Part shown: positions 1 to 50,912 of the stretch, piece by piece
How positions within the stretch are numbered: position 1 is the stretch's first letter
Layout: the number at the start of each line of letters is the position of its first letter
Source: Pseudomonadota bacterium
Lineage (GTDB): Bacteria > Bdellovibrionota_F > JAHFAK01 > JBDREC01
Length of the DNA stretch: 50,912 nt
Direction of reading: 5' to 3'
NCBI GenBank assembly: GCA_043820105.1
Contig: JBDREC010000031.1
Span: forward strand, 1 to 50,912
The notes under the pieces: model-generated
The model's database searches: none
The model's input: the letters and a program-made list of their open reading frames with translations, nothing else
What the model was told of the DNA's origin: nothing
Position numbers and translations under genes: made by a program

Positions 1-180
1 CTTGATCAAAACCTCTAAAAGCTTAACCATAGCCAAAGTCTCCAGTCCACAGTATATAAGCAGATCCTTAAATATTTTTTCTTTTTCTTTATTGGTCAGA
101 TTATTTTTAATAGTCCTTAAATAATCGAGCATAGCTTTACCGCCCTCTCCAATATCAAGGTCAGCATAAGACAGCTCTGC
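1..180 (-). pseudogene. C-terminal remnant of a DUF2779-like (RNase H-fold) protein, 5'-truncated; runs off the window edge
   Basis: Minus frame reads AELSYADLDIGEGGKAM...KDLLIYCGLETLAMVKLLEVLIK, resembling the LSYxDLxI...LLxYCxLDTLAMV end of DUF2779 proteins (from recall). The upstream in-frame sequence is non-homologous AT-rich DNA with stops around 247-276. Confidence 0.55.
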
Positions 181-304
181 TGTTTTTGAAAACAAGAAAC
201 TAAGAATTAATGTTATATTATATGATACATTTATTAATTGACAATTTTATCATATAACACTTAATATTTACCATTATAAGACTATTTTATCCCTGGGAAT
301 AAGT

Positions 305-1732
305 ATGAATTTTGTAGGTAGAAATTATGAATTTAATCTTTTAAGGCAGGAGCATGGTAAAAAAAGAGCTAGCTTAATCGCTCTTTATGGAAGAAGACGG
401 GTTGGGAAAACACGTTTAATTGAAGAATTTCATAAAAAAGCCACCCTTTGGAAATTTGAAGGACTTGAAAAACAAGCGAAATCAAAGCAGATCCGACATT
501 TTCTAGCAACTTTAAGCCAGCATAGTAAAAATCCATTATACGAAACAGCGAACTGTAAAAATTGGATTGACGTGTTTAAACTTTTAAATGCTGCGATCCT
601 TGAAAATAACAAAACCAATAAAAATATTATTTTGTTTTTTGATGAATTGCCCTATATGGCGAACAAAAGAACAGAGATTATTTCGGACTTCAAATGGGCA
701 TGGGATAACCTATGGTCAAAAAAACCAAATATTAATTTTATTCTTTGCGGATCAATTGCTTCATTCATGGTTGACTCTGTGATAAATTCTTCAGCATTAT
801 ATGGCAGAATAACCCTTGAAATATGCTTAAAACCACTATCACTAAAAGATTGTTATAATTTTTTCAACAGAAAAAAATCTTTCCGGGAAATAATAAATCT
901 TTATATGGCCATCGGCGGAATTCCTGCCTACCTTTTACAATTTGATCACAATACTTCAATCGCAAATAATCTAAACAAATTAGCTTTTTGCAAAGATGGA
1001 TACTTTGTTAATGAATTTTCCAGAATTTTCAAGGATGTATTTTATGAAGATAAAATTTATAAAAAGATAATTGAGTTATTTTCCAAACATAAAAGCTTAA
1101 AAACACCAGAAATACTAAAGGCATTATCTATGTCAGATGGAAGTGGTTTTAATAGATACCTTGATAATTTAGAAAAAGCTGGATTTATTGATAGTTATGT
1201 CCCTTTCAATAGACCTCTAGACAGCAAACTAAAAAGATATCGATTGTGTGATGAATACACATATTTTTATTTCAGGTTCATTAAACCTAATTTAAAACAA
1301 ATTCAAAACAATACTAACAATAATATTTATTCTCAAATTATACTATCTGCTTCATATAAAGCATGGTCAGGATTAGCTTTTGAAAGACTTTGTATAAAAC
1401 ATGTTAATTCTATAATTAAAAAACTTAAAATTGATCAGCTAGTTAAAAACTTCGGTCCATACTATAATAGATCTACCAATACCAGAGATGGTGTGCAAAT
1501 TGATCTTCTATTGGAACGCCATGATCCTGTTATAACAATATGTGAAATGAAATTTGTAAGTCATAAAATTGGCAAATGGATCATTAATTCAATTGAGGAT
1601 AAAATAGCCCTTTTACCTGCTTCAAAAATGAGTATTGAAAAAGTGTTGATAACAACAGAGGGCATAACAAAAGACTTAAAAGATACAAACTACTTCTCAA
1701 AAGTTCTTTTGGAGGACTGTTTTTTTGATTAA
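305..1732 (+). CDS. AAA+ ATPase (archaeal ATPase_2 type) with wHTH and C-terminal PD-(D/E)xK nuclease-like domain (DUF234/DUF4143 class)
   Basis: N-terminal FVGR..E, Walker A GRRRVGKT, Walker B FFDE, LCGS, GGIPAYL, and C-terminal QIDLL...ICEMK. Confidence 0.85.
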   Translation: MNFVGRNYEFNLLRQEHGKKRASLIALYGRRRVGKTRLIEEFHKKATLWKFEGLEKQAKSKQIRHFLATLSQHSKNPLYETANCKNWIDVFKLLNAAILENNKTNKNIILFFDELPYMANKRTEIISDFKWAWDNLWSKKPNINFILCGSIASFMVDSVINSSALYGRITLEICLKPLSLKDCYNFFNRKKSFREIINLYMAIGGIPAYLLQFDHNTSIANNLNKLAFCKDGYFVNEFSRIFKDVFYEDKIYKKIIELFSKHKSLKTPEILKALSMSDGSGFNRYLDNLEKAGFIDSYVPFNRPLDSKLKRYRLCDEYTYFYFRFIKPNLKQIQNNTNNNIYSQIILSASYKAWSGLAFERLCIKHVNSIIKKLKIDQLVKNFGPYYNRSTNTRDGVQIDLLLERHDPVITICEMKFVSHKIGKWIINSIEDKIALLPASKMSIEKVLITTEGITKDLKDTNYFSKVLLEDCFFD

Positions 1733-1793
1733 ATCTACCCCTTGGAATATTATCATCAACTTTTGTTTAATTTAATAGGATCAAATTTCACTC

Positions 1794-2552
1794 TTAATGT
1801 TTTTGTTCTGTTTCCAGAACCTCAATCAAATCGTTCATAGTAATTATCAATTTATAAGCAAGTCCAGAAAGCTCTTGCAGATCCAATAAGCCAGATAATT
1901 CCTGTTCAACTCTTACGGCGGATATTTTTTTTGTTTCTAGTTTTAATTGATTAATAAATTCTGAAAGGCTCATTTGTTTTATTGTTTTTAACCTGGGTAT
2001 TCGTGAATTAACAGATTCAAGCCTTTTTTTTAAAACTTCTATGTTTGGTTTAATTTGTAATTTTTTAAATAAAAAATAGATATCATAAAGATCTCTTGCA
2101 AGTCTTCTTTCATTCCAGGCTGCGAGTTTGTGAGCAAGAGCATGGTCTAAAGACATTATTCTGATGATTTGTCCAAGTTGATTTGTTTTTTTTGCAATTG
2201 TTGATGTAGAAATAGCTTCGCTTTTGGCTTCCAGGGAAGTTGAGGCTTCAATTTGAATTTTGATCTTATCTATATTAATATTATATCTAAGAGATGTTGA
2301 ATGCATTTTCATTTCTATTTTTGCATTTGGAATTTCAGCAAGAATGTTTCCTAGCTTTTTAACAATATCTTTTTTGGACCTATAGGGCACAAAAAGATAA
2401 TCAACATCATTAGTGTATCTTGGAGAATCAAGTAAGTTTAAAACAAAACCACCCTTTAATATTGCATTATCTAAAAACTCTTCATTTATTCGATGTATTA
2501 ACCAAGTAAAAACTGTAAGCTGATCAAATTTTTCTGGGAATATACTTTTCAT
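1794..2552 (-). CDS. AbiEii/AbiGii-family nucleotidyltransferase toxin (type IV TA)
   Basis: ILKGG, RYTNDVD, LAHKL, RDLYD motifs; 4-nt overlap with the upstream antitoxin gene. Confidence 0.85.
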   Translation of the reverse strand: MKSIFPEKFDQLTVFTWLIHRINEEFLDNAILKGGFVLNLLDSPRYTNDVDYLFVPYRSKKDIVKKLGNILAEIPNAKIEMKMHSTSLRYNINIDKIKIQIEASTSLEAKSEAISTSTIAKKTNQLGQIIRIMSLDHALAHKLAAWNERRLARDLYDIYFLFKKLQIKPNIEVLKKRLESVNSRIPRLKTIKQMSLSEFINQLKLETKKISAVRVEQELSGLLDLQELSGLAYKLIITMNDLIEVLETEQKH

Positions 2553-3145
2553 GCTAATAATCCTTTTACAAAAGAAGTAAATTTATTGTTTTTATATTTT
2601 TTTAAATATAAAAATATTTTGCCCTTATCAAACAGTGAAAAATCTATATCTGAATAAATATCAAAATAATATTTTGTTCCCTTTTGATAATAATAGAGGG
2701 TATCAATCAATGCTTTTTCTTTGTCTGCTACATTAACTCCATCTAAGCAAGTAAAACCGAAAAACATATCTTTTGAGCTTCCAAGTTGAATAATTTGATA
2801 TTTATCATCAGAATAAATTCTTTTTCTCCCAAGTTTAACAGCCTGTAATTTGAATTTTGAGCACGTGCCAATTGCAAAATTTTCAGAAAGAACTGTTTCA
2901 AAGCTAATATAAGAACAAGGGTTTATTTTTTGACTTAAAATTTTTAAATCCGGTTCATTAACATAATACACTGATTGAGTGAATCTCTTTAATATTTGCA
3001 GTTTTTCTAAATTTCTTATTATTTCATAAAATTGTGCCTTGTTTTTTTGAGCCAAAATATTTTTCAAATCAGAAAGATAAAAAACATTGCCTAGTTCATT
3101 TGCATAAACCTGAAGACTTTCTACTATTTTTACATATTTCATCAT
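2549..3145 (-). CDS. AbiEi-family antitoxin / transcriptional regulator (type IV TA)
   Basis: N-terminal wHTH-like region, SYISFETVL and ADKEKALIDTLY motifs; directly upstream of AbiEii. Start placed at ATG 3145 (or 3142) because the ORF-track TTG at 3184 is the -35 box. Confidence 0.8.
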   Translation of the reverse strand: MMKYVKIVESLQVYANELGNVFYLSDLKNILAQKNKAQFYEIIRNLEKLQILKRFTQSVYYVNEPDLKILSQKINPCSYISFETVLSENFAIGTCSKFKLQAVKLGRKRIYSDDKYQIIQLGSSKDMFFGFTCLDGVNVADKEKALIDTLYYYQKGTKYYFDIYSDIDFSLFDKGKIFLYLKKYKNNKFTSFVKGLLA

Positions 3146-3155
3146 AATACCATTA

Positions 3156-3184
3156 AATATATACTTTTTCCAACTTAGTGTCAA
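3156..3184 (-). promoter_or_regulatory. sigma70-type promoter of the abiEi-abiEii operon
   Basis: TTGACA (3184-3179), 17-nt spacer, TATATT (3161-3156). Confidence 0.65.
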
Positions 3185-3297
3185 TATGATTTTTAATATA
3201 AAGAATTACTATAAAACAATCAAACTAAGACCACTTAAGATAATTATTAAAATCATAATTAATTTCAAAGCTCTATCATTATCCAGAAACATTAGTT

Positions 3298-3342
3298 TCA
3301 TTGCTCGAGATCCTAAAACAAGTTCAGGATTTCGAGCAATGA
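3298..3342. repeat. REP-like palindromic element (variant of GATCCTGAAACAAGTTCAGGAT)
   Basis: 17-bp stem tcattgctcgagatcct/aggatttcgagcaatga with 1 mismatch; core matches the copies at 12002 and 45789. Confidence 0.7.
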
Positions 3343-3525
3343 GTCTTGCAATTGACTCAATATATTAAATCATTTTCTATAAAATTTTATAAAAACAATT
3401 CATCAGATGTATAATTCACAGAAAAAAACTTGCTTTATCTATAAAATCAGATCATCTTTTTATTTGATAAAAATTCCTTTATAATTATAATAGAATCTGC
3501 TTAAAATTAAAGAAAGAAAAAATTT

Positions 3526-3587
3526 ATGACAGACAAAGTAAGGCTTTCATACATTTCATACAATGGTTAGAACAAAAAATGAAATAA
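3526..3587 (+). pseudogene. HEPN toxin remnant (start joined almost directly to the 3' end)
   Basis: ATG ACA GAC AAA GTA (MTDKV), then in another frame FIQWLEQKMK*. This parallels FIKWIKQKLS* at 3974-4006 and overlaps the MNT start codon in the same way. Confidence 0.55.
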
Positions 3588-4006
3588 AGAAAATTTGTGC
3601 AGATTATATAAATTTGGTAAATAAAGCTTTTTATATTAAACAAGCATATTTATTTGGATCTTATAATAATGGTAATCCTAATAAATATAGTGATCTTGAT
3701 GTTGGATTAGTTTCATCAGATTTTAAATATATACCAGCAGATATTGCATTAAAGATATTATTTCGTCTCGCCAGACATGTTGATTCTATCATTGAACCAG
3801 TTGCATTAACAGAAGAAGGAAATGTATTAAAACAGCTGTCTCCCGAGCAGGAACAGTTAATTATTAAATTAAACCCCTTTTATATCAAAGCCAGATATCC
3901 CGACTATAAGGAAAAAATATCCTTATCTGTTAATAAAAACTTCAATGAAAGCATAATAAAAGAAACCAGGGATTTTATAAAATGGATAAAACAAAAACTA
4001 AGCTAA
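3563..4006 (+). pseudogene. MNT nucleotidyltransferase fused in frame to the C-terminal half of a HEPN protein (deletion chimera)
   Basis: N-terminal LFGS...SDLDV MNT motif; after about aa 85 it switches to LSPEQ...LNPFYIKARYPD...WIKQKL, a typical HEPN C-terminus. Confidence 0.7.
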
Positions 4007-4305
4007 ATAAATTATTAAAAACGTTTTTAGAAATTGTGGACAAGTGTTTTTTTATTGAAAGCATTTATGTGTTCGGTTCTTATGCAAACAATAAACAAAA
4101 AACATACAGTGATATCGATTTAGCTTTGGTATCAAGAGATTTTCAGTTTACAGATACCGAAACAATAATGATAATTCTTGCAAGAATCGCCAGGTCTACA
4201 AATTCCAAAATCGAACCTGTCGTTTTTTCAAATGAAGAAATTAAAAAACCTGTCTTGGGAACTTTGGCCTGGGAGGTTGCCAATAAAGGCTTAAAATTAC
4301 GCTGA
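3982..4305 (+). CDS. minimal nucleotidyltransferase (MNT) antitoxin
   Basis: VFGSYA...SDIDLALVS..F, IEP, and EV..KG motifs; 107 aa; paralogous to the N-terminal part of 3563..4006. Confidence 0.85.
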   Translation: MDKTKTKLNKLLKTFLEIVDKCFFIESIYVFGSYANNKQKTYSDIDLALVSRDFQFTDTETIMIILARIARSTNSKIEPVVFSNEEIKKPVLGTLAWEVANKGLKLR

Positions 4306-4393
4306 TCAATATAAGGTTTGAAAGTTTGTCAATTATCAATCCTCTAAAACAGGCTTAATCATTGATCATTGGCAAAAGCGGCTTAACCTTTAA

Positions 4394-7300
4394 TCACAAA
4401 CTTACATGAACGTATGGCAACAACAACTCCCAAAGGCTGTTACCCCCATGTGAATATCTGTTTTTTAGTTGACCAGTATCAATAAATCCATGATCAGACA
4501 TAAGGGTAAAAGCTGGAATATTTTTTAAAATAGGAAGAATGCCTTCTGTAAACTCATTCTTAATGATTTTATAGAGCGGAAAAATATTTAATGAACTATT
4601 GTGAATTTTTGTATCAATGAAATTAAAATGTATTATTTTAATATCTTTATCGCTATTTAAAAAATTCATAAGTTTCCTTTTGCCAATATTTTTTTCAGCC
4701 CATTTAAGCATTTGATAGCTTTTTTCACCAATATAACCTTCTTCTTCTGAAATATTCAGAGTTTCACGGAACTTTAGTGTAGTTGATGGTTTTGAAATAC
4801 AATAAAGACTGTCTTTGACCTTCCAGCCATTTTTTAAAAACTCTTCTTTTAAATAATTATAGAGGTCATATCTTAAACAATCAAAAATAATCAGCACATC
4901 TTTAATTTCAATTTTAATTTCATCAATTTTTAAAATATCAGCAAATGGTTGTTTATGCTTTTGAAACCTGTTGAACAGATTGCTATAATTGTTCATAATA
5001 GATGGCAGAATATTTTCATCTATCAATGAATTATGACTCATCTCAAATTTTATCTTTTCCAAGAGAATTGTTACTGGAGCAATAATGTCAATAAAGATTT
5101 CTTTTGGTTTCTTTGATATATAATTATCCTGCATTAAAGTTTGAAGCTTTAATAAATCCTTTAAAAAATCGTCAGAAGTTTTTGCCAATATTTCATCTGA
5201 AATTATTTTGCCCTTTAATCTGTAATAAATTTCCTCCCTTATTTTGCTCTTTAAAAATTTTATCTTTTCTGAATTTAGCAGCCAAAATAGTTTATCAAGT
5301 TCATAAACAGACAAATTCAAATCGCTCATTATCTCCAGTTTTTCGTTTGCACTCAAGTCGTTCCCGATTTTATTCAAATTTTCATCGCCTGACAAGCTGT
5401 CATCAAATTCGAGGTTTTGCGTCTCCAGCTTATAGGCAAGCGCTTCCCCTTTTCTTCCGTAGCGCTTAAAACTTTCGAGCAACAACTGCTTTCTCTTGTT
5501 ATCATTATTCCTGAACCAGATAATTGCATCTTCATTTTCACCTATCCAATTAAAAAAATGTTTTTTGATTTCATTATACTTAAATCGCTTACCCTCAATT
5601 AAATTTAGGAAATCTGCTGTTTTTAATTCAACAAGCTTGAATTTTCCTTTAAGAATATTTTCGATTTCTATTAAAACATTTTCGGTAAGCAACTCGTACA
5701 ACAAAGCAATACTAACACTATCAGGACTAATGGAAATTAAGGAGTTTATGTTTTCAACAATAGTCCTTTTATCAGAAGTTGTCATATGAGTGACATATGA
5801 TTCCAATCTTTCTTTAGTTGATGGTACCTGCAAAGATTTTATAAAATTAGTCACTCCCAGATTAAGCAGCTCGTTAAAATCCAAAGCATTTCGAGAAATT
5901 TGATCCCCGATTTTAAAACCACAGGAACATTTGGGGCTTAAAAAAAGCTGATAAGCCAGATTTTCATTGCAGGCTACAGGAAGCTTGGAGAGCATACTTT
6001 CTATTTCGAACCAGTCATATTTAAAGGTTACAGAGGGAACATGCCTGCTTATGCTATTCAACATCTGAGATAACTCACAGGATTTAATGTTTTTCTTTAG
6101 GCCAAATATTGAGTTGTTATAATATGTTTTATGGTTTTCGATATAATAATCTTTGTATTTTTCGTAAAAATCCTCCCACATATCTCTGATTTCATTAAAT
6201 TTCTCTGTAGGTAAAAACAAGTATTCTTCAATCCTTAAGACCAGTAAGTCCAGCTCATTTTTAAGATCATCCGGTATTATTAATGTAAGATCTTTCAAAT
6301 ATAAATAATATTTGTTGATCATTTGAAAGTGCTCTGAAAACAAGCTATACAGGCTATCAAGATAGGCAAGGTTTTCGCTAAAATTATGATTTTCCTTAAA
6401 ATATGAAAGCACAATTTCCAGGCCCTCATTGGGTGATATCCTGCTGGAAAAAGAATTAAAGAACATAGATAATTTATTTAAAAGAGGCATATTTATATTT
6501 AAATATTTAAAAATAGAATAGCCCTCATACCTTTTTGCATAAACAGACAGCTCTTTAAGCATAGTTTTATATTTTTTTTGAGTAACATTAAAATCCCGGA
6601 ACATATTTTTTTTAGTTGCGTCAGTCGGATGTGCTTCAACCTCTCCCCAAATAAAATTCCCGACATTAATATACGCTAAAAGCTGTGACGGTAGTTTTTT
6701 TCCAATCTTAAATTGAGTAATACTGCCGGAGCTCAAGATATCATAATTATCCAGTTCTACAACTTCATCCTTGTTATATGGAACAAGGTATCCAGAGACA
6801 ATCAAAGCGCTCAAAAGCAAATATATCTGACTGACATTAAGTCCCCAGCTTCCCTTTCTTAGAGAAAGAATTAGTTCGTCAAAATTCAAATCCCTGCCGG
6901 CTGAAGCCATTTTCAAAATATAGGATATAATTTCATTCTCAGGATCACAGGCGACAAAATATTGGCCCCCTTTTATATTAATCAGATCCAGAGGCTCCAG
7001 TAAACCTTTGATATATGGGGTAAGGGATCTTTTATCAGCCTCAGCGAAAGTGATTTTTCCTTTTTTAATTACTTCTGAATAAAGATAATTCAAATGCCTT
7101 CCTGAATAGTATTCAATCCTTGGCATTATAGTGTGGTGCTTGTTGTGAATATTGGAAAGAGGCTTATCAAAAATATGAAACAACATTTTTTCCAGCGGAA
7201 TATAGCCAATTTGTTCCAGGTTTTCAATTTTGGATAAGGAACAAGATTTAATTGTGCCATCATAATAAATATTTTTTACAATTTCTTTAAATTCAATTTC

Positions 7301-9058
7301 TTCTTTTTTTATTTCTTCTTTAAGATTTGGATGCTCCAGGGATACAACCTTTTTTGAAAAGAACTCTTTTAAAAAGTCCAGTTCATATGTTGAAAGTTTT
7401 CTTGGAATCCAAAAAAGCAATAAGTCTTTAAAACAGGAGGTATAAGTTTCATTTATTGTATCAATAAATTTCTCGTCCACAGAAAATGGAGACATTATAA
7501 GTAGATAGCCGTCAATTCTGGTTTCCAGACCGTTTAATAACCTTTTGAACAGATCCTGATTCAACTGATTGGAATAAGTAGCTGCCACAACACCTTCTCT
7601 TTGGCTATTTTGCCAGGTAAAATAATATTTTTTACCTTCAATAATATCTTTCAGCGGCAGATAGCTAAGATCTGTATTTTTGCAGATATTATTAAAAAGA
7701 ATATTTTCATCTTGAAACTTATCCCTGTATTCTTTTATTTTTATTCTGGCCTTGACTCCTTCATCTAATCCTGGATCAACAAAATATCGTTTTTCCTCCA
7801 AAGAGATGTACATTTTTTGAGAGATGAGTTTATCAAGCACCCCCTCTTTAATATATTCATAATTAATATTATCAGATAATCTGCTGATTCTTTTTAAAAG
7901 CATTTCAGCAATTTCGCCAGCGTTCTTCCTTTTTTCAAATGGAGATATTTCAGTTAAAATCATAATTCTGATTATATCCAGGGCCAAATCCTGTGCTTTT
8001 TTATCTTCAAAGATCTCAGTTATATGACTTTTGTAATAATCATAGGCAATTCTTGCAAAAGAAGAGTATTCAGGGATTTCCCGAATTCTATCTTCAAAAT
8101 GATCAAAAATAGCTTCCGGGGTTATTAAAGTATCTGCTGGTTTCCCCATAATCTTATTTGCCTGCTCGGTCACAAAATGTATAATTCCCCTGTGTTGAGA
8201 AAAAACCGGAGTCAGACCAGATAAAAAGCCTACAGTAAACGGATGCAGGGGATAGGTTTTTTTAAATTCAGAATACTCAAATTTAAAATTCGGGTAATAA
8301 TCCATAAGCTCATTATAAACGGCCCTAATAACATTTTCTGATCCGCTTTTTTTTATTACTATCCTTTTATCAATAATATCTTCAATATGTGAAGTTGAAA
8401 GGGAAATCCTGAGGGGGTATCTGTCTTTAATCCTGTTAAACATGCCTGATGATAAATAGCCTGTTTCTTCGATGGATTCCTGCAAAGATGCAATTACCCA
8501 CAATTTCTTACTGAAAGAGTATTCACCTAAAAATTGTAAAAATCTGATATCCTCATTAAAGGAGGCTGAACTTGCTTTTGATTTCAAGAACTCTGACAAT
8601 TCATCAATCAGAATAATAGTCGGCTCTTTAATCAACAAGCTGTAAATATCATCTCTGTTTTCTACTTCACCCTGATAGGCAAAATTTTCCAGCACAATCT
8701 TTTCCAAATTCATTTTTGCAGGGTAATTGACCAATGAAATCTTTTTAATATTATATATTTCCTGCTGAATCGTGGAATATTTTTTTAAAATAGTATGATT
8801 GAATTTTTGCTGATTTTTCAATAATAAATAAAGATATGAAAGAAAATGAGATTTACCACTTCCGTAGTTACCTTTTAAAAAAACGCCACAGCCTTCTGCC
8901 TTATTTATTTTTTTTAATATAAGGTGCAGGTTGTTATTAATTTCCTCAGTGAATACAAAGGAGGACGTAAGGTCCTCAGGTATTTTTTCCGTATCAGAAA
9001 GTTCTATTACTAGCTTGACAGGAGCTAAATCAATTACATCTTTTATTGTTTTTCCCAT
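4394..9058 (-). CDS. BrxC/PglY (DUF6079)-like P-loop ATPase fused to a C-terminal PglZ-like alkaline-phosphatase-fold domain
   Basis: Walker A GNYGSGKSH, Walker B IILIDELSEFL, YPLHP, Zn motif C..(x)..SPKCSCGF. The C-terminus has IFDCLRYD, PSTT, IDTKIH, SDHGF and YSHGGNSLWE, the PglZ metal-site pattern. Confidence 0.75.
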   Translation of the reverse strand: MGKTIKDVIDLAPVKLVIELSDTEKIPEDLTSSFVFTEEINNNLHLILKKINKAEGCGVFLKGNYGSGKSHFLSYLYLLLKNQQKFNHTILKKYSTIQQEIYNIKKISLVNYPAKMNLEKIVLENFAYQGEVENRDDIYSLLIKEPTIILIDELSEFLKSKASSASFNEDIRFLQFLGEYSFSKKLWVIASLQESIEETGYLSSGMFNRIKDRYPLRISLSTSHIEDIIDKRIVIKKSGSENVIRAVYNELMDYYPNFKFEYSEFKKTYPLHPFTVGFLSGLTPVFSQHRGIIHFVTEQANKIMGKPADTLITPEAIFDHFEDRIREIPEYSSFARIAYDYYKSHITEIFEDKKAQDLALDIIRIMILTEISPFEKRKNAGEIAEMLLKRISRLSDNINYEYIKEGVLDKLISQKMYISLEEKRYFVDPGLDEGVKARIKIKEYRDKFQDENILFNNICKNTDLSYLPLKDIIEGKKYYFTWQNSQREGVVAATYSNQLNQDLFKRLLNGLETRIDGYLLIMSPFSVDEKFIDTINETYTSCFKDLLLFWIPRKLSTYELDFLKEFFSKKVVSLEHPNLKEEIKKEEIEFKEIVKNIYYDGTIKSCSLSKIENLEQIGYIPLEKMLFHIFDKPLSNIHNKHHTIMPRIEYYSGRHLNYLYSEVIKKGKITFAEADKRSLTPYIKGLLEPLDLINIKGGQYFVACDPENEIISYILKMASAGRDLNFDELILSLRKGSWGLNVSQIYLLLSALIVSGYLVPYNKDEVVELDNYDILSSGSITQFKIGKKLPSQLLAYINVGNFIWGEVEAHPTDATKKNMFRDFNVTQKKYKTMLKELSVYAKRYEGYSIFKYLNINMPLLNKLSMFFNSFSSRISPNEGLEIVLSYFKENHNFSENLAYLDSLYSLFSEHFQMINKYYLYLKDLTLIIPDDLKNELDLLVLRIEEYLFLPTEKFNEIRDMWEDFYEKYKDYYIENHKTYYNNSIFGLKKNIKSCELSQMLNSISRHVPSVTFKYDWFEIESMLSKLPVACNENLAYQLFLSPKCSCGFKIGDQISRNALDFNELLNLGVTNFIKSLQVPSTKERLESYVTHMTTSDKRTIVENINSLISISPDSVSIALLYELLTENVLIEIENILKGKFKLVELKTADFLNLIEGKRFKYNEIKKHFFNWIGENEDAIIWFRNNDNKRKQLLLESFKRYGRKGEALAYKLETQNLEFDDSLSGDENLNKIGNDLSANEKLEIMSDLNLSVYELDKLFWLLNSEKIKFLKSKIREEIYYRLKGKIISDEILAKTSDDFLKDLLKLQTLMQDNYISKKPKEIFIDIIAPVTILLEKIKFEMSHNSLIDENILPSIMNNYSNLFNRFQKHKQPFADILKIDEIKIEIKDVLIIFDCLRYDLYNYLKEEFLKNGWKVKDSLYCISKPSTTLKFRETLNISEEEGYIGEKSYQMLKWAEKNIGKRKLMNFLNSDKDIKIIHFNFIDTKIHNSSLNIFPLYKIIKNEFTEGILPILKNIPAFTLMSDHGFIDTGQLKNRYSHGGNSLWELLLPYVHVSL

Positions 9059-9966
9059 TTTTTTGCTCTTTTTATATATCCATAAAGATATTTTGCCTGA
9101 GGATTTTTTGCAATCACCTCATTAATATATTCAACATATTCAGCATATCCAAAAGTTTTATGAAAAATATTAAATATAGTTTGTACCAGATAATTATCAA
9201 AAGGAGCTTCAAAAAATACATTCTTTAAATATTTAAATGAACTCTTATAATCTCCCATTTTATAATATGTAAATCCCAGCATCTTTCTAGTAAACAGATC
9301 ATCTCTTAGCAATAATAATTTTTCATATATTTCAATTGCTTTTTCAAAGTCTTCTTGTTTTTTATAAAGCCCGGCCAAATACTGCAAAAGATCAGCATCT
9401 TCCCTATACTTTGGAATCAGTCGAAGACTTTCAATTTCCTCAAGCACTTTATCAATTTCCTTACCATTATAAATGTCTGCATAATATCTGTATTTTCGCT
9501 TTGGCGGTTCCTCATTTTTTACTTCGGTATTAAAAGCTTTTTCGTTAGTAAAATCAAATAAGTTGCCAGTGATTCTTTTTAATAATTCTGTCTTTCGATC
9601 CTCTGGAAAGATCCTTTCTAAAAAATTAACAAGAAAATTAATAAAAGTTTTATCCCAATTATTTTCGGTTAATACATGTCTTTCCAATAATGATTCTATA
9701 TCGCCTGTTGCTTTGACTTTTTCAAGTAGCAAAAGATAATTTTGCAGATAGAATGAATCTTGTTTTAAAAGTTCAAATTTCATTTCAGCTTTTATGATTG
9801 CTTCTTTCATTTTTCCGAGTTTTAAAAGAACATATATCTCATTTTTCTGAAAAAATAAATTTAAAGGATACGCTGCAAGAGCATTTTCAATTATCGAATA
9901 CGCCAGGCTATAATTTTTTTCATTATAACATGATTTTATTTTTTTAATATAGTCGTTTATATCCAT
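9043..9966 (-). CDS. tetratricopeptide-repeat protein
   Basis: Repeated TPR helices (YLAGLYKKQEDFEKAIEIYEKLL; LGFTYYKMGDYKSSFKYL); 16-nt overlap with the ATPase-PglZ gene. Confidence 0.8.
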   Translation of the reverse strand: MDINDYIKKIKSCYNEKNYSLAYSIIENALAAYPLNLFFQKNEIYVLLKLGKMKEAIIKAEMKFELLKQDSFYLQNYLLLLEKVKATGDIESLLERHVLTENNWDKTFINFLVNFLERIFPEDRKTELLKRITGNLFDFTNEKAFNTEVKNEEPPKRKYRYYADIYNGKEIDKVLEEIESLRLIPKYREDADLLQYLAGLYKKQEDFEKAIEIYEKLLLLRDDLFTRKMLGFTYYKMGDYKSSFKYLKNVFFEAPFDNYLVQTIFNIFHKTFGYAEYVEYINEVIAKNPQAKYLYGYIKRAKKWEKQ

Positions 9967-10183
9967 ATAGTTCTCTTAATAATATCATAATTATAATGCC
10001 CAAAAAACAAGGCCTCATTAATGCAAAATTCCAGAAAAATTCAACAAAATTTTTTCAAAGATATCTAATCGCTTTTCATTTCCCTGGATTTCAAATTAAC
10101 CTGTTCAAATATTCCGATGATATATTTGTTAATGTACTTTCATAAGGTTGTCAAAAATATTATCCTTTATTTTTTAATAGCCC

Positions 10184-10315
10184 TCACCCTGTAAGCACCA
10201 GACTCAGCCCGCTAACCAGAATCAGTATTAACATGATGGTTTTCTGGATTTTGTCACTTATTCTGCCTGACAAGCTGCTGCTAAAAATAATTCCGGGAAA
10301 GGAGTCAAAAAGCAT
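10184..10315 (-). pseudogene. 3' remnant of a second, divergent TauE/SafE gene
   Basis: Translates SFPGIIFSSSLSGRISDKIQKTIMLILILVSGLSLVLTG*, which aligns to the adjacent TauE C-terminus SFPGILLGSYISTTINDRVLKIIMLLLILTSGFSLIFMS*. Confidence 0.7.
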
Positions 10316-10354
10316 TAAACCCTCAACAACAAGAAACAACTCATTTCTTTTAAT

Positions 10355-11134
10355 TTAACTCATAAATATCAAACTAAACCCACTTGTCAGAATGAGTAAA
10401 AGCATAATAATTTTCAAAACTCTGTCATTAATCGTTGTAGAGATATATGATCCAAGCAAAATACCTGGAAATGATCCGATAGATAAGAAAATCGCTGTTA
10501 ACAATTTAATATTACCGCTTAATAAATAAACAAAACCTCCAGCAAAAGACAGGACCAATGAGATAAGAATACTTGAACCCACTGCTTGGCTTGCTCTTAT
10601 TCCCAGAATGCAAATGAGAATAGGAATTACAAATACACCACCACCAATTGAGGTTAAGCCTATAATACTACCAGTGAAAAAACCAAATATAATTAACAAG
10701 AATAAGGACTTTTTGCTAAGCTCAAGATTCATACTATCTGTGCATTGGTTTTTCAGGGTCTGCTTTCCCAAAATAAGGGCTGAAATTAAAATAATAATGC
10801 CCATTAAAAGCTTAAGATAATAATCAATTGTTACTTTATCATAAATTGAATAAAAATGATTGAGCAGATTAGAAAACGTGACAAGACCAGGAAAGGCTCC
10901 AATCAGGAAATATATACAGGCTTTATAATGAATGTTTTTTAGTTTTGAATGACTTAGACTTCCAAATATTTTGGTGATAAAAATAAAGACTAAGCAGGTG
11001 CCAACAGATACAACTGGCGCCAAACCAAAGCCATGTATTAAAACAGGATTTAATAAAATCGCCCCACCAATTCCGGTTAGGCCAATAAAGCTGGCTAGCA
11101 CAAATCCGACAAATATTTCTAAAATTATTTCCAT
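10355..11134 (-). CDS. sulfite exporter TauE/SafE family membrane protein
   Basis: Two GLTGIGGA / GLTSIGGG..P repeats and about 8 hydrophobic segments; start placed at ATG 11134 just after the cysQ stop. Confidence 0.85.
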   Translation of the reverse strand: MEIILEIFVGFVLASFIGLTGIGGAILLNPVLIHGFGLAPVVSVGTCLVFIFITKIFGSLSHSKLKNIHYKACIYFLIGAFPGLVTFSNLLNHFYSIYDKVTIDYYLKLLMGIIILISALILGKQTLKNQCTDSMNLELSKKSLFLLIIFGFFTGSIIGLTSIGGGVFVIPILICILGIRASQAVGSSILISLVLSFAGGFVYLLSGNIKLLTAIFLSIGSFPGILLGSYISTTINDRVLKIIMLLLILTSGFSLIFMS

Positions 11135-11135
11135 A

Positions 11136-11939
11136 TTATTTGATGATAAAATCCTTGTTAATAAGATCTTCTCTATTATAAAGCATTTCTTTGCCCGTTG
11201 AACTATCAACAACAAACTTGCCAGCCTCATGACAAATAACTTGGCCCGCGGCCGTATCCCATTCCATTGTTGGACCAAACCTTGGATAAATATCAGCTTG
11301 GCCTTCTGCCACTAAACAAAACTTTAAGGAAGAGCCAGCCCTAATAAGCTCAATTTCACCATGATCTTCTTTTAGCATATTAATAAACGCTTCAACTTCT
11401 TTTGAATAATGAGAAAGACTAGCTACAGCTGTGTATTTTTCTTTTTCATATTTTAAAGGAAGCTTAGTAGCATTATTTATCAGGGAATCAAAATCTTTAA
11501 AGCTAAAATCATTAAGATCGATTTTAAAGCTTCCAAAAGCAAGCATTCCAAAATATAAAACATTAGTCACAGGCACAAAAATCACACCTAAAATTGGCTT
11601 ATTACCTTTAACTAAAGCAATATTAACAGTAAACTCACCATTTCTTTTTATAAACTCTTTTGTTCCATCGAGCGGATCAACAATCCAAAGATAAGGCCAA
11701 GCTTTTCTTTCTTTAAAAGAAATACTTTGCCCTTCTTCACTTAATATTGGAATTTTTTTCCCGTCAACCTCTGTTGCCTCAAGACTTTTACAAATAAGCA
11801 AGTGCGAGTTTTTATCAGCTATAGTTAAAGGAGATTTATCTTCTTTAATTTCAACCTCAAAATCCCTTTGATAAACATCAAGAATTTCCTGGCCTGCTTC
11901 AATCGCTGCTTTTATCGCAATTAATAATAAAATTTTCAT
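11136..11939 (-). CDS. cysQ: 3'(2'),5'-bisphosphate nucleotidase CysQ
   Basis: SPLTIAD, ILSEE, WIVDPLDGTKEF, GSSLK, YPRFGPTMEWDTAAG. Confidence 0.95.
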   Translation of the reverse strand: MKILLLIAIKAAIEAGQEILDVYQRDFEVEIKEDKSPLTIADKNSHLLICKSLEATEVDGKKIPILSEEGQSISFKERKAWPYLWIVDPLDGTKEFIKRNGEFTVNIALVKGNKPILGVIFVPVTNVLYFGMLAFGSFKIDLNDFSFKDFDSLINNATKLPLKYEKEKYTAVASLSHYSKEVEAFINMLKEDHGEIELIRAGSSLKFCLVAEGQADIYPRFGPTMEWDTAAGQVICHEAGKFVVDSSTGKEMLYNREDLINKDFIIK

Positions 11940-11954
11940 GTTTTATCCCCTATC

Positions 11955-12028
11955 GTCATTCTAAACTCGTTTCAAAATCCAGCGGGCTTATGCTTACTCT
12001 TGGGATCCTGAAACAAGTTCAGGATGAC
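11955..12028. repeat. REP-like inverted pair (GTCATCCTGAACTTGTTTCAGGATCCC family)
   Basis: Degenerate left copy 11955-11980; right copy gggatcctgaaacaagttcaggatgac at 12002-12028 is identical to 45789-45815. Confidence 0.75.
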
Positions 12029-12048
12029 ATCCCAGTGCTCTCACTCTT

Positions 12049-12093
12049 CTCCTGCGCTCTTGTTCCCCTGTTCCCTTATTCCCTTGCGCTCTT
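12049..12093. repeat. octamer tandem micro-array abutting the cysN stop
   Basis: ctcttgtt cccctgtt cccttatt cccttgcg ctctta; same family as 24830-24869. Confidence 0.65.
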
Positions 12094-13900
12094 ATAAAAC
12101 AACACCCTTTTCCAGCAACAACTCCTTAACTTTGCACACAGATTCAAGTCTATCCTTATTATCCTCAATATGAAGATCTATATTTAAATCAGTTGTCACA
12201 TTTTTTCCAACCCAAACAGTTTCTAAAACACCTAGGCCAACAATAGTTTTGATCATTTCAATTTCATTTTGTGTTAATTCCTGGGCTGTAACAATTAATA
12301 AAATACCAGAATCAAGCATTATATTTGCAACTTCAGCTAGACGTCTAATGTGCTCATGCCTGTTTTCGGGATTTTTTTCTTTTGGAATGTCTGCGTCAAG
12401 GCCATGTATAATATTTCCGAGTCTTAAAAAATAAACAATTCTACCATCCATGAAAAGTTGTTTTTCTAGGATTTTAGCAAGATCCTTTCTGCCAGTTCTT
12501 TTTTCCCCAGTTATAATAATCATCTTGGGTTTTTGCTTATATTGCTGGGCTCGCAGACCTCTTGATATTTCTCCAATTTCCCAGTTTATGTTTCTTAGCT
12601 TTACATTATCTCTGATTGATTTTTGTGAATCTTCAATTTCTTCTATAATAATACCGCCACCAGATATTTCGAAGTTTTCACTGAGTACAAAGCGGCTTGT
12701 TTGCTTGCATGCAGACAATAAATCAAAGGCAATCTCATTTGCACATTTAAAAATACATTCACCTACTTCATATTTTTCAATAACCTTAATATCTTTTTTT
12801 TCTAAGTTTGAAGAGTTAATAACACTCAAGATGTTTTCAACTTTTACAGGTACTTTTGTAGTACACAATTTTAGCAAATATTCATTGCCAATTGCTATTG
12901 GTTTTTTACCAAGCCAAAAAACATTTGCTTTAAATTTTGTTGAAACCCTTGGCCCTTGTTCACCCAGTTTTACTGCTAAATCACCTCTTTTAATATAAAC
13001 TTGTTCTTCTAAAGTAAAACCAGTGGCTGATAAAGCTCCGTCTTCTTTCTTAATTGCTCCTTGAAAATATTCGATAGTTTTAACTTTGCTTTTTTTTAAA
13101 GAAGGATAGAACATGATTGTATCACCAATTGCATATTTGCCTGTTTCAATTGTTCCAGCTATGATACGCCTATTATCACCGTTTTGAGTAAACTTATAAA
13201 CACCTTGAACAGGCATTCTAAAGGCTTTGTCTAGCTCTGACTGCTCTGCATCAAAAGTATCTAAAATCTCTAAAACTGTTTTGCTATTGTACCAGTTCAT
13301 TTTATCAGATAACTTAGAAACACAATCACCCTCAATTCCACTAACTGGGATAAAGGTCCTTGCTTCAATATTAACATTTAATAAAAACTTTTTATATTCT
13401 TTAACAATAGAATTATATTTATTCTCATCATAAGCAATTAGGTCCATTTTATTTATTAGCACTGCTACTTGCTTTATGCCAAGCATGGACAATAAATATG
13501 CATGCCTTTTAGAATTTGCCTGAACTCCTTCTTTTGCATCAATGACCAGTAAAGCTGCTTCAGCCCGACTAGCCCCTGTTACCATATTTCGTAAAAACTC
13601 AATATGCCCAGGAGCATCTATAATAATATATTTTCTTTTTTCTGTTTGAAAAAAAACCCTGGCTGAATCAATTGTAATACCTTGTGCTTGCTCATCTTTA
13701 AAAGCATCCAGCAAAAAAGCATATTCAAATGGCTTAGAATTGCGACGACAGCTTTCCCTAACTATTTCAAGCTTCCCTTCGGGCAAAGAATCACTATCAG
13801 CTAAAAGCCGCCCAATAACAGTACTTTTACCATGATCAACGTGTCCAACTATAACTATGTTTAAATGTTCTTGCTTGCTAAAATTACTCTCAATAGTCAT
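12092..13900 (-). CDS. cysN: sulfate adenylyltransferase large subunit CysN with degenerate C-terminal APS-kinase domain
   Basis: [23 protein letters not shown] GTPase motifs. The C-terminal kinase-like domain has a degenerate P-loop (GEKRTGRKD) and [10 protein letters not shown]. Confidence 0.9.
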
Positions 13901-13940
13901 TTTTTTCCTTTAGAAAAATACACACTAAACATAAGCCCTC

Positions 13941-14000
13941 TCGTATTTTCTTACTACTTGAACTATTACTAAATACGTAATACGAAATACGTAATACGAA
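13941..14000. repeat. heptamer tandem micro-array (AATACG[T/A] x4) with short inverted partner
   Basis: aatacgt aatacga aatacgt aatacga at 13972-13999; tcgtattt at 13941-13948. Confidence 0.75.
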
Positions 14001-14008
14001 TTTACTTC

Positions 14009-14890
14009 TCACATATACCCATCTTTCCTCAATTCCTCCAAGCCCCCAGCATCTTCTTTGTCCTGCTCCCTCCCTGACCTCTCTGCGATATTTGAAAACT
14101 TTCCAGTTTTTAATTCCTCTATAATCTCAGAAACATCTTTAGCATCAGATTCAACGGGAGATGTGCAGGGATAACAACCAAGGGATCTATACCTTTTGCC
14201 TTCACCTTGATTAAAATACAAAGAAACCATTGGAATTTCTTCCCTTTGAATATATTCCCAAATATCAAGTTCTGTCCAATCAAGAAGCGGATGGATTCTA
14301 ACGTGGGTTCCTTTTGCAAAGTCAGTTTTAAATTGATTCCAAAACTCTGGTGGTTGCTGGGCTATTTCCCAGTCATTATTAATATTTCTTGGCGAAAAAT
14401 ATCTTTCCTTTGATCGTGACCCTTCTTCATCTGAACGAACACCAACAATCACACCAGTAAAAGCTTCTTTGTTATTATCAATTTCATATTCTTGGGAATC
14501 ATGATTCAAGCGAAACCGTGGCCAGGTTCCTGCTAGAGTATGTTTTAATGCTTCTGTTTTTAAAACCTTGCAGCAGTCTATTCTATTTAACTTCCCATCA
14601 GGATAAGTGTTTTTTTCGCTTAAAGCCTTTGTATTCATCCCATAGATCATGTCGATCTTCCATTCCCTTGCAAAAGCATCACGATATTCTGTCATCTCGG
14701 ATATTTTATAGTTTGTATCCACGTGGATTAATGGAAATGGAACGTGTCCATAAAAAGCTTTTCGAGTAAGCCATACAAGCACAGTGCTGTCTTTTCCAAT
14801 AGACCAAAGCATGCCCAAATTTTTAAAATTAGCATATGCTTCTCTTATAATATGAACTGATTTATTTTCTAATTTTTGTAAATTCTCCAA
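14009..14890 (-). CDS. cysD: sulfate adenylyltransferase small subunit CysD
   Basis: WSIGKDS, RSDEEGSRSKER, RIHPLLDWTE, RYRSLGCYPCT, ERSGR, GYM. Confidence 0.95.
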   Translation of the reverse strand: MENLQKLENKSVHIIREAYANFKNLGMLWSIGKDSTVLVWLTRKAFYGHVPFPLIHVDTNYKISEMTEYRDAFAREWKIDMIYGMNTKALSEKNTYPDGKLNRIDCCKVLKTEALKHTLAGTWPRFRLNHDSQEYEIDNNKEAFTGVIVGVRSDEEGSRSKERYFSPRNINNDWEIAQQPPEFWNQFKTDFAKGTHVRIHPLLDWTELDIWEYIQREEIPMVSLYFNQGEGKRYRSLGCYPCTSPVESDAKDVSEIIEELKTGKFSNIAERSGREQDKEDAGGLEELRKDGYM

Positions 14891-15401
14891 AATTATCTCC
14901 TAAATACTTTAAAATTATTTCAGCAGCTTCATCTATACTATATTTTGCAGTATCAATAGTAATTTCTGGGTTTACAGGAGCTTCGAAAGGATCACTAAAA
15001 CCCGTAAAGTTAGCTATATCACCATTTCTAGCTTTTCTATATAAGCCCTTAACATCTCGTTTTTCGCAATCTTCAAAAGAAGTTGAGACATACACTTCAA
15101 TAAAACTTGAACAAAGGTTTCTTACAAAATTTCTGGATTCAATATATGGAGAAATTAAAGAAACAATAGGAACAATTCCATGCTTTTCTAAATAATGGGC
15201 AATAAGTCCAACTCTTTTAATATGCGCGTCTCTTTCGCTTCTTGTAAATCCAATTTCAGGGAAAAGCTCTCTAATTGCATCTCCATCAAGATTTTCATAT
15301 TCAATTCCCAGAGAGTCAAAGTTTTTCATAATTGCATTAGCTAAAGTACTTTTTCCAGAACCTGATAATCCAGTAAACCAAAGAACAAAACTTTTAGTCA
15401 T
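14862..15401 (-). CDS. cysC: adenylyl-sulfate kinase CysC
   Basis: WFTGLSGSGKST, LDGD, ISPY, RDVKGLY, NFTG..DPFEAP. Confidence 0.95.
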   Translation of the reverse strand: MTKSFVLWFTGLSGSGKSTLANAIMKNFDSLGIEYENLDGDAIRELFPEIGFTRSERDAHIKRVGLIAHYLEKHGIVPIVSLISPYIESRNFVRNLCSSFIEVYVSTSFEDCEKRDVKGLYRKARNGDIANFTGFSDPFEAPVNPEITIDTAKYSIDEAAEIILKYLGDNFGEFTKIRK

Positions 15402-15580
15402 CTTTTCTCTTCATTTATTGTTTATAATGAGATCCTTAAAACCCCCTTTTTTTATTTATTAAAGGGCTCAGTCCAGCCATTTTCTTGTTTATAATGTCAA
15501 TTCGCGATTTAAAACATGATAATAATAATTGTCAATCCATTATATTTAAGCATTCCCCCTCTTTTCCCTCGCTTTCTTAA

Positions 15581-15610
15581 TTGACTTAAGTTTTATTAAT
15601 TTATTATACT
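15581..15610 (+). promoter_or_regulatory. sigma70-type promoter for the ExeA-like gene
   Basis: TTGACT (15581-15586), 18-nt spacer, TATACT (15605-15610). Confidence 0.5.
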
Positions 15611-15644
15611 GTGCCTACATCAATATACTGTGAAAATGACTTAA

Positions 15645-16694
15645 ATGGATTATTTAGATTATTATAGCTTTAGAGAAGAACCCTTTTCAAATTCACACGT
15701 TCCTAAATTTTTTTATAATAGCACAGCTCATAGCCATGCTTTGTTAAAACTTCACCATGCAGCCAATGCAATGAAAGGCTTAGCTGTCTGCATTGGGGAT
15801 ATAGGAACAGGAAAAACTACTTTAGCTCGAATGCTACTTGATAAGCTTCATGGATCGATTTTTCATTCATCTATGATTGTTATTGTTCAGGCAAACGTTG
15901 ATCCAACTTGGTTTTTTAAAAGAATTGCTTTTCAGTTAGGCATTGATGACCCTTCAGATCATAAATCAACCTTGATGAATCAAATTTACACCAGACTTTT
16001 TGAATTACATGATCTTGGCAAAAAACCAATTGTTATTATTGATGAAGCTCAAATGCTAAGAACCAAGGAAATAATGGAAGAAATAAGAGGCATTCTGAAC
16101 CTTGAAGTTCCTGGCAAGCGTTTGATAACCTTTATTTTATTTGCCCTTCCTGACCTAGAGCGCTATTTAAGACTTGACCCACCTCTTGCTCAAAGAGTGG
16201 CAATGAAGTTCAATCTTTCATCTCTTGATATCAATTCAACACATGAATATATTAAATTACGCCTTGATAAAGCAGGTGGTTATGAAAACTTATTTACATC
16301 AAAGGCGATGGATTATGTTTATAAATATTCAAAGGGAACTCCTAGATTAATAAATATAATATGTGATAATGCCCTTGTAGAAGGCTCCCTATTTAAAGCA
16401 AGATTTATTGAAGAAGATATAATTGCAAATGTAGCTCAAGAATTAAGCTTTAGCATTGATGCAAGCGCTGATTATACAAAACAGAAAGAAGATTACAGAA
16501 ACAATCCTCATACCTTTATAGATACCAATGATTCCTTAGAAGATAAAATTCTTGAAAGAATAAAAAGAAGAATCGCCAATAAAATAGCCAATTCGAAAAA
16601 ATCCTATACTAGTTATCAAGAACCCCGCGAAAGAAAAAGTCGAAGACCAGATTTTGATGATTTGGATATTGATGATATAATTTCTAAACTATAA
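15645..16694 (+). CDS. ExeA/GspA-like AAA ATPase
   Basis: Y...F..EPF N-terminus, GDIGTGKTT, IIDEAQML, SKGTPRLINIICDNAL. Confidence 0.85.
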   Translation: MDYLDYYSFREEPFSNSHVPKFFYNSTAHSHALLKLHHAANAMKGLAVCIGDIGTGKTTLARMLLDKLHGSIFHSSMIVIVQANVDPTWFFKRIAFQLGIDDPSDHKSTLMNQIYTRLFELHDLGKKPIVIIDEAQMLRTKEIMEEIRGILNLEVPGKRLITFILFALPDLERYLRLDPPLAQRVAMKFNLSSLDINSTHEYIKLRLDKAGGYENLFTSKAMDYVYKYSKGTPRLINIICDNALVEGSLFKARFIEEDIIANVAQELSFSIDASADYTKQKEDYRNNPHTFIDTNDSLEDKILERIKRRIANKIANSKKSYTSYQEPRERKSRRPDFDDLDIDDIISKL

Positions 16695-16696
16695 TT

Positions 16697-16726
16697 TAAT
16701 CCTAATCCTAATCTTAATCCTAATCA
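16697..16726. repeat. hexamer tandem micro-array (TAATCC x5) between convergent genes
   Basis: taatcc taatcc taatct taatcc taatca. Confidence 0.75.
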
Positions 16727-17854
16727 TATAGCCTTATTCAACACATCTCTTCTCTTTTGTTTTGCAATAGCAAGATCTATAAGCTTTGTCAGAAGCTTAG
16801 AATAAGATAAACCCGATGCTTCCCAAAGCTTTGGATACATGCTTATATTCGTAAAACCTGGAATAGTATTTAATTCATTCAAATAAATCTTATTGGTCTT
16901 TTTTTCTAAGAAGAAATCAACCCTTGCCATCCCAGAAACAGCGCAGGTTTCATAGGCTTTAATAGCCAATTTTTGAATCTTATTGATTATTTTTGAATTT
17001 AATTTAACTGGGACAACGAGTAAAGCACCCTGTTCATCTATATATTTTGCATCATATGAATAAAAGTCATGACTTGGTATGATCTCACCAGGCAAAGAAC
17101 AGACAGGATCTTCATTTCCCAGAACTGAGCACTCTATCTCTCTTGCAAAAATTGCTTTTTCAAAGATAATTTTATCATCAAATTTGAAAGCAAAATTAGT
17201 ATATTTCTTGAACTTTATTTCAGAATCAATTTTAGAAATCCCTACTGAAGAACCCAAATTACAAGGTTTTACAAAGAATACTTTTCCTAATTTTTTCGAA
17301 ACAAATTTATAATCTATTTTTTTATCCTTCCACTGCTTATTGTTGAGCACTATAAAATCAGGAATTTGTAAACCAGCTTGACGTAATAAACGCTTAGCTA
17401 CATCCTTGTCCATGGCCACTGCAGATCCAAGCAAACTAGCTCCAACAATTGGAACATCAAAAAGCTCCATATAACCTTGAATAGTTCCATCTTCACCATA
17501 AGGTCCATGCAGCACTGGAAAAACAATATCAATAACTTTATTCAAATATTTTATTTTTTTATCTTTATCCTCAGCAAATAACAGTTTTTTTATTTTAGGA
17601 TCATAAATTACTCGCTTCTGTTTTTCAATTTTTAGTCCAATAGTCTTAGGATTTCCAGGATTTATTAAAGCTTTTTTAAGGTTTTCATAATAATACCAAT
17701 TCCCTTCTTTATCAATTCCAACAAGGATGGGATCAAATTTATTTGTATCTAAATATTTATAAACTGACTGAACTGATTGCAGAGAAACCTCGTGTTCGCA
17801 TGAGCGACCACCAAAAAAAATCACAACATTAATCTTATTTTTTTTAGTATTCAA
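16724..17854 (-). CDS. ddl: D-alanine--D-alanine ligase
   Basis: GGRSCEHEVS, PVLHGPYGEDGTIQG, GSSVG, FYSYDAKY, ARVDFF, NELNTIPGFT. Confidence 0.95.
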   Translation of the reverse strand: MNTKKNKINVVIFFGGRSCEHEVSLQSVQSVYKYLDTNKFDPILVGIDKEGNWYYYENLKKALINPGNPKTIGLKIEKQKRVIYDPKIKKLLFAEDKDKKIKYLNKVIDIVFPVLHGPYGEDGTIQGYMELFDVPIVGASLLGSAVAMDKDVAKRLLRQAGLQIPDFIVLNNKQWKDKKIDYKFVSKKLGKVFFVKPCNLGSSVGISKIDSEIKFKKYTNFAFKFDDKIIFEKAIFAREIECSVLGNEDPVCSLPGEIIPSHDFYSYDAKYIDEQGALLVVPVKLNSKIINKIQKLAIKAYETCAVSGMARVDFFLEKKTNKIYLNELNTIPGFTNISMYPKLWEASGLSYSKLLTKLIDLAIAKQKRRDVLNKAI

Positions 17855-18005
17855 ATTTTACCTCAAAATTAGCAATTATGTAAAAACAAGCAATATCTAA
17901 ACTTTATTAAGCCTTAAAATTAAGTCAAGTTAAAGTCTGAAATGGCTTAATATTATTGACTTATTTTACGCAGCCAAATATTAATTTATAAAGTACAAAG
18001 AACTC

Positions 18006-18054
18006 TGGTAAGTAAAAAGCAACTTACCACTTACCGCTTACCACTTACCACTTA
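18006..18054. repeat. heptamer micro-array CTTACC[A/G] x4 with inverted TGGTAAGT arm
   Basis: Seen directly; lies just before the AGGAG RBS of the ABC1 gene. Confidence 0.8.
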
Positions 18055-18070
18055 TTTTAAGGAGCCTGAC

Positions 18071-19726
18071 ATGCCTTTCATTCCCGGTATTGATGACATA
18101 AAACGAATTCGTCAAATTGCCTCTGTCCTGGCTAAACATGGATTTGGTTTTGCAGTTGAATATCTAAATATAAATGACAATATTATATCCAGAATGCTTC
18201 ATCAATCAGCTGATGAAACTATTAAAATGACCATGCCTGAAAGGATTTTTCATGTTCTTTCTGAACTTGGACCAACATATATAAAACTTGGTCAAATTTT
18301 AAGCACACGACCTGATTTATTACCTGAAGCATATATTAAAGAGTTTAAAAAATTCCAGGATAATACAGCTTGCTTAACTTATGATATAATAAAAAAACAA
18401 ATTGAAGATAACTTAGGAACAGATATAGATAATATTTTTTCTGAAATTGACCCAAAACCTCTCGCCTGTGCCTCAATTAGCCAGGTCCATAAAGGCACTT
18501 TAAAAGATGGTCAAAAAATAGTTATTAAAGTACAAAGACCCGATATTGCAGATATTATAGAAACTGACCTTGATTTTTTGCATTTTTTTGCTCGTCAAAT
18601 TGAAAAAAGGAAGGATGATTTATTATTAAAACCAACTCAAATCGTTAAAGAATTTGAAAAGGCCATTCACCAGGAACTTGATTTTACTTTCGAAGCTTCA
18701 AATATAGATAAGTTTACAAGAAATTTTGAAAATCACCCTGGTCTTGTCATTCCAAAACTTTATAGAGAATACTCTTCAAAAAAAATATTAGTAATGGAAT
18801 TTATTGATGGTGTAAAAGTTTCAGACTATAAGAAAATTGGTGCAAATCCAAAAGTCATTGCAGAGTTAGGAATAAGTGCAATCTTTAAACAATTATTTGA
18901 AGATGGCTTTTTTCATGCAGATCCTCACCCTGGAAATCTTTTTGTATTAAAAGATAATCAAATTGCTTTTTTGGATTATGGCTTAATGGGAAGAATTAGT
19001 GAAGACCATAGGGAAAAAATTGTTATGCTGATAGCTGCTTTGGGAAAAGAGAATAGAGAAGATGTAGCGAATTGCCTTTATAATCTCTGTTATAAAAAAG
19101 AAAGAATTGATCTGGCTCATTTTAGAGAAGACATTGATAACCTTTTAATTGCCGTTTATGACAGACCTTTGAAAGAAATTGATCTGGGACGGTTATTAGG
19201 TGATCTTTCAAATATTGCCCAAAAATATAAAATGCAGATTCCCTCCTCATTTACAATGATGATTAAATCTATCATTACAATTGAATCAACTGCAAAAGAA
19301 GTCTATCCAGAATTAGATATTGTAAGTGATTTAAAACCGTTTATTGTCAGGCTAATGTGGCTAAAATGGAATCCAAATAAATTGTCACAGGATATATATA
19401 AAAACCTATCACAGGCAGCTGATTTATTTCAAGATATGCCAATACATATAATGGAAATAGTTCAGGACATAAGAAGAGGTGAATTAACTTTTAATATCAA
19501 AGATAAAGAAAAAAAATCATTTTATAAATTACTAGATGTCGCAAGCCTTAGACTGACTTTTGGTTTAGTAATTTCAGCGCTAATTGTTGGTTCATCAATC
19601 ATTTTGAAAACACAGCAAACCGGTTTTTTCGGCCTCAAAACAATAGGTTTTATGGGCTTTTCACTTGCAGGAATTTTAGGTGTTTGGCTTCTGATTTCTA
19701 TTCTAAAAACGGGCAAACTGAAATAA
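18071..19726 (+). CDS. ABC1/UbiB (AarF) family atypical kinase
   Basis: LGPTYIKLGQILSTRPD, ASISQVH, KVQRP, FFHADPHPGN, LDYG; C-terminal TM helices. Confidence 0.9.
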   Translation: MPFIPGIDDIKRIRQIASVLAKHGFGFAVEYLNINDNIISRMLHQSADETIKMTMPERIFHVLSELGPTYIKLGQILSTRPDLLPEAYIKEFKKFQDNTACLTYDIIKKQIEDNLGTDIDNIFSEIDPKPLACASISQVHKGTLKDGQKIVIKVQRPDIADIIETDLDFLHFFARQIEKRKDDLLLKPTQIVKEFEKAIHQELDFTFEASNIDKFTRNFENHPGLVIPKLYREYSSKKILVMEFIDGVKVSDYKKIGANPKVIAELGISAIFKQLFEDGFFHADPHPGNLFVLKDNQIAFLDYGLMGRISEDHREKIVMLIAALGKENREDVANCLYNLCYKKERIDLAHFREDIDNLLIAVYDRPLKEIDLGRLLGDLSNIAQKYKMQIPSSFTMMIKSIITIESTAKEVYPELDIVSDLKPFIVRLMWLKWNPNKLSQDIYKNLSQAADLFQDMPIHIMEIVQDIRRGELTFNIKDKEKKSFYKLLDVASLRLTFGLVISALIVGSSIILKTQQTGFFGLKTIGFMGFSLAGILGVWLLISILKTGKLK

Positions 19727-19754
19727 GTGGTAAGCTAAAAAAGGAGTGTGAAAT

Positions 19755-20847
19755 ATGAAAGAACAGGAAAATAAGTTAAAGGATTTGAAGGTCAGGATAA
19801 CGAATCTAGGGAGGTATCTTTGAAATAGATAGCCTTAAAAATGAACTTAATAAAATTGAAGATATGACAGCAAAAACAGACTTTTGGAATGACCAAACAA
19901 AAGCAGAACTTAACTTAAAAAAACAAAAACTAATCAAAGATAAATTAGATAATTTTAATTTTCTTAAAAACGAAACAGAGGATCTTTTAGAATTGATTAG
20001 TCTTTTAGACGGCTCTGATCATGCTTTTGAGCGAGAATTTGATGAAAGGCTTTATATCCTTGAAGATAAGCTTGCTAAAACAGAATTAAAAAGAATGCTG
20101 TCTTCTGATCTGGATACTAATAGTGCTATTTTAACACTTAACTCAGGTGCTGGTGGAACTGAAGCCTGCGATTGGGTTGAAATGCTTTTAAGAATGTATC
20201 TTAGATGGTGTGAAAAGAATGAATTTAAGGCTAAAATTTTTGATATTCTTGAAGGTGAAGAAGCAGGTCTTAAAAATGTTTCTTTAACAGTAAGCGGAGA
20301 ATATGCTTATGGCTATTTAAAAGCTGAATCCGGTATTCATCGATTAGTAAGGATTTCTCCTTTTGATTCTAATAAAAGACGACATACTTCCTTTGCCTCA
20401 GTTCATGTTTTTCCTGATATAGAAGAAGATAATGAAATTGATATTAATGAAAAAGATCTGCGTATTGACACTTATAGAGCTCAAGGAGCTGGTGGGCAAC
20501 ATGTTAACAAAACAGACTCTGCTGTTAGAATCACACATATTCCTACAAACACTGTTGTTCAATGTCAAAATGAGAGAAGCCAACATAAAAACAAGGCAAG
20601 CGCTATGAAAATTTTAAAAGCACGGCTCTTTCAGTTAGAAGAAAAAAAGAAAAAAGAACAGCAAGAAAAACTAAGTCCTGAGAAAAAAGATATAGCATGG
20701 GGAAGTCAAATCAGATCATACGTTATGCAACCATATAGAATGGTCAAAGATCATAGAACAAATTTTGAAAAAGGCAATGTTGATGCTGTTTTAGATGGTG
20801 ATATAGATGAATTCATAGAAAAATACTTGCTTGAATTTTCATCATAG
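19755..20847 (+). CDS. prfB: peptide chain release factor 2 with programmed +1 frameshift
   Basis: ATG at 19755 after an AAGGAG RBS; internal SD AGGGAGG, then TAT CTT TGA A at 19815-19824. The +1 frame continues to SPF and GGQ motifs. Confidence 0.95.
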
Positions 20848-20893
20848 TTTGTAAATTCGATTGCTTTATTTAGAAATGCTGTGTTTAAAAAAA

Positions 20894-20961
20894 ACCACGG
20901 AGACACAGAGACACAGAGAAATTTTTATTATAAATACTCTGTGCCTCTGTGACTCTGTGGT
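20894..20961. repeat. inverted octamer-repeat hairpin (ACACAGAG units)
   Basis: accacggagacacagagacacagag (20894-20918) / ctctgtgcctctgtgactctgtggt (20937-20961). Confidence 0.8.
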
Positions 20962-20980
20962 AAATTCAGGAGTTACAGAT

Positions 20981-22291
20981 ATGCTAAACCCAATTGGAAT
21001 AAGAAGAGAAGACAAAAATGAATTTGAAAAAAGGGTTCCATTAATTCCATCAGATTTGGAAGAAATAATTAAAAAAACAGGGGCAAAATTCATAATCCAA
21101 CCATCTCTTATCCGAGCTTTTTCACAAGAAGATTATCTAAAGGCAGGGCTAGCTGTAAGTGAAGACATAAGTGAAGCTAAAATTGTTTTTGCTGTTAAAG
21201 AAATCCCAGTCCAACTTATTGAAAAAGACAAGGCCTATGTTTTCTTTTCTCACACAATAAAAGGTCAAGAATACAATATGCCTCTTTTGCAAAAACTTAT
21301 AGATCAAAAATGCACTTTAATTGATTATGAAAAAATTACAGACTCCGATAACAAGCGTTTAGTCTTTTTCGGAAGATATGCTGGAATTGCAGGAATGATC
21401 GATACTCTTTGGGCATATGGAAAAAAACTATCAAAAGATAATGTGCAAAACAATCCCTTTGATCACTTATTAAACACATATAAATATTCAAGTTTAGACA
21501 AGGCAAAAGGCGAAATACTCCTTGCTTCTGATAAAATTAAAGCCATGGGAATTCCAGAAAGCATTTCTCCTCTTGTTATTGGCATAACAGGCTATGGCAA
21601 TGTTTCAAAGGGCGCTCAAGAAATCCTGGATATCCTGCCATGCAAGGAAATTCGTGCTAATGAATTGCTTAATTTAAAAAATGTTAATAAGAAACTAATC
21701 TATAAAGTAGTTTTTAAAGAAGAAGATTTATTTATATCTAAAAGCAACAAAGCATTTGAACTAGAAGATTATTATTATAATCCACAAGATTATGAATCGA
21801 TTTTTGAAAAATATGTTCCATCAATGGAAATCATTGTTAATTGTATATATTGGAATATAATGTATCCAAAACTTATAACCAAAGCATATACAAAGTACCT
21901 TTATTCATCTATTAAACATAACAAATTAAAAGTCATAGGTGACATATCATGCGATATAGAAGGATCTATTGAACCTACTGTTAAAGCAACTTATCCTGAT
22001 AATCCTGCTTATCTTTATGACATAAATAAAGATGAAGCCATTGCAAGTTTTAGTGGAGATGGTCCAGTAATAATGGCAGTTGATAATCTTCCCTGTGAAC
22101 TTCCAAAAGAAGCAAGCGAAGAGTTTTCCAGAGCTTTAAGAGACTTTCTGCCATCAATAATTAACTCCGACTTATCTAAAGGTCTTGAAAACTGTGGTTT
22201 TCCTGAAGAAATAAAACGAGCAACCATTCTTTATAACGGCGAATTTACTCATGATTTTGAATACATGAAAGATTTTTTGTCTTTAACTTGA
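20981..22291 (+). CDS. lysine-ketoglutarate reductase / saccharopine dehydrogenase (lysine-forming), AASS LKR-domain-like
   Basis: GIRREDKN..E.RVPL, FFSHTIKGQ..NMPLL, IDYEK, FFGRYAGIAG, GYGNVSKGA, DISCDIEGS, VDNLPCELP; ATG 20981 follows AGGAG. Confidence 0.85.
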   Translation: MLNPIGIRREDKNEFEKRVPLIPSDLEEIIKKTGAKFIIQPSLIRAFSQEDYLKAGLAVSEDISEAKIVFAVKEIPVQLIEKDKAYVFFSHTIKGQEYNMPLLQKLIDQKCTLIDYEKITDSDNKRLVFFGRYAGIAGMIDTLWAYGKKLSKDNVQNNPFDHLLNTYKYSSLDKAKGEILLASDKIKAMGIPESISPLVIGITGYGNVSKGAQEILDILPCKEIRANELLNLKNVNKKLIYKVVFKEEDLFISKSNKAFELEDYYYNPQDYESIFEKYVPSMEIIVNCIYWNIMYPKLITKAYTKYLYSSIKHNKLKVIGDISCDIEGSIEPTVKATYPDNPAYLYDINKDEAIASFSGDGPVIMAVDNLPCELPKEASEEFSRALRDFLPSIINSDLSKGLENCGFPEEIKRATILYNGEFTHDFEYMKDFLSLT

Positions 22292-22360
22292 CCCCCAAAT
22301 TTATATTGGTTAGATTTTTATTTATTATACCTTATCTTTTATTGAGCATGGAGATAACAA

Positions 22361-23683
22361 ATGAAAAATATACTTGTCCTGGGATCCGGTTTAGTAGCGA
22401 GACCCTTAGCAAGTTATCTATTAAACCACCAAGATTATAAAGTAACCATTGCAAGCAAAGAAGTTGAAAAAGCCCAAAAGTTAATTGATAATCACCAAAA
22501 TGGTAATTTCGTTAAACTCAATGTTGATATGAAAGAAAAACTTCAAGAGCTAGTAAAGAATCATGATATCATAGTTAGCTTATTACCGAGTTATTATCAC
22601 CCACAAGTCGCTAAAATCTGCATTGAAGAAAAGAAAAATATGGTTACAACATCATATGTTAGTGATGAAATGCAATCCTTTGATAAAAAAGCAACGGAAG
22701 CAGGTGTCTTGATACTGAATGAAATGGGTGTAGATCCTGGAATTGACCACATGTCTGCAATAAGAATTATTGATGCCGTTCGGGCAAAAGGTGGAAAGAT
22801 TACATCCTTTAAAAGCTATTGTGGTGGACTTCCAGCTCCTAAAAACAATGACAACCCTTTTGGTTATAAATTTTCATGGTCACCCAAGGGAGTTTTGCTA
22901 GCAGGAAGAAGTCATGGCAAGTATTTAGAAAATGGCCAAGAAATTTTTGTAGATAAAGATGATTTATTTTCTCATTATAATCAAATAACAATCGGTGAAG
23001 TCGGCACATTAGAAGCCTATCCGAACAGAGATTCTATCCCCTATATCAAAGCATATGGCTTTGATAAAATTCACACCATGTTAAGAGGCACCTTAAGAAA
23101 TATTGGTTGGTGTCAGACAATGAAAGCCCTAACTGATTTGAAATATTTAAATGAGGACAAACTTGATCAACTAGAGGGGAAAACATACGCTCACCTTACT
23201 AGTAGACTTTGTGGTGGCAAAATAGAATCTGTAAAAGAAGATTGTGCTAAGTATTTAAACCTAGATGTTTCTGATAAAATAATTAATACCCTGGAATGGC
23301 TTGGATTATTTAGCAACAAAGCTCTTCCTGATAAGCAAGATAATTGTATAGACTTACTTACAAGCATAATGCTTGAAAAAATGTCATATAAAGATAAGGA
23401 ACAAGACATGATTGTTCTATTTCACGATTTTCTTGCAGAATACCCAGATGGCAAAAAAGAAAAAATCACCTCAACATTAATAGATTATGGAATTGAAGGT
23501 GGAGATAGCTCTATGTCAAGGACTGTTAGCCTACCTGCTGCCATAGCAACAAAGTTAATCCTATCAGGCGAAATCCAAAATCATGGTGTTTACATTCCAA
23601 ATATCCCTGAAATTTATAATCCAGTTCTTGATGAATTAGAAAAAATGAATATTAAATGCACTGAAGAAACAAAGATCGTTTAA
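22361..23683 (+). CDS. saccharopine dehydrogenase (glutamate-forming, Lys9/AASS SDH-domain-like)
   Basis: VLGSGLVA, TTSYVS, EMGVDPGIDH, SYCGGLPAP, YKFSWSP, YPNRDS, RGTLR, MSRTVSLP. Confidence 0.9.
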   Translation: MKNILVLGSGLVARPLASYLLNHQDYKVTIASKEVEKAQKLIDNHQNGNFVKLNVDMKEKLQELVKNHDIIVSLLPSYYHPQVAKICIEEKKNMVTTSYVSDEMQSFDKKATEAGVLILNEMGVDPGIDHMSAIRIIDAVRAKGGKITSFKSYCGGLPAPKNNDNPFGYKFSWSPKGVLLAGRSHGKYLENGQEIFVDKDDLFSHYNQITIGEVGTLEAYPNRDSIPYIKAYGFDKIHTMLRGTLRNIGWCQTMKALTDLKYLNEDKLDQLEGKTYAHLTSRLCGGKIESVKEDCAKYLNLDVSDKIINTLEWLGLFSNKALPDKQDNCIDLLTSIMLEKMSYKDKEQDMIVLFHDFLAEYPDGKKEKITSTLIDYGIEGGDSSMSRTVSLPAAIATKLILSGEIQNHGVYIPNIPEIYNPVLDELEKMNIKCTEETKIV

Positions 23684-23700
23684 ACACATTTATTTTTTAT

Positions 23701-23901
23701 GAAAATCTCAGGAGAGTTATTTTTAAAAGGGCATGCGCCCCAGTCGCTACACTCAGGCATTAAAAGACTTTATTTTGTAATTGATAAAGAGCTTCATTCT
23801 TTCGCTTTTTTCAATAACAAAATAATAGCCTTTTAAGGCCTTCGTTGCAGCTCCTTCCTGGCTTTTTATGCCCTTTTAAAAATAACTCTCCTGAGATTTT
23901 C
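23701..23901. repeat. long palindromic element A (MITE-like or structured RNA)
   Basis: Perfect 34-bp terminal inverted repeat (23701-23734 / 23868-23901), with further nested complementarity inside. Confidence 0.75.
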
Positions 23902-23977
23902 TTATATAAAAAATACTCACTGTGCTTAACTATTTATAATGGCGTTGATCACCCATCTTATTCTTAATAAAATATTG

Positions 23978-24221
23978 GCCTGATTTTAATAGAAAAGGAA
24001 ATCGTATCTTCATTTCAACAAAAGTGTATCGGAGCCGCGCTAGCCGGCTTTTCCTAGTAGAAGTTAAATGAAATTAGTATATATAATTCATTGTAATTCT
24101 TCAATTTCATTTTACTTATACTTGGAAAATAGCGCGGTGAGATCAAGGCCAAAATTCCGCAGGGAATTTTGAGCCGTCTTTTTTTGAAATGAAGATACGA
24201 TTTCCTTTTCTAAAATCAGGC
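23978..24221. repeat. long palindromic element B (MITE-like or structured RNA)
   Basis: Perfect 29-bp inverted repeat (23990-24018 / 24184-24212), outer gcctgatttta/taaaatcaggc, inner ccgcgcta/tagcgcgg, and side hairpin aaaattcc-gcag-ggaatttt. Confidence 0.75.
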
Positions 24222-24237
24222 AAGTGTGTACCTTTTT

Positions 24238-24792
24238 CTATTTTTGATATTTCCCGACAATAACCCGGGCTGGAATAAATAGCTTTTTCTTTCGTAAAAA
24301 TCCTGGGGAGACTTCTTTTAAAACAACATCATTTTTGTCTTCGTTGGAAACAGGCTCTGTTGCGATAGCTTCATGATACTTGTAATCAAAATCTTTGCCA
24401 ATGCTTTCAATTTCCTCCATTCCAAATTTATCGAAAATCTTTTCAATGATTGGAATTGTAAGCTTTACACCTTTGATTATTTCATCATTATTGGCTGTTT
24501 CTTTATCACAATGTCCTAACGCACATTTTAAATTTAAATAAACATCAATAATTTCTGTTAAAACTTCTTCTCTGCCGTAATCAAGACATTTAGCCTTATC
24601 TTCATCAACCTTTTTCCTGAAATTATCAAAATCCGCTTTTGTTCTTTGAAGAAGCTGTCGCAATTCATCTATTTCATTAATTTCTACTGTTTTTTCGTCA
24701 TCTTCTAATTCTGGCTCTTTATCTATAACTTCATTAATTTCTATGACATCATCTTCTTTGATTATCTTTATTTTTTTATCTTCTCCAGACAC
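24238..24792 (-). CDS. grpE: nucleotide exchange factor GrpE
   Basis: RTKADFDNFRK, FD..YHEAI, PARVIV; GTG start after AAGGA. Confidence 0.9.
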   Translation of the reverse strand: MSGEDKKIKIIKEDDVIEINEVIDKEPELEDDEKTVEINEIDELRQLLQRTKADFDNFRKKVDEDKAKCLDYGREEVLTEIIDVYLNLKCALGHCDKETANNDEIIKGVKLTIPIIEKIFDKFGMEEIESIGKDFDYKYHEAIATEPVSNEDKNDVVLKEVSPGFLRKKKLFIPARVIVGKYQK

Positions 24793-24829
24793 AATCTATC
24801 CTTTCGTATTGAATCCTTCATTATCTGTC

Positions 24830-24869
24830 CTCTTGTCCCCTAGTCCCCTTGCGCTCTTATTCCCTTGTT
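24830..24869. repeat. octamer tandem micro-array abutting the dnaJ-like stop
   Basis: ctcttgtc ccctagtc cccttgcg ctcttatt cccttgtt. Confidence 0.65.
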
Positions 24870-24870
24870 A

Positions 24871-25890
24871 TTAAAACATCCCTTCTCTCGGATCATAAGT
24901 ATTCTTTTCGGCAAATTCTAACAACAGCTTTTCTGATCCTTTATTTATCTTCTCAGGCAGTAAAATCCATATATATACATATAAATCTCCAGGACCAGTT
25001 TTACTTTGAACTCCTTTGCCTTTTAATCTTAGCTGTTCATTGCCTTTTGATCTCGCTGGAATTTTTAAACTAATTTCTTTTTCACCAAGCTTAATTGGAA
25101 CCTTTGTTCCATTTAAAGCTTCTGATAAAGATATAGGAAGATCAAGTTTAAGATCTTTACCATCCCTTTTATAAACCTTGTCAGGATTAACTTTAATATT
25201 TATATAAAGATCACCATTTTTCCCGCCATTTTTCCCTTGAGCTCCCTTGCCTTGCAATCTCACTTTTGATCCATTGTCAACTCCTGCTGGAATTGTAACC
25301 AATAAACTTTCAAGTTTCTTCACAAAACCTTGATTTCTACAAACTGCACACCCTGCCCCATGGCAACTTTCACAAGGTCTGTTTATATTAAATTTAAGCT
25401 CTTGCTTGCTTCCATTTACAGCTGACCAAAAAGGCAAGAATAAGTTAGTCTCTACATCAGACCCATTTGAAGGCTTTGCTTGATTAAATCCAAATCCGTG
25501 AGATCTAGCCTGACCTTGTGAAAATCCACCGCTAAAAATATCTGAAAAAATATCTGAAAAAGGATTTGCCTTTGAACTTTTTTGAGAAAATCCGCCACCT
25601 GAAAACAAATCTTCAAAGATACTTGAAAAATCTTGATGATATTTACCCTGAAAATTCTGACCATAGTTGCCAGAAAATCCCATTTTTTTATACTGATCGT
25701 ATTCAGCCCTCTTTTTTTCATCACTCAAAACATAGTAGGCTTCTGATATTTCTTTGAATTTTGCCTCAGCTGTCTTATCGTCTTTATTCCTGTCAGGATG
25801 ATATTTAAGAGCAAGTTTCCGATATTTCTTCTTAATCTCATCTTTTGAGTCACTCTCATTACAGCCCAATATCTTATAAAAATCCTGCAT
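24871..25890 (-). CDS. dnaJ: DnaJ-class co-chaperone with abbreviated zinc-finger region
   Basis: J domain with HPD, G/F-rich linker, only CESCHGAG-CAVCRNQG, and a C-terminal domain with IPAGVDNG and GDLY. Confidence 0.85.
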   Translation of the reverse strand: MQDFYKILGCNESDSKDEIKKKYRKLALKYHPDRNKDDKTAEAKFKEISEAYYVLSDEKKRAEYDQYKKMGFSGNYGQNFQGKYHQDFSSIFEDLFSGGGFSQKSSKANPFSDIFSDIFSGGFSQGQARSHGFGFNQAKPSNGSDVETNLFLPFWSAVNGSKQELKFNINRPCESCHGAGCAVCRNQGFVKKLESLLVTIPAGVDNGSKVRLQGKGAQGKNGGKNGDLYINIKVNPDKVYKRDGKDLKLDLPISLSEALNGTKVPIKLGEKEISLKIPARSKGNEQLRLKGKGVQSKTGPGDLYVYIWILLPEKINKGSEKLLLEFAEKNTYDPREGMF

Positions 25891-25918
25891 TAATCTTCCT
25901 TCTCATCTTAAACTTTAA

Positions 25919-25960
25919 CGTTACCGTTACCGTGCCCGTAAGCATTCCCATAACCGAACT
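25919..25960. repeat. degenerate hexamer micro-array (CGTTAC-like)
   Basis: cgttac cgttac cgtgcc cgtaag cattcc cataac cgaact. Confidence 0.45.
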
Positions 25961-26103
25961 TTCCTCAACTAAAATAAGCATTTATTTCAAATAGTCAAGT
26001 GCATGCAATTTCTGTAATACAAGCAATTGCCATCTTATTTTAATTGATTAAAATTTCTGGCTTTGTTAATCAAAGTGTAATTTTTATAAAATAAAGGCTA
26101 ATT

Positions 26104-26583
26104 ATGAGCATTGCATTTTTCTTGGCCATTGTTTTTATGATAATCGGTCTCTTTGGAATCATCATTCCGTTAATTCCCAGCCTTCCCTTAATATGGTTAA
26201 CAGCCTTACTTTATGCATTGTATACAGGCTTTTCAAAAATTAGCATTACATTCATTGTCTTTTTCGGAATCCTAACAGCATTTAGTTTTATAATAGATTA
26301 CCTTACAACATACTGGGGTACCAAAAAAATGGGGGCTTCAAAGTGGGGTTTACTTGGTGCTTTTGTTGGAATGATTGTTGGATTTATCTTTGGAAATATT
26401 ATTGGAATAATAATTGGTCCATTTATTGGTGTTGTTGTCTTTGAACTTATTTTTGGAAAAAATCTTGATCAAGCGACTAAAGCAGGTTTTGGTACCTTCC
26501 TTGGCTGGCTTTCAAGTACAATAATTAAACTAGTATTTGGATTAATAATGATAGTTTCCTTTTGTTATATAGTTTTAGCTTAG
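26104..26583 (+). CDS. DUF456 family membrane protein
   Basis: IIPLIPSLPLIW, DYL..YWGTKKMGASKWG..GA..G, GPFIG...FEL. Confidence 0.85.
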   Translation: MSIAFFLAIVFMIIGLFGIIIPLIPSLPLIWLTALLYALYTGFSKISITFIVFFGILTAFSFIIDYLTTYWGTKKMGASKWGLLGAFVGMIVGFIFGNIIGIIIGPFIGVVVFELIFGKNLDQATKAGFGTFLGWLSSTIIKLVFGLIMIVSFCYIVLA

Positions 26584-26597
26584 CTTGTAGCTTGTAG
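26581..26597. repeat. heptamer micro-array TAGCTTG starting at the stop codon
   Basis: tagcttg tagcttg tag; reverse complement of the CTACAAG unit at 50814. Confidence 0.55.
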
Positions 26598-26677
26598 AAT
26601 AATAAAACATGAAATTAATGTTTTTGCAAATCTGTATGATAAATTTTTTAACTTTAATGTGTTCCTAGGAGATATTA

Positions 26678-28252
26678 ATGACAAAACTTTTTGAATATAA
26701 ATCAAAAGAACTATTATCACAAAATAAGATTAAAATCCCTTTTGGAAAAATTGCTAAATCAGTTGATGATGCAACTTCAATCTATGAAGAACTACAAGGC
26801 ACTGTTATGATTAAAGGGCAAGCCTTTGTAACTGGAAGAGCTGATAAAGGAGCTATAAAAAAAGCAAGTTCCAAAGATGAAGTTAAAAAGTATGTTTTAG
26901 AAATGCTAAAATTAAAACTCGGTGGATTCGCTGTTGACAATATTTTGATTGAAAAGTGCGAAGACATTCAAAATGAAATGTTTGCTGGTGTAATAATTGA
27001 TGACAGCAATAAATGTCCTGTGCTTATTTTTAGTAAAAAAGGTGGGACAGGGATTGAAGAAATTGCAAAAGAATTTCCTGATTCAATAATCAAGCACCCA
27101 ATAAATATTAAAGACGGCCTAGAAGGCTATACAATTAGAAACCTATTGCGAAAAATTGAGATTACTGGAAATTTACAAACTAAGCTAGCTCTTTTCTTGC
27201 TTAATCTTTATAAGGTTTTCAGAAAATATGATTTAAGATCAATTGAAGTTAATCCAATTGGCTGGACTAAAGATGAAAATGTTGTAGCCCTTGATTGTCA
27301 TGCTACAGTTGATGATTATGCAGTCTTTAGACATCCTGAGCTTAATATTGATTTTGCAAGGGAACTTGATCATGCGCCTACATCACTTGAAAAAATAGCT
27401 TATAAAATTGAAAAAGATGATTTTAGAGGAACTTTTTTCTTTATTCAAACAGAAATACAAAGAAGCAAAGGCGAAAAATATTTAGGTTTTCATGGAGCAG
27501 GTGGTGGTGGGTCAATGATGGCAATGGATGCTATTTTAAATGAAGGATATAAAGTCGTAAATTTTTGTGATACTTCAGGAAATCCTCCTGCTTCAAAGGT
27601 TTATAGAGCAGCGAAAATCATTTTATCTCAACCCGGAATAATTGGATATTTTGGATCTGGCTCAGGTGTCGCATCTCAGGAGCAATTCCACTCCGCGCGC
27701 GGTCTTGTCAAAGCTTTTAATGAAGACAAAATTAAAATTCCTGTTGTTATTAGACTTGGTGGAAATTCAGAAGAACAAGCAATCAATATCTTAGAAAACT
27801 ACACTAAAGATTTAAATATTCCTATCAAATGCTATGGGAAAGATACACCTGTGCAGGAATGCGCTGAGGTTTTGGATAATTTAATAAAAGAAAACTGGAA
27901 TAAGTTAAAATCACTTCATGAAGAACCTAGTCTAAATCATATATCAAAAGCAGAAGATAAAATGGAAAAGATAAATGCATCCTATTCATTTAAGACGGTT
28001 ACAAATGGTACTATAAGTTTTGATTATGATAAGTGTAAAACTTGTGACAGCAAAGTTTGCATTGAGTCTTGCGTTTCAAAAATATTGGAACTAAATAAAA
28101 ATGTTCCAGCTTTAAATATTTCTTTTGAAGATGCAAAAAAAGGGAAGTGTTCTGAATGCCTGGCCTGCGAAGTTGAATGCCAATATGGTGGAGGCAACGA
28201 AGGATGCAGGATCATGCTTCCCATTGAAGGTCTTGATAAAGAAAGAAATTAA
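26678..28252 (+). CDS. succinyl-/citryl-CoA synthetase beta-like ATP-grasp subunit with C-terminal 4Fe-4S ferredoxin-like domain
   Basis: LFEYKSKELL, GGTGIEE, EVNP, GAGGGGS, DTSGNP, VIRLGGN. The C-terminus has CKTCDSKVCIESC and CSECLACEVEC. Confidence 0.8.
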   Translation: MTKLFEYKSKELLSQNKIKIPFGKIAKSVDDATSIYEELQGTVMIKGQAFVTGRADKGAIKKASSKDEVKKYVLEMLKLKLGGFAVDNILIEKCEDIQNEMFAGVIIDDSNKCPVLIFSKKGGTGIEEIAKEFPDSIIKHPINIKDGLEGYTIRNLLRKIEITGNLQTKLALFLLNLYKVFRKYDLRSIEVNPIGWTKDENVVALDCHATVDDYAVFRHPELNIDFARELDHAPTSLEKIAYKIEKDDFRGTFFFIQTEIQRSKGEKYLGFHGAGGGGSMMAMDAILNEGYKVVNFCDTSGNPPASKVYRAAKIILSQPGIIGYFGSGSGVASQEQFHSARGLVKAFNEDKIKIPVVIRLGGNSEEQAINILENYTKDLNIPIKCYGKDTPVQECAEVLDNLIKENWNKLKSLHEEPSLNHISKAEDKMEKINASYSFKTVTNGTISFDYDKCKTCDSKVCIESCVSKILELNKNVPALNISFEDAKKGKCSECLACEVECQYGGGNEGCRIMLPIEGLDKERN

Positions 28253-28256
28253 TTTC

Positions 28257-28323
28257 AGTCGTAAGTAGTATGTTGTAAGTCGTAAGAAATACTTACCACT
28301 TACCACTTACCACTTACCACTTA
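28257..28323. repeat. inverted heptamer micro-arrays (AGTCGTA-like x4 / ACTTACC x4)
   Basis: Fills the gap between the stop at 28252 and the GGAGA RBS of the next gene. Confidence 0.8.
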
Positions 28324-28334
28324 TCGGAGATAAC

Positions 28335-29234
28335 ATGTCCATTATTATTGATGAAAAGAAAAAAATCCTAATTCAAGGAATCACTGGAAGAGAAGGCTCT
28401 ACTAGAGCTAAACTAATGAAAGATTATGGAAGCAACGTTGTAGCTGGTTGCACGCCAGGCAAGGGTGGGCAAGAAGTGAATGGTATACCTGTTTTTGATA
28501 CGGCCGAAGAAGCTGTAGAAGAAACTGGACAAATTGATATTAGTGTTATTTTTGTTCCAGCGCCCCTTGTAAAAGAAGCCGCCTTAGAAGCTTTTGATGC
28601 TAAAATTCCTTTAGCCGTAATTATTCCTGACAGAGTTCCAATCCATGATGTATTAGAAATTTCTGAAAGGGCTAAAAAACTTGGCTTTAATTTTATTGGA
28701 CCTAATACTTTGGGTGTTTTATCTCCTGGGAAAGGCCTTTTAGGAATGATTGGTGGGAAATCTGAATCTGCAAAGCACTGGTTTAAAAAAGGTAAAATTG
28801 GTGTTGTTTCCAGATCAGGTGGAATGACCTCATCACTTGCTTATTATTTAAACCAGGAAAATATTGGGCAAACAACAATTGTTCATGTTGGGGGTGATGC
28901 GATAATAGGAATGCCTATTGCTGATGTAATGCTGGAATTTGAAAAAGATCCTGAAACAGAAGCTATGGTTATGTTCGGAGAAATTGGAACAAGCCAGGAA
29001 GAAGAAGTTGCTCGCTTAGTTAAAGAAGGTAAAATTAGCAAAAAAATAATTGCATATATTGGCGGAAAAGCAGCTAAAGAAGGAACCCGTTTTTCTCATG
29101 CTGGGGCTATAATAGAAGGAAATAAGGGTTCTTATCATGGTAAAGTATCTAGTTTAAAGGAAGCTGGAGTACATGTTGTTGAGAACTTCAATGATATTCC
29201 AAAAGTAACTAAAAATGTTTTAGGTATAAAATAA
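28335..29234 (+). CDS. succinyl-/citryl-CoA synthetase alpha-like subunit (SucD family)
   Basis: IQGITGREG, IFVPAP, IGPNTLG, SRSGG, GEIG, phospho-His motif FSHAGA. Confidence 0.85.
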   Translation: MSIIIDEKKKILIQGITGREGSTRAKLMKDYGSNVVAGCTPGKGGQEVNGIPVFDTAEEAVEETGQIDISVIFVPAPLVKEAALEAFDAKIPLAVIIPDRVPIHDVLEISERAKKLGFNFIGPNTLGVLSPGKGLLGMIGGKSESAKHWFKKGKIGVVSRSGGMTSSLAYYLNQENIGQTTIVHVGGDAIIGMPIADVMLEFEKDPETEAMVMFGEIGTSQEEEVARLVKEGKISKKIIAYIGGKAAKEGTRFSHAGAIIEGNKGSYHGKVSSLKEAGVHVVENFNDIPKVTKNVLGIK

Positions 29235-29246
29235 AAAGGAGTTATA

Positions 29247-30005
29247 ATGTCAGAATTCACCTGGGAAACAAAAATCACAAAAATTGAACCAAATAAATTA
29301 ACAGTTCGGGGACATAAGCTTGATGAGCTTATTGGCAAAGCAAAATATTCGGACATGGTTTATCTTTTACTCAAAGGAAATTTTCCAAATCAGGAAGTTT
29401 CAAATATTTTTGAAGCTATTTTAGTCTCTTCTGTTGATCATGGTGTTACACCTCCATCTACAATCGCAGCCAGAACTTCAGCTTCATCCGGGGCGCCTAT
29501 AAATGCAGCTTTAGCAGCTGGCATTTTGACAATAAATAAGCATCATGGTGGGGCTATAGAAAATTGCATGAATACATTAATAAATATTAAAAATATAACT
29601 AAGGGAAATGATCTTAAGCTTGAAGAATATATACAAAAGCTTGTTAAAGAAAACCGAGCAAATAAAATTCGATTTTCTGGTTTTGGCCACAGAATTCACA
29701 CTGATGATCCTAGGACTAAAAAGCTGTTTGAAATAGCAGAAAAAAATAATATTTGTAAAACTTATTTTCAGATCATTAGGTGCTTAGAGATAACAATTGA
29801 AAAAGAATATGGTAAAAAGCTACCAATTAATGTTGATGGTGCTATAGCTGCTATTTTATGCGAGCTTGATTTTAACTCAAAACTTGCTAATGCTTTTTTT
29901 ATAATTTCCAGGCTTCCTGGTTTATGTGCTCATATCCAAGAAGAGTATTCTATGAAACCTATGCGAACAATTGTGCCTAAAGAAGCTGAATATACTGGAA
30001 AATAA
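29247..30005 (+). CDS. citryl-CoA lyase-like protein (citrate synthase family)
   Basis: W.TKIT, DHGVTPPST, HHGGA, GFGHRIH..DPR, NVDGAIAA; short (252 aa). Confidence 0.85.
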   Translation: MSEFTWETKITKIEPNKLTVRGHKLDELIGKAKYSDMVYLLLKGNFPNQEVSNIFEAILVSSVDHGVTPPSTIAARTSASSGAPINAALAAGILTINKHHGGAIENCMNTLINIKNITKGNDLKLEEYIQKLVKENRANKIRFSGFGHRIHTDDPRTKKLFEIAEKNNICKTYFQIIRCLEITIEKEYGKKLPINVDGAIAAILCELDFNSKLANAFFIISRLPGLCAHIQEEYSMKPMRTIVPKEAEYTGK

Positions 30006-30025
30006 TTTAGCTATCTATATTTAAT

Positions 30026-33000
30026 CTAATCATCAAACCATCTATAAATAGCTGGAATCATAAATAAGGTTAAAAAAGTTGATGTAATTAAGCCAAAAAT
30101 TACGACTGTTGCAAGGGGTCTTTGAATTTCTGAACCAATTCCTTTAGAAAACAATAATGGTGATAGGCCAAGGACAGTGGTCAGTGCTGTCATTAAAACA
30201 GGACGTACTCGAAGAAGTGCTCCCTCAATTACAGCTTTTTCTACAATAAGACCAGATAAGCGAAGATCCTTTATATATGTTACAAGCACTAATCCATTTT
30301 GGATAGCAATACCGAATAAAGCAATAAAGCCAACGGCTGCTGGAACTGAAAGAAATTCACCCATAATTAACAAGCCAAAAACGCCCCCAATTAAAGCCAA
30401 TGGAACATTCAAAATAATAAGCAGGCAAAGTTTAATTGAAGCGAAGTTCAAATAAAGCATTATAAAAATAAGAGTTAATATAATGGGAATAATAATCGCC
30501 AACCGCCGCATAGCTCTTTGTTGGTTTTCAAATTGGCCACCAAATTCAATAGTATATCCTGGAGGCATGGAAAGCTTTTCATTTATTCTATGTTTAATAT
30601 CACTAATAACAGATCCTAAATCCCTTCCTCGAATGTTTGCTTGAACTGTCCATTTTCTTTGATTCTTTTCTCTGTTTATTTGAATAGGGCCATTAAGTTT
30701 TTTTATACTGGCAATTAGAGATAAAGGTATATTTATTCCATCTTTATTTGTAACTAAAAGATTTTCTATATTACTAACGTTATCCCTGAAAATATTATCA
30801 TAACGAACATGAATGCCAAAACTTCTATTATTGATATAAATATTATCAATGACCTCGCCACCCAAAGCGATTTCTATTAATTTAATTATTTCACTAGTAT
30901 CAACGTTATAGCGTGCACATACTTGCCTATCAGGAATAATCTGAACCTGCGGCTGGCCAAAGCTTTGTTCAACGAATAAATCCTTTAGTCCTTCAACATT
31001 CTCAATAATATTCTTTATTTCATTTGCTTTATTTCGCAGAACGCTTAGATCTTCTCCAAATATATTTATAGCTATATCTGTCTTAACACCAGATAATAAT
31101 TCATCAAAAGCATTTTGAATTGGTTGTGAAAAATTTAATTGAACGCCTGGATATTGTTTTAAGCGCTTATCAATTTTGTTTATTAAATCATTTTTATTGC
31201 CAAAGTTTTTCCATTTATTAACATCTTCTAATGCAATAAAAATTTCAGCATAATTTATAGGATGCGGGTGGCTTCCAGTTTCAGGTCGTCCTATCCTTGA
31301 AATGGTCTGATGAACTTCAGGGAATTTAACAATCTCCTTTTCTAGGCTTTTAATAGTTTCAGTTGCTTTTTCTAGGGATATTGAAGGTGCCATCGTAACA
31401 CCAATTTGAATAGATCCTTCTTCTAGCCTAGGCATGAATTCAGTACCAATATTAAATAAAATAAAAATGCTAATTAAAAATAGGATAAAAATCATTGAGA
31501 GTAAATATTTTTTTGTTTTAATGGCTGACTTCAATAAAAAATGATAATAGTTTGTAATTTTGTCAATAATAAATATTTTAACTTTAATGTCTTTTTTCAG
31601 GAAAATTGAGCATATTACTGGAGAAACAATTAAAGCTGTAAACAAGGATCCAATTAAAGCAAAACTAATAGTATAGGCAATTGGAGAAAACATTTTTCCT
31701 TCAATACCTTCTAAAGTAAAAATTGGTAAAAGAACTATAACAATAATCAAAGTAGAGAATAAAATAGGTCTGGCAACTTCTCTGGATGCTTGCAAAATAA
31801 CTTCTTTTTTATCAATTTCTTCTAATTGATTTTGAGCAAATTTTCTGGAAATATTTTCAACAATTACAATTGAACCATCAGCAAGCATTCCTATTGCAAT
31901 CGCTAAGCCTCCTAAAGACATAAGATTAGCAGATAGTCCAGAAAACCCCATCATAATAAATGTAATAAAAGCACAAATTGGCAGAGATAATGTTACTATT
32001 AAGGCAGTCCTTATATTACCAAGAAAAATTATTAATGTTAAAACAACAAGCAAGGCTCCAATTAAAAGGGCTTTTATTACAGTTAATGTTGCCTTATTAA
32101 CCAGTTCTGCTTGCTCATAATAGGGAATTAGTTTTACACCCTTGGGTAATGAGCTTTGAATTTCTGATATTTTTTCATAAAGATTTTTAATTACTTCTGA
32201 AGTATTTTCATTATACAATTGTAAAACCATTCCAGAAACAACTTCTTCTTCTCCATTTCTCGTTACCACACCTCTTCTTATTTCATTACCATACTCAACT
32301 CTAGCTATGTCTTTTATTGTTATAGGTACTTGCTTAATATTTTTTATTGGAATATTTTGGATATCTTCCTTTTTAGTTAATAGACCAATTCCTCTCAGTA
32401 AATATTCTTCAGAATTAATTACTAAAAATTGTCCGCCAGCATTTTTATTATTATTCCTAACTGATTCAATAAGTTCATTAAGACTAATATCATACTTGGC
32501 CATAGAATAAGGATTAAGTTTTATTTGATATTGAAGAACATGACCTCCAATTGAGAGAATATCTGTCACTCCTTTTATTGATTGGAGTTTTATTTTTACA
32601 ATCCAATCATTAATTTCTCTAAGATAGGTGTTTTTTTCTTTGCCTCCGCAATCTAAATTATCTTCTCCAACTAAATAATACATAAAAATCTGGCCTAAGC
32701 CAGAAGAAATAGGTCCCAAGACCGGCGGTTCATGCATTTCAGGAAGGTCTGCCGTAGCACTTACGAGCCTCTGGGCTACAATCTGCCTTGCAAAATATAT
32801 ATCAACTGAATCTTCAAAATAAATATAAATGACTGCCATTCCAAAAGCAGAAGTTGATTTGATTTTTGTAACAGATGGCAAACCATTCATGGCAGATTCT
32901 ATAGGATATGTTATAAACCTTTCAATTTCTTCAGGAGCCATTCCATGGGCTTCAGCAAATACAGGAACCATTACCGGAGAAATATCAGGAAAAGCGTCAA

Positions 33001-33106
33001 CTGGTAACTTATTATATTGATATAAACCAAATGCAATAATTAAAAACACAAGCAATACTATTAAAAGGCGGTTTTTTAGAGAAATTATCATGAGTTTTTC
33101 TATCAT
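30026..33106 (-). CDS. CusA/CzcA family heavy-metal efflux RND transporter
   Basis: LPVDAFPDIS, ANLMSLGGLAIAIGM, EGKMFSP, GFIALFGIAIQNG, RVRPVLMTA, GSEIQRPLA. Confidence 0.93.
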   Translation of the reverse strand: MIEKLMIISLKNRLLIVLLVFLIIAFGLYQYNKLPVDAFPDISPVMVPVFAEAHGMAPEEIERFITYPIESAMNGLPSVTKIKSTSAFGMAVIYIYFEDSVDIYFARQIVAQRLVSATADLPEMHEPPVLGPISSGLGQIFMYYLVGEDNLDCGGKEKNTYLREINDWIVKIKLQSIKGVTDILSIGGHVLQYQIKLNPYSMAKYDISLNELIESVRNNNKNAGGQFLVINSEEYLLRGIGLLTKKEDIQNIPIKNIKQVPITIKDIARVEYGNEIRRGVVTRNGEEEVVSGMVLQLYNENTSEVIKNLYEKISEIQSSLPKGVKLIPYYEQAELVNKATLTVIKALLIGALLVVLTLIIFLGNIRTALIVTLSLPICAFITFIMMGFSGLSANLMSLGGLAIAIGMLADGSIVIVENISRKFAQNQLEEIDKKEVILQASREVARPILFSTLIIVIVLLPIFTLEGIEGKMFSPIAYTISFALIGSLFTALIVSPVICSIFLKKDIKVKIFIIDKITNYYHFLLKSAIKTKKYLLSMIFILFLISIFILFNIGTEFMPRLEEGSIQIGVTMAPSISLEKATETIKSLEKEIVKFPEVHQTISRIGRPETGSHPHPINYAEIFIALEDVNKWKNFGNKNDLINKIDKRLKQYPGVQLNFSQPIQNAFDELLSGVKTDIAINIFGEDLSVLRNKANEIKNIIENVEGLKDLFVEQSFGQPQVQIIPDRQVCARYNVDTSEIIKLIEIALGGEVIDNIYINNRSFGIHVRYDNIFRDNVSNIENLLVTNKDGINIPLSLIASIKKLNGPIQINREKNQRKWTVQANIRGRDLGSVISDIKHRINEKLSMPPGYTIEFGGQFENQQRAMRRLAIIIPIILTLIFIMLYLNFASIKLCLLIILNVPLALIGGVFGLLIMGEFLSVPAAVGFIALFGIAIQNGLVLVTYIKDLRLSGLIVEKAVIEGALLRVRPVLMTALTTVLGLSPLLFSKGIGSEIQRPLATVVIFGLITSTFLTLFMIPAIYRWFDD

Positions 33107-33121
33107 TTAATACCCTCTTTA

Positions 33122-34147
33122 TTAATGTCCATGGCCAGCATGCTCTGAAAGTCCCTCAGTAATCAGTTTTGATTTTAATTCAAAAGAACCTTCTATTACA
33201 TATTCGTCATTAAGCTTTAAGCCTCTTTTAACATGGACATAATCGCCATCGGCTTCGCCAATGATAATTTCAATAGCTTTAAACTCGTTATTGTTAATCG
33301 GAACAAAAACCTTTTGTATAGAATTTATACTTTGAATAGCTTTTAATTTAATTACAGGAAGTTTGTTTTTATATATATTGCTTTGAATAATTCCATTTAC
33401 AAATATTGCCGGTTTCCATATGTGATCTTTATTATCTAATACTACTTTAGCAATTGCTGTGCGATTTTTTTTATCAAGATAAGGACTTATGTATGAAATA
33501 ATTCCCATTCTTTCTTTTTGATTATCATTACTCCTTATTAATATCTTTTGTCCTTTTTTTATATAATTTAAATCTTTTTCAAAAACATTAAAATTTGCCC
33601 ATACATCATTAAGGTTTGCTATTTTGTAAATAACTTTATCTGGCGTTAAAATTTCACCAAGTGAAAGTTGCTTATATATAATTTGTCCGGAAATTAATGA
33701 TATTACATTATAATTTGATAGGCTCTCATTACTTTCAATAATTGCAAGAACTTCCCCTTCTTTTACAGAATCACCAACATTTTTTAATACTTTTTTGACA
33801 ATCCCAGGAAATCTAGGTGAAATAGTCACAAAATTGTCTTCATTAAATCCGATTTCTCCAAGGAGAGTTGTTTTTCTTTCTAAATTTCTTAATTCAACTT
33901 TTTCCTTTTTTATTTTCGCAAGTCTTACTGATTCATCTGAAATATGCACAGTATCAACTATTTCATTAACGGAAATATGATCATCATTGTTATCAACACC
34001 AAGCTCCGTCTCTGTCTCATGGTCAGTCTCATGCTCATGATCGTGAGACTGATCATTAATTTTATTTTTTTCACAAGCACTAATTAAAAATAATATTCCT
34101 AAAAGTAAGCCAATATATACTAAGTTGTTTTTACTTCTTTTTATCAT
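33122..34147 (-). CDS. RND periplasmic adaptor (CzcB-like) with His-rich segments
   Basis: Lipobox-like LISAC, HDHEHETDHE, lipoyl-like half motifs, C-terminal HAGHGH. Confidence 0.85.
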   Translation of the reverse strand: MIKRSKNNLVYIGLLLGILFLISACEKNKINDQSHDHEHETDHETETELGVDNNDDHISVNEIVDTVHISDESVRLAKIKKEKVELRNLERKTTLLGEIGFNEDNFVTISPRFPGIVKKVLKNVGDSVKEGEVLAIIESNESLSNYNVISLISGQIIYKQLSLGEILTPDKVIYKIANLNDVWANFNVFEKDLNYIKKGQKILIRSNDNQKERMGIISYISPYLDKKNRTAIAKVVLDNKDHIWKPAIFVNGIIQSNIYKNKLPVIKLKAIQSINSIQKVFVPINNNEFKAIEIIIGEADGDYVHVKRGLKLNDEYVIEGSFELKSKLITEGLSEHAGHGH

Positions 34148-34195
34148 TCAAAACTCCTTTTCAGTCAATTTTATCAAAAGCTATAAATATTTTTA

Positions 34196-35431
34196 CTACA
34201 TATTATCAAATGATATTTGTAAGTCTTTTTCCAATTCATATTGTTTTTTAGAAAAAGCTAATTTTGAATCAAGTAATGATGATTCGATTTTAATAAGTTG
34301 TTTTTGAGTATCCATAAGTTCTAAATAACTCACTTTTCCAAGCTTGTAATATTTTTCAAGCTTTGTATATGATTTATTTGTCATTGGTAATATCTCATTT
34401 TCAAGAAGTGCAACTTCCTTTTTCAAGATGATTAGGTCTTCATATAAATTAGCAATTTGGCATTCTAGGTTATTTTTTAGGCTGGCAAGATTTTTGCTTT
34501 CTATTTTTTGATCTATCCAAGCTGCACTTATTTCGCCTTGATTTCTATTAAAAATAGGCAGCCCAATGCCTAAAGAAAATATAAATACATTTTCATCATC
34601 TGGAAAAATACGTTTATAACCAAATCCAATAGATAAGTCAGGTACTCTTAATGCTTTATTAAATTGCACTTCATTTTCTTTTTTATTTAATATAATATTT
34701 TGTCTTTTTAAATTAAGGTTATTTTGCAATGTTTTTTGTAATTCACTTAAGCTAGGAATTTTTTTAGGAATTAAGATTTCATCTAATAAAGTATCAAAAT
34801 CAGGTACTGTGCTTTCCCACATTACTGCTAAATTCTTTTTTGCTATTCTATATTCTTTATGCAAATTTAATTGGCTGAATTTACTCATTGCCAGCTTAAT
34901 ATTAGCTCTATCTATTTCAACTGAAGATCCTGACCCAAGAGTGTTTCTTTTATCACAAGATTTAAGAATATCTTCATTGAGTTTATGTACTTTTTCCAGC
35001 AATTTAAGCTTTTTTTGAATTAGTAAGCAGTCTAAATATTTAATCTTTACTTCATAAACGATCTTTGCTAGTCCAATATTATAATCAATTATTGCAAGTT
35101 CTTTATTTTTTTCAAAAACACTTAGGCGTTTAGCTCTCTTGCCACCAAGCTCAAATAATTGATTCAACATTATTTCATTTTCGCCATAAACAAAGTTTTC
35201 ACTAACAATTTCAAGCTCTGGGTTTGGAATTAGTCGTGCATTCCTAATAAGATTATTTTTTAATTCAATATCTAATTTAGCTGCTTTTAATTGATAATTA
35301 CTTTTTAAGGTCTTAGAAATTGCTTCATTGAGTGTTATAATGTTTTTATTACTTTTTTTTTTAATTGCATAACTATTAATAGCTAGCATACAAACAAAAC
35401 AAGAACAAATTATTATCAAAAAGCGTTTCAT
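34196..35431 (-). CDS. TolC/CzcC family outer-membrane factor
   Basis: Signal peptide, PNPEL, FELGGKR, LPIFNRNQG, Y..G..SYLELMD. Confidence 0.88.
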   Translation of the reverse strand: MKRFLIIICSCFVCMLAINSYAIKKKSNKNIITLNEAISKTLKSNYQLKAAKLDIELKNNLIRNARLIPNPELEIVSENFVYGENEIMLNQLFELGGKRAKRLSVFEKNKELAIIDYNIGLAKIVYEVKIKYLDCLLIQKKLKLLEKVHKLNEDILKSCDKRNTLGSGSSVEIDRANIKLAMSKFSQLNLHKEYRIAKKNLAVMWESTVPDFDTLLDEILIPKKIPSLSELQKTLQNNLNLKRQNIILNKKENEVQFNKALRVPDLSIGFGYKRIFPDDENVFIFSLGIGLPIFNRNQGEISAAWIDQKIESKNLASLKNNLECQIANLYEDLIILKKEVALLENEILPMTNKSYTKLEKYYKLGKVSYLELMDTQKQLIKIESSLLDSKLAFSKKQYELEKDLQISFDNM

Positions 35432-35572
35432 AAGACTTGTTCCTTATAAATATAACTTATAATTTTTATTAATTTTATGTATTTGATTCGAAATTGTCGA
35501 GCTAAAGTTTTATTTAAATATAGAAATAATTTTTGTTAATTTAAGAAAAAAGCTGAAATAATTTTTTTTTTA

Positions 35573-36166
35573 TTATTCTTCTTTTTTAATTTCTTCTGTT
35601 GATTCTACCTGCTCTTCTTTAACTACTTCTTTTACTTCTGCGTGAACTTCTTCTACTGGTGCTACTTCTTGGCTAACTTCTTGAGTAACTTCTTCAACAA
35701 CATCCGCAACTTCAGCATTTTCTTCTGTAAGGGCTTCTACTTCTTTTACTTCAACTACAGATTCTGCTGCTTTTTTAGTTTTAGCTTTTTTGTTCTTTTT
35801 GTCTTCTTTTTCCTTACTTACAAGTTCAATTAAAGCCATCTTAGCAGCATCGCCTTTTCTGTTAGCAAGCTTGTAAATTCTAGTATATCCACCAGCTCGG
35901 CCTTCCATTTGGGTAACGATCTGAGTAAATATTTTTCTAACAACTTCCTTTTCTCTAATAACATCAGCAACAAGTCTTCTAGAATGAAGGTCTTGTCTTT
36001 TTGCCTGAGTAATTATTTTTTCAACAATTGATCTTAACTCTTTAGCCTTTTCATCTGTTGTAACAATCTTTTCATGTTTAAACAGAGAAGTCGCCATATT
36101 GTGAAACATAGCTTGTCTATGACTAGAGGTTCTGCTCAATTTTCGGTATGCTTTCCTATGTCGCAT
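35573..36166 (-). CDS. rplQ: 50S ribosomal protein L17 with acidic C-terminal extension
   Basis: MRHRK..RKLSR..SHR, GGYTRI, GD.A.MALIEL. Confidence 0.97.
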   Translation of the reverse strand: MRHRKAYRKLSRTSSHRQAMFHNMATSLFKHEKIVTTDEKAKELRSIVEKIITQAKRQDLHSRRLVADVIREKEVVRKIFTQIVTQMEGRAGGYTRIYKLANRKGDAAKMALIELVSKEKEDKKNKKAKTKKAAESVVEVKEVEALTEENAEVADVVEEVTQEVSQEVAPVEEVHAEVKEVVKEEQVESTEEIKKEE

Positions 36167-36177
36167 TTTTTCGCTCC

Positions 36178-37212
36178 TTAGTAATCTTCAGGTTCTTGTG
36201 GTTCTATTACTTTAACTGGGCCTTCTTCAGGAGGTGTCCAGTTATCAAATTTCATTCCTAATGAAATATTCATTTCAGAAAGAATCTCTTTAATTTCATT
36301 TAATGACTTACGGCCGAAATTCTTAGTTTTAAGCATTTCAGCTTCTGTTTTTCTAACAAGTTCACCAATATATTTAATCTTAGCGTTTTGTAAGCAGTTA
36401 GCAGATCTAACAGATAATTCAAGTTCATCAACTTTTTTATTAAGGTTTCTAACCATAACATCTTCTTCCTTAACTTTTCTTGGTTTAACCTTAACAACTT
36501 CTTCTTCTTCTTCAAAGTTAATGAAAATTGTAACCTGATCTTTTAATATTTTAGCAGCATATGCTACAGCATCTTCAGGTTTAACACTTCCATCTGTCCA
36601 AACTTCTAATATTAGCTTATCATAATCTGTATGTTGTCCAACACGAGCATTGGTAACCTTAAAATCAACCTTTTTAATAGGTGAATACAAGGAATCAACC
36701 GCAATTGATTCAACATCATATTCAACATCTTCTTTATTCATGTCTGCTGTTGCATAACCCTTGCCCATTTTCAAATACATAGTAGCTTTTATTTTTCCAC
36801 CACTATAGATTTTTGCAAGATGTTGCTCAGGATTTAAAATATCAATTCCCATTGGGCATTGAATATCAGCAGCAGTGACATCTTTTTCGCCACTTACATC
36901 TAGTGTTAATGTAGCGTTTTCAATTTCAATTGTTTTAAATCTAACTTCTTTTAGATTTAAAATAATATCAGTAACATCTTCTGCTACATTTTTTAATGTG
37001 GCGAATTCATGTTTAGCTTCATCAATTTTCACAAAAGATATCGCAGCACCCTGTAAGGATGATAATAATATCCTTCTAAGAGAATTTCCAAGGGTGATTC
37101 CAAAACCTCTTTCAAGTGGTTTGGCTTCAAATTTTCCATATTTTTCAGTTAAAGAATTTTTGTCAACTAAAACGGATGATGGTTTTGTTAACTCTGTCCA
37201 ATTTTTATACAT
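36178..37212 (-). CDS. rpoA: RNA polymerase alpha subunit
   Basis: [37 protein letters not shown]. Confidence 0.98.
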
Positions 37213-37232
37213 ATTAATACCCCTTTGAAAAA

Positions 37233-37859
37233 TTATTTCGAATATAATTCAACAATTAACTGTTCATTAATTGGGATTGTTAAATCATCCCTTTCAGGCA
37301 ATGTGGTAACTTCACAGCTAAATTTATCTTTTTCTAGGTTAAGCCACCTCGGAACACCTCTTTTATCAGCTAAATCAAGAGCATATAGAATAGATGCTAC
37401 ATTCTGACTTTTTTCTTTAACAGTAACAACATCATTAACATTTAACTTATAGGAAGGAATGTTAACAGATTTACCATTAATCAAGAAATGATTATGTCTA
37501 ACAAGTTGTCTTGCATTGTTTCGGGAAACAGCAAAGCCCATCCTGTAAATCATATTATCAAGTCTTTGTTCAAGAGATAATAATAAAAGCCAGCCAGTAA
37601 CACCTTTTTTGCTAGCAGCTTCTGCAAAATATCTTCTAAAACCTTTTTCTAAAACACCATAGAGTCTTTTCACTTTTTGTTTTTCTCTAAGTTGAACTCC
37701 ATAATCTGAGTGTTTTTTTCTTGAATTACCATGCTGTCCAGGAGCATAGCTTCTTCTTTCAAAAGCACATTTTTCTGTTTCACATCTTTCACCTTTGAGT
37801 TGAAGCTTTAAGCCTTCTCTTCTACACAACCTACATGAGGAACTATTATATCTAGCCAA
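37233..37859 (-). CDS. rpsD: 30S ribosomal protein S4
   Basis: [24 protein letters not shown]. Confidence 0.98.
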
Positions 37860-37903
37860 AACTAATTACCTCCAATTTTCATAATTATTATTATATTCTT
37901 CAA

Positions 37904-38299
37904 TTATACTCTACGTCTTTTAGGGGGTCTACATCCATTATGTGGAATGGGTGTAACATCCTTAATGTGAGTAATTCTAAGACCTGCAGCCTGTAGAGCT
38001 CTAATTGAAGACTCTCGGCCAGCGCCAGGGCCTTTAACCAAAATACCAATATTTTTCATACCCATATCTACTGCTTTTTTAGCGCAGGTATCAGCTGCTA
38101 CTTGAGCTGCAAAGTGAGTACTTTTTCTTGAACCCTTGAAACCTTTACATCCAGCACTTGACCATGCAACAGTATTTCCGCTAACATCAGTTATTGTAAT
38201 AATTGTATTATTAAAAGTTGCATGTATATGAGCCACACCACTTTGTACAATCTTTTTTTCTCTTTTCTTAGCTTTTGTTATAACTTTTTTAGCTGCCAC
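37904..38299 (-). CDS. rpsK: 30S ribosomal protein S11
   Basis: [25 protein letters not shown]. Confidence 0.98.
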
Positions 38300-38325
38300 T
38301 ATATTATCTCCTTTTTAGATTAATC

Positions 38326-38691
38326 CTATTTCTTTTTCATAAGTGCTTTTCTAGGACCTTTTCTTGTTCGAGCATTTGTCTTGGTTCTTTGACCCCTTAG
38401 AGGCAAGCCTCTTCTATGCCTTAGGCCTCTGTAAGAACCAATATCCATCAATCTTTTAATATTAAAGGTAATTTCTCTTTTAAGATCACCTTCAATTCTA
38501 TATTCACCTTCAATTACTTTTCTTAGCTTGACAACTTCTTCTTCACTAAGTTCATCTGAATTTTTATCAAAATCAATTTCAACTTGATCCAAAATCTTTT
38601 GAGAAGTTGGTCTCCCAATTCCAAAAATATAAGTAAGAGCAATTTCCATTCTTTTGTTTTTTGGTAAATCTATACCTGCTATACGTGCCAT
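38326..38691 (-). CDS. rpsM: 30S ribosomal protein S13
   Basis: [26 protein letters not shown]. Confidence 0.98.
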
Positions 38692-38701
38692 TTATAACCT
38701 C

Positions 38702-38815
38702 CTATCCCTGTCTCTGCTTATGTTTAACAATATCACACAGAACAATAATGTTTCCATGCCTCTTGATAATCTTGCATTTTTTGCATCTTACTTTAACAGA
38801 TGTTTTTACTTTCAT
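38702..38815 (-). CDS. rpmJ: 50S ribosomal protein L36 (not in ORF track)
   Basis: Translates [37 protein letters not shown]. Confidence 0.95.
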
Positions 38816-38866
38816 TTTTTTATCCTTATTTAGCTGTATGCAACAACAAGCAAGGTGTAAGAATAT

Positions 38867-38898
38867 ACTTACCACTTACCACTTATCACTTACCACTT
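38867..38898. repeat. heptamer micro-array ACTTACC after the infA stop
   Basis: acttacc acttacc acttatc acttacc actt. Confidence 0.8.
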
Positions 38899-38901
38899 TC
38901 G

Positions 38902-39117
38902 CTATCCTCTATAAATAATTCTACCTCTAGTTAAATCATAAGGTGATAGTTCAACTTTTACCCTATCTCCTGGTAGAATTTTAATAAAATGCATTCTCAT
39001 TTTGCCTGAAATATGAGCAAGTATTTTGTGTCCATTTTCAAGCTCAACCTTAAACATTGCATTAGGCAATGGTTCCAAAACAGTTCCTTCAACTTCTATA
39101 GAACCTTCTTTTGCCAT
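38902..39117 (-). CDS. infA: translation initiation factor IF-1
   Basis: [28 protein letters not shown]. Confidence 0.98.
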
Positions 39118-39134
39118 AAAATAACCTCATCTTG

Positions 39135-39204
39135 AAGTCGTAAGTCGTAAGTCGTAAGTGGTAAGTTTAATACTTACCACTTACCACATACCACTTACCA
39201 CTTA
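39135..39204. repeat. inverted heptamer micro-arrays (AAGTCGT/AAGTGGT x4 / ACTTACC x4)
   Basis: Fills the map-infA gap. Confidence 0.85.
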
Positions 39205-39954
39205 TTATGGTAAACTTAAAACCAATGGACCATTTTCAGTAATCGCTACTGAGTGCTCAAAATGAGCTGAATTTTGTCCATCCTCAGTAACTACAGTCCA
39301 ATTATCTTGCAAAACTTTAACCTTCCAGGTTCCTTTATTAATCATTGGCTCAATTGCTAAAATCATTCCTTTTTGTAAAGCAGGTCCTTTATCTACTGTT
39401 ACAAAATTTGGGATCTGGGGGCTTTCATGCATTTTTCTACCAATTCCATGACCCACGTAATCTCTAACGACTCCAAATCCTTCTTTTTCGGCTGTTTCCT
39501 GAACTGCCTTTGAAATATCGCTAATTCTATTGCCAATTTGAGCTTTCTCAATACCATTTTCTAATGCTTTTTTTGTAACAGCCATTAAATTCTCATCAGT
39601 TTTACTTACTTGCCCAACAGGAATAGTTACTGCTGAATCACCAAAAAAACCCTTATAAATCACTCCAAAATCAACGCTAATTATGTCCCCTTTTTTTAAT
39701 TTTCGTTCATTGCTTGGTATCCCATGAACAACTTCGTCATTTATGGAAACACAAACAGATTTTGGAAAGCCCATATATCCCAAGAAGGCTGGTTTTACCT
39801 TCTTCTTTTTACAAATATCATTTGCTAACTTATCAATTTCTTCAGTAGCCAAGCCAATATCAACTATTTTTACTACTTCACTTAAAACTTCATATACAAT
39901 TAAGTTGCAATCTCTTAATATCTTTATTTCTTCGTCTGTTCTTATATTAATCAT
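39205..39954 (-). CDS. map: type I methionine aminopeptidase
   Basis: CVSINDEVVHGIP, GDSA.T, GHGIG..MHE.P, AIEPM, SAHFEH; ATG 39954 overlaps the adk stop. Confidence 0.96.
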   Translation of the reverse strand: MINIRTDEEIKILRDCNLIVYEVLSEVVKIVDIGLATEEIDKLANDICKKKKVKPAFLGYMGFPKSVCVSINDEVVHGIPSNERKLKKGDIISVDFGVIYKGFFGDSAVTIPVGQVSKTDENLMAVTKKALENGIEKAQIGNRISDISKAVQETAEKEGFGVVRDYVGHGIGRKMHESPQIPNFVTVDKGPALQKGMILAIEPMINKGTWKVKVLQDNWTVVTEDGQNSAHFEHSVAITENGPLVLSLP

Positions 39955-40603
39955 TACTCTTTTCAATCTTCGCTACAATATCACTAAAAACTGCACTCGC
40001 CTCTTTTTCACCATTAATATTTATTAACAATGCCTTTTTTTCATAATACTTAGTAAGCTCTAAATCAATAGTGTGATAGATATTTAAGCGACCCTTAATA
40101 ACATCCTCATGATCATCTTCTCTTTTTGTGAGCTTTCCACTGCACTTATCGCATTTATCTTCAAAATTTGTGTTTTTAAAATAAATATTATAATCTGCAT
40201 TGCATTTTTCACAGCTTCTTCTACCTGATAATCTTTTAATAACTAATTCATCGCTAGCAACAATTCTAAAGACAAAATCAATTTTCTTTTTTGAACCAGC
40301 CAGAATTTCATCAAAGATTTTAGCCTGATTTAGATTTCTAGGAAATCCATCCATTATAAAACCATTTTTAAACTTATTTGTCTTTAGTTCTCTAACTACA
40401 AACTCACAAGTTATATCATCTGGTACAAACTCTCCCCTATCAATAAGCTCTTTTATTTTTCTCGCTAAAGGATCATCACTCTCACGACCAATCTTTCTAA
40501 AAAGTTCGCCGGTTGAAAGTTGAAACGAACCATATTTCTTTGATATCAATTTAGCCTGAACTCCTTTTCCTGACCCAGGAGCTCCCGCAAGAACTATGTT
40601 CAT
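39947..40603 (-). CDS. adk: adenylate kinase
   Basis: [13 protein letters not shown], Cys-containing LID, REDD. Confidence 0.95.
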
Positions 40604-41934
40604 CTCTTTCTTCCTCTTAGCCTCCCGCCCTTTTGGCCCATGAATCCATCATAACTTCTGGAAATTAAGTGAGATTCAATTTGAGCGACTGTATCAAGTG
40701 CTACACCAACAACAATTAATAATGCTGTTCCACCAAAATAAAAAGGAACTTTATATGATTGCATTAAAAATGTTGGCAACACACAAATGATAGATATATA
40801 AATTGCACCACCTAAGGTGATCCTTGTTAATATTCTGTCAATATATTCTGCTGTTTTCTTTCCTGGTCTAATTCCTGGCACATATCCGCCATATTTTTTC
40901 ATATTGTCAGCTACATCAGTTGGATTAAAGGTGACAGCTGTATAAAAATAGCAGAAAAAGATAATAAACCCAACATAAACTAAATTATATACCCAATTGC
41001 CTGGATAAAACAGATTTAATAATGTTGCTAGCCATTCATGTTTATCCAAAGTTTCTTTTGGTATAAAGCTTGAAACAGTGGCAGGAAACATTAAAATAGA
41101 AGATGCAAAAATTGGAGGAATAACACCTGAAGTATTAATCTTCAATGGAAGGTGTGTACTTTGTCCGCCATACATTTTTCTTCCAACAACCCTTTTAGCA
41201 TATTGTACTGGAATTCTCCTTTGTCCTCTTTCACAGAAAATGATAACTCCAACTACAGCTATCATGAAAATCACAACTCCTAATCCCGTGATAATCTTAA
41301 TATCACCAGTTTTTAGAGCTTGAAAAAGATTAGTTGTGGCAGCAGGCATTCTTGCAACAATGTTTGCAAAAATGATTAAAGAAATTCCATTGCCTATACC
41401 TCTTTCGGTTATCTGTTCTCCAAGCCACATGATAAAAGCAGTACCTGCTGTTAAGGTTAATACAGTCATAAGCTGAAAACTCAAACCAGGATGAAAAACA
41501 ACAGGTAAGCCACCTTGTGGACCCATGCTTTGGATTGCTGCACTAATACCATAACCCTGAATAACACTTAAAAGAACTGTTCCATATCTGGTATACTGTG
41601 TGATTTTCTTTCTTCCAGCATCACCTTCTTTACTTAATCTTTCGAGTGATGGAATAACAACCGTCAAAAGCTGAAGAATAATTGATGCACTAATATAAGG
41701 CATAATACCAAGTGCAAAAACTGACAGTCTTTCAAGAGCTCCGCCAGAGAACATGCTTACTAAACCAAAAATTGTTCCTGATTGTTGCTCAAAAAACTTA
41801 GCAATAGCTGCACCATTAACACCTGGTGTCGGCACATGAACGCCAACTCTATAAATAGCTAGAAAAAAAAGTGTATATAAAATTCTTTTTCTCAGTTCAG
41901 GAATTTTTGGTATATTTATGGCTGAATTTAACAA
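40600..41934 (-). CDS. secY: preprotein translocase subunit SecY
   Basis: [41 protein letters not shown]. Confidence 0.98.
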
Positions 41935-41948
41935 TTTATTACCTCAAA

Positions 41949-42389
41949 TTAAATTAGTTCAACTTTTCCGCCCGCTTTTTCAATCTTTTCTTTTGCTGAT
42001 TTTGAAAAAGCATGCGCTTTAATAGTTAACGATTTTGATAAATCACCGTTGCCAAGTATCTTAATAAAAGATTCTTTATGTTTAATAAGATTGTATTTAA
42101 TGAGTTCTTCTGTAGAAACTTGTGTTTCTTCACCAATCCTATCGAAATCCTTTAAGTTAACAATTTCCACTTTTTTAGCGAAAATATTACAGAAACCTCT
42201 TTTAGGAAGTCTTCTTTGCAGTGGCATTTGACCACCTTCAAACCATAAAGGAACTTTTCCGCCAGATCTGGATTTTTGACCTTTGTGTCCTCGACCTGAG
42301 GTTTTTCCAAGACCAGATCCAATACCGCGACCTACTTTTTTAATGCTATGTTTTGATCCTGCACATGGTTTCAACTCGTTAAGTTTCAT
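41949..42389 (-). CDS. rplO: 50S ribosomal protein L15
   Basis: GRG.GSG.GKTSGRGHKGQ, FEGGQMPL.RRLPKRGF. Confidence 0.98.
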   Translation of the reverse strand: MKLNELKPCAGSKHSIKKVGRGIGSGLGKTSGRGHKGQKSRSGGKVPLWFEGGQMPLQRRLPKRGFCNIFAKKVEIVNLKDFDRIGEETQVSTEELIKYNLIKHKESFIKILGNGDLSKSLTIKAHAFSKSAKEKIEKAGGKVELI

Positions 42390-42423
42390 TTAACCTCCAA
42401 TAAACAACTATATCTAATAATTA

Positions 42424-42606
42424 TTATATTTCTTCAATTTCTAATAAGTGAATAATTTTCTTTGCCATTCCCCTAATACAAGGGTCATTTTTTCTTATAA
42501 CAGTTTGACCTCTTTTTTTAAGTCCTAGACCAAGAGCACATGCTCTTTGGTGTTTTGTTGAACAAATAAGGCCTTTTGATAATGTAATTTTAAGTTCTTC
42601 CTTCAT
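42424..42606 (-). CDS. rpmD: 50S ribosomal protein L30
   Basis: LGL.K, IRGM..K..HL; located between rpsE and rplO. Confidence 0.93.
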   Translation of the reverse strand: MKEELKITLSKGLICSTKHQRACALGLGLKKRGQTVIRKNDPCIRGMAKKIIHLLEIEEI

Positions 42607-42629
42607 AATAAATTACCTTCCATGTAATC

Positions 42630-43250
42630 TTATTCTTTATTTTCTTCTTCGCTTGCTTTAAGTTCTTCTGTAAAGGATTTTTCCTCTATAACTTCTTGTT
42701 TTTTAGTAGGTTCTTTTTTCGCTTCTTTTTTTGGAGCTTCAACTTTTACACGTTTAACTTTTTCTCTATCTTTTACAGCTTCTTTATAAATACCTGCTTT
42801 AGGATCCTTTAATAAAGTAAGTCCATTGACAGTAGCCTTAACAACATTGTGTGGATTATTAGAACCAATACTTTTTGACAAGATATTATGAACTCCAACA
42901 ACTTCCATGACAGCTCTAACTGGACCACCGGCAACAACACCCGTACCAGGAGCAGCTGGTTTTAACATAACTTTTCCAGCTCCATGTCTTCCCATAACTT
43001 CGTGAGGGATAGTGTCATTTAAAAGTGCGACCCATTGCATGTTTCTTTTGGCGGCTTCGCTACCTTTTCTAATGGCTTCTGGAACTTCATTTGCTTTTCC
43101 CAGACCATAACCAACTTTGCCTTCTCCATCACCAACAACTACTAAAGCATTAAAACTAAATCTTCGTCCACCTTTTACAACTTTGGCTACTCTATTTATC
43201 ATTACTACTTTTTCAATGAATTCTGATTCGTAATTATTATTTGTTTCCAA
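42630..43250 (-). CDS. rpsE: 30S ribosomal protein S5 with charged C-terminal extension
   Basis: [27 protein letters not shown]. Confidence 0.97.
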
Positions 43251-43310
43251 ATCTTAACCTCTCTATTTTATTAATATTAATCCTAAAACTTTATTGTTTT
43301 ATAATTTTAA

Positions 43311-43673
43311 TTAAATTTTAATTCCTGCTTTTCTAGCTGCATCTGCAAGGGCTTTAATTTTACCGTGATATAAATAGCCATTTCTATCAAAAGAAACAGT
43401 TTCTATACCTTTTTCTTTTAGTTTTTTTGAAATTTCTTCGCCAATTGTAGCTGCTACTTTGATATTACATTTTCCTTCTGTTATTTCTTTAATTCCTTTT
43501 GTAAGAGTTGAAACAGAAGCAAGGGTAGTTTTGGAAGCATCGTCAATAACCTGAACATATAAATGTTTGTTGCTTCTATAAACTGTCATTCTTGGTCTTT
43601 CTGTAGTACCACTAATGATGCCTCTAATTCTTTTTTTTCTGCTTAGTCTATTTCTAAATTGTCTCTTGTTCAC
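43311..43673 (-). CDS. rplR: 50S ribosomal protein L18
   Basis: RPR..VYRSNKH, FDR.GY.YHG. Confidence 0.97.
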   Translation of the reverse strand: MNKRQFRNRLSRKKRIRGIISGTTERPRMTVYRSNKHLYVQVIDDASKTTLASVSTLTKGIKEITEGKCNIKVAATIGEEISKKLKEKGIETVSFDRNGYLYHGKIKALADAARKAGIKI

Positions 43674-43701
43674 GGTATTCTCCTAAGTTTTAATTTATGC
43701 C

Positions 43702-44244
43702 TTAAGCTGAACCTGCTTTTCCAACTTTCTTTCTAATAACTTCATCATCATATCTAACGCCTTTTCCTTTATAAGGCTCAGGTGGTCTATAACTTCTAAG
43801 TTCTGCGGCAACTTCACCTACTAAAGCCTTATCACAACCTGAAATAATAACTCTCGTATTTTTATCTTCCAACTGAACCGAAATTCCATCAGGAAGAGGA
43901 TATATAACCTGGTGTGAAAGACCCACATTTAAGGTTAAGTCGTTACCACTTAAGTCTGCTTTATAACCAACACCAACAATTCGTAATTCTCTTTTATATT
44001 CCTCAGTAACACCCTTAATCATATTAAAAATTAATGATCTTGTTAAACCCTGGATAGCACTAGATTGCGTAGTATCATCAATTCGTTTAACAATAATATT
44101 ATTATCTACTACTTCTAAGCTAACTAATTTATGAATGTCTTGTGACAATTTGCCTTTTGGGCCTTCAATTGTAATGCTTTTAGCATCAAAATCAACTTTT
44201 ACGCCTTCAAGAACTGGCACAGGAAGTTTTCCGATCCTAGACAT
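43702..44244 (-). CDS. rplF: 50S ribosomal protein L6
   Basis: MSRIGK start at 44244 after a GGAG RBS; GVGYKA, PEPYKGKGVRY. Confidence 0.97.
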   Translation of the reverse strand: MSRIGKLPVPVLEGVKVDFDAKSITIEGPKGKLSQDIHKLVSLEVVDNNIIVKRIDDTTQSSAIQGLTRSLIFNMIKGVTEEYKRELRIVGVGYKADLSGNDLTLNVGLSHQVIYPLPDGISVQLEDKNTRVIISGCDKALVGEVAAELRSYRPPEPYKGKGVRYDDEVIRKKVGKAGSA

Positions 44245-44254
44245 CTTGAATCTC

Positions 44255-44650
44255 CTAATAAATTGTACAAAGTAATTCGCCGCCAACATTTTCTTGCTTA
44301 GCTTGCGCATCAGTCATTAACCCCTTTGGAGTTGAATAAATGGCAATACCAAAACCACGTTGAACAGGCTTAATATCTTTTGATTTATAATATATTCTTC
44401 TACCAGGTTTACTTTCTCTATCTAAACCATTTATCATATTCTTTTTGCCAATATATCTGTACTGAATCCAGATATTCTTTCTTCCTTTATCTTCAACTAC
44501 CTGATAAGCTGAAATATAATTACTATCTTTTAGTACCTTAGTAATTTCTTCTTTAAAAATTGAATGTGGGATTAGGACATCATCATGTTTAGCGAGTATG
44601 CTATTTCTAATCCTTGTTAAATAATCAGCAATTGGATCTGTTGTGCTCAT
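44255..44650 (-). CDS. rpsH: 30S ribosomal protein S8
   Basis: DPIADYLTRIRN, SKPGRRIY, GGELLC. Confidence 0.97.
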   Translation of the reverse strand: MSTTDPIADYLTRIRNSILAKHDDVLIPHSIFKEEITKVLKDSNYISAYQVVEDKGRKNIWIQYRYIGKKNMINGLDRESKPGRRIYYKSKDIKPVQRGFGIAIYSTPKGLMTDAQAKQENVGGELLCTIY

Positions 44651-44660
44651 ATTAATTCTC

Positions 44661-44846
44661 CTACCAGCTTGATTTCATTACGCCAGGAATATCACCCTTT
44701 AATGAAAGTGTTCTAAAGCAAATTCTACACATTGCAAATTTTCTCATGTAAGCCCTAGGTCTTCCACATAATGGACATCTATTATATTCTCTAACTTTAA
44801 ATTTTTGAGGCCTCACTGCCTTTGCTATAATTGACTTTTTCGCCAC
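44661..44846 (-). CDS. rpsN: 30S ribosomal protein S14 (zinc-binding type)
   Basis: [21 protein letters not shown]. Confidence 0.97.
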
Positions 44847-44848
44847 TT

Positions 44849-45403
44849 TTAACTCCTTCTTTCTTTTCTTTCAAAAGGCATTCCAAAAACTTCTAATAAA
44901 GATCTCGCTTCATCATTTGTTTTTGCAGTAGTAACAAAGGTAATATTCATACCTAATACTTTTTCAGTTTTATCATATTCTATTTCTGGAAAAATAGTTT
45001 GATCTTTTAAGCCTAAAGTATAATTGCCTCGACCATCAAAGGCTTTTTTTGAAATCCCCTTAAAATCTTTAACTCTTGGCAATGCTACATTTACTAGTCT
45101 ATCCAAAAATTCATACATTTTTTCGCTTCTTAAGGTAACTTTGCAACCAATAGACATACCTTTTCTTAGTTTAAAAGCGGAAACAGCTAGCTTTGACTTT
45201 GTAATTATAGGTTTCTGTCCTGTAATTTTCATAATATCACTGCCTGCCCATTCTAAAATTTTAGCATTTTGAATAGCTTCGCCTAAACCCATATTAATTG
45301 TAATTTTTTCCAGTTTAGGAATCATCATCTTATTTTTATACTTATACTTTTCCATAAGACTAACTAAACCATCTTTTAAATAGATATCTTTCAATCTCGC
45401 CAT
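44849..45403 (-). CDS. rplE: 50S ribosomal protein L5
   Basis: ITGQKP, KVTLR, LPR..DF.G, FDGRGNY. Confidence 0.98.
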
Positions 45404-45424
45404 ATTGTTCTCCTAGTCCCTATC

Positions 45425-45754
45425 TTATTTACTTAAAGAGTTATTACATTTCTTACAAATTCGAACTTTTTTACCAGTATCTAAAGTCTTATAACCAACC
45501 CTTGTTGGCTTATTGCAAGATCCACAAATTAACATAACATTAGAAATATGAATTGGAGCTTCTTTTTCAATAATGCCGCCCTGTGGATTCTTTTCAGATT
45601 GTTTTACATGTCTCTTAACAATATTTACTTTTTCAACAACAAGCGACTTTGCTTTAGGAACAACAATTTTTACTTTTCCTTGTTTGCCTTTGTCCTTACC
45701 AGCTAAAATCTTAACAATGTCATTTTTATGAATCTTAAAATATTCTTTCTGCAT
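45425..45754 (-). CDS. rplX: 50S ribosomal protein L24
   Basis: [24 protein letters not shown]. Confidence 0.97.
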
Positions 45755-45788
45755 TTACTATCTCCTGTTTTTAACCCCCTGCGCTCGG

Positions 45789-45815
45789 GGGATCCTGAAA
45801 CAAGTTCAGGATGAC
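45789..45815. repeat. REP-like palindromic element
   Basis: 27-nt gggatcctgaaacaagttcaggatgac, identical to 12002-12028. Confidence 0.8.
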
Positions 45816-45821
45816 GTCCTT

Positions 45822-45877
45822 TTACCAGTAACTAGCAACCAGCAACTTACTTACCGCTTACCACTTACCACTTACCA
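45822..45877. repeat. composite heptamer micro-array (GCAAC[C/T]A then CTTACC[A/G]) after the rplN stop
   Basis: Seen directly in the rplN-rplX gap. Confidence 0.75.
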
Positions 45878-45882
45878 TTTAT

Positions 45883-46251
45883 TTACAATACTTCTGGAGC
45901 CAAAGAAATTATTTTCATAAACTTTTTAGCTCTTAATTCTCTGGCAATTGGTCCAAAGATACGAGTTCCAATTGGTTCATTTTGATCATTAATTAAAACA
46001 GCTGAATTATCATCAAATTTGATAAAAGAACCATCTTCTCTGGATAATTCTTTCTTCATTCTAACAATAACTGCTTTTTTGACATCACCTTTTTTAACTT
46101 TAGAGTTTGGCAATGCTTCCTTTACAGAGACTACAATGATATCACCGATTCTAGCATATTTTCTTTTAGAACCACCCAATACCTTAATGCAGAATAAACT
46201 CTTTGCTCCGGAATTATCAGCAACATCTAATCTTGTCTGCATCTGAATCAT
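45883..46251 (-). CDS. rplN: 50S ribosomal protein L14
   Basis: [29 protein letters not shown]. Confidence 0.98.
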
Positions 46252-46288
46252 AATTAACCTCTCTTTTAATTTTCTAAATTATTAAGTA

Positions 46289-46555
46289 TTAGTTAATAAT
46301 AGTTGTTTTCTCAATTATTTCACTAACTCTCCACCTTTTATCTTTACTTAAAGGTCTTGTTTCAACTATTGTGACCTTATCACCAATACTGCACTCATTT
46401 TTCTCATCATGAGCTTTATAAGTGCTGTTAGTAGTAATATATTTTTTAAACTGTGCATGTTTTACTTTTCTTTTAACAGTAACAACAACAGTCTTGTCCA
46501 TCTTATTACTTTTAACTCTTCCCACTAAGGTCTTTTTATTTACTTTTCTCTCCAT
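46289..46555 (-). CDS. rpsQ: 30S ribosomal protein S17
   Basis: [23 protein letters not shown]. Confidence 0.97.
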
Positions 46556-46579
46556 TTAAACATTCCTTATGCTTGAGAT

Positions 46580-46783
46580 TTATGCATTTACATTTTGTTC
46601 GTTTTTTTGAGCATTAATCATAGTATTAATGCGAGCCAATTCTTTTCTCTTTATCTTAACAAGATGAGATCGCTTCAACTGGGATGTAGCCTTTTGAATT
46701 CTCAATTTAAGAAGCTCATCTTCGCAATTAGCTTTTTGAGAAACTAACTCTTCTAAAGAGATTTTTTTCTTTTCTTCTGCCAT
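46580..46783 (-). CDS. rpmC: 50S ribosomal protein L29
   Basis: ELLKLRIQ, RKELARINT; located between rplP and rpsQ. Confidence 0.9.
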   Translation of the reverse strand: MAEEKKKISLEELVSQKANCEDELLKLRIQKATSQLKRSHLVKIKRKELARINTMINAQKNEQNVNA

Positions 46784-47196
46784 TAGAATCTCTCCCTTTC
46801 TACAAATTTAGTCTTTAAACTAAGCTTATGTGAAGCAAGTCTAAAAGCTTCTCTTGCAACTTCAATAGTAACGCCTTCAATTTCATATAACATTTTACCA
46901 GATCTAACTGGAGCTACCCATTCCTCTGGTGAACCTTTTCCTTTTCCCATTCTTGTTTCAGCAGGTTTTTTGGTAAGTGGTTTGTCCGGAAAAATTCTAA
47001 TCCAAACTTTACCGCCTCTTTTTACAAATCTGTTAATTGCAATTCTAGCTGCTTCAATTTGCCTGGCTGTAACAAAACCAGGTTCTAAAGATTGCAGTCC
47101 ATAACTTCCAAAACTCAAAGTATTACCAACTGATCTAACACCATTGAGATTTCCCTTTTGCACTTTTCTATGTTTAACTTTTTTAGGTGCTAACAT
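46783..47196 (-). CDS. rplP: 50S ribosomal protein L16
   Basis: [23 protein letters not shown]. Confidence 0.98.
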
Positions 47197-47208
47197 TTTT
47201 TTACTCCA

Positions 47209-47853
47209 TTAATTTTCATGTTTTTTTTCAGTTAAATCACCTTTGCAGATCCATACTTTCACGCCAATAATTCCATAAGTAGTCTTGGATTCAGCAAAAC
47301 CATAATCAATATCTGATTTTAAGGTATGCAGTGGAACTCTTCCTTCTCTATACCATTCTCTTCTAGCCATTTCAGCACCACCAAGTCTGCCTGAACACTG
47401 AATTTTAATACCATCTGCTCCCAATCTCATGGCAGCCTGAACAGCTTTTTTCATCGCTCTTCTAAAGGCAACTCTTCTTTTTAGTTGGATAGCTATATTT
47501 TCAGCAACCAGTTGAGAATCCAGGTCTGGCCTTCTAACTTCCTTAATATTAACAAAAACCTCTTTTTTTACCATTTTTTGAATGTTTTTCTTTAAACCTT
47601 CAATACCCATACCTTTTTTACCAATTACAAGACCAGGTCTTGCAGTATGAATATTGATTTTTACATTCTTTAAAGCAGGTCTTTCGATTTCTATTTTTGA
47701 AATACCAGCAAAATCAAGTGCTTTACCAAAATATTTTCTTAACTTAATATCCTCGTGAAGTAATTGAGCATATTCTTTATCAGCAATCCATCTAGAGTTC
47801 CAATCCTGATATATTCCTAATCTAAAACCTTTAGGATGAACCTTTTGTCCCAC
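47209..47853 (-). CDS. rpsC: 30S ribosomal protein S3
   Basis: [30 protein letters not shown]. Confidence 0.98.
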
Positions 47854-47901
47854 TAAATACCTCCTTGTGCGTTAGTATTAATAAATCTGTAAAATTGTTT
47901 T

Positions 47902-48234
47902 CTATTGTTCATCTAAAATAACCTTTATATGACTTGTTCTTTTTCTAATCCTGCTAGCTCTTCCCATTGCCCTTGGCATGAATCTTTTCATTGTAGGACC
48001 TTCATCAACTGTAATGGTTTTTACATATAGGTTATCAACATCAATCTTTTTTGTTTGTTGTGCATTTGCTATTGCTGAATTAACAACCTTTAATATAATA
48101 CCTGCACCTTTTTTTGTGAGATATTTTAAAGTAACAACAGCTGTGTCAATTTTTTCTCCTCTAATAGCATCAGCAACTAATCTTGCCTTAAGGGGAGAAA
48201 TTCGAACATGTTTTAATACTGCTTTAACTTCCAT
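47902..48234 (-). CDS. rplV: 50S ribosomal protein L22
   Basis: RISP.KARLV, PRAMGRA, KRTSHI. Confidence 0.98.
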   Translation of the reverse strand: MEVKAVLKHVRISPLKARLVADAIRGEKIDTAVVTLKYLTKKGAGIILKVVNSAIANAQQTKKIDVDNLYVKTITVDEGPTMKRFMPRAMGRASRIRKRTSHIKVILDEQ

Positions 48235-48274
48235 TTTATCCTCTCATTATGTATTAATTTGAATAATACAAAAT

Positions 48275-48304
48275 CTATAAGCTACCAGCTACAAGCTACC
48301 AGCT
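48275..48304. repeat. heptamer micro-array CTAC[A/C]AG after the rpsS stop
   Basis: ctataag ctaccag ctacaag ctaccag ct. Confidence 0.75.
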
Positions 48305-48583
48305 TTATTTAGCTTTTGACTTTCTATCACCTGAATGACTGTAGAAAGTTCGTGTTCCTGCAAATTCACCCAATTTATGGCCAACCATACTTTCTGTAAC
48401 AAATACAGGTATAAATTTTTTACCATTATGAACCGCAAAAGTTAAACCAACAAAATCTGGTGTAACGGTTGATCTTCTTGACCATGTCTTAATAACTGCT
48501 TTGCTTTTATTAGCTTGAGCTACTTCAATTTTCTTTTCCAAATGATCATCAACAAATGGTCCTTTTTTCAGTGATCTAGCCAA
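48305..48583 (-). CDS. rpsS: 30S ribosomal protein S19
   Basis: [26 protein letters not shown]. Confidence 0.98.
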
Positions 48584-48593
48584 GAATTACCTC

Positions 48594-49418
48594 CTATTTT
48601 TTCTTTCTTATAATTATTAGTTTATCAGTAATTTTATTTTTTCTAGTTTTGTGACCCTTAGTTGGAACACCCCATGGTGTACAAGGATGTCTACCACCAG
48701 AAGTTCTTCCTTCACCACCGCCGAGAGGGTGATCAACTGGGTTCATAGCAACACCTCTAACTCTAGGTCTAATACCTTTCCATCTACTTCTACCAGCTTT
48801 TCCAACAACAATAGTTGAATGAACAATATTTCCAACCTGACCAACTGTGGCCCTGCAAGTATTAAGGATCAATCTCATCTCACCAGAAGGCATACGAATA
48901 TGGCAATATTTACCATCTCTAGCCATAACCTGTGCTGAGGTACCAGCTGACCTAATGAGTTGTCCGCCTTTGCCTGGTTTTAATTCAATATTGTGAATTT
49001 GTGTACCAAAAGGCATTTTTTCAAGTGTAAGACTATTTCCAACCCTAATTTCAGCTTTTTCACCAGACATAATCTCATCGCCAACTATTAAGCCTACTGG
49101 ACAAAGAATATATCTTTTCTCACCATCAACGTAATTAATAAGAGAAATAAATGCTGATCTATTTGGATCGTATTCGATTGTGGCAACTTTTCCAGGAATA
49201 TCGATTTTATTTCTTTTAAAATCGATCAACCTATATCTTCTTTTGTGTCCACCACCAATGTGTCTGCTTGTAATTCTGCCGTTTACATTTCTTCCACCAG
49301 TCTTTATAAGACCTTTAACCAAAGATTTCTCTGGTTTTGAAGTAGTAATTTCATCGAAACTATTACTAGTATAATATCTTCTAGCCGGTGTAATTGGTTT
49401 GTACTTTTTAATACCCAT
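48594..49418 (-). CDS. rplB: 50S ribosomal protein L2
   Basis: [26 protein letters not shown]. Confidence 0.98.
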
Positions 49419-49449
49419 TATTTTCTCCGTGTTATCTAATCATCAAATC

Positions 49450-49472
49450 CGCTTCACGCTTCACGCTATGCG
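49450..49472. repeat. heptamer micro-array CGCTTCA after the rplW stop
   Basis: cgcttca cgcttca cgctatg cg. Confidence 0.55.
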
Positions 49473-49474
49473 AA

Positions 49475-49762
49475 CTAAACTCCTTCATAAAACTCTATGC
49501 TATCACCTTTTTTAAGAGTCACATATACTTTTTTCCAATTTGGTCTTTTACCAAAATCTTTACCAATTCTTTTTGTCTTCCCTCTTTGAATCATAGAAGA
49601 AATGTTTGTAACTTTAACATTAAATAGCTTTTCTATAGCTTTTTTAACTTGAATCTTATTTGCATCTCTTTTTACTTCAAAAACAAACTTATTCTCTTCG
49701 TCTTTAAGAGTCATCGCTTTTTCAGTAATATATGGACGTCTAATTAAATTATATTCACTCAT
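49475..49762 (-). CDS. rplW: 50S ribosomal protein L23
   Basis: P.ITEK, ANK.Q.K.A.E.LF.VKV, WKK..VTL. Confidence 0.97.
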   Translation of the reverse strand: MSEYNLIRRPYITEKAMTLKDEENKFVFEVKRDANKIQVKKAIEKLFNVKVTNISSMIQRGKTKRIGKDFGKRPNWKKVYVTLKKGDSIEFYEGV

Positions 49763-50376
49763 TTTAATCGCTCCGTAATTTTTTCAAGTGCATTCTTTGA
49801 TATAACTAATGCATCATACTTCAATAAATTGTACATTGATAAACTTACAGGTTCAGAATAATGATAGCCTATAAGATTGTTTAAAGATTTTTTAAGGCTT
49901 TCATTTTCAAAATCAACAACTAAAGCATTTGGCAAATCAAGCTTCTGCATAATTGATTTAAAAACTTTTGTGTTAGGCTTTTCCATTTCAAATTTTTCAA
50001 CTAATCTGATTTTACCATTTTTTAACTTATCAGTAAAAACCATTTTTAAAGCTGCTTTTACAACTTTTTTATTAAGTTTTGCCTTATAAGATCTTGGTAT
50101 AGGGCCAAAAACAGTTCCACCACCAACACAAATTGGAGACCTTTCAGTACCTCTTCTTGCTCGTCCGGTTCCTTTTTGTTTGTAAGGTTTAGCACCGCCG
50201 CCCCTAACTTCACCTCTTGTTTTAGTTGATGCATTTCCACGCCTATTTCCAGCTAGTTGTGATATCAACACTTCATGAACGACACCTTCATTAACTTCGC
50301 AATTAAAAATGTCTTCAGAAAGGTCAACTTTACCAACTTCATTATTATTAACATCAATGAGTTTTTCGTTAATCAT
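49759..50376 (-). CDS. rplD: 50S ribosomal protein L4
   Basis: [32 protein letters not shown] 50376 follows GGAG. Confidence 0.97.
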
Positions 50377-50436
50377 TATCTTCTCCAAAAATTTTATATA
50401 AGCATTAACCTTAATATATAGCTGTTTATTAAAATG

Positions 50437-50751
50437 TTAATGAAGTTTTATTTCAACCTCAACTCCAGCTGACAGGTCTAGTTTCATTAGAGCGTCAATT
50501 GTATGTTGGGTTGGATCTAAAATATCAATTAATCTTTTATGTGTTCTAATTTCAAATTGTTCACGTGATTTTTTGTTCACATGTGGTGATCTCAAAACAC
50601 AATATTTATTTTTCATTGTTGGAAGCGGTATAGGACCAGCGATTTTTGCGCCAGTTCTTTTAACAGTTTCCACAATTTCACTTACTGACTTATCCAGGAG
50701 TTTGTGATCGTAGGCTTTTAATCTAATTCGTATTAACTGATTTTGTTCCAT
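50437..50751 (-). CDS. rpsJ: 30S ribosomal protein S10
   Basis: [34 protein letters not shown]. Confidence 0.98.
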
Positions 50752-50765
50752 TTTTTCCTCTTTAT

Positions 50766-50842
50766 TAGTTGCTGGTTGCTAGTTGCTGGTTGCTGGTAAT
50801 TTTTTATCTTAAACTACAAGCTACAAGCTACAAGCTACAAGC
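50766..50842. repeat. inverted heptamer micro-arrays (T[A/G]GTTGC x4 / CTACAAG x4)
   Basis: Fills the tuf-rpsJ gap. Confidence 0.85.
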
Positions 50843-50912
50843 TTATTCCACTACTTCGCTAATAACACCTGCGCCAACTGTTCTGCCACCTTCTCTAATT
50901 GCAAAGCGGAGC
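50843..50912 (-). CDS. tuf: elongation factor Tu, 3' end (partial)
   Basis: Translates LRFAIREGGRTVGAGVISEVVE*. Confidence 0.95.
   Translation of the reverse strand, partial: LRFAIREGGRTVGAGVISEVVE

Follow-up and report, generated by a model that had tools for sequence, protein, structure and literature searches.

Contig JBDREC010000031.1, whose whole 50,912-nt stretch is called the window below, carries what appears to be a two-gene operon for a naturally fused BrxC–PglZ protein and a TPR protein dedicated to it. The fusion protein joins BrxC (DUF6079) and PglZ, two universal BREX core proteins, in one polypeptide, and no description of a TPR + BrxC::PglZ architecture was found in the literature. 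We interpret the pair as a methyltransferase-free relative of BREX, most likely a module directed against phages or mobile DNA (probability about 0.55); the defence role is suggested by homology, by the patchy distribution of the family and by some neighbours of toxin–antitoxin (TA) or defence-like type. How BREX blocks phage replication is unsettled, in part owing to the entanglement of at least six proteins with a methylation layer, and a natural fusion of the two core components could reduce the restriction step to two polypeptides.

The two reading frames of 1554 and 307 codons reported in the initial annotation were reproduced with exactly the same coordinates (Table 1), including the 16-nt segment (9043–9058) by which the start of the fusion gene overlaps the stop of the TPR gene. 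All nine motifs quoted for the fusion protein were recovered in its translation; the GNYGSGKSH motif is present as claimed, but its interval begins at 8846 and not at 8849. The promoter of the operon is presumed to lie in the intergenic region upstream of the TPR gene, which is a candidate only: a promoter consensus scan singled out no site within 9967–10354, and Rfam gave no match there. The promoter/terminator scan returned 55 promoter-like sites versus 33.4 ± 6.6 expected, a figure that is uninformative in AT-rich DNA, where many such AT-rich sites occur throughout the region. The locus lies 4.4 kb from the contig end. Among listed sequencing runs, no RNA run came up for this DNA, and one DNA run carries 0.31 of the words sampled from it.

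Table 1. Features of the TPR–fusion locus, with positions in the window and residues of the fusion protein
Feature	Residues (aa)	Position	Strand	Basis or remark
TPR partner gene P0002		9043..9966	(-)	307 aa; ORF call
BrxC::PglZ fusion gene P0001		4394..9058	(-)	1554 aa; ORF and translation
BrxC-type AAA+ ATPase with lid and first winged-helix region	3-428	7775..9052	(-)	fold and sequence
Walker A GNYGSGKSH	63-71	8846..8872	(-)	motif position in translation
Walker B IDELSEFL	151-158	8585..8608	(-)	motif position in translation
YPLHP	269-273			motif position
Middle region, mixed alpha/beta with helix-turn-helix-like elements	429-812	6623..7774	(-)	AlphaFold2 secondary structure
Long helical, coiled-coil-like region	813-1183	5510..6622	(-)	model nearly all helix
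Conserved cysteine cluster, including SPKCSCGF	C1030, C1044, C1046	5921..5971	(-)	alignment
SPKCSCGF	1041-1048			motif position
PglZ-like module, helical linker and alkaline-phosphatase-fold core	1184-1554	4397..5509	(-)	fold match
Compact alkaline-phosphatase-fold core of the PglZ-like module	1386-1554	4397-4903	(-)	fold match
FDCLRYD	1392-1398			motif position
PSTT	1424-1427			motif position
IDTKIH	1481-1486			motif position
SDHG	1521-1524			motif position
HGG	1537-1539			motif position
Intergenic region upstream of the TPR gene		9967..10354	(-)	388 nt; presumed operon promoter

The N-terminal part of the fusion protein (aa 3–428) is a BrxC-type AAA+ ATPase with intact Walker A and Walker B motifs. 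DUF6079 (PF19557) was the sole Pfam family matched in the protein at E <= 0.01 (E 2.4e-26, 92 bits vs a 23-bit cut-off), the match spanning aa 148–398 only of the protein for a model of 1238 positions. The PADLOC BrxC model matched aa 5–428 (E 6.9e-18), and NCBIfam BREX_BrxC was hit with an E value of 1.9e-27; since the 96 bits obtained lie below the 400-bit cut-off of this model, the N-terminus is not a BREX_BrxC equivalog. A profile search of the PDB by sequence reached BrxC over aa 183–247 only. By structure, the ATPase region was recognized by Foldseek (E 6.7e-12), and VIA-align superimposed 403 residues on Acinetobacter BrxC (9zll_D) with Z 24.7 and rmsd 3.6, while ORC/Cdc6 proteins scored about Z 14. 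Walker A residues G63, G66, G68, K69 and S70 and Walker B residues D152 and E153 are invariant among the 76 homologues.

The ATPase is followed by a middle region (aa 429–812) modelled by AlphaFold2 with pLDDT mostly between 80 and 93; no sequence match to solved BrxC was obtained for it in the PDB profile search, and its predicted structure would fit the published domain order of BrxC. The long helical region behind it is the least conserved part of the protein (mean identity 41% within the clade). Its three cysteines, C1030, C1044 and C1046, are nevertheless invariant in the 76 homologues, and the AlphaFold2 model places them in a non-helical stretch between long helices, where they may form a metal binding or dimerisation site.

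The C-terminus of the fusion protein is, by the fold of its model, clearly a stripped-down PglZ. Pfam returned no match for the last 268 or 668 aa even at E <= 10, and PF08665 (PglZ) had no match in the whole genome, which is 92.9% complete; a precomputed match to this model is on record for two homologues of the sister clade, P0074 and P0079. When the last 268 aa were searched alone against NCBIfam, weak matches to PorX (E 1.7e-4) and BREX PglZ type B (E 7.9e-4) were obtained. The AlphaFold2 model of aa 1106–1554 (pLDDT 89.8) gave PorX as the top Foldseek hit (E 2.8e-10) and BREX PglZ 9zn5_B with E 6.5e-8. VIA-align superimposed 256 residues on PorX (Z 19.4, aa 1268–1554) and 348 residues on 9zn5_B (Z 16.3, aa 1184–1554), and ENPP-type phosphodiesterases aligned over the core (aa 1386–1554) with Z 10–11. 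In two sets of homologues, with 57 and 76 members, each of the residues D1393, R1396, D1398, T1427, D1482, H1486, D1522, H1523, G1524 and H1537 is either invariant or conserved to 90% or more, and the D/T/D-H/D-H/H metal site among them is invariant in the 57 and at least 90% conserved in the 76. This Asp/Thr/Asp-His/Asp-His/His site and the core fold are those of the alkaline phosphatase superfamily (NPP-like, two-metal), with activity predicted. The module would accordingly be a two-metal phosphodiesterase or nuclease of alkaline phosphatase fold with a complete catalytic set, and probably a nuclease acting on DNA. These comparisons bear out the initial annotation in that both halves of the proposed BrxC(DUF6079)::PglZ fusion match by fold and the C-terminus folds as PglZ/alkaline phosphatase. 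The C-terminal domain of about 170 aa described there has the full metal site, but this length corresponds to the catalytic core only, the module comprising about 290–370 aa. The core of BREX PglZ is larger (about 290 aa); given its smaller size and its escape from the Pfam model, the core of the fusion could have a substrate other than that of BREX PglZ.

The TPR gene is a conserved partner that co-diverges with the fusion gene. Its product has several Pfam TPR matches (best E 7e-7), is most conserved in its C-terminal half (approximately aa 170–307) and retrieved only generic TPR solenoids or clusters from the protein atlas. The linkage had been put forward for checking, and 60 of the 69 informative loci indeed have a TPR gene next to the fusion gene or a short way upstream of it (adjacent upstream in 30, within 4.5 kb upstream in 29 and adjacent downstream in one); these counts rest on the ORFs called in the retrieved loci and on an HMM built from them, a word-based protein search with the TPR protein having yielded one relative only. 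Ten loci have the same 16-nt overlap as the window. Pairwise identities of the TPR and fusion proteins co-vary, with r 0.93 for 120 pairs within the clade and 0.98 for 1128 pairs, and the TPR and fusion trees agree on the clade and on the nearest neighbours.

The fusion family is real but rare and patchily spread. Counting the query, 85 proteins matched the fusion protein at E <= 1e-3. A single-protein pattern scan of genome contigs matched 596 stretches with no relative among them, and an alignment-based scan of about 185,000 species genomes was used instead, in which 99 of 171 candidate stretches encoded fusion relatives. The C-terminal domain alone found only 69 clusters among 1.84 billion representatives, most of them fusions of 1470–1770 aa or shorter proteins; P0089, the sole short protein checked, proved to be a fragment that runs colinear with aa 853–1552 of the fusion. 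The relatives fall into two clades, the window's own of about 1490–1570 aa, with 36–46% identity, and a sister clade of about 1660–1790 aa, and phylum labels are mixed in the tree. Within one host order 4 of 81 genomes carry a member, and within one host family 11 of 61 do; in neither of the two same-order relatives of the source genome was one found. The source genome (92.9% complete) revealed no second copy of the fusion or TPR gene and no second PglZ or BrxC. The family was found neither in the viral contig collection nor in the plasmid collection, the latter giving just three distant matches to the DUF6079 N-terminus.

On one side of the pair, the window encodes a PDC-S27-type ATPase (E 1.9e-120), AbiEii/AbiEi and MNT/HEPN-like ORFs, and on the other side sulfate-assimilation genes; scans for tRNAs, Rfam families and repeats gave nothing that marks island borders. 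The neighbours of the homologues vary from locus to locus. Defence-like genes occur at some of them (AbiEii, HepT/MNT, BrnT, ParE/Phd twice, PIN, a GajB-like UvrD-nuclease and PDC-S01 ATPases), and many loci are flanked by housekeeping genes only (LepA, TIM/SecG, ribosomal L13/S9, SecA, FtsZ, Lgt). Among 728 flanking ORFs of 76 loci, with flanks of up to 10 kb to either side that are shorter at many loci, the only recurrent families were the fusion (76 loci), TPR (55), RecQ (28) and SNF2 (11), followed by generic regulators, ABC ATPases and DUF4143 ATPases. In 27 of the 47 sister-clade loci the TPR and fusion genes are separated by a gene for a RecQ helicase with RQC and HRDC domains, so that the claim of a two-gene system stands for the window's clade but not for these relatives. 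SNF2 helicases are found nearby in 10 of 69 loci and match the BrxHI/HII models only behind ZorD and DpdE. The window itself contains no detectable helicase.

The absence of a methyltransferase, noted in the initial annotation, extends beyond this locus. No PglX/PglXI methyltransferase or BrxP gene was found in the window, PADLOC matched no PglX, BrxA, BrxB, BrxL or BrxHI/HII among the 13 window proteins scanned, and no methyltransferase family recurs among the 728 flanking ORFs (76 loci, within 8 kb). The gene at 14009–14890 matched type-4 BrxP (E 4e-9) and was rejected as such, being a CysD-like PAPS-reductase in a cysN/cysC cluster, with no such gene recurring at other loci. The homologues are likewise not located in complete BREX loci, and no PADLOC 2.0 model covers the architecture beyond BrxC. 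Compared with the composition of BREX, the locus has the BrxC/PglY AAA+ ATPase (by Pfam, PADLOC and fold, Z 24.7) and the PglZ fold with its complete set of metal-binding and nucleophile residues; the PglZ sequence model PF08665 found nothing in the C-terminal 268 or 668 aa or in the whole genome, and neither a modification gene nor an accessory Brx gene was detected in the window (13 proteins for PADLOC). We read the family as one that moves as a cassette, never with a DNA methyltransferase.

The closest relationship is to the type 1 BREX core BrxC:BrxB:PglZ of Acinetobacter (9zll, 9zdx and 9zn5). The AAA+ regions are alike (Z 24.7), although that of the fusion is shorter, 428 residues aligning to 551 of BREX BrxC, and the C-terminal module has the same helical linker, phosphodiesterase core (Z 16.3, 348 residues) and metal-site residues as BREX PglZ. 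BrxC and PglZ are described in published accounts as acting in one complex, with the N-terminal domain of BrxC binding BrxB:PglZ and DNA. In BREX these are separate proteins, whereas here a single chain holds both, and a BrxB that could bridge them had no match in the window. The fusion has no counterpart of the BREX PglZ residues before approximately 225, where the published inactive helicase-like N-terminal domain lies, and it ends at the catalytic core, without the C-terminal beta-sandwich of BREX PglZ. PglX, BrxA and BrxL accompany BREX but have no matches among the window proteins, the partner here being the TPR protein.

Two BREX-related systems described by Rakesh and Krishnan (NAR 2026, gkag035) are also similar. 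The Type-3 BREX-related (BR) system contains a DUF499 ATPase, an N6-adenine methyltransferase and an inactive STAND protein; what it shares with the present family is a BrxC-like ATPase, a helicase and a compact PglZ, stand-alone there, without extra domains. Its PglZ is a separate gene and a methyltransferase is present, whereas here PglZ is fused, DUF6079 is the only family matched by the ATPase and TPR is the constant partner. The fusion has no DUF499 match, and neither a methyltransferase nor a helicase was found in the window, which sets the locus apart from the DUF499-centred group. The HerA/FtsK-centred system of the same source comprises STAND NTPase, DUF4007, HerA/FtsK, GNAT, TGT, DUF6079 and PglZ; a DUF6079 ATPase, a reduced PglZ and the lack of PglX are shared, but none of its other five components was found in the window or recurs in the flanks of the family. 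PorX, the response regulator of type IX secretion (7pv7, 8tef and related entries), is the best fold match, with a helical bundle and PglZ core (Z 19.4), and the best NCBIfam sequence match of the C-terminus (E 1.7e-4). PorX, however, belongs to a two-component pathway and begins with a receiver domain, while the fusion carries an AAA+ ATPase at this place and no Pfam Response_reg match.

From this architecture, in which BrxC-like DNA-binding and helical regions would follow the ATPase and lead to PglZ, a mechanism can be proposed. The ATPase part may bind DNA and assemble using ATP, and this assembly could position or license the attached PglZ nuclease, while the TPR protein would be indispensable to the fusion enzyme, as its regulator or targeting factor. 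The scheme of the initial annotation, in which TPR would sense a phage protein, the ATPase would oligomerise on sensing and PglZ would act abortively, is a speculative one. Because no methylation mark is available, discrimination would need a trigger protein or a DNA structure, and the latter is favoured because RecQ and SNF2 helicases occur at related loci. That the pair is a self-contained, modification-independent defence system, a single-chain BREX core restricting foreign DNA with an ATPase-driven PglZ nuclease under a TPR regulator and with the helicase-bearing relatives as larger versions, is a tentative proposal to which we give slightly less than even odds. If it is true, the pair would model, with two proteins only, the restriction step of BREX, which is still unsolved, and would imply that BrxC and PglZ can work without epigenetic self-marking; the sister clade with its helicase genes supplies a natural comparison.

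The same modules could instead serve as an accessory machine of DNA maintenance or repair, acting on forks that have stalled, on DNA ends or on unusual structures in the host's own DNA. We regard this as unlikely. In its favour, a nuclease attached to an ATPase head through a long helical arm with cysteines at the apex would resemble the logic of Rad50–Mre11/SbcCD, RecQ is inserted in the operon at 27 of 47 sister-clade loci and SNF2 lies nearby at 10 of 69, many loci sit among housekeeping genes (L018 adjoins LexA and DnaE-like genes), and the family is missing from the plasmid and viral collections searched. However, its occurrence is patchy even within host families (4/81, 11/61 and 0/2 genomes), its chromosomal context is variable, phylum labels are mixed in the protein tree, and the source genome has two other RecQ-like genes elsewhere. 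To our knowledge, moreover, the BrxC and PglZ modules have otherwise been reported in BREX-type defence alone, apart from PglZ in PorX. Should the role not be defence after all, this would be the first case of a BrxC–PglZ machine put to use in a different DNA transaction.

BREX restriction normally needs PglX, and a classical BREX-like system served in trans by a methyltransferase or other modifier encoded elsewhere would fit this dependence, the more so as a partner could be out of view in a genome that is 92.9% complete and a contig that ends 4.4 kb away. This is improbable, since no methyltransferase family recurs within 8 kb at the 76 loci, the genome (at this completeness) has no canonical PglZ and no second BrxC, and the window gave no match to BrxA, BrxB, BrxL or PglX. 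Still a little less probable is a PorX-like signalling enzyme, in which PglZ would hydrolyse cyclic or linear oligonucleotide messengers under the control of the ATPase and TPR protein, tuning nucleotide signalling and not cutting DNA. PorX is the best structural match (Z 19.4 vs 16.3 for BREX PglZ), and in published work both PorX PglZ and BREX PglZ cleave cyclic and linear oligonucleotides, but no receiver domain, cyclase or CBASS-like partner was found in the window or among recurrent neighbours, the module is fused to a DNA-binding BrxC-type ATPase, and its recurrent partners are DNA helicases. An orphan fusion left over from a decayed BREX system, with no function of its own, would account for the lack of other BREX genes in the window. 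It is very improbable and was rejected on the family-wide conservation of frame and catalytic residues: the full-length frame is kept at 36–46% identity across several phyla, the catalytic residues are invariant, and the TPR partner gene co-diverges with the fusion gene.

Both overlapping frames proposed in the initial annotation were reproduced with their coordinates (see the table), including the 16-nt overlap: the ATG of the gene encoding the BrxC::PglZ fusion lies 16 nt inside the 3′-end of the gene of its TPR partner. All nine motifs quoted there were also found, the only correction being that Walker A starts at 8846 and not at 8849. DUF6079 was the sole Pfam family detected in the fusion (E 2.4e-26, aa 148–398), and PADLOC recognised the protein as BrxC (E 6.9e-18, aa 5–428), the SspC models being far weaker. 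Since its NCBIfam BREX_BrxC score was 96 bits against a cut-off of 400 bits, the fusion is a relative rather than an equivalog of BrxC. The structure model of aa 1–1105 (pLDDT 85.4) had the Acinetobacter BrxC structures as top matches (Foldseek E 6.7e-12, target TM-score 0.57), and VIA-align superimposed aa 3–428 on BrxC residues 1–551 with Z 24.7 (rmsd 3.6, 403 aligned), compared with Z 12–14 for ORC/Cdc6 and other AAA+ proteins. The Walker A (G63 to S70) and Walker B (D152, E153) residues were invariant in 76 sequences. The presumed N-terminal BrxC-type ATPase was thus borne out by the DUF6079 and PADLOC BrxC matches and by the fold matches of Foldseek and VIA-align.

Features of the window, with their positions and supporting evidence
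Feature	Position	Strand	Evidence or remark
ATPase_2 + DUF234 protein, 475 aa	305-1732	+	PADLOC PDC-S27, full length, E 1.9e-120
AbiEii toxin and AbiEi antitoxin genes	1794-3184	-	domain matches; 4-nt overlap
Two overlapping small ORFs	3563-4305	+	Pfam, minimal nucleotidyltransferase domain each
Fusion ORF	4394-9058	-	1554 aa
TPR ORF	9043-9966	-	307 aa; several Pfam TPR matches, best E 7e-7
Sulfate-activation cluster	12092-15401	-	CysN-like GTPase, CysD-like gene, separate full CysC
Three consecutive genes	26678-30005	+	ATP-grasp/citrate-binding, CoA-ligase and citrate-synthase C-terminal domains

In the model, the part from aa 428 to ~812 consisted of mixed alpha/beta and helix-turn-helix-like elements, followed by long helices. 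The domain order published for BrxC would agree with that of the fusion after aa 428; as the corresponding BrxC parts are unresolved in every solved structure, the fit of the middle of the fusion to BrxC is inferred. Three cysteines (C1030, C1044 and C1046) were invariant in 76/76 sequences and occupied a non-helical stretch of the model amid the long helices, with no fourth ligand evident beside them; a putative metal-binding or dimerising apex is a plausible role for this cluster.

Pfam gave no match with the last 268 or 668 residues of the fusion even at E ≤ 10, and the last 268 residues alone matched only PorX (1.7e-4) and BREX PglZ type B (7.9e-4) in NCBIfam. As the C-terminus was barely detected by sequence models, it was aligned and folded. 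The model of aa 1106–1554, based on an alignment with 56 full-length homologues, reached a mean pLDDT of 89.8 and a pTM of 0.78. Its top Foldseek matches were PorX chains (E 2.8e-10 and weaker), followed by the BREX PglZ of the Acinetobacter complex (9zn5_B, E 6.5e-8), while the remaining alkaline-phosphatase-fold enzymes reached only E ~0.02. VIA-align superimposed 256 residues on PorX with Z 19.4 (model residues 163–449, aa 1268–1554) and 348 residues on 9zn5_B with Z 16.3 (aa 1184–1554), and the matches of ENPP-type enzymes (~Z 10–11) were restricted to aa 1386–1554. The module is PglZ-like beyond the bare fold, because the helical linker preceding the core is also common to both. The canonical two-metal set (D1393, D1398, T1427, D1482, H1486, D1522, H1523 and H1537) was invariant or nearly so in 57 homologues and at least 90% conserved after adding 19 sister-clade proteins. 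Together with the structural matches, it confirmed the earlier assignment of the C-terminus to the PglZ/alkaline-phosphatase fold. The catalytic core comprises ~170 residues, compared with ~290 described for BREX PglZ, and the protein stops at this core, thus it is devoid of the C-terminal beta-sandwich. A counterpart of the N-terminal domains of BREX PglZ was not found in the fusion, the match to 9zn5_B starting at about PglZ residue 225.

The protein search yielded 85 proteins at E ≤ 1e-3 (query counted), which formed a group of ~1490–1570 aa with 36–46% identity to the query (the window's clade) and another of ~1660–1790 aa with 24–30% identity (the sister clade), two members of the latter having a precomputed PglZ Pfam match. 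A few canonical DUF6079 proteins of ~1200 aa also matched the fusion (E 1e-13 to 4e-6). Among 171 pattern matches in one-genome-per-species contigs at least 99 were relatives, which is a lower bound because the search patterns were narrow; 79 loci were kept. At two of these, L019 (458–5153) and L026 (1777–6168), the fusion gene appeared as two consecutive ORFs, which could be due to frameshift, assembly error or decay. FastTree analysis of 59 full-length rows (rows <1400 aa omitted) split the two groups into clades of 22 and 34 rows with three intermediate rows, and placed the window as a deep branch inside the 22-row clade. The labels of this clade were Nitrospirota (12), Thermodesulfobacteriota (4), Nitrospinota (1) and Margulisiibacteriota (1), with 4 unlabelled, and those of the 34-row clade were Thermodesulfobacteriota (18), Myxococcota (11) and Planctomycetota (2), with 3 unlabelled; the 11 rows filed under Myxococcota carry Deltaproteobacteria in their titles, and the submitters' taxon labels are uncertain. 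Searched alone against 1.84 billion representatives, the C-terminal 278 aa retrieved only 69 clusters, most of them long fusions or shorter proteins. One short protein checked (P0089) was colinear with aa 853–1552 and is consequently a fragment, and a group of ~720-aa proteins with a weak C-terminal match (E 1e-4 to 1e-7) had only the catalytic motifs in common.

For the partner survey, the TPR protein and an HMM derived from its matches served as queries against the ORFs of the 79 loci. A locus was considered informative when its upstream sequence spanned ≥1000 nt and the match included the N-terminus (n = 69), which excluded L019, L021, L022, L023, L024, L028, L032, L060, L070 and L077. The TPR gene adjoined the fusion gene upstream on the same strand at 30 of the 69 loci, lay upstream within 4.5 kb but not adjoining at 29, and adjoined it downstream at one. 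The conserved linkage suggested earlier was therefore upheld at 60/69 loci. The gene was not found at the other nine, of which at least two, L026 and L061, end in an edge RecQ gene, so that it could lie past the contig. In the window's clade, taken here as the rows of ≥36% identity after manual exclusion of six (22 loci), 16 adjoining upstream, one upstream and one downstream gene were counted, and none was found at L005, L009, L014 and L066. The 16-nt overlap of the window recurred in ten loci and a 4-nt overlap in six. The pairwise identities among TPR proteins and those among fusion proteins correlated with r 0.93 within the window's clade (120 pairs) and r 0.98 over 1128 pairs, the pairs not being independent in either case, and the TPR tree reproduced the clade and the nearest neighbours of the fusion tree. 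The TPR protein diverges slightly faster (mean identity 42% vs 49% for the fusion), and within the fusion, conservation was highest in the ATPase (61%) and lowest in the helical region (41%). At L056, a B12-binding radical SAM protein with C-terminal TPR repeats (925–2652) is encoded directly upstream of the fusion gene, where the usual TPR protein would be.

Clustering of 728 flanking ORFs (≥80 aa, within 8 kb) gave as recurrent families the fusion (76 loci), TPR (55), RecQ (28) and SNF2 (11), followed by generic response regulators (9), ABC ATPases (7) and DUF4143 ATPases (5). A recurrent family of methyltransferases was not seen in these flanks, as the initial annotation had anticipated. 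Its two-gene description applies to the window's clade but not to the sister clade: at 27 of the 47 loci outside the window's clade a ~790-aa RecQ (DEAD, Helicase_C, RecQ_Zn_bind, RQC and HRDC domains) is encoded inside the operon, between the TPR and fusion genes. An SNF2 helicase (~820–900 aa) was found nearby in 10/69 loci, three in the window's clade and seven in the rest. Since an SNF2-partner homologue was not found in the window's genome and its two RecQ-like genes are both on other contigs, the window represents the minimal two-gene form. The RecQ of the sister-clade operons (L030, 2178–4577; L047, 7322–9652; and 26 other loci) has a stretch of ~190 residues unmatched by Pfam that separates Helicase_C from the RecQ zinc-binding domain, and its best PADLOC match was DpdF (E 5e-180), followed by PsyrT.

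The window is chromosomal and contains a ribosomal-protein operon, secY, rpoA, dnaJ/grpE and sulfate-assimilation genes. Its genome (3.81 Mb, 32% GC) belongs to a very thinly sampled lineage, the 60 relatives including two of the same order and one of the same class, the rest sharing only the domain. Neither of the two same-order genomes yielded the fusion, and the single same-class genome had only a 1305-aa BrxC-like frame with 22% identity. The fusion was detected in 4/81 sampled genomes of the order of one carrier (L016; E ≤ 1e-30) and in 11/61 genomes of the family of a sister-clade carrier (L047); because many of the genomes are incomplete bins, these counts mean "not found" and not "absent". 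The family was not found in plasmid and viral collections. Neighbours at 25 loci of the window's clade were mixed: housekeeping (LepA, TIM/SecG, L13/S9, SecA, FtsZ, Lgt), toxin–antitoxin (AbiEii, HepT/MNT, BrnT, ParE/Phd twice, PIN) and genes of mobile or defence-like character (a transposase, DUF4143 ATPases with PDC-S01 matches, and a UvrD-DUF559 protein with a GajB match of 2e-84). This fits an accessory cassette inserting at varied chromosomal sites, often but not always amid defence-like genes. A gene related to the ATPase_2 gene of the window lies just upstream of the TPR gene at L004, and an AbiEii gene is also close to L003. In the first of the two small ORFs beside the fusion, the C-terminal portion of a HEPN domain was recognised as well; the two may be a rearranged or degenerate MNT–HEPN pair.

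The locus is a BREX-related module, whose closest known counterpart is the BrxC:BrxB:PglZ core of BREX. It falls outside BREX, since neither a modification gene nor the accessory genes of BREX were found, and outside both the DUF499-centred BR systems and the HerA/FtsK-centred system as these are defined in the main text of Rakesh and Krishnan (NAR gkag035); TPR, tetratricopeptide, RecQ and BrxC-PglZ are not mentioned in that main text. PADLOC 2.0 has no model for the architecture other than BrxC, and no description of it was found by title and abstract among the papers listed on DUF6079, BrxC and PglZ, which include a Tiamat preprint and a GmrSD paper containing both PglZ and TPR words. Thus, the reading of the protein as a BrxC ATPase::PglZ fusion is supported by fold matches at both ends, and the claim of novelty by the PADLOC 2.0 models and the literature searched. 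The TPR–fusion pair could bring the BREX restriction problem down to two proteins.

According to published work, the N-terminal domain of BrxC binds DNA and the BrxB:PglZ sub-complex. In the fusion the ATPase and the nuclease are covalently linked, and no BrxB was found. In the likeliest working model, an ATP-driven DNA-binding assembly would position or license its own PglZ nuclease, and the TPR protein would be an obligate regulatory or targeting subunit. A role in defence or against mobile elements is our main reading, with a probability of about 0.55. As the family is not accompanied by a modification enzyme, methylation would not serve to tell self from non-self. Discrimination might depend on a protein trigger that the TPR subunit senses, as first proposed, or on recognition of DNA structure, and the latter is favoured because related loci carry RecQ (RQC, HRDC) and SNF2 partners. 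The main rival, an accessory DNA-repair or maintenance machine, appears rather unlikely.

Two other clusters of the window deserve mention. In the sulfate-activation cluster, the CysN-like GTPase carries a partial APS-kinase domain, and the CysD-like gene of PAPS-reductase fold gave a weak PADLOC BrxP match (E 4e-9). The three consecutive genes at 26678-30005 resemble those of a citryl-CoA synthetase/lyase set or a split ATP-citrate lyase, a hint of a reductive TCA cycle.
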